Assembly (NCBI GenBank): GCA_003427395.1
Contig: BFEA01000022.1
Location: forward strand, 5,288,289 to 5,352,288
DNA from: Chara braunii
Taxonomy: Eukaryota > Plantae > Charophyceae
Length of the DNA: 64,000 nt
Reading direction: 5' to 3'
A model generated the notes under the pieces. That model searched no databases. It worked only from the letters and a program-made list of their open reading frames with translations, and was not told the origin of the DNA. A program made the translations under genes and the position numbers. Positions 1-64,000 of the stretch are shown in pieces. Each line of letters opens with the position of its first letter. The stretch's first letter is position 1.

Positions 1-174
1 TTATTTATTTTATTTATTCCTATCGATGGAACTATCAGGAGGTAAGCCGTGTGATCGGAACTTACCTGTTCTCTCTCTCTCCGTCGCTGTTGTCGTCACT
101 GTCGTCGTCGTCAGCCCGTTGTTAGCTCGTCGTCGTCGTCCGATCGTACATCAGGTAGGTGTCCATCTCTACTT

Positions 175-203
175 CCCTTCTCCTCCTTTTCCTTCCTCTC
201 CTC

Positions 204-252
<49 letters not shown>

Positions 253-328
253 TTCTTCTTCGTGATAAAGTTTCACGAGCTTCTCTTAGCAACCCCGGCG
301 GCAGACCGCCGAGATCACCGCAATCCAG

Positions 329-365
<37 letters not shown>

Positions 366-585
366 AGGTATGTACAAAGGGCAGGGGCGTAATCAGCGCG
401 AGCTGATTGTCTCGCACTTACTAGGTAACCCCCATTCAAGATGGATGATTACAACAATCTTTCCCGTCGTGCGGATCCCCTTTCCTTCTCCCTCGTTCTT
501 TTTCTTTTTCTTTTTCTTCTTCTTCTTCTTCTTCTTCTTCTTCTTCTTTTTCTTCTTCTTCTCTTCTTCTTCCTGTTCTTCTTCT
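175..585. repeat. CTT/TTC microsatellite and pyrimidine-rich low-complexity tracts
   Basis: (CTT)n runs at about 210-260 and 515-575; these explain the spurious poly-S/F/L/R/K ORFs. Confidence 0.95.
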
Positions 586-819
586 CGCGCACCCCACTTC
601 TGCTTGCTGGCAATCACGTTTTCCCTTTCCTTGCCCCCGTACCCCTTTCTTTAACATTCGCGCCCCTTTTCTCCTCGTATGCGGTCGCCACCTCGTTGCG
701 CTGCTCTTTCGCCTGTGCGCAATCCCATCTGCTCGCTAGCCCGGGCTTGCTGTGTCACTCTCTTCGCCCATACGCTACCCTTCCCTGCCGTACTCCAACT
801 CGATAGTCCTCCCCGTTGT

Positions 820-2267
820 TGTCGGGGCGGGATGTTGGGTAGTACCGAGGGAATGAACCTGCCCCGGTTCTAACCATTAGTTCATCTAGTTTTCTTACGA
901 GAATCGGGGCAAAAGGAAATAAATCAAGAAAAACAAAAGAATCTAGAAATTGTAAAGAAAAGAAAAGTAATAATAAAAAAATATAATAAGATAAAAGAAA
1001 GAGAAATCTAACTACCTAACTACCCGTTCGTGCCATCNGTCGGGCAGACCACCTAACTAGAACTAATCCTAACACTAAGCTCGCGGGTTCAAGCCCCGGC
1101 CACTCGAAACCGGACAAAACAAAAGCGGGGNTCCTTTTCAAAAGGAGCTAGCTCAGCGGTCAACTGGATTCGTTCCCTGGATTCACTTCTTAACAGCCTA
1201 TACCTAAACCTACTAAGCTAGCTCCCACTTCAGGTAGAAGGGGAGCAGCTCTACTATGTATATAGTAGCGGGGCTCAGTCCAACCGGCGGCCTGAGCCCG
1301 TTCTAGCCTGTACGTGTGCGCACGCTTGCTGGTCCGCGCGTCTGCCTGCGTGCTCGCCGGCTTGAGTGTGTGTGTGACCAGCAAGGGCACTTGGTGGACC
1401 GGTAGGCCCGAAGGGCCGGTACTTAGCCGTGGCTGCAACATTGAGGGTCGCGGTGGGAAAGTTACAAGGTAGTCGGGTAAACCCGCACACTTAGAACAGC
1501 GGAAAAGCACTCAAGTAGCAGGTAGGCCGGTACCACACCGAGTAGTCCTGCCGGGTAATCGAGGCCGATCAGAAGAAGACAAAGTAGGTATTTCCAGAGG
1601 CCCAGTACCATCAGGTAGGCGGGCACCGGTTTTCAGTAGTACGAGTCTAGGTCCTGTGCGGATGATATCAGAGCCTGCAACGGTATCTCTCTATGCAGAG
1701 GGACGAAGGCACCGGTCACTCGGGTGGCGGCGTGGTAAGGAAGTCACCGCCCAAGGGGCGACTCCCTTTCTACCTACGGGAGGCTGAGTTAGATCCTCAA
1801 CCTCGCTCACGGTGCACGAGTAAGGATAGAGGTACTGATCGAGCAAGCGCTACAATCAGGACGCTGCCTCAACCTCGGTGACCTTACACTAATAATCGCT
1901 CCGGTCGTATGGCCGGGGCGTGTATTAATCTATTCTAACTAATGTACTGACGATTAAGTCTCAGCGTGCATGTAGATCTACTCGTCATAACATCAACCCT
2001 ATTGACCCCTCAACCTCTTCGGTCGCAGGGTATTACTGCAGATCCTAACCTTCACAGCGTTCGTCATAACAACGCGCGCATACTTAACGAAAGTTTCTCA
2101 CCGATTTTTGCCCCGACCTCAATGGCCGAAGAATTCGTTTCGACTGTCACTCTCAAGCGTGCACACCCTTTCCATTCCATACTGGCTCCGTCATGGTAGC
2201 CGATGCCGTCACCGTGTCGAATGCAAAAGCATGGCCAAATACCCTTGTAAGGGTATTTGGTCCGACA
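820..2267 (+). mobile_element. LTR-like unit (TGTCGGGGC...GGTCCGACA), member of the hairpin-CCGACA family
   Basis: Inverted termini TGTCGG/CCGACA; subterminal hairpin at 2234-2261 shared with units ending at 13933 and 52773; internal cassette shared with 52130-52260; flanks TTGT/ATGG do not form a TSD. Confidence 0.6.
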
Positions 2268-3299
2268 ATGGGGCTAGCAAAGGAAAGGGCTGCGCAAGGA
2301 GGAGTCGAGGGAAGTGGGTATGGACGGAGAAAGAGGTGACGATTTGCCCGATTCATCATAGAATCGGGTAAGGTAGGATGCTAGCTTAGAGCTTAGGCCG
2401 TGGCGAGGGCGAACGTAAGGTTAGTTTGGCTAGTGAGTTAGTAGACTAGGAGTTTGTAAGGAAACGAGCCACACGCGAGATGGCAGAGGCTGACTGTGGT
2501 AGAAAGGCGGGGGAAACGTAACTCACTCGATTCTTCATAGGACCGAATGAGTGGAGGTGCCAGGCAGGGGGTTCGGCAGGTGGCGTTTGTGATCCCGTGG
2601 TTAGTTTTGGTAGAAGAGTAGTAAGATTATAATTAGAAAAGAAAGGTAGTGCGAGGTGATAGAAAGGAGGTGGTGACGAGGAAGGAGGTGTGCAGGTGTA
2701 GGCGAACAGGGGGAACGGGCACGCGATACGAGGGATCGTGAGGAGTAATATGTGCCTGACTGTCGTTCCCATCATGTGTGATCGTATCGTGATCACCTTA
2801 ACGCTACCTGACCTCTATGTAAGCAGAGTGAACCGGGTCAGATGAGCGGCCAAATGCAGTCTTAATGAGCTGGGTGTAAGTGACTGTAAGAGATGAGGGA
2901 GTGTGACTATAGCATGAGTGTGTAAAGTGGCATACATATATACAGAGAGAGAGAGAGGGGGAGAACGTTTACCTTAAGGGAACGGAGGGCGTGAGACACG
3001 CAAAAGATAGAGTATCAAAGCTAAGTTACGAACAAAATTACTACAGCCTTTGTAAGAAAATACAAGTGGCAGCCAAATATTATACTGTCAGGCACCGCCA
3101 TCTGCCGCATGGTTGCTTGGTGCTTGCTACATATGTTTACCCCGGTCTCAGTATCCGGGCCAGGTTCACTTGGCCACTATAACAAGCAGGTGTAGAGCAT
3201 GGGTCATTGCCAAGGAGAGGGAAGGAGCTTATTACTGAAGATAGTGGGTGGAATGACTTTTTGAGCTAACTACGGTAACAAATTAACAGGTTCTCAGAA

Positions 3300-5003
3300 G
3301 GACAGACAAATATTTTGCCAGGGAGAGTGGGGCGACTATGTATACTGATTGCGTCTGTGACTGGTGCGACTTTCGTTACTCTTAAACACAGGTCTAGTTA
3401 AGTTGGGTACTGCGCACGGAAACTGGGCACCTTACGGATATTATTGTTGTATCTCCAGCATCATTGTGCTTTGACATATAGCACTACGGTTGCTACTTCT
3501 AGTATCTGTATATTGCTATGGTGGTTGTTGCGAGACCAGGGTCATTACGGCAGGTCACTGGGTTACCAGGACTGTTTGTTCCATGTGTTTCAGTAATTGC
3601 CTGTTTAAGAACGCTTTAGGTGCTTATTTTCCTGACTGTGCTGGGTGTCCTAACCACGGTTCATGCCCACTGGACATTGCGGGGCACTCATCTCAATGGT
3701 TGACAGTATATCTGCTCGTGTTAGCAGGAGGGAAGAAGTTTCTATGAGTGCGTGGGTGGCAGGAAGGAGGGACGTAAGGATCATCGAGCCCGTCAACATG
3801 ACCCTCGTGAGGAGTATTGCGGCGAGGCGAATGAGGGTTGCTGCTGGTGAGAAATTACTGCTACCACTGGGGAAACTGTGAGGGAAGGGGCATGTGCCGT
3901 AACATGCGGAGGAGTTTTCCCTAAGCAGTACTGAGTATACTGCTGAGTGCATTATTGTGCACTATGTTGAGTGCGTCGTTGGAGATACACTACTGCATAC
4001 TGATCGGTGTGGAGATATGACGCGGATGTTGAGTACCTGGGCTGCCACAAAATCAAGTTGTTGCACGGCCACTACTCGCACAGTTTCAGTAGGTTGTCAC
4101 GTCTTGTCTGCGTGCTTAATAGAGTAAGGGGGCGACTGATCATGACCTTGGAGTTTACCGCCTCCTCGGCAGGACGGCTGTTGTTACTGGCGGCTGCCAC
4201 GGTGGATACGTTAGGGCTGCTGTATGCCGGTGGGCTGTTTTGCGGACAGTGAGAGCACTATGTTTTAACGGTGCTTAGAACAGGCTATTACACAAGGCGG
4301 CTGCGCTACGGCTGCTGTAACATCAAATTCTGTTGTGCAACTCGTGCCAGCAACTGGTGCGCAGCTGTGGCTGCTGGCGCTATACCTTGCTACTGGTATA
4401 ATCCGTTGCTACCGTAACTGTTGTAGGAAGTTGTAAACATGCTACAGGCCGCTGCAATAGTACGGCCATACACATGTCCAAGTTGGGCACACCGCTGAGT
4501 GTCTTATGACTGCACACATCTGCGTATTGAGTGGTACGACGTTGTAACACTGTGGTGGGCATTGCGTTAAGCACGACTGAGGAAGTCGGGCGCTGTCCCC
4601 CACTGCGGGCCACTGCGGTGCGCATCCTGTGCTGCTGCTACTGGTGGCGGCTGCTGCTGCTGGGGAGGGTCTGCTGCTGTGTATTGTGCGCGATCGGTTG
4701 CTACATGCCGAACACTATTGATCGCGGTATGCTGCTACAGCGCTGGGGGACAGGGTACGGACTATGGATGCTGCTGCTGGCACGCACTGCTGTTGCTGTT
4801 AATCGCAACTTGCGGCCGCACATGTGGACTATTGCAGGCTAGTGTGTGGTCGTGAGCAGGCTGAGAAGAGGAGCTGAGACTTGGGGGGATGGTCAGGCTA
4901 GACGAGTAGGGGGTTAGTGCTATGGTTTGGGAGGTTGGGAGGGGATTAATTTCGGCAGCTCGACGTCAGAGATACTGACCAAGCTGGCACATTGGCCGCC
5001 ATT
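3300..5003 (-). pseudogene. Decayed Q/P/A-rich ORF of unknown function, antisense to the putative retroelement
   Basis: Minus strand reads e.g. AADPPQQQQPPPVAAAQDAH with CAG/GCA triplet periodicity and scattered TAG stops; candidate start ATGGCGGCCAAT near 5003; no recognisable domain. Confidence 0.3.
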
Positions 5004-5494
5004 GGGGGGCCCTCAGGCGCCTCCAGATTTCAAGGCTCTCTCATGGTGAGTTGAGTTGACCCATCCTTGGATCTCGAGAGTTTGAACATTATACTTCTAT
5101 CTTTCTCAGTCTCAGTCTAGTCTCTTGGTTACGAGAGGAAGGCGGCAGGCGGGATTGCAACCTGTAGGTCCGCAGCAAGACCTTGTGGGAGGTTCACACA
5201 CCGATTGAGGGGGCTCTATCGGAAACCAGGCAGGGTTCTAGAGGCAGGGAACTTCAGGTATAATTTCGTTTGACCCATGTGATCCCTTCCCCTAATTGCT
5301 ATCCTTGGGTATCGAAATAAGACTATGACAGGCTATTACTTTTTATTTTGCTATGTATGTCAGGACATGTTTTGCAAAGGGTTAGTGAACACTTATGTAT
5401 GAGAGTTCAGATGAACCTGAGTGAATTCAGACAAAATGAACGGGGGGGAAGGTGGGATGAAGGTGTTATGCATGCTTTGACTGGGTCAACCCAA

Positions 5495-6745
5495 GGCTGA
5501 GCTCCTCCAAGTTGATGTGGGCTCAGTGCTGTGTTTTATTTATGTTTGCTGGGTTGATTGTATGATCTTTGAGGGTTGGGCCTATCCTAAGTTGGACGGA
5601 CCAGTCGCTGTTTTTTCTGGGGTTTCTGCACAGGAGGATGGGCACCTTATGTTGGGAGGACTCAGAATCCTGATGTTTCGTTTGTGGGCGGCTGAAAACA
5701 GGACTAGGGATATTCTAAGTTGCGTAGACCCAGTTCTGTGTGTGTTTCTTCTGAGGGGGACACTGGCATGAGGGTGAGCGTACCCTTTAGTTAGGGCGGG
5801 TCAGTCATAAGCCATGAACAAAATGGTCAACCAAAGTATAGAAATTGCTACATATACTATATGAACTTATACTCTGACAGACCGGACATCCTAAGTTGGG
5901 AAAGTCAGTCAGTAAGTCTGGTAGAACAAGAAGAAAAGAGAAGCAAATAAATAGTATAATAAAGTTAATTCGGGCAGGCTGAGTGTACCCTTAAGTTAGG
6001 GCGGCTCACTCTTATGCTCGTAATAATGCAAAGGTGCAAAGAGTTAGTATAAATCTTCTTTTATTTTCCCTTCTAAACACAAGGCAGGATTGGATGTCTC
6101 CCTAAGTTGGGTAGGTCTGATCATCTGCCTAATAAGAGAGAAACATATAAAGTTTGTGCAAGTACATCAATGGTTGTTCTCTTATACTGTCGTTACGGAG
6201 ACTAAGCGTACCCTTAAGTTAGGGCGGCTTAGTCATACGTCGTTTGTGCTTTGTTCAGGCAGATCAGACGTACCCTTAAGTTAGGGCGGCCTGGTCATAT
6301 TGTTTTATGTACCTAAACCTGTTTAAGCTGGCTAGGCGTACCCTTAAGTTAAGGCGGCCTAGCTATATGCTCTTGTCGTTGTTGTTATGTAGGTTGGACG
6401 TACCCTTAAGTTAGGGCGGTCTGACCATTAGTCGTTCGTACTTGTTTTAGGCAGGTTAGGCACATCCCTAAGTTGGGGCAACGTAATCCTATGCCCTATG
6501 TAACCTTGTCTATGAGCTGGCTAGGCATACCTTTAAGTTAGGGTAGTCTAGTTTATGCTTAGTCGTCAGTTAAGCAGAAATCAGACGTACCCTTAACTTA
6601 GGGCGGTCTGGTCATATGTTTTATGACTAGAGTTTATGTGGTGTTGGGCATACCCTTAAGTTAGGGCAGTCCAGTTGTGAGTACATTTAGTTGTTTACTT
6701 AGGCAGGTTGTGAATACCCTTAAGTTATGGCCTTGTCTGATCCTA
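5495..6745 (+). repeat. Array of about 17 stem-loop repeats (core GTACCCTTAAGTTAGGGCG) separated by variable spacers
   Basis: Cores begin at 5780, ~5887, 5985, 6096, 6208, 6270, 6338, 6400, 6462, 6527, 6587, 6650 and 6714, with degenerate units near 5497, 5575, 5638 and 5702; each is flanked by 8-nt inverted arms. Confidence 0.92.
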
Positions 6746-8113
6746 TGCCATAGGTAAGGGGGTTATAACAGAAAAAGAACTGAGTGATCCAATGAACTAT
6801 TCAGGTTAAACTTATACTGGAATGTGAGAGATGTTTGTTCATGCATGTTTGTGGGCTCTCACTCTGAAGCGTCTTTTTGGTAGATTAGCTGTTTAGATGC
6901 TCGCCAAGTGCTGGAGCCATAGGGAGATTAGTTGGATGATGGGAGGGAGAGCTTGGGATGAAGATAGGACTGACCCTACTAGGAGTTAGGATCAGGGCTA
7001 GCTCACGACCTCATCTAGAGGTTGTGTGGGCTATCATTGATTCTAAATCATCGAGCAGGTGTCAGAAGATAGTCTGAAGTATAGCTTGCTTTGTCTTTTT
7101 GTCTTTCGGCTTTGTATAAATCTTGACAGCCTCATATTCCTACGGGAAGCGCTGCCGAAATTTCTGCAAATCAGAAAGAGTTAGTCATTTTTTGACTCAT
7201 AGAATTTCTGAAAAGGCACTTTTCCTACGGGAAGCACTGTCGAAGTTTTTAAGAATTTGAGGAGTTAGAATATTTTCAGCTAGGGGCTACTTAGCAGATC
7301 TATCCTGGATAGAGGAGATGTTCAGTGGTCTGGTACTAGTAGAGGAGTTAGGTTACGACATAGGGAGTATTTGCCTTCTTTGGCATAAACAAAGTAGTGT
7401 TTCTTTTGGCCTGTACTGTGATGCAGGTGTCCGTATTTCGCCTGAAGGTTTGACCTGATCAGCCTGATCCTTCAAAAGGATCACTTTTCTGTTATCACTG
7501 ATAACAAGTCGGTTGCCGATTCGTCGGTTTACGACTCAACTTTCCTATTTCTCCTGCCTCTCAACCTAAGGCCTTGGCCCTTGCCTGGTTCGTGTGTTTC
7601 TTTGGGTTTTCAGCTAGTTTCTTTATAAATGGTCATTTCTTAAAGACTGAGTATATTTGTTGAGGATTGGTGGGGAAATGGTTGGGCTTGTGTGCATAAG
7701 GCAGGGTGTGAGTTGCAGAAGGTTGGAAGGTTGACCCCTTTAGTGTGTGTGATGTTGTTCGAATGTTGTGTATATGATTGCGGGTATGTATGAAAGATTC
7801 TCGATTGAGTCAGGTTGAATGATTATGTTTTGGATTCAGATGGGCAAACCACACAACTGTCGTGAGAGTGAACTACCCACAACCTTTTGTTCGAGTGAGG
7901 TTGTCTTTTCCCATCCTGATAATGTGATAACCAGAGTAAGCGTACGCTCGGGTAACCCTTATAGGGCTACGCGACCACACGCTTACGTTTTCCTCTACTC
8001 AATGATTTTATTTGGTCGGACGTTAGTCCCAGGCCTGGAATTCAAGGTCCTTGTTAGGGACGTTGACTTACCTGCTGTCCCGTGAAAACGGAAGCGCCTC
8101 AAGGGGGAGGGGC

Positions 8114-9464
8114 TGTCCCCCAGCAACTCAGTCTGGCGAGGCGTTCGTATTTTCCCCTGCCAACGTCAAGTAATTTTTTTCTCTTTCCTTGTTTTAAATT
8201 ACTTTTGGTGGAACGATAGAGTTCCGGGCGGAAGGGATAGCGTGTCGCTGGTGGTGCGCAAGACAACTCACCACCGCTCCGAATTCCTTCTTGCCCTAGG
8301 GACCCGGACCATCTTACCCCACACCCTCTGGGACACTTCAGGCTGCTGAAGATGGTAAGGCCCTCAGGCCGGTTTTGCGTCCGTTAAAGGGTTACCCCCC
8401 TTAGTGCGCGCTTCAACCGATGCCTGAGCGTGGAGGGCGACCCCATAAATGAGGCCGCTCGCGTATGGGTACCACGTAAAGCGCCGTCATCACGACTGTT
8501 TACGCAAATCCACATTGTTAGTCGGTATGCGTAGGTCCTGCGTCCGCGCGGCTTTATACTAAACCACGCGCGCGTCACCTACTGATTTCCACGCTCAATG
8601 GTTATGGGTCAAGCGGAGAGGGCAAAAGCGCGTTATGGCCAGTAGGCCCGAGTTTCGGCAGCGCGAAACGACGCGGGGGCGAGGTATCGACCGTAGTCGG
8701 CCTATGGGGTTCCGCGTATGAGCCTTTAGCGCCTCGAACACTGGGTTACCTATGGGTCGGATTCTGGGCATCATCCGCACGCACCTTTCGCGTTGGCCTA
8801 CCCCGTCCATCCGGAACGGCTATCAGACCATCTGCAATTGTTTCCTCCTTAAAGTTTTCATGGTTGGACGTTGTAGTCCGTGGTAGCCGTCAAAGTCAAA
8901 CCCCTTGAGTTTGGCTACCACGACAGCCCTGAAGCTGCCTACTCAACCCCTCTGCACAGGGTGCAGAAGAGGGTGTGGTCTTCAACCGCGCATGGCGGTT
9001 GTCTGGCGACGAGAGATTACCCCTCAAAGCGCCTGCTAGCCGACACTTGAGTGTCGAACGCGACCCTCGAGATTATCAGGGGCCGCGAGGCTACGAGTAC
9101 TACATAGTACCCCATCAGCGCGGATACTTACGTATGTCCGCATGGCTGATATGAGGAGGCCATGCACTCGCTCGATACTTATACGAAAATCTAGCGCGCA
9201 GTACCTATCTGATTCTCACTACATAACGTTATGGGTCAGGTACTGAAGGGACTAGGAGTTGTTGCATTGGGGTGTTTTTTGTGGTGTTTGTTTTGTGTAT
9301 GTTTCCATGTGTTATGAGTGGGTAGATGTGAGTGTTGTGGTATAACGCGTGGTGTGTGTAGTGCGTCCCATTCGACCGGCGCTGAGTCGCGTTTGGGACC
9401 TCAGCCCCCCACGCGCAAGGGTTTGATTTTTGGGTGTTCGACCGTGCGTACCCCCTATGCGACA
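8114..9464 (+). mobile_element. Putative 3' LTR (TGTC...GCGACA)
   Basis: Follows the PPT; right end GTGTTCGACC-hairpin-GCGACA resembles the GTGTTTGACC/GCGTTCGACA-hairpin-CCGACA ends of the other LTR-like units; no matching 5' LTR in the window. Confidence 0.45.
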
Positions 9465-9595
9465 GCGAGCGAGAAACGCCCTCGGCTGGACCACCTCTGC
9501 AATTGCATACGAAAAGCCTTCGCATGTGGTTCAGTAGCTCGGCGGGGATACGCCCACCTAAGGGATGGTGACAGCTCCCGCAGGTGGAGGTAAGC

Positions 9596-9850
9596 NNNNN
9601 NNNNNNNNNNNNNNNNNNNNNNNNNNNNNNNNNNNNNNNNNNNNNNNNNNNNNNNNNNNNNNNNNNNNNNNNNNNNNNNNNNNNNNNNNNNNNNNNNNNN
9701 NNNNNNNNNNNNNNNNNNNNNNNNNNNNNNNNNNNNNNNNNNNNNNNNNNNNNNNNNNNNNNNNNNNNNNNNNNNNNNNNNNNNNNNNNNNNNNNNNNNN
9801 NNNNNNNNNNNNNNNNNNNNNNNNNNNNNNNNNNNNNNNNNNNNNNNNNN
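9596..9850. other. Assembly gap
   Basis: Run of N. Confidence 1.
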
Positions 9851-10693
9851 CAATGGTGGGCGCAGTGGCGACGGGGCACCACCACCTTTACTAACTGCAA
9901 GGGAGGGCGCACATACTGCCAAGTAAGTCGCCCTCTGCCCTTCTCCCTTTTTCTTCTTCTTCTTCTTCTTCTTCTTCTTTTTTTTTTTTTTTTTTTTTTT
10001 TTTCTTCTTCTTCTTCCTTTTCTTCTTTCTCCTCCTACCACTACTTCTCCTGCTACTTCTACTACCCTCCCCGTGCTTTGCTTTCTTCTCAGCGTGCGTG
10101 ATTCCTCCCTTGTTCTCCCACCACTATCTCACCCTCTTTGTGCTCACTACTCGCTTTCTCGCATCGAGCGCTCACACCAGGTTTTTCTCATGCATATCGA
10201 CCCTCTTTCTAGCTGCGCACTTGCCTTTTTTCCACTTGTAGGTCCGTCATCTCCGTTTACCATGCGCGCTTTCCCCGCGCCCCTCCATTGTCACCACTTG
10301 CATTCTCTCCTTTATCCCGCTCTGTGTCCAATCACCTTCGTCCAGCTGCTTGCTGTTCGCCTGCTCGGTCATCTTCTTTCTCCCGCTGCACACTCAACTT
10401 CCTTCTCCCCGCACTTTCCTCCCTCCACTCCACGGCTACTTCTCACGTTCCCACAACCGCAGTCTATTCCAAGTTGTACGTGGCTTGGTGAGATCTTGGT
10501 AGCGGTGTGTTTTTGCTGCAATAGCAAGTTCCCTTTTCTCAATGGAATCTGCCTACGATTCGGAGCATATTCATTACAGTCTAGGAAGAAAAAAAAAAAA
10601 AGCTTGGTGAATATAATATTAAAAATAATAAAAAATGACATCTACTGCAAAATCTAGTAAAAGATCAAACAAAATGAAATAAAGATTTTCTAA

Positions 10694-11895
10694 GGGCATA
10701 CTCACACACGAATAGCAAAATTGCATAATTTGCAATTTTGCAATTGCGATTTTGAGATTTCGTGGCTCGTTTTACACTCCTTGGGGCGTCATCGAGGCGG
10801 AAGGAAGTTTCCTTGGGGGTTTTCAAGGAAATTCCCGCCATCGTTCCACCTGTCCTCGGGGACCTTGTCCCACTTGCACCGTTTAGTTGAGGCAGCTCAA
10901 CTGTGCGACAGCTAAAAAAAATCATTTTAATTCAATTTCGAATGAGAAATGCATTTATAAATGTCAGGAATACAATTGTTCTCGTTTTTCATTTTTCACA
11001 ATTGGAGTGGCATACGGGCACTTCCACAGCAGAAAATGAAGAGGTGCCCGAATCCCGTCCAAAAATAGCAAACGGAAGGAGGCTCGTACAGTTTCTTTTG
11101 AAAAACGTCTGTTGGGGGAACAAGAAGGTCGTTGAACTAGCTGTCTCGAAAAAAGGAGACAGCTACTAGTAGTTCAACGGAAAGTGGCGAGGGTAGGGGT
11201 AGTAGTATTCGAGAAAAAGGATTTATTTCTGTTTTTTGTTGTAAGAAAAAGCGAAGATGGTCTCTATTGCCCATTTTATTAAAAACGGACCATTAGATGA
11301 ATTGGACGACGTACATCTCCCTTGTCGCGTACAGTCACACAGGCTCGAAAACCCCACGTTGACCTAGCTCAACGGAGCTAGTGGGACAAGGTCCCGGGGA
11401 CGTCGCCCGAGGACATTTCCTTTGAACGATGTCAGACAAGAAAAAGAAAAAAATCAAATGTGTTTGAGGCCTTCAGCCAGTAGGGTGCCGCCATGATCCA
11501 GATTCTCGGTTGTAACGTCTCTCTACCCATGTGCCCTCTCCTCTCCGTGAAACGCGGATTCCTTTTGCCCAAGGGACCTTATGAGGTCCTTTGGCCAAAA
11601 GGAAGAATTGGTTGGGGAATCCTCGGAGCCCAAGGAAGTTCCTTCAGAGTGTTTTCACTTTTTTTTTCCCCGACTACATCCCCGAGGATACGTAGAACGA
11701 ACAATTCCTCGGGGACTTTACTTGCCCGAGGAGTGTCGAACGAGCCCCTTAGTTGGGGTGCGTACTCACACACCGCTGCCTTTGTGAATGAGACATCGCC
11801 CCGACTTTCTGAAAATTGGTCCATTTGGTATCAGCTTGGTCACACAACTGTTAGCAGATGGTGGAATATTTTTTATTTGGCTTTGAATTTTTCAT

Positions 11896-11952
<57 letters not shown>

Positions 11953-14567
11953 CTTTCTTTTCCTACAACGTTTGGGCCCTCACGATCATGACTTCAAATT
12001 TCGTCTGGCAGCAGCCATTGCGGTACCGATCGGTCAAGCACTCGAATCTACGTTACCATCTGCTGAGAGGCAGAAAAAAAGTTGGCAGCACGGTGTCGAG
12101 CGCATCGGCTCCCACCTTTTGGCAAAGGTGCGGGAGCCCTCCCGGCCATGTCACGCAGGAGTAAAACAAAACACAACCAAAGAGAGACAACTCAGGGACG
12201 ACGCATAATAACCCCACGAACCGCGGTTGCACCGTCCCTTCACCGCTCTAGCCGGGTGCGCCAGCTGTACATCCCGCGGTCCCCTACGACAGGATAGGTT
12301 CCTGCGGAAAATAAACTTTCCCTCCCTAAGGGGTTGTCACCACCCTTAGGGGTGTATCCCTACCGAGCTACTGATCCACGTGCGAATGTTTTTAAATGCA
12401 ATCGCAGAGGTAGATCAGTCGAGGGCGTTTGCTCGTTCGCTGTAGTATAGATACGCTTGGGTAACGCCAAGCGAACCCGAACGTCGTTCGTTCCTAGGGC
12501 GCTGATCTCCTAGGTACGGAGTAAACGTCGGTCGACTAAGATGGTCTCAACCAAGTGTGAAACTATAATTCATCTTAGTCCCTTATACACATAGTCAAGC
12601 GATAGTTACAACAACCATACGTATAATTTTATCAGAAGGAATCGACCGTAGTTGACACGAATAAATATTCCCAGTGTTAAAAAAATAACTAGAAAAAAAT
12701 GCAAATCATAATCCCATATATCCAATAACACAAGATCAAAAACTATCCGGCCGCCTCAGGTCGAATACCACAAAACAATCAAACAACTGGCAACGAAAAC
12801 TTGGCTAATCGAAAATAACATTGATGTTGCCAACATGGTTGTTGGACAACCTCAGTTCTGACTTGATAAGACGCGTTGCCAAAGTCATTCATTCCATCCT
12901 ATCGCCGATCTAAGATTCGACGCGCATGTCTGTCTTCGTCCATTTTTAATTTTTTTGGATGACAAACTACCTTACGTATGATTCTTGATCAGGGGCATGG
13001 CTTGACGTGTTGCATGCCTCTTCCTCTAGAAAGTGGTCTGGGGTACTCCTCCTCCTCATTCGAGCACAAGACTCGGATCACAAAAGTCGGGCCGTCTCCA
13101 CCGAATCGGTAAGTACCCCCCCGTAGAACAGTCCACTCTGGGTCGATAACAGGGTCGGCTTCTAAAGCAACAAACCCTCACCCCATATGCCTCCTGAGGA
13201 AAAAGGATGTGTTCACCGCAAGTAATTTTCAATTATTCTCATTTTTTCTAAGTTCAGGGTAACTTGGACGAAAAGAATTCAGGAAAGGTAAAGAATGAGA
13301 ATCATTTGGATAGGTATAGGCAGAGAAGGTCGTTTGGGATAGAAAGTGTCAATCTCAAGGAAGCTAAGTCCTTTTGACATTTTCTGCTTTATTTCAATCG
13401 CTTTCATTTTACTACACGCACTTAATAACCGTCATGAGGCTTCATCATAAGAACAAATCATTATTGACATCCAGGTAGGTGAGCAGTAAAAAGAAGACAA
13501 TCGTTTTTCCTTCTCTCAAATAGGCATAATCAATCTCTTTTGCAAGCATCATTTTACCTACTCCCCCTGTGCCACGACCCTATACCCGGCGCCCCCCATC
13601 TTTTTAGCCTCCTTAGGCCCTGAATCGCGCGGCTTAACAGCCGCGCGACTTTATTCTAGGTAGAATAGGTTTAGTTTTACCGTTCCCATATCTGCACATT
13701 GTTGCGGCTTCGACAAAAGCGAAGCATTACCATTCACATCCGTTACTCCCGGAAGCCACACGCGTTCGGACTGACGTTTGAGAACTTTTAGTCTGTCAGT
13801 CATAGGTCAGGTTTGAATAAACTTTCGGCAAACATCGATCTCATAAAGTTCTTCAATCCAAAGAAAGAGTCGGACAGCGTTCGACATTGAAAAATCCCCG
13901 GCAAATACCCTTGTCAGGGTATTTGCCCCGACAACGGTTTTTTGCACATGTCGGCGTACATGTGCTTGTTTAAGCCCTGGTAGAAAAAGAGCTGGCAACA
14001 CGGTTCTTTGCACCTGCCCGCATACATGTGCTCATTCAAGCCCTGAAACCGGGTGGAGGGCAACGAAATCTGCCTCTATTCTTGATGAGGGTCTGACTAA
14101 TCTTGCGGAGGGCAAGACTATTCGCATGCGGGAATGGGGGGAGAAACTGCGGAGGAGGGCTGAAGGGCAGTGCAAGCGGGTACGTAACTCACCTGGGGGC
14201 GGAAGGGACCCCGCCACTACGGACAAACCCGTTACACACGGGCATTCTATTGTGCATGACGCCAAAAATGATACAGGCGCTGTATGACTGTCCCGTTGGC
14301 AACCGAACATAGCAATTTTGGACTGTAGTAGGCACAAAGTTGCGTTTTCTGGCCTGTGGAGGTTTTTTTTTTTTTTTTTACAAAATTTAAATGTGAGTTT
14401 ATGAGGACCTCTAGAGGTCTTCGCAATTTGCTGAACCTCGCAGCCCACAGGCCGCTGACAAATACTACATTGTTTGTGATTTTGCTGGGGGTGGGGGGAA
14501 AGTGTGACTGCAAAACATCATCAGATTTTGCGACTTTGAAAATTAGACCCCTAGTGTGAGTATGCCC
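10694..14567. mobile_element. Non-autonomous PIF/Harbinger-type element carrying a nested insertion
   Basis: Perfect 14-bp TIRs GGGCATACTCACAC / GTGTGAGTATGCCC with TAA on both sides (10691-10693, 14568-14570), the typical Harbinger TSD. Confidence 0.88.
12094..13933 (+). mobile_element. 1840-bp solo-LTR-like insertion (TGTCG...CCGACA) with 4-bp TSD ACGG
   Basis: ACGG at 12090-12093 and 13934-13937; removing the insertion restores one copy of a ~66-bp tandem unit whose intact sister lies at about 13979-14045; the last ~350 bp align with 52440-52773. Confidence 0.85.
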
Positions 14568-14989
14568 TAAGACACGCAAGTAGCATTCAGGAGGTCTTGG
14601 GTTTAATCCCCATTGGCCTCATGTACCTTCCTGGGCATGCTTTGCGCCCGCCACCTAGAGATAGTCTGTTGGTCCCTCCCCAATTGGCATTGAAAGTAGT
14701 CTCTCTTGATATTCATAGGGGGAGGGGTAATCGGGGAGGCACAGTGACTGGCCACTCAGATGATGCTTGGTCCCTCTGCTACCGGCTGTCCCCTAGTTGG
14801 TGTCCCCCACTGGGGGTTCCCTGAAGGCAATAAGGCCATCCTGGGCTGAAAAGGTCACCCAGTGTCAGATTAGACACAAGATTGAATCTATCTAGGCTGG
14901 TTAGTCCGATGATAATACATCAAGGCCAACGCCCTTTAAAAAAAAAAAAAAAAAAAAACTTCCTCGTTGCAACTACGCGCTCCATGCCT

Positions 14990-16180
14990 TAGCAGGGCTA
15001 AGTCCAACCAACCAGAAACTTCTACAGTGGTCGCTCCTGCCCCATAGCACGTGCCTGTTTCGAAGTCTGTGTGTGTGTGTGCCCGCTGGGTTGAGTGTCT
15101 GTTTTCCTAAGTCTGTGTACGTTTATGCCTGCTGGTCTGAGTGTTTGTCTGAGTGCTTGTAGGCCTAAGTGCGTGTGTGACCCGCAAAGGTACTTGCTTG
15201 TTTGGGAGGCCCCACAGGGTCAATACTTACTTGAGGCCGTGACTTTGAGGGTTGCAGCGGAAAAACACTCAAGTAGCGGGGGTAGGCCCGCGGCACTTGG
15301 AGAAGCAAGGAAGAACACTCAAGTAGAAGGCACGCCGACACCACTCAAGTAGCGGAAATGTGTTGGGAACTAGCCGCCAAGCAGAAGAAAACACAAGTTA
15401 GCATTTTTAAAGGCTTAGTAGCGGTAAGTACTCGGGTACCACTCTAAGTAGTCCGAGTCTAGGCCTGTGTGGATGATATCAGAGCCAGCAATGATCTTTC
15501 CCTCCGGAAGGACGGAGGTACCGGTCGCTCGGGTGGTCGAGCAGCTAGGAAGTTACCGCCCAAGAAGCAAATGCCTCTCCACATACTAGAGGCCGAGAGA
15601 TAGCCTCAACCTCACTTTGTGGTATACACGTTTGCACGACGAGCCGCTCTAACAAGTGCTAACAATCCGGGTGTTATTGCAATCCCATCGATCACACATT
15701 AATAATCGCCCCGACCGTATGGTCGGGGCATATATAATCAGCTTGACTAACGTGCTGACGCTTAAGTCTCTGTGTGTGTCGTAAGTTTACCTGAAATAAC
15801 TTAACCCAATCAACCCCTTGACCTTCGTGGTCGAGTGAGTTCTAATACTTTCAGACTCTTTTTATTCGAGCGTTGTGCCAAGGTACGTGCCTCATACTTT
15901 TTTCGGACTTGATTGTTTTCCGCTACCGAGATGGCGCATACTACTGCGTAGGCCTGACTTTATTAAACCGAACCCTCGACTTTTATGGTCGAGGGGCATT
16001 TATTACTGATTTTAACCATCTAAGCGCGCGTCAGAACAACACACGCGCGTACTAACCAAATTTACTTTCTGATACGCCTCGACCTCAATGGTCGAGGAAG
16101 TCGTCTCAAAGTGTCGCGCAAAAGCGTGCACGCTTTTATCGTCAGACCGACTCCGTTACGGTAGTTGATGTCGTCGTTAT
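14990..16180 (+). mobile_element. Truncated, diverged relative of the 820-2267 unit
   Basis: Colinear shared blocks with 1266-2215 (AGTCCAACC, CACTCAAGTAGC, CGAGTCTAGG, GGATGATATCAGAGCC, TAATAATCGC, CGACCTCAATGG). Confidence 0.85.
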
Positions 16181-18534
16181 AAACCCCCGCTAGAGGGAGG
16201 GGGAATAGTAATGATATTGAGAAGATAAGCATGCCTCCTAGAAGAGGAAATAAGGGTATCAAAATGAATTTGGAACATGGTTTCTGCACTCCAGCCAGGT
16301 CGGAAGTTTGAAATGCAGTCGAAGTTAGGGTTGACAGTTTAACCATGGTTTGAAAGTTTAGGCTGACAGTTTTGTCACGGTTCTGAGATCAGCTAACAGT
16401 CTGGTTGCAGCCCTATTTGGACACATCAAGCCCCAACTGCGACTGGACTGCTAACATCAAGTGAAACATCAGACTATCAAAAGTGGAATACGAGCAGTAA
16501 TATTAGGAGAACAAACCATTAGAAAATGGGGGGAGGGGATGGGGAGGGGAAGGGAATGGGGTTACGGGGGAGGGAGCGAGGGTAGGGGGGGTGATCTAGC
16601 ACATCCCCTGTCCCTTTTGGGTTAGGTGCCGAGATTGGGTGCGATGTGCCTCCCGCTACCCCCCCTAGGAGGGGCGGGGTTTTGAGTTCATCACCCCCCC
16701 GATCCAACGCATGCATTTCGTGGTGCTTGCCCGGGATGATACCTCATGAAATCTTAGTATATTGTCTGGTATTTGTCTTTTCTCATCTTGTTTCTGTACT
16801 TGCTTGCTGGTGATAAGCAACAGGATTGACGCCCCCCATAATAGATGGGGCACGTGTGTGTGCGTATTAAGAAAAGGAAAAAAAAACACTGTCAAGGGTG
16901 ACTAAAGTATCAACCCAAACTTCAACTGCATGTGAAACTTGGGCCCTAACTGAGTGTCGAACCCATGTTTGGAATGCATTTACAAACTTGTATCAAGGAG
17001 GGGAGCCTAACTTTATGTCGTTTTCGCCTTGTATCAAGGAGGGGAGTCTAACCACCTTTTCGACAGTACGTCTTGAGAGAGAGGGAGAGAGAGAGAGAGA
17101 GAGAGAGAAATACCTGCAATATTTTTGTTATCATATCTCAACATTACAAGGTAGGATTGTTACCATGTTGAAAAAGACTTGGCAATGCATGGATAACAAA
17201 ATCGTCGCTAGTTGGGCTTAGTTCCCTGACCCATACGTTATATGGGGGAAAATAGTCAGGAATGACTCTACCGTGACAATATTGTAAGAGAATATAACGA
17301 GATATGAAAAAATGGCAAAATGAAAGTATGTAACTCGATTTGTTGGAAGGAATCACATTGATCCGTATTTCGCTATTTGATGTTGTAAGGCACCAAGACG
17401 AACAAAAAACAAAAATGAATGTACTTCTCTTTATCGTTACAGTTGTAACCGATGCTCTAAAGGACCTAAGGTCATATTCACGTAGCTACTTCCCAAATGC
17501 ATTTGACTGCAATATTGTCCCGACGTAGATGTATGTGGCAGTGCATGTCTTCCAAAGATATACTGACGAAAGTTAAGCCGTCTCTAACAGTATGAGTGAA
17601 GTTAACTTATTGGGAATATAAACTTACCGGTAAGTAACAATGACATCAGGGACGAGGAATGCACGTGAGTAAAGGATACGACTAACGACGAGCCTGAGTT
17701 TCATCTATATTACATACGAAGAAAAAGGAAGCTCGGACATAAGGATACATAGAATAATACAGAGAGCAACTCTGCAGATCCTGCATTGCAATAAAGGAAC
17801 GACATTCCTAGGAACCAGCATTCCGAAAAAATGAGGGTAGCTTCCCAGGACATGAGTTACCTGACAAGGAATAAATGGCATCCCAACATCATCCGTGTTT
17901 TCACTATCTCGCTCATGAGATTAGTGACAACATGTCGGAGAGGTGGTCATACTCTATAACATAATATGGTTAAATAAACTGAGAGTGCGCCCACCACTTC
18001 GATAGATCGCAAAGGCAGTCTATATTTCTCACTTGCGAAGTGTCGACACATATAATTCAATGACATGCAAAATTTTGTAGTTATTCTGGAGAAGTCGACG
18101 AGAAACATTATATTATTTTCACATATAAGTTACTATAACACATTCGTATATCCATTTATATTAATAATGTTTCACCAATGTTCTACTTTGTTCATCCAAC
18201 GTTATCGATACTAGAAAAGCAATATTCATACAGCGATATCAATGTTGGATGAACATTCCCGTGCGGATAAACGTTTATATTTGTATCAATGTTTATATCA
18301 ACGTTGTTGCTCGACTTTAAAATTGGCTTGACCTGAAAATCAACATAATTTTTTATTATGTTGTTGCACTGCGATGTGAACAAGAATGACACACAAGAAA
18401 ACCCGCATTCGACGCGGTTGGGAAATGGGTGCCACTTACTGCGGAATATAGCAACAACGTCTTAATACACGGCCCCCACTTCCCAACCACATCCTCATAA
18501 GTGTAAGTCATGTGAAACGGTAATAACGTTAAGG

Positions 18535-18544
18535 GAGATAGATG

Positions 18545-18622
<78 letters not shown>

Positions 18623-18642
18623 TAGATAGAGAGAGAGAGATA
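18535..18642. repeat. (GATA)n/(GA)n microsatellite
   Basis: Direct reading. Confidence 0.97.
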
Positions 18643-19423
18643 GGTACATGATGTCACCGGTTTCGCATATGCATGAACTCCCCGCTGAAAAAATTGACGA
18701 GCAAGTTCGACCCATACGGTGCCGAATACGGCCGGTTACTGATGTGAGCCCTTGTACATGCATGGAAAAACGACAAAATATAGTGTGGATATGCGATACG
18801 ACATGAGTGAAAGGTTGACACAACAATAAGTGGGAGTGAAATAACGTCACAAAAACACAATTGTGTGCAAGATTCATCCGTATTATTGAACATAAACACA
18901 CACACATGACCACTTACTGCTTGCAACGTACGTACATGCATGCAATGAAACTGCGCACACATTGTGAACATGCACCACAACAACATGTGCAACTCATCCG
19001 GCACAAGCAAAAGGTTAAGATAACAATTAGTCGGGGTCAAATAACACCATAAAAACATACAGTTGTACAACACCGACCCGCAATATTGAACCAACACTCA
19101 CACGCACATACGCGACAATTAATTATGTGTCAAAATACACGTTAACAACCATATTGAAAACTTGTTGAAAAAAAGTTGGAGGTCTATATGAATCCATGTT
19201 GGACTCGTTGAGAAGAAGTTGAACATGTTGAGAAGAAGTTGAACACAGTCGAAGACCCACTTTCAACAGTTGGTCACAACCCTTTAGGGCTAAAAAAGTT
19301 GGAAATGAAAATGAAAATTTGTTGAAATTCGACGACAATTTTTTCTGTTGATGGCGCTTTGTCATAGATGGTGGTGCCTTATGGCGGAGATGTGCAGCCT
19401 AACGATGAGACGTACTTCGACAC

Positions 19424-19756
19424 GTGCCACAAGACCGCGAGGACGTTGTGGAAAGAGCTTTCGGGCGACTGAAGGGCATGTCACAGTGGCGGTTGTTCCT
19501 CAGGCACCACGAAACGAACATTGATAAGATGCCCCTGCAGTTCACCGCGGTCTGCATCATCCACAACCTGCTCATCGAGGTCAGGATAGATGTCGACCAA
19601 CGCTTGCTAATGGAGAGAGACAAGAATGGGAACCAGCGGCTGATCGACCTCGGCATGCGTGAACCCACAGTCCTAGTGTCTCAAGCGGACGCGAGTGAAG
19701 TGGTGTTAGACTTGTGCTCGCCACTAACTCAGTGCATGCAGCTCCTCCGCGAGTAG
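19424..19756 (+). pseudogene. PIF/Harbinger (HARBI1-like) DDE transposase, C-terminal fragment
   Basis: Motifs VVERAFGRLKG-x-WR and AVCIIHNLL; N-terminal catalytic aspartates absent. Confidence 0.9.
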
Positions 19757-20829
19757 ATCTGACAATCTCTTTTCTTGCATGGCCTCGCGGATGCATACGC
19801 ATGGTAGTGCGTTTAGGTGTAGAGGATCATCACCGACCGTTATATTGGTAGGGATGGCGATGTCGTAATAGCGTTCCACACATTCCGATTTGGAGGAGTA
19901 TGGGGGTGGGGGGAGAGGGGGGGGGGCTGGTTGAGTTGGTTTACATTTTTTGTTCGAGGTGCAAGTCAATCCTTTCGTCTTTTGGGGAAAGCAATCAATG
20001 CTTGCACGACCACTCTATTGAGGTTGCATTTAGCAGTACAATGGTCCAATTAATCAGGTGTGTTGCTCATGTGATGTTAAAACTGTGTGCATTACAAAAC
20101 TTCGGTTTTCCTTCCCTGCACCGTGGTTGACAATCGGACACACACAAAGTGGATGCATCCGTAATCGGACGTTATTTTTTCCTCACGATCGCATATAACA
20201 CACACCCTTCTATTGCAACAACGCATAAGTTTATGAAGTCTTACCATTTCATATTCTTGTATGAGTGAATCATAGCGTGGTCGTATGTTTTACGCCGCGC
20301 TACATCACAACCACATCACATAAAAATAGCATGCCAAATTCGATGGGGAAAAAATGAAGTAAAAAACCAGCCTCGCCGACCTCCACGTGGGGACCAACCC
20401 CTTCCCCCCTCCTGTGGTTGTACTCATCGAAGATCACGGTCCTACCCAGCACACGCCCCATGCATACTATGACAATGTACATGGTGTGCACACGCACCTG
20501 ATCAACGATCTCCCTCCCCGGATACGACCACAGATCACCTACGCCCTTTCCCCCCACAAAGGCCACATGCCCCCCGACTTGATCCATCTAGAAATGGCGG
20601 CTTTGCGGCAATGATGCTTTGCAAACAGACAGCTCGAGGGGCAGCGCAACCAACGCCTTCTGCAAAAATAGTTGAAACCCCGCTTAAATAGCGAATAACA
20701 CCACCTCAGCGTCGAACAAGGCAAGTGCGGCCCATAGCCGAGAAATTGGAAATTTAACCAAAAACATGAAAACAACTCTGATTCTCTAGAGAAAAAAAAC
20801 ACAAAAATAAAACCATTAAACCCTGCCCC

Positions 20830-22525
20830 TCGCCCACTATGCACGCCTACTTTTTCTTATCGATACGACATGGACAGACTACGCGAGAAAAAGATCAGTC
20901 TATCACGTGGAGGTTGTTCCCGCAACAATCATAAGCCATCAAGACCTCGTCAAGGCTTCCACTATCTTCATCAACGCCTCACACAACATGTGTTGCCCCA
21001 CGTCCAGGACTTCGCACTACGTCTCGTGCACTTTCACCTCCCTCTCCATAACATCGCATTGCCGCTACAGCACATCGCATTGTCTCTTGATCGCCCTGTC
21101 CATGGAATCCGCAATGACGGTCGAGTGTGTGTTCATCATATCGGTAACCGCCTCGAACGCCTGTTGCTGTGCATTTTTCATTTTTCAAAAATTTGAAACC
21201 TTCCGATGTTCGGCCTCTCGATCTGTCTCCCCCGCCCGCCTCTCCATTCCACCTCCGCTGTTTCCCCCTCCTTACAGTTGAGACGCGACGGTATCCACTA
21301 GATTCGGCGGGTGAATGATCTGGTTGGCGCCTCATACAGGCGCCGGTCCATTTGAAACTTGTGCCCCCGCCTCATTTCGTTGCTTGAGCCTGAGAGTGAA
21401 GAACAACTGTTTGTCGGACTCCTTTTCTCTTAACTGCACCTTCTTGTACCACGAGAAGATGTTCTCCCACCGCTTCATACATTGGTTGCAATCACGTTTC
21501 ACCCCTAACGCCTCCATGCGGTTGGTGATGTCCGTCCATTTGCACTCTTTGTTATTCATGCACGCGAAGTTGTGCTCCACGGTGTCCAAGGCCTCGTCCT
21601 GATCCCGCTTACAACGGACAAGTGTGAGGGAATCATCCAGATTCCATATAGTCCACCATCCGCTGCCCGCCTTTAAGTTACCTTTACCTCGCCCTTAGAA
21701 GCGGTTTTCTTCGCAGGTGTCTTCTTACGGTCGCAGGAAGCCGGAGGAACTTCGTCCTCCATCTCCTCTTTTTCTTCTTTCTCCTCCTCTACTTCATCTA
21801 CATCTTCACAATATCCATCTTCAACCCTGCCTTCTCCACCGCCGCCACCGTCACTTGTCGCACACATTTTGGATACACATGAGATGATGTGTTCCACCAC
21901 ATTTGGCTCTCTGCTCTCCGCTCGGTTCCCCCTCGTTGCAGCGGTCCCCCGACCAGCGCCGGTAAGTCTTGCGAGTGGCCTGCCCACTCCACTGTTATTT
22001 ACAGGATACCCCGGCTGCTGCACCCCGACGGTCGTCGATCGCCCTGCCTCGCAGTCGACAAATGGCTCCTCTTGAGATCGGTTGGAAGGATTCACCAGCA
22101 AAGTTCTGGATGCGGTCGCCTGGCGCCTAGATGATAGCTGCAAGTTGAGAGGCGGTCCCATGACCCGCTGCTGTCCATGCATCGGGAGAGATGTCATGGG
22201 TCCCTGCTGCTGACAAAGCTCCGCCCATTCCATTCCACACTCAGAGATGAACTGCGTCGATCCATGCGCCAGAGGGACGGCAGATGATTGTGGTTCCTAT
22301 GGCTTGTCATCAGGCAGTGGTTGTTGCCACGATGGCAGGTGCGCATACCGTGCCGGGCCGAAACGGATCATGCCCGACGGCCGTTGTTCCCCCACACCTT
22401 CCACCCCCTCCATGCCGTATAAGAGCTGCTTGTGCTCGTCACTGCCTGTCATGCCTCCCTTTTGGCTGCGTGACCACTTTCGTCGTTTTCCGCCTCCGTG
22501 GCTGACGACGGACCCGCAGCTATGA
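20830..22525 (-). pseudogene. Harbinger-associated Myb/SANT-like (trihelix-type) DNA-binding protein, frameshifted
   Basis: LDDSLTLVRCKRDQD...KWTDITNRMEALGVKRDCNQCMKRWENIFSWYKKV at about 21430-21645; acidic/basic linker upstream; split over several ORF fragments. Confidence 0.85.
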
Positions 22526-23039
22526 GCAGAAGTGCATGAGGACGACAACGAGCGGGACGAGGAGGATGAGACCGAGTAACGTCGACTTCCCCACGTGGTC
22601 AACCATGCAAAGTGCTTGCAGAGCGAAGTGGAAGGCAGTGTCGGCAGTGTGGCCCTGGAATTGCGGTTTGGCACACATGCTCCTGACTGACTTCCCATTG
22701 TCTTGTAGCACACACGACACCACTCAAGTTGTCGCGTCTACCCCAACAAACCACCACTCACCCCTTCCCAACCCCGACCCTTCTCCTCCCTCCGCAACAC
22801 TACGTTTGAATTTTCAAAACTGTAACCTCGCAACAGCAACGACCTGAAATGCCTGCGGTACCGTTGCTGGGATAACGTCCTGAAATGACGGCGGTACCAC
22901 TGCTTCTACAGACCACCAGCAACAGACTGTATGTCGTTCTCCGTGTGGCCGCCAACAAAAACCAGCCATGATCCAGGAACAGACGAAAATGTGCAAAAAA
23001 AAAAAAAAAAAACGGTTTCCGCGGGTGTCTAGCGGGGAC

Positions 23040-24480
23040 AAGTTTTGGACGCTCTTGGATTGAGAGAGGAGTTGTAAGAATAAGCGATATTTGGGATGAG
23101 TTAACTGGATCATGGAAGTCGGCAAGATCCCTCCGCTCTTCACTGAGGGCGGTTTGGTATCTACAGGATCAAAGGGATGCAATTATCTCTGCTATCCCGG
23201 AGAAATGGAAAGACCTGTTATTTGCAGTTACAGCTGACCCTCCAGGGACATGGTATATAAACAGCTCGATGGATAAGACTAGAATATGGAAACTGCTTTC
23301 GATCGATAGTGGGGGTAAGCGGGTCTTCCAGTCCTGGGACTGCTCACCAGACAGGACTCTTACCCTGAGTGACACGAATGATCAACCTTGTCTCGGTTTA
23401 GCGCTGAGTTAGGTGAGAGTAATGGAACATGTGGACCTGAATGATACCATGAACTGTACAGTCTTTGCAGATGCAGAACCACTGGATCACCTGAAAATAG
23501 ATCCGACAAGGTGGGAGTGGAGAGGAAGAGGGCAAGGGGGCCAAAACCTTCCAATAACAGAGTACTCCCTCCAATTGGGATACACCCTTAATCCTCCGGT
23601 GAAACATCCGCTGGTAGTTGCTCGTAATAGATGGGCTCAGTTGATTGATTTAGATCCTAAATGTATAGAGGATAATCTGCTATGCTGTTGGAAACAATTG
23701 GAGGTGATCACCAACCAAAGACAAGCATCTCTATTATGGCTAGTATCGTTGGTGGCAACACCATTTGCAGTATGGCTTGCAGAGCATGGGGTACGGGTGG
23801 AGCTAAAATGCAAACGGTGTCAATGGGCTTTTGAATCAACAGTACATTTGTGGTGGGACTGCCCTGCAACCAGTCGTATATGGCTCTGGGTCATCAAACA
23901 ATAGGATCGCATCTGAGGATCCTCTTTTAAGTGGTCCAAGAACTGGTCATTGTTAAGGGGTATCCCTGATCATTTGAACGTTGCCACAGGGTGGGGTTAT
24001 GTGGCACAAACAATAAGAGCGGTGGCTTTCCATCTGATTTGGTCAAGTAGGAATAGCTGCGTCTTTTAAGACCAACATTGGTCCAACAAGCAGATTCGGT
24101 CGACATTTGTATCCCAACTGAGACTGGTTATACAGGCGGACTGGAGAAGGAAGGTGTTGAAATCATCACAACGGACAACAGGATTGGCATGGTTTAGACA
24201 GACATGGTGTCTCCGTGATACTCTGGCTATCATTGCAGATGATAAACTGATTCAGGATTCTTGGTTGTTTTCTGCGTAGATGAAGGGATCTAACTTGGTC
24301 ACTCGGTTGAGACAGCCGCGGTAGGCTGGCAGAGGGATTGAAAGCGGAGGGAGTGATCTGAGAATTAGGTAGGATGGAGCTTTCTCCTCCAACTTTTTAG
24401 TTGTTTCCTTTTTATGGTTTGTTTTTCTTTTTGAATTAGTGTATCACAAGTATTAGGGTAAACTACTAATTTGATCATAA
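23040..24480 (+). mobile_element. 5'-truncated L1/Tx1-type LINE (ORF2 C-terminus and 3' UTR)
   Basis: zf-RVT-like CKRC...ESTVHLWWDCP in a Trp-rich ORF with stops; T-rich tail after the stop near 24279. Confidence 0.85.
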
Positions 24481-24519
24481 ACATCAATGAATCATCCCGT
24501 CATTATTATATTTGGGTCC

Positions 24520-26800
24520 TTTTGCACAGAGGATCGTAGTTTCCGGATAGAGCGCCTAGCGCACGCGCGTCCGACAGAGGCACTAGACGGCACACGTCAC
24601 AGGTTGACATGTACTCCTGTCTGACCTGTGGTGAGCGAGTGAGGTGAGGGGACTTGCGTCCCTTCTATCACGTGTTCCCTGGGTTTCGCACAGAAGACTC
24701 CATAGCCACCGTGGTTGACAAACACGGTAAAAGGCATAGTGTGCATTGACTCCGGTCAATGCCGATGGTGTCAAGCGAAGAGAGCCCCTGGTAAGGCAAA
24801 GTGTGTGAATATTGGCGTCGTTCCAATCTATAGCTATCAGCATTGGTGCGTGGTGCCACGTCAGCGTCTGCATCTGGAAGGTCGACATTGTATCAATGAA
24901 GAAAGCAGCGTCACGGATGATAAGGTGAGGGGGATCGAGTCTCTTTTGTGTCACATGTTCCCTGCATTGGCATTCCAAATGCTTCATCATCTGTATCGTG
25001 AAGATTGAATGGCAGAGTGAAGGATGCCATGCCGGCGCCTGCGTCTGGAAGATCGACATTATATCAATAAAGACAGCAGCGTCACAGATGATAAGGTGAG
25101 TGAGGGGTATCGCGTCTCTTTTGTGTCGTATGTTCCCTGCATTGGCATTCCAAAGGCTTCATCATCTGCATCGTGAGGATTGAATGGCGGAGTGAAGGAT
25201 GATGATCAAAAGAACTGAGGGGGGGAAGGAGTAAAGTGGAAAGTGTATCGTTCATCCAGGCGATCGGATAGAGATCTGATTAGGAGAAGATTGAAGGTGA
25301 AGTGTATAAGGTAAGGTAGTATTAGCATTTCAAAGGTTTCGTCATAAGACATAATACTTATCAACATTGAGGACGAAAGTGCTAAAGTCTTAGTGTAGTT
25401 CAGGGCGAGGGGAAGGGAAGAGAAGGTGGAGTAGAGGAACTCCTACATTCGTCCCTGGAGTAAGCGCCTACCGCACGTGAGTCCGACAGAGGCACTAGAG
25501 GGCACACGTCACAAGTTGACGTGTACTCCCGTCTGACCTATGGTGAGCGCCCCCTGGGTTTCGCGCACAAGACTCCATAGCCACCGTCGTCGTCAAAAGG
25601 CATAGTGTACATAGACTCCGTCAACCGATGAGGGCGTCGTTCCAATCTATAGCTAATTAGTAATGGTGAGAGGAGCCACGTCAGCATCTGCGTCTAGAGG
25701 GTCGACATTGTATCAGTAAAGACAGCAGCGTCAACACTTTCGTGATTCGAGGAGACGAGCTGACATGCTCTCATGGATGATGAGGTGAAGGGGATCACGT
25801 CTCTTTTGTGTCACATATTCCCTGAAGTGTATGATGTAAGGCAGTATTAGCATTTCAAAGGTTTCGTCATAAGACAGAATACTTATCATCATTGAGGACG
25901 AAAGCGCAAATGCCTTAGTGTGGTTCAGGGTGAGGGGAAGGGAAGAGAAGGTGGAGTAGAGGAACTCCTACATTCGTCCCTGGAGTGAGCGCCTAGCGCA
26001 CGAGCATCCGAAAGAGGCACTAGACGGCACAAGTCACAGGCTGACGTGTACTCCCGTCTGACCTATGGAGAGCAGGTGAGGTGAAGGGACTTGCGTCCCT
26101 TCTATCACTTGTTCCCAGGGTTTCGCCCACAAGACTCCATAGCCACCATCGTCGTCAAAAGGCATAAGTGTACATAGACTCCGTCAAGCGAAGAGGGCGC
26201 CGTTCCAATCTATATCTAATTTGTATTGGTGAGCGGTGCCACGTCAGCGCCTGCAGGGTCGACATTGTATCAGTGAAGACAGCAGCATCAGAGCTTTCGT
26301 TGGTAACAGCACCCCTGGGAAAAAAAAAAAAAAAGCGTTGATTCGAGGTGACGAGTTGACGTGCTCTCATGAATAATGAGGTGAGGGGGATCGCGTCTCT
26401 TTTGTGTCAAATATTCCCTGCATTGGCATTCCAAAGGCTTCATCATCTGCATCGCGAGGATTGAATGGCGGAGCAAAGGATGATGATCAAGCGAACTGAG
26501 GGGGGAGGGAGTAAGTGGAAAATGTATCGTTTTTCCAGGCGATCGGATTGAGATCTGAAGGTGAGGTGGGGTTGAAGTAATATCGCAGTCTTCAGTATCA
26601 ATGCATGTTTCAGTATCGACATTCCAATGGTTTTGTCATCTGCATTGTGAGGATTGAAGGTGGTGAGAAGGATGATGGTCATGAGTACTAAGAGGTGAAA
26701 GGAGTAAGTGGAAAGTATATAGTTCGTTCTTGATGGTCATAACAACTGAGGGGGGGAAGGAGTAAGTGGAAAGAGTGATGTTCTCCCATGTGATCTAATT
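24520..26800 (+). repeat. Complex tandem array of long diverged monomers
   Basis: Block A (GAGCGCCTAGCGCACG...GAGGCACTAGACGGCAC) at about 24547, 25461 and 25987; block B (GTCGACATTGTATCA...TCTCTTTTGTGTCA...TTCCCTG) at about 24881, 25052, 25701 and 26258. Confidence 0.9.
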
Positions 26801-27364
26801 GAAATCTGATTGGGAGGATTAAAGGCGAAAAGAATGATGATAGTCACGTGTACTGAGATGGGGAGGGTGTAATATTATCAATAAGTATTAATTTTCCAAA
26901 TGAGTTTCGTCCACCTTTATTCGATTCATTTGATTTTCAATGTTTAGGCTGATGAAGAAGAAAATGACGAAATAAGAGGGTAAAGAAGTCAGGATCAGCA
27001 CATGCCAGACAAAGGGTGGACAGGGGTGAAGGTATACATGTAGATAGTAGTGAGTCTATCTGAAAGGCTAGAACAAGAGGAGAGTATAGGAGAGTGGATA
27101 ACGAGGGAAGAGGGAGGGAGGAAGCCGACGAAGAAAATCAAGGAGGGAGTTAACAAGCAAGGCAAGATCTGTCTTCTGAGGAATCGTCACAAGCTAAAGT
27201 CTGGGAGTATTTCAAGATAGAAGGAGGAGGGTAATATGTGCTTCAGGGCCACTTAAAGCTGGTACGTTAGGTCTCTTGCACTACCCATCCTTCCAACTCT
27301 CTAATACCTCATGATTGGTTCCTCCTACCCAGTGTGGGGTTCTTAATTGGACCCAACTGCCAGC

Positions 27365-27414
<50 letters not shown>

Positions 27415-28111
27415 AAAAGGGTGGGAGAAAAGAAACTAAGGGAATGAATTAGTCTTGAGGAATGAAATCAATAATTCATCTTATACTTTATTAATAGTTT
27501 AATTAGTTCTATTTATTGCACTCTTATTGTACTCTTTAGTAAACTTTACTATATTAACAGTAATCATTGACTCAACTCACAAAGAGCACAGTCTCTGCTG
27601 ATGGAATCAATAGCTTCGAGTGAAGTATTGAGAATTGAATTCTAGATCCTACGGCTTCAGCAAGTAACACCCCTGGGATAAATTGTCATAGCCAGTCTGT
27701 CTGTAACAGATTAGGCAAGGAAGGGGGGGATCTCCATTTTGGAATTCTTTGATATACCTCAGGAAAATATAATGAATTCCAGAAGACTGAAAGGGCCAGA
27801 TTCACTTCTATTTTACCAAGGCGCCATGCGCCACACCCTTTTTCGACAACTGGGCCCGTCCCCCTATAGGAGGCCATCAGGTCATCATGTAGGAAGGATG
27901 AGCGGCTTACTGGCCACTCAGGGAGATAATCCGGAAAGCCAACATCGAACATCGAAGGATGGAAATCGCAATGGAAGGGGGGGGGGAGAGGCATCTCTTC
28001 TTGATAAAACGTTGATCAAACGTTGAATATCAAACGCCCCACAGTTGGTCTTCCCGACACTCAAACAGAAGAACTGAAAGTGCCCTTACGAAATTTGTCG
28101 GCAGTCTCTTC

Positions 28112-31096
28112 TTGATAAACACAGATAAAACGTTGAATATCAAACGCTACACATTTGGTTTTCCCGACACTCAAACAGAAGAACTGAAAGTGCCCTTACG
28201 AAATTTGTCGGCGGTCAGGGCATACTTTCTCTCACTCTTTCTTTTACCGTCACAACAAATTATCTCTGAGCAAGGAGGAAGGAAGACATTAATGAAATCA
28301 TATCCAACAGATAAGTTGGTTCATAGAGATGCGATTTATTCTAAGCACGCGAGTAACTGTATTTTTTATGATGATTGTGCGTATAAGTCCATTAATGACA
28401 AGCTCAAATGGATATGCAAAAGACTCGAAGCTATGAAGGGGAATTCAGAGGCAGTGTCTGAATTTTTTTTAATACAACAAGTCTCCCCAACAGTATTCAC
28501 AATCCTTAGCCTATTTGAGCAGGACAAGAAGCAAATTGATGGATGAAAGAAGATATACTGGGACAGATCGGAAGTCAGAATATACCTATGGCAGCCTAGA
28601 AAGCTAAGCCCTGAGGAGAAGAGGGAACAAATGATGAAGGAATTTTACTGGGTAGAGTTTAGACATATTCCTCTTGAGGTGCAAGCGGCGTTCATACACG
28701 ATTTTGGACAGGAATATAAAATTGTAGATTTTATTGATACGCTTCCCACTTACGTCGCTAAAAGAGACGACCACCTGATGCTAGCTCTAGACTTACCCAA
28801 AGATCAGATGTTCTCTCTGGATGATATTGTCCTATTCAAGATGGGAGGCAGAATCTATCAGATTCACACTGCCCATAAATTCCGACCCTGGTGCTTTAAG
28901 TGTAAAGCTTACGGGCATCTTAGCACGGAATTTGCATGCCCAATGCATCCACAGCATGCAGCTCCACAAGGTCCCAAACTGAAAAGGGACCAGCAACGGC
29001 CACATAGATGGGTCCCAACGGCTCAGGGATATGAAGGCTGGATTTTCAGTGATGAATTAAACCAAGCGGGACAACAAATAGGATGGTTTTGGGAAGGAAG
29101 GGGGGATTTTCGCAAGGTTCCAAGGCCACCTGCAGACTGGGTTCCACCTCAGTCCTCGCTTCATGGATCACAAGCTGGACAGCTAAAGGGTAAGGGTGGG
29201 CAAAATGCCAGTTCCCTGCAGGCAGGGCATCCCAATCAGGAACTAATGGTCCAGGCCATCTTCTCGGGAAAGGGGGGAACGAGGTCAAGTCACAATGCAG
29301 GAGTATCAACTGCTGGAGGTTCGTCTGGTGGAGGAAGTGAAAAGGGAAAAACTACGGACAATAATTCAAAGTTTATAGGTCCATCGGCAGCAGCAGACTT
29401 ACCTTCCATGAGCCCGCATCCAGGGAAAAAATGGAAAGAAGTTTGGCGAAAAGGAAGAAGTGATGAAAATCAGGAAGTGACCTCAGTAATTCAACTCACA
29501 CAATTGTCACACGCATCACACTCATCACAGGCCTCACAATCTGCTCATTCTGATCAGCCAGTACCAATGGAACAGGGGGTACAAACTACAAATAAATTTC
29601 AACTTTTTGTACATGAGGATCAGATGGAGGAACTGGGGGAAACGAAAAATCTATCTAATAGAAGCAGTATGGTCGGGGATATCAAGGAACACGACAAAAA
29701 AAAATCAATACAGTCAGAGGACCCTATGGACATAGATCCTTTCAAAGAGGCCTTTGGGAGTGATGCTATGGAAGTTGATCAGGCTGTGGCACCACCGCCG
29801 ACACTACTAATAGCAAACAAAGAAACAGATTTATCTACAGGTCTTCAAACAGAGTTATTAAAAGTTGCACATTGGTTATTAGAGATGGTTTGGGATGAGG
29901 TCTATAGGCAACTTATTCCCATGCTTGAAAACAGCCCTAGCCTAAAGATAGTGATAGAACAAGGACCCAAGCAAGGTATGAACTGGGATGACATTTGTAA
30001 CCGTCTCTTGCATATTGTTCTAATTCGTTTTCACCCACCCGATGGGAAAGATCCTAATGATCTATTGGAGGGAGCAAGGGGATATCCAATGATAACTACC
30101 CCTAGATTGGAGGGGAACCATCAGGAGGGTGAGGATAAGGGTAAAGGAAAGAAGGAGGAACAAGAGGATCAAGGAAATCTTGATTTGCCCAATGCAGACT
30201 TAGGGATGACAGATGGAGTATCCCAGAATGAAGAACAAAGTGAACAAAACGATAAGAAGGATACAGACGAGGAGACTTTTAACGAGAATATAAAAGCTAT
30301 CACAATTTATAAAGAAGCAGTGCAGTTTACGGAAGTCACCTCTGAAGTAACTGGTGAGAAGAAATTAATGGTCATCAACTGTAAAGGAGTAGAATTGAGC
30401 ACAAACAAGATTGAGCAAACAACAAAGGAAGCAGATAAGATGGAAGTTGCTGCTAAACAAGATCAAGAGAATGGACAGGTTGTGGACCTAACCGACGAAT
30501 CAGAAATACCGGTGTCATCCGTAAATGACATTTTCATGCAAATATCTGAGTTGACAAGTAAGAGACAGAATTTAAGACACAGGATGTTGATGGGTCAAGG
30601 GGAGATGTCTACTTCTAAGGAGGGAATAGTAATCCTTCCAGTAAGGAGGAAAGAGGATATGTGGGAGGTAGGGTTGTCATAACCTCCAGGGGCAGTTTAT
30701 GGAGAGATTACTATTCTAGGCATTTCCTCTTTGATCCTCTCCATCTCTTTAGACTCAGGAGATAAGGAGGGGGTAACGCTAAGTCAACAACAAATTTTCA
30801 GTTACATCAAAGAATACTTTCCGAATGGAGTAATATCCATGTTCACACTCCTCACAACATCACAAAAGATAGCGGAAAAGGATGTCTACCTCAAATATGA
30901 CACCTCAAAACAGGTAAATCTACGATGGATGGGGCATGAAGCTCTTAAAGAATTGCAGCTTTTAAAGGTTAAAGCTAGCAATTTTTTGTCTGAGACAGAC
31001 GTCAACACCGTCCTTATGAGACTTTTGAGAAAGAACACATTGGATATAGGTGGAGTATTGGATCAGGGTGTTTGGCTATCTTTGAGCGCATCATGA
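28112..31096 (+). pseudogene. LINE ORF1 protein (zinc knuckle); 683-aa open stretch at 28631-30682
   Basis: WCFKCKAYGHLSTEFAC knuckle preceded by YWVEFRHIPLE; interrupted at 28546 and 30682. Confidence 0.8.
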
Positions 31097-31239
31097 CACC
31101 TTTTCCCAATACATCTTTCTAATAATTTCCTTCCTCTGTAAATAGATTAAAATATTTGTAGAGTCAAATGGGGGGAATTAAAGTAATAAACGCACTATAT
31201 AATAAGCATAAGGAATTAAAATCTCTAAAAGGAATGCAG

Positions 31240-34200
31240 ACTTGGATCTACGGTTGTTTAATGTTAATGGACTGGCCTCAGCTCAACAAACAAAAAAACA
31301 AGCAATTTATGATCAGATAAAAGGAATTGGGGGAAGAGACTGACCCGATGTAATATGTATCCAGGAAACTCATCTCATGAATACGGATACACATCATCAT
31401 ACACATAAAGCAATATGGCCTCACCTAGCTTTCAGAGCCCATGCACCGAAACCTGGTAGTGCAGGTGTGGCTATTTGGATTCCCCCTCATTCTAGGGCAG
31501 ACCCCATTTATGCGGAGGTAGACAAGAAGGATGGGAGATGGGCTTTTGTTCTAGTAATGCTTCAATTGGAAGTAGTATGTATTCTATGTGAATATGGGCC
31601 TAATAATATTAGAGAAAAACAAAAAAAAATTGATTCATCGCTTCCGCATCTTCCACAAGGGATCCCGGTTACTGTAGCTGGGAACTTCAATGCAACTCCG
31701 AATAGACAACTTGATCGATGGCACATTTCATCCCCATGTCCAATATATATTGAGTCAGATGAGATAATCATAAATAATCTATGTCATTCCCTCAACCTTT
31801 TTTATTCTTATAGACGACTTAATCCTACTTAGAGGCGGTTCTCCTACTTTAGGAAAGGTCAATTTAGTCAAGGGTCCAAATCTCGTATTGATCTAATTTT
31901 AATGTCTGAAGCACTTCAAGGAGCAATACAGTGTGCTGAGATTTTCCCGCAAAGTGCGTTTCCAGGTTTAGATCATGTTATGTGTGTTGCAGTCCTCTCA
32001 TTCAGAAAAAAAACAGATCAAGGGAAGGGATTCTATAAACTTAATACATCTCATTTAAAGATTGATAACTTTATTTCTTATCTCAAGGATGTGTGGTCCT
32101 TTTGGCGTAACCAGAGGGAGCTCATTCAAGATGACATAATTTGGTTCAACAACGGCTTAGCATTTTTAGGTCGTAAATGCAATGAATACTCTAAGCTCCT
32201 AGCCTTACAAAGATATTCTAAAGAAACAAACTTGCCACAGAGAATCCAACAACTCCAACAACAGGAGAATGAATCCAAGGAATTAAGAACTTTAGAACCT
32301 TTAGCAAAAGAAATTAAAGAACTGGAGGATCAATTGCTGACATTAATGAAATACAGGTGGCAATGAATAAGGATTAGAGGTAAGCTGAGGAAACACCAAA
32401 TGGAAGGGGAGATGGATGCAAGGTTTTTTTTTATGGCAAAAATTAACTCTGGTCGCACAGTTATTGAAGTCCTAGAAGACCCCACATATAAGAATGCTCC
32501 ATTGGTCACATCCTCAGCAGCATGTATGAAGATAGTCAGGGATTTCTATCAGAATCTCTTTAAGTCAGAAACTAAAAATATTCCGGAGAATCAAAGAACG
32601 CAGGAAATAAATTATTTTCTTAAACTATTGACTAAATCACTAACAAAAGTTAAAAAAAAAAAGTTAGAATTGTCTATTTCAAAAGAGGAAATATGGACAG
32701 CTTTAATGTTAATGGAAGAAGAGAAGACACCTGACATTGATGGTCTTCCCAAATAATTTTGAGAAACCTTATGGGAATTCCTCTCTCAAGACGTCATGGA
32801 CTTCTATAAGGCAGTTTGGTCGTCTGAACAAGTAGGGGAATTTGTAAGACAATTAATACTAACTCTTCTATATAAAAAAAGGGGATAAAACCAACATTCG
32901 AAACTATCGCCCTATAAATCTCTTGACAGTAGTTTATAAACTAATGGCTAAAGCTCTAGCCAATAGACTATCCAAGGTCATCGCTGAAATTATACATCCT
33001 GAACAAACCAGGTTCATTACAGGAAGAAATATTCAAGACAATATATTATTAGTTAATGAACTAATTAGGGTATTACGTCAATCTAAAAATAATGCAGCCT
33101 TCATATTTATAGATTTTGAAAAAGCTTATGACCATGTGGACTGACTTTTTCTAGACAAATGCTTGAAAAAATTTAACTTTGGTCCAAACTTCAGAAAATG
33201 GGTGAAAGTACTGCATAAGAATGCTACCACTAGGGTAATGGTAAATGGTAATTTAGCCCCCCCTATCTCCTTACAGAGATCAGTAAGACAGGGAGACCCA
33301 ATTGCCCCATTTCTGTTTGTCATAATTATCGAGGTCCTGGCAGCTAAACCTTAGACGACATAAAGACATTAAAAGAATTCAAGTGTCATCTATTCCAAAG
33401 GATGTCATTCCGGTTTGCTCTCTCTTTGCTGATGATCTCTCCCTAATGGTAGAAGCATTAAAGGAAAATTTAGAGGAAATAAGAAGGCTAATGGATAAAT
33501 TTTGTAGGCTGTCTGATGTGAGGATTAATTGGGGTAACAAGACGATGGGTTGGTGGATTCATCATCAAGAAGTAAGACCCCCTGAATTCCCAAAAGTGAA
33601 ATGACTCTCATTAGATACGCCCATTACAGTATTAGGAATTTCCCTATCACCAGCAGGAAAACCATCAACCAACAATGAGAGTATAATTAAACAAACATAT
33701 GCTAAGTTGGAACTCTGGAAGGGCAAACAAACCTCTCTCTTTGGGGGCACTCTGGTGATTAACAATGTGGTCTTAGCCTCGATCTTGTATAAATCAGCAA
33801 TATGGGCCCTGGATAAGAAAGTATTAAAGGTTCTGCAACGTCAATTATCAGTCTTTTTATGGAGAGGAAATCATGAGCTTGATAAGGTAATTAGTAGGGT
33901 GGCATGACAATCGGTGATACAACCTAAGACTCGAGGTGGATTGAGTATCATTGATCCTTCTTTACAAGTCATGGCCTTATCAGTTCAATGGATTAAACGT
34001 CTACTCTTTAATTCCCAGACCCCTTGGAGTGATTTGGCATGAGAACAGATTAGACGTCTAGCCCCGATAACACCAGATGAAATAGATCCCATGATGTGGC
34101 TAGAAAATAGATCGTGGCCTATACCAAAAGGTACATTGAATGGACTACTTGACCAATGTGTATCAGACAGGAGAGCGACAATAATGGACTTGCATAACGA

Positions 34201-35648
34201 TGCATTTTGGCATAATCTCATCAAAACATGGAGGAAATTACCACTAACAGATCCAAATCCTCCTGAAAGATGGGAGGAAGTAAGTCAGCAACCACTCTTT
34301 GATAATTTCCTTCTTAAAGATCACTGTACGGATTCCCCCTGGAAGGGGTGGGTTAAAAATTGTATTGTTAGGATAAAAGATATCTGGGACAGTGAAAAAA
34401 GAGAATGGATCACAACCGCACAATTACAGACTCATCTCAGATATTGTCATAATTATGAGAAAGCCTTATAAAATATAATTGATTGGATACCATTGGATTG
34501 GGTAAGGATTCTGAAAAAGGGACCTCAGTTAATGGAAAGTGATTGGGCGGCTATAAAAGATCATCCAAATGTCTTAGGTAATATTGTTGCAGTGTTGGAT
34601 AGAGGGGAGGTTCTCCTCACCACATATGAAATGGATAGCAACCTCTATAGTATAATTAATGACCAGAACAGTATAAGAAGGGTAACAAAAGATCAGTTAT
34701 TCAGGATCAGAGTACTGAGGCAAAAAGACAAATGGATAGCTTTTAAACCTAAAATACCCATAAGTCATCTGGCCCTAAATCCGGTCAATTGGAAGTGGTC
34801 TAATACAAGAAAAAAATATGCAAAGTACTCTTGTGCTCTCCATACATTATCAGTAAAATCCACCTACAGGATGCTTCGCCCAAGAATCATCTTAATGGAT
34901 AAAGTAGAGGAAAGATGGATGAAGCATCTTAATATTAATAAATAAACATTAAGAAAGGTAAGATGGTTCAGTAAGACCAAAATTAAGCCTACAAAAGTGG
35001 CTTCACTACAATGGCAAATGGAACATAGGTGCCTACCTACAAACAACTGGATTATAGACAGGACAAATTTGGAACAAAAAGGAATAGCGCTTCCTTGGTG
35101 TAAAATTTGTAAGTCTGCATTTCCAACTAAATTAATTCCTGAAACAATTGAGCATATCTTCCTTCAATGTCCCGGGGCTATTTGGCTTTGGAGGTGGTCG
35201 GACCGAATATGGTCTAATCTAGAAACACAAATCCAGTGGCCATGGGACTGGAGAACCCTTCTCTTGGAATCTTGGTACCCTGACTCTGTTGACGAATTCT
35301 CACAAAACTTATTCAACATGGGTAAAAGAGCAGTATTATTGGCTATATGGTTAAGAAGATGTACATATGAAATGGAAGGAGTAAGGCTTGATGGACCTGA
35401 ATTCAATGACACAGTTAAACAACAAATACAAACAGACATCATTTTAAGATGAGAACAGTGTAAAGAAAAGGTAAAATTCTTATCTTCAAAAAAAGAAATA
35501 CTTCAACACATTCAACGATTCAACCAATGCTGGCTAGGAGGAACCCATGGGGCAAAGATAGGGAAGGTTAAATGGGAAGGGGCAAAGAGAAGTGAAGAAG
35601 AGGAACTGAGTCGATATTATTACCTTGCTTTAATGATTGGACTGTGAT
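31240..35648 (+). pseudogene. LINE ORF2 (APE endonuclease, reverse transcriptase, zf-RVT)
   Basis: NVNGL, DVICIQETH, AGNFNA, SRIDLIL, DH; NYRPINLL, FIDFEKAYDHVD, RQGDPIAP, LFADDL; WCKIC...ETIEHIFLQCP; many stops and frameshifts. Confidence 0.95.
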
Positions 35649-37494
35649 AGACCCAGTAATCCCCTTACGACCAGTATCGGATTTCCCAGACCCCTTTCCC
35701 CCCTCAGCTTTGAGTATGGTCTCAGGAGCTTGGTATGGGTATGAATAATACTATGGAGGTTCTCTCTCAAAGCTGAGTCTGGTCTCAAGTGTTAGGTATG
35801 GAAATAAACAAAGTTGAGACTAGGGTTGAGCCTGTAATTGCAGGATGGGTAGATAATAAAGGTGAAGTGCTAGGGTAATGTTGTTTGAATCTGGCGCCCT
35901 TTCGTGGTGAAGAGGCACTTTTATTTCCATTCATGTTGTCAAGGGACGCTGGACCCGGTTTCCAGCAGGTGAAGCTCCCCACCAATAGAAGGAGCCGTTG
36001 TTTTTAATTAAAAGAAAAAAAAGGGTAAACTACTAATCTAGGATTAGAAAGAATAGGATGGGGATTGGTGTGTTTCTTTGTGAATAGTTGGGCAGCAGTG
36101 GTTACTTTCCTTCAATAGCTAGCCTTCTTTTTTAGCTTGTGTTCGGCTTTCGAGGGCCTTGGGGGCTTTCTTTGTTGTTTCCCAGGGTTGGGATGTGTCA
36201 GGGCAGCGGTCCGGAATTGGCCATTCTGCTTCTAGACCATTGTGTCCCAAGGCCTGCACCTAAACTGGGTAATGGTCCCAGTAATTTGCTCCGGGTTTGT
36301 TGAGGTTTTCCCGGCCTCCTTTTTTTGGTGTGGTAATATGAATGAGCAGAGTTTCTCTTGTAAAAAAAAAAAACAAAAAAACAAATGGTGCCCTCTTGAA
36401 CTCAAGTCACTTCTGGGAGGTGACTTGAATTCAAGGGCGATTTTGGCTGGGCCACCCTTGGTTTTCAAGGGCGTGCCCTTGGGAGGCAAAATGTGAAAAC
36501 AAAGCGGGTCGCTCTAAGGCGGGGTTGGAGCGATGATTTTTCGCTTCGCTCTTGAACTCAAGTGGTGTGGAACGAGGCCCTTATCAGCCGCAGCGCTCTA
36601 GAGCAGAGGGGTCGAAGATCCCGAGGGAGTGAAGGAGGAGGGAGGAAGAGAAGTAGATGAGCGACAAAAGTAGAAAAGGTAGAGAGTAGAACATCCATCA
36701 TTATATCATTTTATGTTTTATATTTATATATGTTAGGTAGACTTGCAAGTTGCAACACTGCCATTGATCTCCTGCCATTGATCTCCTGGGCTCGCTCGCT
36801 TTCAAGTTGTTCTCCCGCCCCCGATAGTCGAGTGTGAGCAGTTTTGGACGGGTCCCCGCACTAGCAAGTTCCCCTCAAAGGGGGAAGTAAATAGAGCAGG
36901 TGGAGAGGAGGGTGAACGGTGGACATCGGAGCTTCAGGGCGAGAGTCTGATTCTGTCCTTCAGAGATGTCGAAAAAAACAGAGCTATTTGGCAGTCTTGT
37001 CCGATATGGCGACAAGAGCACGCAGGTGCGTTGGAACTCCGCTCTTGTCCCTCGCAAGGACTTGCTCTCTCTCTCTCTCTCTCTCTCTCTGCCTCCCGGA
37101 CCACCATGACCACGACCCACAAACACAGTGTCACACATCTACACACACACACACACGCGCGCGCGCACTCACGCACTCACGCACTCACGCACTCACGCAC
37201 GCACGAACACAATCACCTGGCAACGCCATAATAGCGAGATCCCTCGAGTTGTTCGGCTAGATCCGGCAGCAAGTACAAGGAGGAGCGGAGCGAGCCGGAC
37301 CGCCATAATAACGAGATCCTACATCTACTTTATTATGATGTGCTAAAATTAGTACCAAGGTGCATGGAATAGTTTTGTACAAGTTTATATCTCTTCTCGC
37401 GTGAAATGATGTGTTAGCTACTGTGATGATCGATGTGAAATAGGCTTCGAGAACAGTAGCTCATCCACCTCAGGGTCACTTGAAAAATGATTAA

Positions 37495-37666
37495 CTGAAT
37501 GACTGCCGAATGAATGATTGGATCAATGAATGAACGAGTGAATGAATGAAGGAATGATTTGACCAATGAATGAATGATTGATTGGATAAATGAATGAGAC
37601 TGATTGATCAATAAATGAATGAACAAATGAATGAATGAACGAACGATGGGTGTGTGTCTTTTTGAC

Positions 37667-37727
<61 letters not shown>
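37495..37727. repeat. (TGAA)n-like and (TG)n microsatellites
   Basis: Direct reading. Confidence 0.95.
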
Positions 37728-37732
<5 letters not shown>

Positions 37733-38077
37733 CAAAAGAACAAACCTTTGGGCAGCATAGGCGGCTGGCGAGTGGCCGCGCTTTGTTTGTTTGTTTGTTT
37801 CCTTCTTTCTTTTTTTTGTCTAATAAATTAGGGACCATGCTAATCTTCTTTCTCTCTATCGTTCCAATGTTGACGGTTCTCCCGAAGGACAGGTTTATGT
37901 ATCACTCTGTTCTCCTCGTTTTTTTTTTACCGTAGAGAGTCTCGAATAAGATTAAAAAAATTAAAAAATAAGTTATTAAGAAGTAAGCACTGCACGAGCA
38001 AGTTAAATTGTTGTGACGTCACTTACTTCGATGACGCTGGATGTCACAAAATTCGAAATGCGTGCTTTTCTTTTCTT

Positions 38078-38468
38078 NNNNNNNNNNNNNNNNNNNNNNN
38101 NNNNNNNNNNNNNNNNNNNNNNNNNNNNNNNNNNNNNNNNNNNNNNNNNNNNNNNNNNNNNNNNNNNNNNNNNNNNNNNNNNNNNNNNNNNNNNNNNNNN
38201 NNNNNNNNNNNNNNNNNNNNNNNNNNNNNNNNNNNNNNNNNNNNNNNNNNNNNNNNNNNNNNNNNNNNNNNNNNNNNNNNNNNNNNNNNNNNNNNNNNNN
38301 NNNNNNNNNNNNNNNNNNNNNNNNNNNNNNNNNNNNNNNNNNNNNNNNNNNNNNNNNNNNNNNNNNNNNNNNNNNNNNNNNNNNNNNNNNNNNNNNNNNN
38401 NNNNNNNNNNNNNNNNNNNNNNNNNNNNNNNNNNNNNNNNNNNNNNNNNNNNNNNNNNNNNNNNNNNN
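38078..38468. other. Assembly gap
   Basis: Run of N. Confidence 1.
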
Positions 38469-38822
38469 TAGTTGAACGTCAGGGTGCAGACCCGCAATTC
38501 GGGAAAATATTGCAATTTTACGCATCAGGCAAATCTATGGCTCTACCGCCTCGATCCATAACAATAGAGTGCTCTTGTAAATTATGGCCTTTTCCCGGAA
38601 TGTATGCATTTTTGTTTTTCTCCGGTTTTTTTTTTTTGTTTTTGTTTTTTCTGTAGTTGAACGTCAGGGTGCAGACCTGCAATTCGGGAAAATATTGCAA
38701 TTTTACGCATCAGGCTAATCTATGGCTCTACCGCCTCGATCGAGAACAATAGAGTGCTCTTGTAAATTATGGCCTTCCCCCGGAATGTATGCATTTTTGT
38801 TTTTCTCCGGTTTTTGTTTTTT
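38469..38822. repeat. 185-bp tandem repeat (two copies visible beside the gap)
   Basis: TAGTTGAACGTCAGGGTGCAGAC at 38469 and 38654, near-identical continuation. Confidence 0.93.
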
Positions 38823-39633
38823 GAATGTATGCAATAACCTCATTTCTATTGGTTAATCTCACTTTAGCTATTTTGCGTAAAAAAGCTGAGTTGGGTGTTT
38901 TTTCGTGTTCTTGTAGAAACACGAGTCCCGCTGAGTTGCTTTTTTTTTTTTTTTCGGTGTTCTTCTTTTAGAAAAACATGTTTCGTCCCACGCGTAATGA
39001 TGGAAAGTGGAAAATAAAAAGCGTTTTCGTTTTTTTTTTTTTTAATTTAAATTTATGAAAGCTATAATGAGAAGCCCTATCAGGGCCCCTTCTACGTAAA
39101 AGACAAACGTTTGAAAAGCTTAGCCAAAAAAAAAGAAACGTTTGAAAACGTTAGCAGCACTTGGTACTAATTTGTTTTTTTTATCCCTCCCCCCCCCACC
39201 GGGGGGGGTGGGCGGGGTTGGAAAAGAAGATTATCGAAGAGGTGCAAAAGGCAATACTTGGTATCAAACCGTATTTTCGAGTTATGAATAAGTAAAACGA
39301 TGACGGCTGGGGTAATCACAGTTAACGAAAAAGAGCCCATCAGTTCAAGGCTGGGGTAATCACATTTAACCAAAAAAAGAAGAAAGGGACCCCTTGTCTT
39401 TTTTTTTTTTTTTGGCTTTTTTTTTTTGTTTTTCCTATTCGCCCCGAACAATTGCTCTTACAATGCTCGCAACAGCGCAGGACTTTTTTTTCCGTCCTCT
39501 GAGCAAGCTTGGGCGATTTTTAAATTTTTATTTTTCCTTTCTTTCTTTGGGGAAAAGATACGCAGACCTGTCGGGGACAAAACGCGAGATAAACCCGGGC
39601 TTTCCCTTTTTGCCTGAACTCTGAGACGCACCC

Positions 39634-39810
39634 CTGCATTCCGCATCTGGAGGGTGCGACCGACCAGGTGCATTCCGCGCATCTGCGTTATCCGATTCCG
39701 CGCATCTGCGTTATCCGATTCCGCGCATCTGCGTTATCCCGCCGGCCAGGTCGGCTGCGAATGCACCTGGACCGCCCTGTACCATACATGCATGCAGATG
39801 CGGAATGCCC
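39634..39810. repeat. 23-bp tandem repeat with an inverted partner
   Basis: ATTCCGCGCATCTGCGTTATCCG three times from 39672; GCATTCCGCATCTG (39637) inverted as CAGATGCGGAATGC (39795). Confidence 0.88.
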
Positions 39811-40524
39811 GGGTGTATGCATCTCAGGCACACAAGGGAAAAGACTGATGCATCTCGGTACTTTCCCCTTCTCTTTTTCCACTCCCTTCTGCGCCCTCCC
39901 CTCCCCCCCCGGCGGCTCGCCTTTTCGTTTTGACATTCTAAATGCGAGAAATTTGCCAGCTTGTTCATTTTTATATATACACATTTTCTCCTCTTTTTTT
40001 GTTTTTTTTAATGAAAAGCTGTCTTCTCCTCATCGCTTGCTGCTTGACTTTTTATCGCGATAAATTTCAGACTTTCTCGAGGGAATATACGGCCTCGCTC
40101 TGCTTCTCAAACCTTGGACGTGACACTGGACTGCAGAGTGGACCAAATGCATTCGCACTGATGCAACGTTTCAAACGTATCGGGCCTGTTACCACTCCCA
40201 AATACATCTGGAATCGTGCCCAAAACGCGTCGATTCGATCCGTTGACCTTTGTAATCGACGGAGCATACCGCTATCTCGAGCTGGGTTTTGTGGACGCCC
40301 ACCTATATTTATTTATTCATCTTCTTTCTTCTTCTTCTTCTTCTTCTTCTTCTTCTTCTTCTTCTTCTTTCTTCTCCCTCCACCCTCCGCCTCCTTCCCT
40401 CCCCCCTCTCCCTTCCTTCCCCTCCTCCCGCGCCCCGCGGTCCCCGCTTTTCGCGATTACTCATTCTCTTCTTTTCACCATTATCATCGATCGGTGATGC
40501 CAAGCATGGAGATTATGATAACGG

Positions 40525-40800
40525 TGTAGGCATGGGGTGAGGATTGGGGCGGATCCTCCGTAGGCATGGGGGGAAGGTTGAGGCCGATCCTTTGCAGGCA
40601 TGGGGGGAAGGTTGGGGCCGATCCTTTGTAGTAGGCATGGGGTGAGCATTTGGGCCGATTCTTTGTAGGAATGGGTTGAGTATTGGGGCCGATCCTTCCT
40701 TCGTAGGCACATGGTCCCATCCCTCTAACCCGGACTGTCCGCGGCTCCATCCCTCTAACCCGGATTGTCCGTGGTCCCATCCCTCTAACCCGGATCGCCC
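40525..40800. repeat. Two adjacent minisatellites (about 35 bp and 30 bp)
   Basis: GTAGGCATGGGG...GGGGCCGATCCTT about 5 times, then CCATCCCTCTAACCCGGA three times. Confidence 0.88.
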
Positions 40801-41348
40801 CGGGAATGTGGACCGTCGATTATAGAGAACAGTTTCCGGGCTAAGCGGGAGCTCGCCGTCCCCGGGAGTATATCGTCATAGAGAGCTGCTTACGGTGGGC
40901 CGTAGGCAGAGAGGGGGAAGAGGACAACAAACGAGGGGCTGTGATAGACTGTATATCTATATATGTATGTATGTATATGCATTCTTAGTATCGCAAGTTA
41001 TGATACTTATCTCCCCTCCCTGCCGTTCGCCAATCGTACGTAAGGTGAGTTTTTTTTTGGTTGGGTAATTACTAATTACTAATTACTACTAGTATAACAC
41101 ATTACCGTACATTATGCAGATCAAATTCTGTGACACGATGGTGACCACTTGGAATCTCTGTGATCTTCGATTCGCGCATTCCACTCGCCGACCAGTCGAT
41201 TCCGCGCCGCGCCTGCACGGCGCGCGAATTGACTGCCGTCTGCTTGGGGAACTGACAGTAAGAAGAAAGGAAGGCGGCGGAGGGAGGGACGAGGGGAGGG
41301 GGAACGGGAGGAAGTAGCGGGAGGGCGCACGCTTTGGCGAGTCCGATC

Positions 41349-41444
<96 letters not shown>

Positions 41445-41545
41445 ACTTGCGATTTGGACAATACGTGCGAGGCTTTACTCTCACAGAATACACGTCCTGC
41501 CCATGGCATGCGACAACAACATGTCGCGATCACCCTTCTGCCTCT

Positions 41546-41635
<90 letters not shown>
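41349..41635. repeat. (CA)n and (GA)n microsatellites
   Basis: 41349-41441 and 41549-41635. Confidence 0.97.
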
Positions 41636-41637
<2 letters not shown>

Positions 41638-42351
41638 CCTGTTGGGTTGTTTCCTCTCCGTATTACTGGTGATATCAGTGATAGGGTAGTACACACATCC
41701 GGCCACAGACAGTGGAGAGGTAATTGTGATGCTTCCTTTTGGAGAAGGGTTCTCTTTTCTTTGCCCTGGCACTCGCGATCCGTTGACCCCCTCCCCAACG
41801 GACTATGGCGGGCAACAGCATGTGGGGACTCTCATACAGGATTATCTAGACTGTCGCACAGGATTGTGGGGATTGTCACACAGGACTCTGCAGGCTGTCG
41901 CACAGGACTCTGCAGGCTGTCGCACAGGACTGCATTTCCCAGGCCGTAAATCCGTGTGTGGTAGAGGGTAACGGCAGTGTGACCTGGCCCCTCCCTCCCG
42001 TAGCAGGTAGAGAGGAAAATGGCGCTAGCTAGGTGCCAAGCGCAACCTAAGTACCCTCTCTTTCACCCTCCCGATCACCCTCCCCATAAGCATTCTCGTC
42101 CCCACCCGCATCCCCATCGCCATCCCCATCCCCATCCTCATCCCCATCACCTTTAGCAACCAATACTGCTCACGCTCTATCTGCTTTCCTTTTCCGTCTA
42201 TCTGCCAGTCCCTGGATCTTGGTACATCCTCCAGGAACTTGGTACATCAGCCAGTCCCTGGATCCTTCAACCACCTTCTGGAAACTGACAGGCTTCGATG
42301 AATCCCAGTGCTGGGATGCAATCAATGCGAAGTAGCCCGAGACCTTGATTC

Positions 42352-42484
42352 AGTTGGGTAGGCCTTCCCACCCACCTCTGTCGGCAGGATTGTCTAGTTG
42401 GGTAGGCCTTCCCACCCACCTCTGTCGGCAGGATTGTCTAGTTGGGTAGGCCTTCCCACCCACCTCTGTCGGCAGGATTGTCTA
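42352..42484. repeat. 44-bp perfect tandem repeat, three copies
   Basis: AGTTGGGTAGGCCTTCCCACCCACCTCTGTCGGCAGGATTGTCT at 42352, 42396 and 42440. Confidence 0.95.
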
Positions 42485-44405
42485 AGGTATGGGTCTGGGA
42501 GACGTGTGCTGACGAGGGGAATTGATCATGTCAGGTCTTCGCTTGTGGCAAAGAAATTTCCAGTCCAAGGATCTCGTTAGACACTACTAAAAGAATCCTA
42601 AGAAATTTAGGACGAGTCCTAAAAGACTTTCAGAACTGGCTTCGGCCTGGCTAGAAGAATCCTAAAACTTGAGCTTTTAGGACGGCCAAGGGTTTCCCTT
42701 TAAAAAAAAAGACTTTCAGAACTGGCTGCGTGCTGGTTAGAAGAATNAAAAAAAAAGACTTTCAGAACTGGCTGCGTGCTGGTTAGAAGAATCCTAAAAC
42801 TTGAGCTTTTAGGACGGCCAAGGGTTTCCCTATAAAAAAAAAACTAGTCCTAAAGGTCATCCCGCGGCCAGTTTCATATGTCTGCAAGGAGCCGTGCTGC
42901 CAATGTCCGCCCGCGTCGTCGTCCTGTGTCCGTGGTACACAGGGATGCGAACCCCAGACGCCCGAAGGGTGGGAAAGAAATAAGCGCACGGAAATTTGAA
43001 TTTGAATTCCCTGCGGACTGGCGTACAAAGGCACTGCGCAAGGAGCGTGCAGGGAGGCATGGTTGTGTAGGCGTGCTTGTGTTTCACGTATGGATTCCCC
43101 CCAGTTGTGCAGGGCGTGTAACGCTTTTGAAGGCGGCGAACACAGGCGGGCGGCGAGATGGGTATCGGCAGCAGCGGGTATGTGTTGTCTGCTGAAGTAG
43201 TCCGCCCACAGATCGCCCAAGCTGGAGGCGGTCCACCGGCCCTTCCTCCGCTCGCAAGCCTTCCGCACCAAGCGGTAGACTACAGCGAGGGACACCACAT
43301 GACGTCCCCTGCCAAGGCCCCCACTCCAGTGGCTAACGGTTCTTGCCGTTGCTGTCATCCCGCCGCCGAAGGCCTTCAATGTCTGCGCAGTAGCCCCACA
43401 GACAACTTCTGCGCCACAGAGTTTGCCACATTGCTGCCCTGCGCGTGTAGGCGTATCTCCGCAAAACATGGACTGCCGAATTTTAAAGCTCCTCGGAGCT
43501 TTATTTTTCGGGTCGTTTTGCCTGGGGATTCCTAAAAAAAATAGGAACACTCCTTAGGCTGTTTTCACATTTTTCTTCAGATTTCGTTTTTAGGAAGCTT
43601 CTAACCACAATGCGTTCCTAAGAACTGGCCTTGTTAGGAGTGTCCAAGGAGAGCCTAAAACTGGACCCAATGCTTTGTGGATGGACAGGACAGGGCGCAG
43701 GTGGGGCAGACCTTCCACTTTTAGATTACTCAGTCCCTAGAGCTTGATGAAGGTCCTGGTGTCATGCAAAAACAAAAAGGAAAATATGCTTTAAAAAACA
43801 GAAAAAAGGGAAAAAAAAGGAAAAAAGGGGAAAAGTTCCCGGAAAAAAAGGAAAAAAAGGGGGGAAACAAAGGAAAATAAGCAAAAAAAAAACAGAAAAA
43901 AAGCTAAAAAAAAAAAAGGAAAAAAGGGGGATAAAAGGGAAAAAAAGGGGGAAACAGGGAAAAAGGGAAAACAAAGGAAAACAGAGAATAATAAGGGAAA
44001 AAAATTGAAAGAATAGAAAATAATTTTAAAAAGGAAAAAAAAGAAAAAACTGACAAAAGGGAAAAACAAGGGGGAAAAAGGGAAAAATAAGGGCTAAAAG
44101 AAAGTGAAATGCAGGCAGAATCTTCGTCATATTCAATGTTCTATGGTGACGATCCTGTTGGCCGCCAGAACAAACTGGAAAATGAAAAGGGAAAGGAATG
44201 CAGGCAGGATCTTCAACATCTTCAATGTGTTATCATGAATATCCCGGTGTCATGCAAAAATGTAAACGGAAAAAAAAAGGGGAATGCAGGCAGGATAGTC
44301 ATCATATCATATCCAGTGTTGTACGTTTCTGTCTCCTACCTCCTTGTAACGGAGTATGATGAAGATCCTTCCTGCATTTGCTTTTTTTTAAGTTCTTTTT
44401 CCTTT

Positions 44406-45766
44406 GGGAAAATTGCATCTGTACCCCACTTAAACATGGGAGGACCCACTATACCTAGTGGAGCGCCCAACTTGCATCTATATCCAGACGGTGTCCAACT
44501 TAAGGTAATACCTACTTTTCCTGTGTGCCAACTTATACGGGTACCCAGTCCCATAGGCCCTTGGTTGGGGAGCACAAAATTATGCTCATGCCCAGGAACG
44601 GGGCAGGCGAAACTGGGTATGCACACAACTTGCCTGGGCATGAGCATAATTAGAGCATTCCGGTAGTTGGGTATAATTGCAAATTGGCGGTACAGTCCTT
44701 GGCCCTCCTCTGTCCTGGGTTTACAAATAATTTGCATAGACAATTTTCCGGGTAATGATGCAAGTTGAACACTGGGGCAGCTGGGTATAGTGGGTATTCC
44801 CATCTGCGAGACTACAGGCCTCGGTGAGGCTATTTGGCCTAAGTCCAGCAAACAAGGCCGCTCTAAGTGAAGGCAGGCCTGCTAAGCAATGTGAGGCCTA
44901 TTATGTAAATTCCACTACTGGGGTACCAGGCAGTTACGCAGCGTCAGTTGGTTGAGTGAACCCAGGCTTTGGCTAACTGTATTTTTTTCGGCCTTCTTGG
45001 CCCTTCCGGATTGTATCTGAGGCAGATCCTGGGCCAGACACGAGGCAATTGGACACGCGTAATTGCCCCAGGCCCTGTGGAATATTCCGGCCTGTGCTGG
45101 GGCACGGCCACTTGGGCCTATTGGAAGCTTCTTCGCAGGGCCCCAGACCAGTCGGGCAGCCTGGCAGCCACTTTCCATAAAGGAAAGTACCTGCCCACTG
45201 GTCTGGCATTTGGGCACTCGCTGCTTTAGGCATAAGAGCTGCTGCGCTAGCTGCTGATGCGAGTGCCTACGCACTCACGGGCGAGCAGGGTGAACGCAGG
45301 CAGCCATAGCCGGGCTGGCCTGCGCATTGCTGGATGACACGCATTGTGGTCTTCGGGTGCATGTGGCATCTGTGTGGGGGATCGAGGTTGTGAGTGTGGC
45401 GAGGACATACCTGGTGCTTGATGCGGATGGCATTGGCCGAGATCTGCTCGTACTTCGGAAAGCTGTTGACATCACCGGCAGCATTTGTAGATAGGCTAGA
45501 TAGGATCTGCCAGTTGTAGTCTGGGTGCCGAGCGCCACATAGGCGAACGACATTGGTTCATTGATGGTGATGATGAGACTATTCCAGCATTGCCATTTGT
45601 GAGCTCTGCTGTGCTCTTATTTGGTGTATTCCAAGTTGCAGTTCTGATTTTGGTTCGAGGTCAAGACTATCTGGTTTCATATGTAGTGATGTGGCTTGGT
45701 TTGTGTATTTCGCTATCACTCATTTTTCTTGCACATCTTTAAATGGGGCACAGATGCAATTTTCCC
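44406..45766. mobile_element. Non-autonomous Mutator-like element (MULE)
   Basis: About 29-bp TIRs GGGAAAATTGCATCTGTACCCCACTTAAA / TTTAAATGGGGCACAGATGCAATTTTCCC (2 mismatches); 9-bp flanks TTTTCCTTT / TTTTTCTTT; degenerate CAACTT subterminal repeats. Confidence 0.82.
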
Positions 45767-46417
45767 TTTTTCTTTCCTGTTTTTGAATGACACTGGGCAT
45801 CTGACAGCATTGAAAAGGTAACTTCAGTACAGTCACAAAAACAGTTTGGAATTACCCTTCGGGCATTCCTCCGAACACAACACACCCCCACGTAACCCTA
45901 CCTGGACGGAAAGTTAGCTTGTATACATTGCCCAAACTGCAATTTGAAACTGTCTTTTGCCCAAAGTGTGCTGTCAAACTCTTTTTGTGACTCACCTGTA
46001 GTTTCCCCTAATAATAAAAATCCTGCTTCTTGCTGAAGACGTGGGGTGCAGAGTGGGCGGGTCGGTTGCCTGCTGCAGCATGTGTGCTGCCCAGACCACA
46101 TATCAGACGGGAAGCGCCGAGGGCATACTCACAGTAGCGACTTTTTCAACCATGCTCTGGCTGTAATGGGTCAGATACATACAGGTGTGCCTAAACACCG
46201 ACCACAGATCTGATATTTTGTGGTACGTTTTTTTTTTTTTTTTTTTTTGAGCTGACTACGTCTGTGGCGACAATTCCGAATAGGCAGAAAAAAAACATGT
46301 ACCGGCAGGTCAGGTCACGGGAAGGCAATAAAAGAGGCGCGGCAGTTTCTGATAAGCTTGGATGTCATAACTAGGGGCACTGATAAGCTTGGATGTCATA
46401 ACTAGAGAGTGGCCCCA

Positions 46418-46490
46418 ACTGGCCTAGCTCAGTTGGTACAACTCTGGACAGTTGAAATCCAGACCTGAGTTCGAACTTCACTCGAAGCAG
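46418..46490 (+). mobile_element. tRNA-derived SINE-like head (Pol III A and B boxes)
   Basis: A box TAGCTCAGTTGG 46425-46436; anticodon-like arm CTGGA..TTGAA..TCCAG; B box GAGTTCGAACT 46467-46477; no intact acceptor stem. Confidence 0.62.
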
Positions 46491-46714
46491 ATGAAGCAGA
46501 AAATACTTCAATGTCTCCCCCCCCTTCCTCTAAAACGCAAACACATTTTACTACTCATGAAACAGAGGCTGGGAATTCCTCTACATCTCAACCCGGAAGG
46601 CTGGGGGCATTACCCAGTTTCGGCTTGTGCTGGGAAACCGGGTCCAGCATCCCATTAAATGCAAATCTTCAAGTAAGTTAACAACTGGACTAACTAAATC
46701 AAACAACAAACTTA

Positions 46715-47247
46715 GGGCCTCTCTCTACTTCTCTAGACTCTCAAATTTTTGAGAGTAACGCCTTGCTGCACTTACTCTAGACTCTAGACTTGTACTCACA
46801 AAAACACCCTCTGAGAGCTGTCCGAATGCACTCTCAAAGAGCACTCTCTAGAGTTCACAGGCTACAATGCGATGGTTTTCTAGCAAGATCTGTCCTATCC
46901 CCACTGCGGCCGTCCTGGCCTTTGGAACAGGCTGGCCCTCTAATGGCGCTCTTGAAGTGCTCACGACTTTCTAGAAATGCTGTCAGTAGTTCGTGAGTGC
47001 TTCTGGAGTATGTGAGTCTAGAGTAAGGGCATACTCACACAAGGACTTTTCCTACCAGCTCTGGACGTGATTGCAGTCAGGTGCATCCTGGTTTGGATGT
47101 AATTGCAGTCAGATGCATTCTGGAAAGTGCGAGTGTGAGTATGCCCGAAGTGGAGCGAGGCCTCTTTTTTTGAGAGTTATAGACCTCTGACAGCTTTACA
47201 AGCACTCACAATTTTTTTTGTGAGTCTAGTGTAGTGGACCGAGGCCC
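46715..47247. mobile_element. MITE with imperfect ~30-bp TIRs (Harbinger/Tourist-like)
   Basis: GGGCCTC...CTAGACTCTCAAA / TTTGTGAGTCTAG...GAGGCCC; flanks TTA / TAA. Confidence 0.7.
47027..47146. mobile_element. 120-bp Harbinger mini-MITE nested in the previous MITE
   Basis: Same 14-bp TIR as 10694-14567; flanks TAA / GAA. Confidence 0.82.
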
Positions 47248-47978
47248 TAAGTCTACCACAACCAAACACAGTCATAGAGAGTTACGGAGGGCAATACCGA
47301 AGTCTGCCTCTGTTGTGCCTCTACCACAAGCAAACACAGTCATAGAGAGTTATGGAGGGTAATACCGAAGTCTTCCTCCTCTGTTGTACCGTGCCGAAGA
47401 CAAGATTATACCGCGCGACTACCTTCTTCCCTCGAATACAACATATGGTCATTATAGCTGTATTTAGACTGAAAGATACCCCAAGTACACCTATAAGGAC
47501 CGTACCTTGTATTCGGGCGAAGAAGGTAGTAACGTTCCCACCACCACTGAGGACATCCTCACTGCCAGTTGTAGTGCCGTTATCAATAGCCACTAGGAGC
47601 CTGAGAGTTACCTGTTTCGGTTCTATAGCCACTAGGAGCCTGCGTTACCTACACGGGTTTCCCACCACGCACCCTTGGATCCCCAAAAAGAATCTGGATA
47701 TTTCTGGATATTACCGGTCACAATTGATACAACTCAAGTCTGCTCCCATCTGAGTTTGCGCTGACCATCAGAAGTGCATCCTGTCCGCAAGACTGGTAGC
47801 ATTCCCACCGCCACCTAGGCCACTTTTACTGCTGTCAGAGGCGCCACTACCAGCCGAGCTCTATTACTAGCTCCTGATGGTCTGGCCAGGCATGCTCACC
47901 CATTATCCATCGAGTCTACTAATCAGATCCAACCATGACCCAGTAGAATTCAGCAAAACTTCAACCTCATCCGGTAGG

Positions 47979-48829
47979 CGTTAAAAAAGAAGAAAGAGAG
48001 TAAGTCCAACCAATTTTACCTACTACAAATTCAACAGAAATCAAAAGTTGCTACCAGCCAATAATACCTACAGGGGGAGCAGCAGGAGTCGGCAATCTGT
48101 ATATAGGGTATGGCGTATGCTAGCACGCATACAAGAAGCCCTTGAGGATGTGCCCCATTCACTTATGCCTACCATTCAAATTACCAGGAGGAAGCGCCCA
48201 ATGAGTTGGCACACTACGAAAGGCACCGATGAATACTGTGTAACTCCTGGTTGCTGCAATAATTTCAACAAAGAGCACCATCAAGGAAGCAGAGTCCCTA
48301 CTAATGAGCATCACACCCTTCATTCAAACTGAAGAAGTAACTTGAGAGAAAATGGACAGACCTAGCATTAATTGTGACCACGAACATACCTCCAAAATGA
48401 TACGTTAAAAAAGATGAAAGAGAGTAAGTCCAACCAATTTGACCTACTACAAATTCAACAGAAATCAAAAGTTCCTACCAACCAATGTTACCGACAGGGG
48501 GACCAGCAGGAGTCAGGCAATCTGTATATAGGGTATGGCGTATGCTAGCACGCATACAAGAAGCCCTTGAGGATGTGCCCCATTCACTTGTGCCTACCAT
48601 TCCAATTTCCAGGAGGATGCGCCCAATGAGTTGGCACACTACTAAAGGCACCGATGGATACTGTGTAACTCCCGGTTGCTGCAATAATTCCAACGAAGAG
48701 CACCGTCAAGGAAGCAGAGTCCCTACTAATGAGCATCACACCCTTCATTCAAACTGAAGAGATGTAACTTGAGAGAAAATGGACAGACCTAGGATTAATT
48801 ATGACCAGGAAAATACCTCCAAAATGATA
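47979..48829. repeat. About 424-bp tandem duplication
   Basis: Copies start CGTTAAAAAAGA at 47979 and 48403 and both end CCTCCAAAATGATA. Confidence 0.95.
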
Positions 48830-49249
48830 GAGCGGTGTACTGATGAAATTACACTTGATCTCACAGTTTTCAACTAGACTGTGGGGAAGAGCATCAAACT
48901 TCAAGGCGATGGAACACAACAACAAAATGAACACATAGGTTCGAGGTTATGAGGATAAGGAGCAAAAATGCCAAAAATGTGCATCTCATCGAGGTTATGA
49001 GGATAAGTCCGATAAGGAGTAAAAGTGCCAAAAATGTGCATCTAACCAATGTGTTCTGCTAAGGGCAGATTCTGAACAAGAAGGAGATCCTAATATCAAT
49101 CCCAATCCTAGAATTGAGGCTAACTGCATGCTAAACTCTTAGATATTGCCGAACTAGTGAAGCAGAGCATGTTAACAGAAGCGACGAATGATGATCACAG
49201 TCAAGAGAACGACCACATACTACAGCGTGCCTCAAGGTGCCCTGGCCTA

Positions 49250-49570
49250 GAGCCGGGGATATTTGGCTATTTTGACTGTTCGGCCTGAGGGGTCAGGTTC
49301 GGCCTGTGGGCTCATTCAGTCCTGCCTGGTACCACTGTCGGTGCCAGGCCACTCCAGTCGAGTCCGGTCAGTCCGTTGGGGGCATTCCCCAACTGCAGTT
49401 CGTTTTCAGTCTCTTTCTTCATTTGCACAGTTTGGAGTACGTGCGTGTTGAGTATGCGTTGGAGCTGTGCTGTCAATTCCAGCTCAATCTCCATCTCCCC
49501 CATCCTCATCCCTTCGTCTTGATCTTGACGGACCGCCATCCTGGCGGGTCCGTCACACTGGTATCAGAGC
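49250..49570 (+). mobile_element. LTR 3' end plus tRNA-Met(i) primer-binding site
   Basis: ...CCGTCACA (49557), one base, then TGGTATCAGAGC (49559-49570); left boundary uncertain. Confidence 0.8.
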
Positions 49571-50760
49571 GGCGGGTTCGTCACACCAGTATCAGAGCGG
49601 GAACGGTCGCCGCTTCCACCCATCCCATCCGGCGAGTGGTGAGAAAATGGCGTGAGTCTCGATAGCGGGATTTTGGCCGTCTTTCAGAGCCAGAAGACGG
49701 AAAACAGCAGGAAAAGTGAGCATCGCTGAGTGTCGCATGCGCACGCGCCACATGTCCCACTGTCCCGCCCCACCCCACTCCAAGATTTATATTATATCAA
49801 TATTGGGGAGTGCAGCTGCCGGGATTTGAACCTGGGCAGCTGCCAGCCATGCGTGTGCATAGCCAATGTCCTTGTAGTGTGGCACATTGGTGATGAAGAG
49901 TGCCATGCCAGCTATTTACCCACCCTCCCACGCCCCCTTAACCCCGCCTGCGAGCACTGGCTAATACGACAGCAGCAGGTGGGCTGCTTTTTGTGCGCTT
50001 CCCCCCCTACAGTTGACGCCGAAAAATTCCAACAGCATTTCCGCGTCACCGCCAAAACGCACAGCTGCCGCCGCAAAATTTCGGCAGCGCTTCCGCGTCA
50101 CCGCCAAAAAGCACAGCTGCCGCTGCAAAATTTCGGCAGCGCTTCCCCTACACACTTCTCAAAAATGGATGCCGCCGCCGAAAAAGTCACGCAGCATATC
50201 CCCTACACTCCTCCAAGTGCAGCGGCAGCTATGACTGCCCTCACTCTCACGCTCCCTGCGGACCTCCAGCGCTTTTCTCTCTCTCCATCCCGCTGAGATG
50301 GCGGCTATGGCTGTGTTCCCCAGCTATGGCCACCTCCAGCAATCCTCCCCTCTCTCTCTTGCGGACCTCACTCAGCTCTTTCTCACTCCACCAGCAGCTC
50401 CTCCTCCAGCAGCCAGCATTCACTCAAGTGGAGTGCCAGTAGCACCAGCTACAAATGAATGTTGGCTGGCTGGCTGCTGGCTTGTTTTATAGCTGGCTGG
50501 AGGCTGAGGGCAACTGCTTTGCCCCCAGCCAAAACTCGGAGTGAGGCCAGGCCCTTGATCTCAGACGAGATCAAGGGCTGGAAATCTTGATGTTCCCCTA
50601 GGGGAACCAAGTTCCAGGCTTTGGTAATGCATCTGGCCGTTACCCCCGGCCAGACGCAGCTTCAACTGGCTGTATAGAGCCAGATAGAGCAGACTGTTGA
50701 GGTTCAACAGTCTGCTATCATCTCACGGTCCAGATGCTTCTACTCCAGCATCTGGCCCTG

Positions 50761-52773
50761 TGTCGCGACTAGATTCGCGACATTCTCCTCTTTTTTTTAC
50801 CTTTTTTCTACTTTGTCCCCCCCCCTTCTCGTTTTCCTGTGAAGGTGGCAGCCCGTCACTCAAAAATGAACGGGCGCCCCTCAGTCGTTTCACAGAGTCG
50901 AACTAGAGTCAAACTCAACAGGGGCTTCTTTCCACCTTGCCCCGTGCGCCTGTACCCGTACACATCCATAGCCAGGTTCAGGCGCACTGTGGCTGATGCA
51001 GCCCATTTCAAAACACGAACGGGTAAGGCCGTGCACTACCATGAAGCTCTGAGGGGGACAAAAGCCAAAAAACCCAAAAAAACAAAAAAAACAAAAAAGA
51101 ACAACTTACGTGAGATGGTTGAGAGTCCCCCTACGCCCNNNNNNNNNNNNNNNNNNNNNNNNNNNNNNNNNNNNNNNNNNNNNNNNNNNNNNNNNNNNNN
51201 NNNNNNNNNNNNNNNNNNNNNNNNNNNNNNNNNNNNNNNNNNNNNNNNNNNNNNNNNNNNNNNNNNNNNNNNNNNNNNNNNNNNNNNNNNNNNNNNNNNN
51301 NNNNNNNNNNNNNNNNNNNNNNNNNNNNNNNNNNNNNNNNNNNNNNNNNNNNNNNNNNNNNNNNNNNNNNNNNNNNNNNNNNNNNNNNNNNNNNNNNNNN
51401 NNNNNNNNNNNNNNNNNNNNNNNNNNNNNNNNNNNNNNNNNNNNNNNNNNNNNNNNNNNNNNNNNNNNNNNNNNNNNNGAGCTTTTCAGTTGCCCGTTCG
51501 TTCAAAAACGAACGGGCGCTCAAAAGAAAACAAAAAGAAAACTCTAAACAAAATCTTAGAATTAAAATCTAAAGAGAATCTAAAAAAAAAAAAAAAGAAG
51601 AAAAAAAAAAAAGAAATCTACCTAAGATAGCTGCCCGTTTTAAACGGGCGCCTATCGCATCTCTGGGGATTTGAAGTCCCAACCCCTTCTCGTCGCGCCA
51701 CATGGCGCTTCGCTTTCCCCCTTCCCCCTTTTTTTTTTTTTTTTTTCCCAACGGCTGCTTCTCGTCGTACCGTTTTGTTTTAGTGGCCCAAAACAGACAA
51801 AACAAAAGAAAAAGAAAGAAAAAAAAGAAAAGGAACCAACTTACCTCACAACGTCGCAGTCTCTGCAACGCCGTTTCTGGGCACTTACACGCCCAGGTGC
51901 GGGGTAGGTGAGTTTTTTTTCTTTTTTTTCCTTCTCTCTTTTTTTCCCCCTTTTTTTTTTCCAAAAAAAAAAAAAAAAAAGTTCAGAACTCGGACCATTC
52001 CCCGATTCACGTGTGTCATCCTTGTGTAGGGTCAAATCACCGGCGTGGCCGATTTCGGCCATACGATCTGGTAGATCACGCGGTCAAAATTGACCGCGTC
52101 ACATCAAGGAGCTGGGCCGTTCCTATCAAAAGGAGCTAGCCCAATCACGGGTCGTTGGGCTCAATCCCTAAATCCACAGGGTGACAGTTTGGTGACAATA
52201 CCTACTGGGCTAGCTCCTTCTCACATAAGGGGAGGAGCAACCCTTCTATATGAAGGGCTTCGGTGCCCAGCAGGCCCCCCCTCCAGCGCTTAGAAGTCTG
52301 TGCCTGCTAAGCCCGCTTGTTACCGCGGCTGGCTGGCTGGTTGGCGGTCGACGGCCTTATCAGCCGCCCTACTCAGCCAGTCCTCACGCCGTCACCCCCT
52401 GTCCTCGGCGCAAAAAGCCCCGCGGACCCTAAAACTAACTATCCCTTCACACAGCGGTCCCAACCCCATCGCTGCGACTCCTTTTTATCCCGCTTAGGCC
52501 CTGACTTCAGTCTTTCCATGACCGCACACTACCACGGCCTTGTTGGGAACCGCGAACGACGAGCCGTACAGCTGACTCCTGCTGTTTCGATCGAACGTCA
52601 ATGACGTCTCACGCCAACGACGTCAGGCTTTAGGTCTCTCAGTTATAGGGTTGGTCTGAATAACTTTGGCAACGTCAACCTCGTTAAGTCTCCCAATCCA
52701 AAAAAAAGGGTCGGGCAGTGTTTGACCTTGAAAAACTCGGGCAGAAACCCTCACAGGGGTTTCTGTCCCGACA
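50761..52773 (+). mobile_element. LTR-like unit (TGTCGCGA...TCCCGACA), hairpin-CCGACA family; spans a gap
   Basis: Terminal hairpin 52739-52768; 3' part aligns with 13560-13933; cassette 52130-52260 aligns with 1143-1270; GCCCGT..AACGGGCGC motifs on both sides of the gap; left end less certain. Confidence 0.65.
51139..51478. other. Assembly gap
   Basis: Run of N. Confidence 1.
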
Positions 52774-52779
52774 ACGTGA

Positions 52780-54225
52780 TAGGGTGAACGCGACTACTCG
52801 GCAAGGGACGGCTGGGAGAAGGATTATCCGTGACACCGTGATGGAGGAGGTTGCTGGGAGTTCCGTACCCCAGGCAGAACCTGAGGCCGGGGAACCAGAG
52901 AAAGTCTATGAAGCCTAGGGGAGAGGAACCCGCGGACAAAGTTACCGCCGCCAAAAAGAAGTTTAGGTATCTGATTCCGATCTTAACCATACCAGAGGTC
53001 GATGACACCCTTAGCAAATTGCTAGGGACCATGGTGTCGGTGTCGTTTCAGACCATGCTGCAGGCCAGCCCTAGGTTGCTTAAAGGGCTAAGACAACTGT
53101 TGACTCGATGACGAGTAGAGATAGATGAGGACCCCGAAGCGCCGGAAGAGGAAAGGGAGGAGGAGGCTCCGCAAGAAGTCGCCAACCTGCAGAGGAGTCG
53201 CGGGGACTTTGGAGGATCTCGAGAAAGCCTTTCCAGACATCCGTTTGAGCTTGCCCGACCGAGAGGGCGGCGAGGTCATGAGGGCCGGAACGAAGCTTAG
53301 CTTTCATGCACTGCCCGTAGGGAAGCTGAAAGTCCAGATTGGGACTCATCATACCGACGCATTAGTAGACGGGGGAGCAGAAATCACTCTCATAAGGAAA
53401 GATTTTGCAACAATCCAGGGTTGTACGGTAAACAAGGAAGTAACAGGGAGCATCCGGGGAGCTGGCGGGGAAATCCCGTTCGCTGGGTACGTCACAAAGT
53501 GCGCAGTAAAGGCAGGAGTTAGGGAGTCGATCTGGTCGTTTCAGTGGATGACCGGAATGGAGGAAATTGACCACGATATAATCCTCGGGAGACCGTGGTG
53601 CGCAAACGTAGAAATGATAGGCATGCACTTGCACGACGGCTCGTACATGGTAGACATAGAGGACCCAGTGACTGGCCGGGAAGAGCTCCTCCGACTCCTT
53701 GGAACGAGAGGAGACCCCCCGAAGGGGAAACTGGCAACATGGTCGCCGTCGTTCGAAGATAGCACACGAAAAGGGGCCTTTGCTGGAATGGAGGGCATGA
53801 GAGAGGGGGTAGAGATCATGATCGAGGAAGCCTTCAATAAGAAGGAATGGATTAAGATGGGCCTGCCCCAGAAGAAGAGGAGGCAGAAGGACGAAGTCCT
53901 AGGTGTTATGGTAGCAGAAAAGGAGTCAGAAGTCGAATTTGGTGCCAGCCTGCCCAAGCGGAAAGAAGTACGCATGGACGTGCCAGAAGTTGCGCTCGAG
54001 ATCCCCGATTTGTTGCAGCTCATCAAGGCCCTCAGATACCACAAGGTAGGAGTGGACTCGGCGGCCCTGGCCAAATTCGAAGGAGAGGTGCAAAAAGGAT
54101 ATTGTTTGAATGGGAAATTAGTTAGTATTCAACCACGAGTCGTAGAAGCAACGAGGGCAATTTCGACCGTTCATTTTTTAGGAGAAAGATCCCGGAAGGA
54201 AGTGTTCGAAAGTACAAGCCGGTAG
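52780..54225 (+). pseudogene. Gag C-terminal region and aspartic protease
   Basis: ALVDGGAEITLI and DIILGRPW; frameshifts and a stop in 52900-53200. Confidence 0.88.
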
Positions 54226-57200
54226 GGAAGAAAGCAAAACCGGTCTCGATCCTGCTAGAGACATCAAAGGAAGAGGCTATGGAGAAGGAGGAGGAGGTCC
54301 TCCGAGTGATCCAAGAGAGAAGAGCGACGGAACGGCATCGGATATTAGATGAGATAGCTGACACAATGAAGATAAGGGTAGAAGGATTCCTAACGGAGGA
54401 GGAAGATCGCCTGATCAAAAGGACCTGCCAAAAGTTTCATCTGGCATTTGCTTTTAGCGATCATCAAAAGGGGCGGCTGGATGCGAAGCTGATCCCTCCG
54501 GTCAGAATCCACACAGTAGAGCATGAGTGCTGGAACGACAAGGGTCCGTCCTATGAATTTGGGATAGCAGCGGAAGTGACAGACCTCCTCCGAGCGAAGA
54601 TGGACTCCTTCGTCGTAGAACCTACAACGTCGCCGTACGCAAACCGGTGGTTCGTCTTTCGGAAGCCCAACAAGACGCTAAGGTGGATTCAAGATCTGCA
54701 GAAGTTTAATGCGGTAACCATCCGGAATGCTGGCTCGTTACCTCAGGCCGATTTATTAGCAGAATCGCACGCCGGCCGGAGCATTTACTCCCTGATAGAT
54801 CTGTAATCAGGGTACGACCAGCTTCCATTGGATGTTCGGTACAGGCCGTACACCGCTATGCACAGCCCCGTAGGCCAGTTACAAATGCAAGTGACCTCTA
54901 TGGGCTTCACAAACGCGGTGGCCGAAGCGCAAAGGAGGATGCTTGCCGTAGCCGGAGATATATTTCCAGAGAAGTGCGAGCCCTACATCGACGATAATCC
55001 GATCAAAGGCGCGCAGGAGAAGGACGAGACATAAGTCCAGCCAGGAGTTCGAAAGTTTGTGTGGGACCACCTACAGGACATCAAGGACTTACTCCGCCGA
55101 TTCCTAGTATACAATATCACGGCTAGTAGACCAAAGAGTATTCTAGCAGTACCGGAAGTAACCATATTGGGATTTCGCTGTGGCGCGTATGGTAGGCAAC
55201 CGGATCCGACGAAGACGGACAAGATATCGCAATGGCCAACACCCCTGCGCACGACAACGGAAGTAAGGGCATTCCTAGAAGTGGTCGACTTTTGGAGGAT
55301 CTTCATTAAGAATTTTGCCAAGATTGCTGAGCCTATCCGGACCATGATTAGAGAAGAAGGGACCATGGACTGGACAGAGGAGCGAGAAGGAGCCGCCCAA
55401 ACGCTCAAGGACATACTGACGTCTGAGCAAGTCGCCTTGTCCGCACCCTGTTTTAACGACGAAGTAGGACGACCCTTCATCCTAGAGACGGATGAAGGAC
55501 CTTTGGTTGTAGGAGGTGTATTGATTCAAAGGGATGAGGGAGGAAAAGAGAGACCAATTAGGTTCGAAAGTAGAACCCTGAACTCCGCAGAACGGCGGTA
55601 CTCACAATTTGAGAAGGAGGTCCTAGCCATCTTACATTGCCTCGAGACCTTCTAGGCCTACCTATTTGGGAGGCGGTTCATCCTTAGGATCGATCCGACG
55701 AATGTTGCAAGGGCCTTAAAAAATTACAGGCCTATAGATCCGGAGGTGGGGAGATGGGTAGGATTTATCTGGCAGTCCGATTACAAAATCGAACGGATTG
55801 CAGAAATTAGGAACAAGGCTGATGGGCTGAGCCGGGTCTGCATCACTCCCGAAGGGGTGGAGGATGCGGAGCCCATAGACGCATTCCTCGAATACGAAGG
55901 AGGAACGCTTGCGGTGGACAACGAAATGATGGTCGAATAATGCGCGTCGGGAGAGCTGTTGATCCGGACTTTGGAAAAGGGGGCGCATGCCGTAGTAGCC
56001 GAACTTAGAGAAGGACCCGTCACCACTCGAGGTCGTAAAGAGGAGAGAGATTCATGGGGAGCAATAGTAGGACCGAAGGAGGAGCTAATAGCAATAGCGG
56101 TTGAGGGAGGCCAGGGAGCCGTGATGAGCCTAGTGGAATCTTGGGAAAAGAAAGAGTTGCAGTGGATGGTAAACCAGATGCAGGAGAGAAAGGATGAGGA
56201 CCACGAAGGGAAGGAGTTTTTCTATGCCCAGATATATGAAGGGATCTTTCGGGAGATCGAGTTGTTGCTGGTAGGAAACAAGCAACCCACGGAAGTCAGC
56301 ACTAAAGCAAGGGAGGAGGCCGAGAGGTACGTCATAAGGGGGGCCCATCTGTTCCGAAGAGAGGAAGGTGCTATGCCTAGACGGGTTGTATGCGGAAGAT
56401 CTAGGCAATTAGACGTTATCCAGGCAATGCACGACGGGTTAGCTGGAGGCCATCGATCGTCTAAAGGAACGCTTGCAAAGATAACGCCACTCTATTATTG
56501 GTCGGGCATGGCAGGCATGGTTGCCATATACTGCCAGACATGCCTTATCTGCCAAGAACGAAGCTCGACACGTGTCTTTGAGCCGCTTAGACCTACATGG
56601 GTGCTAGGGCCGGGACATCTGGTCCACCTCGACCTTGCGGTCATGCCTGTATCAACGGATGGGTACAGGTATATCCTGGATGCGCGAGACAATTTGAGTG
56701 GGTTCGTGGAGGCGGTCGCCCTTAAGAAAAAGACAGGGAGAAGTGTGGCGGACTGGATAAAAGACTTCGACTTGAGGCATCCTTTCGTCAGTAGGTTTAT
56801 AGCAGACAATGAGACGGAGTTTGTGAACCAAGAAGTATAGGGGATGCTTAAGAGACTCTGCGTGCCGATCAAACTCATCGAGCCGTATCACCCTGAGGCC
56901 AATGCACCTGTGGAAAGAAGGCACCAAACCTTGAAGAACACGATTGCGAAGCTCGCAGCGGACCGTCTGGGGAGCTGGCCTAGGTATCTTAAGCAGGCTG
57001 TCTTTGAAGAGAACATGACCCCTAAGAGGACAACAGGATGTATCCCGACAGAACTTTGGTATGGAAGAGAGATCGATTTTCCCGTGGAAGCCTTGGTACC
57101 TACCTGGAACAGGTTCGATGATGATCCGCAAATGACCACGAAGGAGTTAATCGAGGCAAGATGTCAACAAGTCCTTAAGAACAAAGAAGTCGTGGAAGAC

Positions 57201-57524
57201 ATCGCCAACCGGGTACTAGACAGCAGAATGAGGGATAAAGCAAGGTCGGACCAGGTTAAGAATGTCAAAGAGGAGCCACTTCAGGTGGGGGAGACAGTAT
57301 TGCTAAGGAACTTGGCACTGGAAAGTACTTGGTCTGGACAGCTGGGGAGGAGGTTCAAAGGCCCCTACCGGGTCGCCAAGCGGGTGGGGTTGAACACCTT
57401 CGAACTGGAAGATTTGGATGGAACTGGATTGAAAGGACCCTTCCCAGGGAAACGACTGGTCAGGTTTCTAAGTCGGGACCCAGTGGAACAATGGCTTAAG
57501 GAGGCCAAGGATAGGGAAAACTGA
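54174..57524 (+). pseudogene. Pol: reverse transcriptase, RNase H, integrase
   Basis: RWIQDLQKFN, SLIDL*SGYDQ, YIDD; FILETD...YSQFEKEVLAI; H-x6-H...CQTCLIC, HLDL, ADN-x-TEF, PEANAPVER, GPY motif; one frame with in-frame stops at 54806, 55034, 55655, 55940 and 56840. Confidence 0.95.
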
Positions 57525-57929
57525 AAGGCTACAAGCGAAGGACTGACAATGGCCTTGCCCACACTTTTGGTTCTGTCTCTGACTGCGTCCGTGGGACTGT
57601 CATTTTTTTTTTGTTGGGGCAATGGTTTGGACTAACTGAGGTTGAAATGCAGGGTGACTTGGGAATTTGCGGTAACGGGTTTGTGCGACGACGGGAAGGA
57701 TTGTTGGGACATTGTATCATAGTTTTTGGCGGGGAAATAATGGGATCTTCACAAACGGCGCATTTGCATAAGGGAGGGAAATGTATAAAAGGGGCATGAG
57801 GCGAAGGACACGGGGAACATTCTGGGGAAATGGGAGCTGTCTACCGGACTGGGGGAACGGGTGTATGAGGGACATTGCGGGTGTTGTTTTGTTATGCAGG
57901 ACTTATAAGAAAAACGAGAAAAAGCAAGA

Positions 57930-58844
57930 ATGAAATTTGGCAACGAGAATGATAGTGGGGCAATCAACAGGCCTATCGGAGGGGACGAAGCAGGACCAAG
58001 CCAAGGGAGGAGGACAGCGAAGAGAAAGTTGTACATAGGGCTCATGGGCGGGCCGATGGTAGGCAGGGGTGAAAAGAAGTGCGTATGTAGAAGACCCTCG
58101 CCCCTCTGCAAGGGAGAAGGTATAGAGATCTCATCTGACAGTGAGGGCGAGAAGGAAGGGGCAAATGTGGGAGAAGGGGGCAATGTAGATATGGGGGATA
58201 AGGCTCAGGCCTCTGACGAGGAAGGCGTCAATAGGGGCGAACGACGTGAGGCTTGGCATAGGGAAAGCGAGGGGGGACGGGACATGCACGACGAGCGTGA
58301 GGATGGGGAGGAGAGGAGAGAAAGCCCGCTTGAAGGACGAAGCGGCCATGGCAGTTGTGAGGGGTATGAGGCAAGGACAGAGATTCCTTATACCTACGAT
58401 CCGAAGAACCTAACGGGGGGGTATAGCCCCATACAGACGGAGGACGAGGAGGATGAGGAAGAGGATGTACAAGAGATCATAGAAATCAACAGCGGGGATG
58501 AAAGGGATGAGATCTCGAGGCCTAGGGAAGAGAGGCGGCCTCCAATGCACCAGCCGCGCGATGAGGTCTTCAGATGGGAGGATGAGTTTGGGCCAACACC
58601 CAGTCATTGGTTTCAGCAATGGACCAATGTGATCAGGCACGAGTGGATCATCAAGACCCGGGAACTCGCAAAGGCAGGGGTGGAAGCCACGCCGTTGGAC
58701 TTTTTCAGTAAGGAGGAATTACAAGGCATTGCAAGAAAAGGGAGAGAAATTGAAACCTACGGCCTGGGGGTTAGAAAGCCCGCCAAGGAACAGGGTGGAC
58801 AAGGAATCGAGCAAGCTGAGGCACAAGGCAGCAATAGGAACTAG
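57930..58844 (+). CDS. Additional acidic 304-aa ORF downstream of integrase, function unknown
   Basis: Open frame, E/D/G-rich with a Trp-containing block (FRWEDEFGPTPSHWFQQW); no recognised domain. Confidence 0.5.
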   Translation: MKFGNENDSGAINRPIGGDEAGPSQGRRTAKRKLYIGLMGGPMVGRGEKKCVCRRPSPLCKGEGIEISSDSEGEKEGANVGEGGNVDMGDKAQASDEEGVNRGERREAWHRESEGGRDMHDEREDGEERRESPLEGRSGHGSCEGYEARTEIPYTYDPKNLTGGYSPIQTEDEEDEEEDVQEIIEINSGDERDEISRPREERRPPMHQPRDEVFRWEDEFGPTPSHWFQQWTNVIRHEWIIKTRELAKAGVEATPLDFFSKEELQGIARKGREIETYGLGVRKPAKEQGGQGIEQAEAQGSNRN

Positions 58845-59539
58845 ATGTTGATTTAGCATTGAACATGGTTCTTGCTTTTCTATTTGCAAAGACATGAGAA
58901 CGACAAGAACGTGTATAGTATGAGTAAGCTTGCTAAGGATGAAGTGATAAGAGGGCCAACTAAGACTGTGTCACGAGTAGATAGCATTTTGAGGCTACGT
59001 TCTGGATGAGCTATCTTCGAAAGTGGGTACATAAGGCAAGGACATGGGGCATGGGATGAGGACAGTTGGGAAGGGTGTGTTGTGAATTTTGGATGGGGAT
59101 TGTGCTTTGAGAAGAGAAACCTTGAGTACAGATTGATGAGCGAACCATGACATTGAATGTTGGTCGAGTACAAGAGAGGTTAGGGAAACTATGGGTCAAG
59201 GGGCGTGAAGAACACTCCTTCCCTATGAGCCAAATCCAACTGAGTCATGAATGAGTCTGAGAATAGCTAAGGCCTGAGTCATCAGAATGAGTGAAAACAA
59301 GAGGGGCGCCCCTGTCTTTTGCTATGGTTGAACGACCAGGTGAGCTAGTGCTGCTTGGGGTCGTGAGCCCCAACTCGAACACTAGACGCTAAGTCGGATG
59401 TATGCATGGATAGTACATTACTATGAGAAATGGAAAAGTAGAACAACACGCTGAAAACTGAGATGAGATGACCACCTTCTAACCTCCAAGACAGAAATGG
59501 GATCCGTGACCTCGAGGCTCACCCCCTTGGGCACTAACA

Positions 59540-59965
59540 TTGAGAATGGAAAAGAATGACCCTAACCAGGCTGTTAGACTTGAGAATGGAAAGGAATGAC
59601 CCTAACCAGGCTGTTCAACTTGAGAATGGAAAGGAATGACCCTAACCAGGCTGTTCGACTTGAGAATGAAACAGAACGACCCTAACCAGGTTGTTCGGGA
59701 ATGGCCCCTGACAAGGGTCATTCCTTTTGAAATAGGCATTGGGGTCCCCTGCATAATTGATTGAGAAAGGTTGATTGAGGAAGGATGATTGAGAATGAGT
59801 TGGAATGAGCAATGAGGGATGGAAAAGGTCAGTGGGTCGGTCATTGAAATAGCCAATGGAATGGATGAAAGAGATGAAAAAAGGCCGGTGGGTCGGTCAT
59901 TGAGACAGCCAATGGGATGGATGGAAGAGATGGAAAAGGTCGGTGGGTCGGTCGTTGGGATAGCC
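59540..59965 (+). repeat. Tandem repeats in the Gypsy 3' UTR (40 bp x4; about 55 bp x3)
   Basis: TGAGAATGGAAAGGAATGACCCTAACCAGGCTGTT units, then GGAAAAGGTCGGTGGGTCGGTC units. Confidence 0.9.
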
Positions 59966-60361
59966 ATGCGAATGGACGAATAAGAATGAGAAGGGCAGGA
60001 TGAAGAAGGTTGAGCCTTAAGACAAAGAGAAGCATGGGCCGGAGGGACGGTCATAAGGAATGGATATTGGGGAATGAGAAAGATGAGGATTGAAGGCGGG
60101 CCGACGGGTGGGCCTTTGCGAAAATGGCTATTAAGAAAGCGACCGCGAGAGCGGCCACAAGAGGTGGCCTTGTTAATGAGCGGCTGCCGGACCAGCCATC
60201 AGAATCAGCCTTGGAAATAGCATTGGATTGAGTGTTTGAGAATTGGATATTGTATTGCATAAGTCAGGGGACCCTAGGCAACTGATGTAAGGTCGTCGGG
60301 CCGACCATGGAAATAGCAAGAGATTGAGTTTTCCCTTTCTTCTAGTCTCAGGTCTCGACAT

Positions 60362-60386
60362 AAGGGGGAAAGTGATGCATGCATCA
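60362..60386 (+). promoter_or_regulatory. Polypurine tract and start of the 3' LTR
   Basis: AAGGGGGAAAG (60362-60372) immediately followed by TGATGCATGCATCA. Confidence 0.8.
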
Positions 60387-61265
60387 CAACCCCAGGACCT
60401 CTACGCGTCAAGGGAAAAGTCTCAGCGCGACCTATTCCTTATAAGGGAAAATAAGGGTTGAAACACCAAGGCATCTCTCTCTTTGATTGATGCGGGCCGT
60501 CCGGAACTAACTCCGAAAACGAGCTCTAGTCGGGGAGTTCAAACTGCGCCTCATGTCGAGAACCTAAAATTCAAGGGCGTGGAGCCAAACGGGCGAGAGA
60601 GCTATTTTTTTTCCTAAGTCTCATTTTTTTTCTCCCCAACCACGCGCCATGTCGTAGATGGGCGACACGACCGTTTGGAATGGACCACGACTGCTCGCAT
60701 TAAGTTGAGCAGCACTGTCCAGAGGGAGGAAACGGGTGTGGTACCGGGTGGAAGCCGCAACCACCACAGGGCGAGTGACATCGTCCTGCCGGATCATTAC
60801 AACCGTTCCGGAACTAACCGCGAGGTCTTCGTAACTGCACTCGCAAACTAATTGAGAGTCCCAACTCTCTTGAAAGGAAGAGGCCGGATCCAAAAAAACA
60901 CCACTCGGGAGGAACGATTCGCGAGAAAGCCCTTACGGAAAGACGGGGTCCTGGGAGGTTTGGACTGGACCTACCTGCCAGATGTGAGGAGGTACCTCAG
61001 TAATGACGCCCGTCTCGTAAGAAGCAAAAAGTCGGACGGAGTAGAGGATGAGGTGAGTTATCAGCAGGGGGAGGACTGATCACCCTTCCTTTTTGGGATT
61101 GATGGGCCGACATCTGTCTACTCGTTGGTGGGCCAAGGTTTGCGTACCTCCGAGTGAGAACTAGTCGTGCAATGGGGACATCGCATTTTGAGTGGGGGAA
61201 AGGTGTGCCATCTACCGATTAAAAAGTGTGCAAAAGAGAAGGTTACCATGAGTCAAGACGATTGT

Positions 61266-61705
61266 GTAATTGACTTTGCGCAGGCTTGAAAAAAGATCTG
61301 GCAAGATGTCCAGAAGAAAGGAATGGATGAGTAATTGACTTTGCGCAGGCTTGAGAAAAGGTCTGACAAGATGTCCAGAAGAAATAAATGAATGAGTAAT
61401 TGACTTTGCGCAGGCTTGAGAAAAGACTTGGCAAAATGTCCAGAAAGAAGAAAAATGCTTGTATAATTGATTTGCGCAAGATTGAGAAAAGACGTGGCAA
61501 GATGGTTAGAAGAGAAAGGGATGAGTAATTGACCTTGCGCGGGCTTGAGAGAAGGCCTGACAAGACATTCAGAAGAGAAAGGCATGAGCAACTGGGTTTG
61601 CATAAGCGAAAGGAAAGGACTGGCAAGACGCCCAGAAAAGTGATATATGTGTAATAAACCTTGCATGAGTTTGAGCAAGGCCTGGCGAGATGCCGGAAGA
61701 AAGAT
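61266..61705 (+). repeat. About 65-bp tandem repeat inside the putative 3' LTR (6-7 progressively diverged copies)
   Basis: GTAATTGACTTTGCGCAGGCTTGAGAAAAG...GCAAGATGTCCAGAAGAAA units. Confidence 0.9.
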
Positions 61706-64000
61706 GCGTATGGAATGAACTAAGTAATGCGGATTTTGAGAATGGAAGTGACATGCATGCGGAATTGGCAGGGCTAGAAAAAACTGAGCAAAATAACATG
61801 GAAAAAGATACATGTGAATTTGGCAAAGCGGGAGATTGAGGAAAGAATGACGGGAGGCATGGATCGCACGGGCCAAAGAGCCAAGTAGAAAAGGCATTAA
61901 GGGGGACGAAAGCCGGAAAAAGGGGCCTGGTTGGCAAGGGATGGGAGGAGGATCAACCAAAGGGCGCTTGGGATGGCAAGGCTCGAGGGAGAAGCGGGGG
62001 CAGCGAAAGGAGGAAAAACTGAAAAAGGTTTTTTTTTTTTTTGAGGGTGAGGAACGAGAAGAAAGGAGGATTGATGCTTTGGGAGTGGTGAATGAGACGA
62101 AAGGGTTTTTTTGATGTTTTAAGAGTGATGAATGAGACGAAAGGGGTTTTTCTTGATGTTTTAAGAATGATGAATAAGACAAATGGGGTTTTTGATGTAC
62201 TACGGGTGATGAATGAGACGTGAGAAGCCTAAAAGAAAGCTTGACCCTATACACCCCTCCCCGTTCCAAGGCCGTAAACTAGAAGAAAATCGAGAAAGGA
62301 GCAAGAAAAGACAAAATGGACCCTGACAAACTACCTACCTTATAACATCTCCTCCTCCTCTCCCGTCTATCCCTCAAAAACCCACTAACAAGAGATTGGT
62401 GCGCGATGAGGACATTGCGAATGAGTGGGGGGAATGTGTCGGGACAGGTGAGTCCCGAATAACTTCCCATCACTTGAGAGACATAATATGGGCAAACTGA
62501 GCACAACAGAGAAATCTGGAGTGAGGAGACAGGAGAGAGAAAAAACAAAGGATTAGGTCACGGGAGGGAGTGATGCCCTGGGGTGAGAACCACAGGAGGA
62601 AAGAACTAGCGACGGCAAGCAAGTGAGCGCAAGAACAGGGCCAAATAAAACATAGCATGAGGCCGGGAGGGCCGCTGGAATGCAATAAGACTAAGGCCAA
62701 AGGGCCCTTGAACCAGCAAATGCAGCACGACAGCGATAAAGGAATGAGGGAGTCGAGGGATGGGCGGCCCAGAGGCCGCGGGAAGCCAGAGAATGAAGGG
62801 CCAACATGGGAGCCACCTACGGGAGCCTCGGAGCGGAGCCCCACGACCAAAGAAATCGGCGCGCACAAGGCGCGAGGAAAAACAAGGGAGAGGGGTCGCT
62901 ATGGGGCGACAAGACGCCCAAGGGGCGCGGGACACCTCGGGGAAAGGCACCCAGGGCCACGTGGGACTAAGTAAAAATAATGGCATCAGGGGCGGAATGT
63001 GTCGGGGACCGCCTACGGGGACTAAGTGCCGGGGATCGCAGGCGGGACTAAGTGTCGGGGACCACCAGCGGGACAAGTGCCGGGGACATGTGAAAGTCCC
63101 AAGAAGAAACGGCGACACTGCATGAGGGAAAATAATAAATGCAAGGTGCGCCGTCAAGATCGACATCTTGACGACCAAGAATATTAGCACCACCAAGCAC
63201 TAGTGGTAACAAACGGGAAGACCAAAAGGAAAAGAAAAGGTAAAGAAACTTGAGGTGGGTGGCATGGGAGCAATCCGAAAAATCTCGGATCAGCCTCCCT
63301 CAAGAAAATGGAGAAAAAAAAGACCCCATGTGAAAAATAGCCCTCCGGGAGAAAATCGGAGTAGAAGGGGCCACTATGGGAGGAAAATAGGAGTGAAGGG
63401 AAGCTCGCATGAGCATGAGAAGGGCATTATTACAGTCCGAGATATAACGGATTGCACTTCGGGCATAGGAAGGGCCAAAACTAAGAGGAAGAGGCTAGAA
63501 AAGGGCCTTAACGGCCACTGGACACTTGGCGTGCTAGAAAAAAAAAGAGAAAAGAAAAGAAAATGTGGGAGAATAAAACAAAAAGGGTGAGATGGAGTGA
63601 GTGAGTTGGCCGTTAGTAGGGACTGCCACAAATAGGGACTGGCAGGTCCCTACTGTCCAAGAAAAGAGGAAAATAAAAGAAAAGAAAAAGAAACGAAAAG
63701 AAAAGAAAAGAAAAGAGAAAAATGCCTCAACGGTAAAAAACGGCCACTTGGGGAGATTCGTCCGTGACCAGATTCATTCTGGAATATGGCGGTTACAAAG
63801 GACTTGGATTTCCTTCGATTTTTGCAGAGAAAATCAAAGAAAATCAAGGCCCCATGCAACCGGAATAAAATGGATTACATGCATGAGGAGAAACACATGT
63901 TTTAGGTGCACCCAGAGCCAAAATCAAGTCCGGATGCACTTGGGAATTGACCGTTTCTTTTTCTTTTGAGTAGGGGCTAGTTGTAGGGCATTGGGGCTGG

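What the first reader, a model, noticed from the sequence alone, without database searches (positions are those of the whole stretch)
5495..6745. Repeat-spacer array of about 17 covarying stem-loops: candidate multivalent RNA element
Seen: each ~35-nt unit reads 8-nt arm, GTA, CCCT-TAAGTT-AGGG, CG, 8-nt arm. The apical hairpin is nearly invariant, but the arms differ between units while staying complementary within a unit: GACTAAGC/GCTTAGTC (6200-6234), GGCTAGGC/GCCTAGCT (6330-6364), GGTTGGAC/GTCTGACC (6392-6426), GATTGGAT/GTCTGATC (6088-6122), GGCTAGGC/GTCTAGTT (6519-6553). Across ten units I count by hand about 17 G-T pairs against 3 A-C mismatches on the + strand. Spacers are dissimilar T/G-rich stretches, giving a 60-68 nt period in the right half and about 100-112 nt in the middle. 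Inference: an ordinary minisatellite would not conserve pairing while losing sequence, so selection seems to act on a single-stranded + strand structure. It could be a polyvalent protein-binding scaffold (Gag packaging, export or localisation) or a substrate cut into unit-length small RNAs. The layout recalls a CRISPR array, but no cas gene is visible.
Basis: partly seen in the sequence, partly recalled or inferred. Interest (0 to 1): 0.88.

Follow-up and report, generated by a model that had tools for sequence, protein, structure and literature searches.

The report
Hairpin array in algal retrotransposon RNA
A high-copy repeat, likely a jumping gene of a freshwater green alga, carries 17 small hairpin-forming units whose stems change in matched pairs while the loops stay nearly fixed, on the strand that related copies transcribe; they likely form a repeated docking site for a protein on the element's RNA.

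Summary
The array is real: 17 units at 5493-6742, 11 regular and 6 irregular. Arms are about 55% identical between units, yet 91% of their pairs hold. Within-unit Watson-Crick pairing is 62 of 88 against 47 in partner shuffles, P=1.6e-4. New here: the 3x2 internal loop GUA/CG covaries non-canonically, G.G in 9 units and A.A in 5, never mixed, as a folded RNA motif would; it recalls HIV RRE stem IIB. The array lies in a high-copy repeat, 1.36 kb before a polypurine tract and a TG..CA repeat on +, so probably in the 3' region of an LTR retrotransposon. No gag or pol was found beside it. Two stranded libraries show low + strand reads from related copies, and a neighbouring transposase gene confirmed the read direction. 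The G-T excess (18:3) is only marginal against local skew (P 0.04-0.08). Spacers are duplication products, not CRISPR-like. Best reading: a multivalent protein-binding handle on the element's RNA for export or packaging; the binder is untested.

The parts
5493..6742 (+). Array of 17 hairpin units with a TAAGTT-type hexaloop
5493..5735 (+). Four irregular left units (loops at 5508, 5588, 5648, 5716); three have a 3-bp apical stem, the register of the first is unclear
   Evidence: model hit 5574-5606, E=2e-5
5772..6122 (+). Middle units (5772-5806, 5876-5910 irregular, 5977-6011, 6088-6122) with 65-77 nt A-rich spacers
6200..6742 (+). Nine right units, period 60-68 nt, spacers related by duplication; the last unit (6706-6742) is irregular
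   Evidence: unit number varies among copies (joints skipping 70-147 nt)
4951..9573 (+). High-copy repeat that holds the array (left edge known only to one 240-nt bin; right end uncertain)
   Evidence: summed contig depth 16-191 over 2300-4950 against 958-121,513 over 4951-9500; depth is not a copy number
8101..8112 (+). Polypurine tract-like run directly before TG
   Evidence: sequence; the role is inferred
8114..9573 (+). Candidate LTR, TG...CA, with 6 of 7 terminal bases in inverted match; right end unsure
   Evidence: family sequence continues past 9573
5442..5470 (+). Second purine-rich run before TG at 5464: alternative LTR start that would put the array in U3
   Evidence: sequence; not resolved
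5036..5278 (-). Interrupted reading frame from an ATG at 5278, a candidate antisense ORF; unverified
   Evidence: no homologue; stop counts do not single out this frame

Best explanation
The array is a row of 17 related hairpin-forming units that likely folds in the 3' untranslated part of a retrotransposon RNA and likely binds many copies of one protein, which would mark the full-length RNA for nuclear export and packaging. Each unit offers a fixed UAAGUU loop on a short stem and a 3x2 internal loop (GUA/CG) predicted to form a G.G or A.A pair, a flipped pyrimidine and an A.C pair; the outer 8-bp arm is a freely drifting scaffold. Shown: the units, their covariation, the high-copy context, unit-number variation, and + strand reads from related copies. 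Inferred: that the host is an LTR element read on +, that the structure forms in vivo, and that a protein binds. The binder is most likely element-encoded (Gag or an accessory protein, supplied in trans for this copy, which has no gag or pol nearby). Within this reading I put export or trafficking slightly ahead of packaging, because of the 3' position.
For: Conservation falls from loop (0.94) to apical stem (0.79-0.83), arms (0.54-0.55) and spacer edges (0.33-0.44), yet 90.9% of arm cells pair and 5 of 8 arm pairs show two-sided changes; 0 of 500 shuffles reach the covariation score. The outer internal-loop pair is G.G in 9 and A.A in 5 of 16 units, G.A or A.G in none (Fisher P=5e-4; 0.0014 without one unit whose A is private to this copy; 0.012 after collapsing near-duplicates by hand); the inner pair is A.C in 11, C.A in 1, A-U in 2, A.A in 2. 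Of 15 displayed near-fixed differences between this copy and others within the array, 8 hit paired sites and all 8 give a Watson-Crick pair in the other copies. With RNA energies + is more stable in 15 of 17 units. Reads over 5433-6878 have the first mate on -: X10 0.12-1.15 against 0 in five of six bins; X8 0.2-2.63 against 0-0.31. A + strand transposase fragment shows the same direction (2.56 and 2.82 against 0), so the RNA is +. A contig of another study's probable RNA run spans 6089-6928 at about 90% identity. Retroviral export elements lie in this position (MPMV CTE directly upstream of the PPT, PMC11379458, passages), and Rev binds a GUA/GG loop with a G.G pair and a bulged U (PMC4488727, PMC6649712, passages).
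Against: No binding, probing or functional data. No gag, pol or other Pfam domain in six frames of 1000-13000, so the host class rests on anatomy alone; no tRNA-type primer site follows 9573 and family sequence runs on past it. RNA depth is very low, comes from related copies (8 of 130 and 24 of 192 reads at 95% or better), and X8 and X10 share a study; X9 covers both strands about equally. The - strand control is thin: X10 agrees (0.21 and 0.16 against 0), X8 does not (0 against 0.1). Units are related by duplication, so the P values overstate independence, and the unit tree has no supported fork. Both internal-loop Gs lie in CpG, so decay could give A at either. Contigs of other units may cross-map and push majority letters towards the unit consensus, and only 40 of 1,278 difference rows were shown. 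The G-T excess is marginal against local skew.
Confidence: 0.55

Rival explanations
1. The hairpins fold in the RNA but are read by a host RNA-binding protein, for stability, localisation, translation control or evasion of silencing, not by an element protein.
For: All the structural and strand evidence fits equally well. The MPMV CTE uses host NXF1 (PMC11379458, passages). No element protein was identified.
Against: The motif is found nowhere else in the window at E<0.02 and has no Rfam match, as expected of a family-specific handle; this is weak evidence.
Confidence: 0.17
2. A neutral 3' tandem repeat of the Tat/Retand type whose arms were kept complementary by template switching or intra-hairpin conversion, with no selected function.
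For: Spacers and arms show unit duplications and unit number varies among copies. 3' tandem arrays of unknown function are common in Retand elements (PMC11963269, passages).
Against: Palindrome correction should also close the 3x2 loop and remove G-U pairs; instead the loop keeps its size, G.G alternates with A.A, and the unpaired hexaloop is the best-conserved part. Seven of eight other repeat arrays in the window show no folding signal (z above -1.1 on both strands; the eighth -2.2 and -3.0).
Confidence: 0.12
3. A double-stranded DNA enhancer or protein-site array (the core holds TTAGGG, a telomere-repeat-like word), for instance in U3 if the LTR starts at 5464.
For: The core is conserved in sequence; an alternative LTR start exists at 5464; maize Sirevirus LTRs carry palindrome arrays in their cis-regulatory part (PMC4728375, passages).
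Against: Duplex binding does not explain covarying arms, G-U tolerance or G.G/A.A covariation; Sirevirus palindrome arms are conserved in sequence, these are not.
Confidence: 0.06
4. A precursor cut into unit-length small RNAs.
For: Regular period and hairpin shape; hairpin-derived small RNAs are proposed for Sirevirus palindromes (PMC4728375, passages).
Against: Only 12 interrupted pairs per unit, short for a Dicer-like substrate (general knowledge); arms diverge while the loop, which would be discarded, is conserved. No small-RNA library was available.
Confidence: 0.05
5. The structure acts in single-stranded DNA during replication, or the host is a tyrosine-recombinase (DIRS/Ngaro-type) element with split repeats rather than an LTR element.
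For: The repeat continues past the proposed LTR end and no tRNA primer site follows; unchecked earlier notes of this scan report hairpin arrays in Ngaro elements.
Against: First-strand cDNA would be the - strand, where the wobble pairs become A-C; DNA energies are weak (mean -4.4 and -3.8 kcal/mol). A purine tract before TG and inverted TG..CA ends favour an LTR element. A DIRS-type host would not by itself remove the RNA-docking reading.
Confidence: 0.05

Closest known systems
3' tandem-repeat arrays of Tat/Retand (and Ogre) Ty3/Gypsy elements (PMC11963269: first fifth of the text and passages)
   Same: Family-specific tandem array of variable unit number between the coding region and the 3' LTR, in elements that often carry antisense ORFs; function unknown.
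   Different: That paper has no occurrence of 'secondary structure', 'stem', 'hairpin' or 'packaging' and finds Retand only in flowering plants. Here arms covary and loops are fixed; no RT or TRP28 domain was found.
HIV-1 Rev response element, stem IIB (PMC4488727, PMC6649712, PMC10730233: passages)
   Same: 3x2 internal loop with GUA on the long strand, a G.G pair and a bulged U; multivalent protein loading on unspliced RNA. That A.A can replace this G.G pair is recalled (Bartel et al. 1991, seen only in a reference list; one search did not confirm it).
   Different: The second pair is A.C here, G.A in RRE; 17 separate hairpins instead of one branched 350-nt fold; no Rev-like protein identified; no shared ancestry is implied.
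3' RNA transport elements: MPMV CTE, MusD MTE, MER11 CTE (PMC11379458, PMC3362945: passages)
   Same: Structured cis element on the sense RNA upstream of the PPT; similar size range (162 to over 1,400 nt).
   Different: Those are single complex folds in mammalian elements; this is a modular tandem array, 1.36 kb from the PPT, with no export assay.
Palindrome arrays of maize Sirevirus LTRs (PMC4728375: passages)
   Same: Repeated hairpin-forming motifs in a plant LTR element.
   Different: Sirevirus palindromes have sequence-conserved symmetrical arms and lie in the LTR; here the arms drift in matched pairs around a fixed loop.

Membership tests
LTR retrotransposon (host element) | Polypurine tract directly before a TG-starting LTR | tested here: met
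   8101-8112 then TG at 8114; a second candidate at 5442-5464
LTR retrotransposon (host element) | TG...CA ends with short inverted repeats | tested here: inconclusive
   6 of 7 match at 8114 and 9573, but family sequence continues past 9573
LTR retrotransposon (host element) | Two direct LTRs, target-site duplication, primer binding site | tested here: not met
   no second direct copy in the window; no TGG-type site after 9573; an N gap starts at 9596; no genome held
LTR retrotransposon (host element) | gag-pol domains | tested here: not met
   none in six frames of 1000-13000; the copy may be truncated or non-autonomous
Retand/Tat lineage | RT clusters with Retand | not testable with these tools
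   no RT linked to the array
Retand/Tat lineage | Antisense ORF, usually with TRP28 | tested here: inconclusive
   interrupted minus frame at 5278 with no Pfam or database match; frame not supported by stop counts
Retand/Tat lineage | Tandem array in the 3' region, variable in unit number | tested here: met
   the 3' position depends on the PPT assignment
RRE-type response element | Internal loop with purine-purine pairs and a bulged U | tested here: inconclusive
   G.G/A.A covariation and T at the middle position in 13 of 16 units; the second pair is A.C; no 3D data
RRE-type response element | Element-encoded arginine-rich protein binds and drives export | not testable with these tools
   no candidate protein identified
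Constitutive transport element | Confers export of unspliced RNA without an element protein | not testable with these tools
   needs a reporter assay
CRISPR array | Near-identical repeats with unique acquired spacers and cas genes | tested here: not met
   arms about 55% identical, spacers related by duplication, no cas family
Known Rfam RNA family (including small ribozymes) | Covariance-model match | tested here: not met
   no match in the array at E<=1; none at gathering score in the window

The most novel reading that the evidence does not exclude
A green-algal retrotransposon has independently built a polymerised Rev-response-like element: 17 copies of a hairpin whose G.G/A.A, bulged-U internal loop is read by an element-encoded protein to export and package full-length RNA. 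It would be a Rev/RRE-like system outside animal retroviruses, and would give a function to the 3' tandem arrays of plant Gypsy elements.
Probability: 0.15. Interest if true: 0.88.

Novelty: new variant of a known kind. Interest (0 to 1): 0.62.

Why it matters
Tandem arrays in the 3' region of plant Gypsy elements are common, and their origin and function are stated to be unknown (PMC11963269). Here is one whose evolution shows selection on an RNA fold, down to a non-canonical pair, on the transcribed strand. That turns 'function unknown' into a testable claim with a defined 35-nt unit and natural compensatory variants. How green-lineage LTR elements export and select their full-length RNA is, to my knowledge (recalled), largely unresolved. 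Unchecked notes of this scan report other hairpin arrays in unrelated retroelements, which lowers the uniqueness of this one but hints at a recurrent design.

Tried and rejected
No whole genome is held, so copies could not be aligned. Pattern scans: a 21-mer found 0 stretches in metagenome contigs; a 16-mer found 4 in viral contigs; a looser two-unit pattern found 120, 2 and 39 stretches in the three collections. None of the 165 loci matched 2300-9600 by blastn at E<=1e-3, and the covariance model hit 1 of 165 (a single unit, E=5e-4, in a locus selected by the core motif). By eye these loci are Bacteroidales palindromic repeats, a CRISPR-like array and satellites. Phage records: no match. Protein searches for the minus-strand frame found nothing; one search used the wrong frame and is void; four window ORFs were not in the exact-match collection. 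No indexed holder was on record as RNA: no RNA holder listed; small shares in soil and freshwater metagenomes were listed, and only the freshwater run was laid (151-266 nt pieces on the array). A kissing-loop reading was rejected: the loop is not self-complementary and the CTTAAG palindrome is absent from the units whose stem ends in C before the loop. A K-turn was rejected: no tandem G.A pairs (motif recalled). A self-priming site after 9573 gave only an 8-bp complement, within chance by my estimate. No tRNA gene in the window. Literature searches listed no paper describing this motif or a covarying hairpin array in the 3' region of a plant or algal LTR element; only open-licence papers are covered and no supplements were read.

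Full report
Setting. The window is eukaryotic and rich in transposable elements: LINE domains at about 23.4 and 31-35 kb, Gypsy-type protease, RNase H and integrase at 53-57.5 kb, and a Harbinger-like pair, a weak DDE_Tnp_4 match on + at 19.4 kb (E=0.056) and a Myb domain on - at 21.3-21.7 kb (E=9e-8). The style of the sequence suggests a charophyte alga such as Chara; that is recall and no call confirms it. No whole genome is held.

The observation. The 14-nt core occurs 10 times against 0.45 expected. Anchoring on the hexaloop gives 17 units between 5493 and 6742. Eleven keep the register 8 bp, 3x2 loop, 4 bp, 6-nt loop; I chose these by eye and set six irregular units aside for the alignment-based tests. 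In the 11 units the arms hold 62 Watson-Crick, 18 G-T, 3 A-C and 5 other pairs of 88; shuffling arm partners between units gives 47.1+-4.2 Watson-Crick pairs (P=1.6e-4). With all 17 units at fixed register the figures are 73 of 136 against 51.9 (P=9e-5). On the alignment of 11, 92.4% of cells pair, 6 of 12 pairs change on both sides, and 0 of 500 shuffles reach the covariation score; the number of such pairs (74 of 500) and of pair types (429 of 500) is not unusual. RNAalifold returns the same structure unaided, at -14.7 kcal/mol on + and -10.5 on -. Identity between units is 0.94 in the loop, about 0.8 in the apical stem, 0.55 in the arms and 0.33-0.44 at spacer edges. The units are not independent: several pairs share 13-14 of 16 arm bases and right-half spacers align with each other, so the array grew by duplicating unit plus spacer.

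Strand. The G-T excess is weaker than it looks. The region is G- and T-rich on +, which predicts a G-T share of 0.61-0.70, so 18:3 has P=0.013-0.084; without two arm positions private to this copy it is 17:2, P=0.007-0.046. Better evidence is RNA. In two stranded poly(A) libraries of one study the first mate lies on - across the array (X10 0.12-1.15 against 0 in five of six bins and 0.41 in the sixth; X8 0.2-2.63 against 0-0.31). The + strand transposase fragment shows the same direction (2.56 and 2.82 against 0); the - strand Myb gene shows the opposite direction in X10 (0.21 and 0.16 against 0) but not in X8 (0 against 0.1). The RNA is therefore most likely +. Depth is low, nearly all reads are under 95% alike and so come from related copies, and a third library (X9) covers both strands about equally, for a reason I did not determine. 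A probable RNA run of another study has contigs over 5476-5872 and 6089-6928 at about 90% identity.

The internal loop. This is the new point. In 16 of 17 units (the first has no clear register) the outer positions of the 3x2 loop are G.G in 9, A.A in 5, C-G in 1, A.C in 1, and G.A or A.G in none (Fisher P=5e-4; 0.0014 without one doubtful unit; 0.012 after a hand collapse of near-duplicates). The inner positions are A.C in 11, C.A in 1, A-U in 2 and A.A in 2; the middle base is T in 13 and C in 3. Sister units 6345 and 6534 differ at both outer positions. Both Gs lie in CpG, so decay can produce A, but independent decay should leave mixed pairs more often than double changes. A tree of the units has no supported fork and cannot count the events. 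Coupled non-canonical changes point to a three-dimensional RNA motif. The geometry matches HIV RRE stem IIB, where G71-U72-A73 faces G47-G48 with a G48.G71 pair, a G47.A73 pair and a bulged U72 that widen the major groove for Rev (PMC4488727, PMC6649712, PMC10730233; passages). That A.A can replace G48.G71 is recalled, not confirmed by my searches. Four of five loop bases agree; this is a lead, not homology.

Other copies. Summed contig depth in a DNA run rises from 16-191 over 2300-4950 to 958-121,513 over 4951-9500, so the array is part of a high-copy repeat, and joints skipping 70-147 nt show that unit number varies. Of the 40 difference rows shown (of 1,278), 15 fall in the array: 8 at paired sites, all of which give a Watson-Crick pair in the other copies (4 from mismatches, 4 from G-U), 2 in loops and 5 in spacers. 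This copy is thus a decayed one and the family pairs better. Cross-mapping between units could inflate this.

Host element. On +, a purine tract at 8101-8112 directly precedes TG at 8114, and a TGACA ending at 9573 matches that start in 6 of 7 inverted bases; an inverted second copy at 12335-12450 (82% over 120 nt) ends at the same word. This suggests an LTR with the array 1.36 kb upstream of the PPT, on the sense RNA. Against a tidy picture: both ends sit in hairpins that reach beyond them, other copies continue with shared sequence past 9573, no tRNA-type primer site follows, an assembly gap starts at 9596, no second direct LTR is in the window, and six frames of 1000-13000 hold no gag or pol. 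A second purine run before TG at 5464 would place the array in U3 instead; either way it would lie near the 3' end of a + RNA. An interrupted minus frame starts at 5278. I recall similar starts among predicted Chara proteins, but no search found a relative and stop counts do not favour the frame, so an antisense ORF is unverified.

Mechanism. I commit to a multivalent docking array on the element's full-length RNA, read through the hexaloop and the internal loop by an element-encoded protein that routes the RNA to export and packaging (0.55). Shown: units, covariation, high-copy context, + strand reads. Inferred: LTR host, folding in vivo, any binder. A host binder (0.17), a neutral repeat kept complementary by template switching (0.12), a duplex DNA site array (0.06), a small-RNA precursor (0.05) and a single-stranded DNA or DIRS-type role (0.05) are the rivals.

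Comparison and novelty. By position it resembles the 3' tandem arrays of Retand/Tat elements, whose function is called unknown and for which no structure is mentioned (PMC11963269), and the 3' transport elements CTE and MTE (PMC11379458, PMC3362945). It is not filed as a member of any of these: no RT is linked and no export was tested. It is not CRISPR and matches no Rfam family. No homologue was found in public contig collections, and eight literature searches listed no description of this motif. Earlier unchecked notes of this scan describe other hairpin arrays in other retroelements; none matched this sequence, and they are leads, not support. Verdict: real, structurally selected and apparently undescribed; a new variant of a known kind; interest 0.62.

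Noticed in passing
window 8094-8141 and 9554-9592; 12310-12350: Both proposed LTR ends sit inside predicted hairpins; the right-end hairpin keeps its pairing with different sequence in the inverted second copy.
   Followed up: partly
window 2233-2262 and 13902-13937: A near-perfect hairpin with TACCCT...AGGGTA arms occurs twice (89% identical) and scores E=0.02 with the array model.
   Followed up: no
window 11745-11760: An isolated apical hairpin like the array unit (model E=0.19) lies at the edge of a short stretch with strong - strand RNA reads from related copies.
   Followed up: no
window 1324-2210 and 15127-16175: Two diverged copies (69%) of another repeat, each with a word one base away from an initiator-Met primer site (motif recalled); the second copy has RNA reads on both strands.
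   Followed up: no
window 14568-14860: Short, heavily transcribed repeat; loose read ends show a tRNA A-box-like word, suggesting a SINE (motif recalled).
   Followed up: no
window 19409-22296: Decayed Harbinger-like pair: transposase fragment on +, Myb/SANT gene on -; used as strand control.
   Followed up: partly
window 53125-63100: Gypsy-type pol followed by an unassigned 311-aa frame and several tandem arrays (periods 40, 56, 65, 40, 26); the four that were folded show no folding signal.
   Followed up: partly
window 47418-47530, 47979-48829, 50009-50146: A 113-nt self-inverted repeat, a 427-nt tandem duplication (94%) and a 52-nt array that folds well on - (z -3.0).
   Followed up: no
L127, L140, L150, L156 and other Bacteroidales loci; L109: Clustered CCCC-TAAGTTA-GGGG palindromes in Bacteroidales genomes, and a CRISPR-like array whose repeat holds a TAAGTT hairpin; unrelated to the window by blastn.
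   Followed up: no
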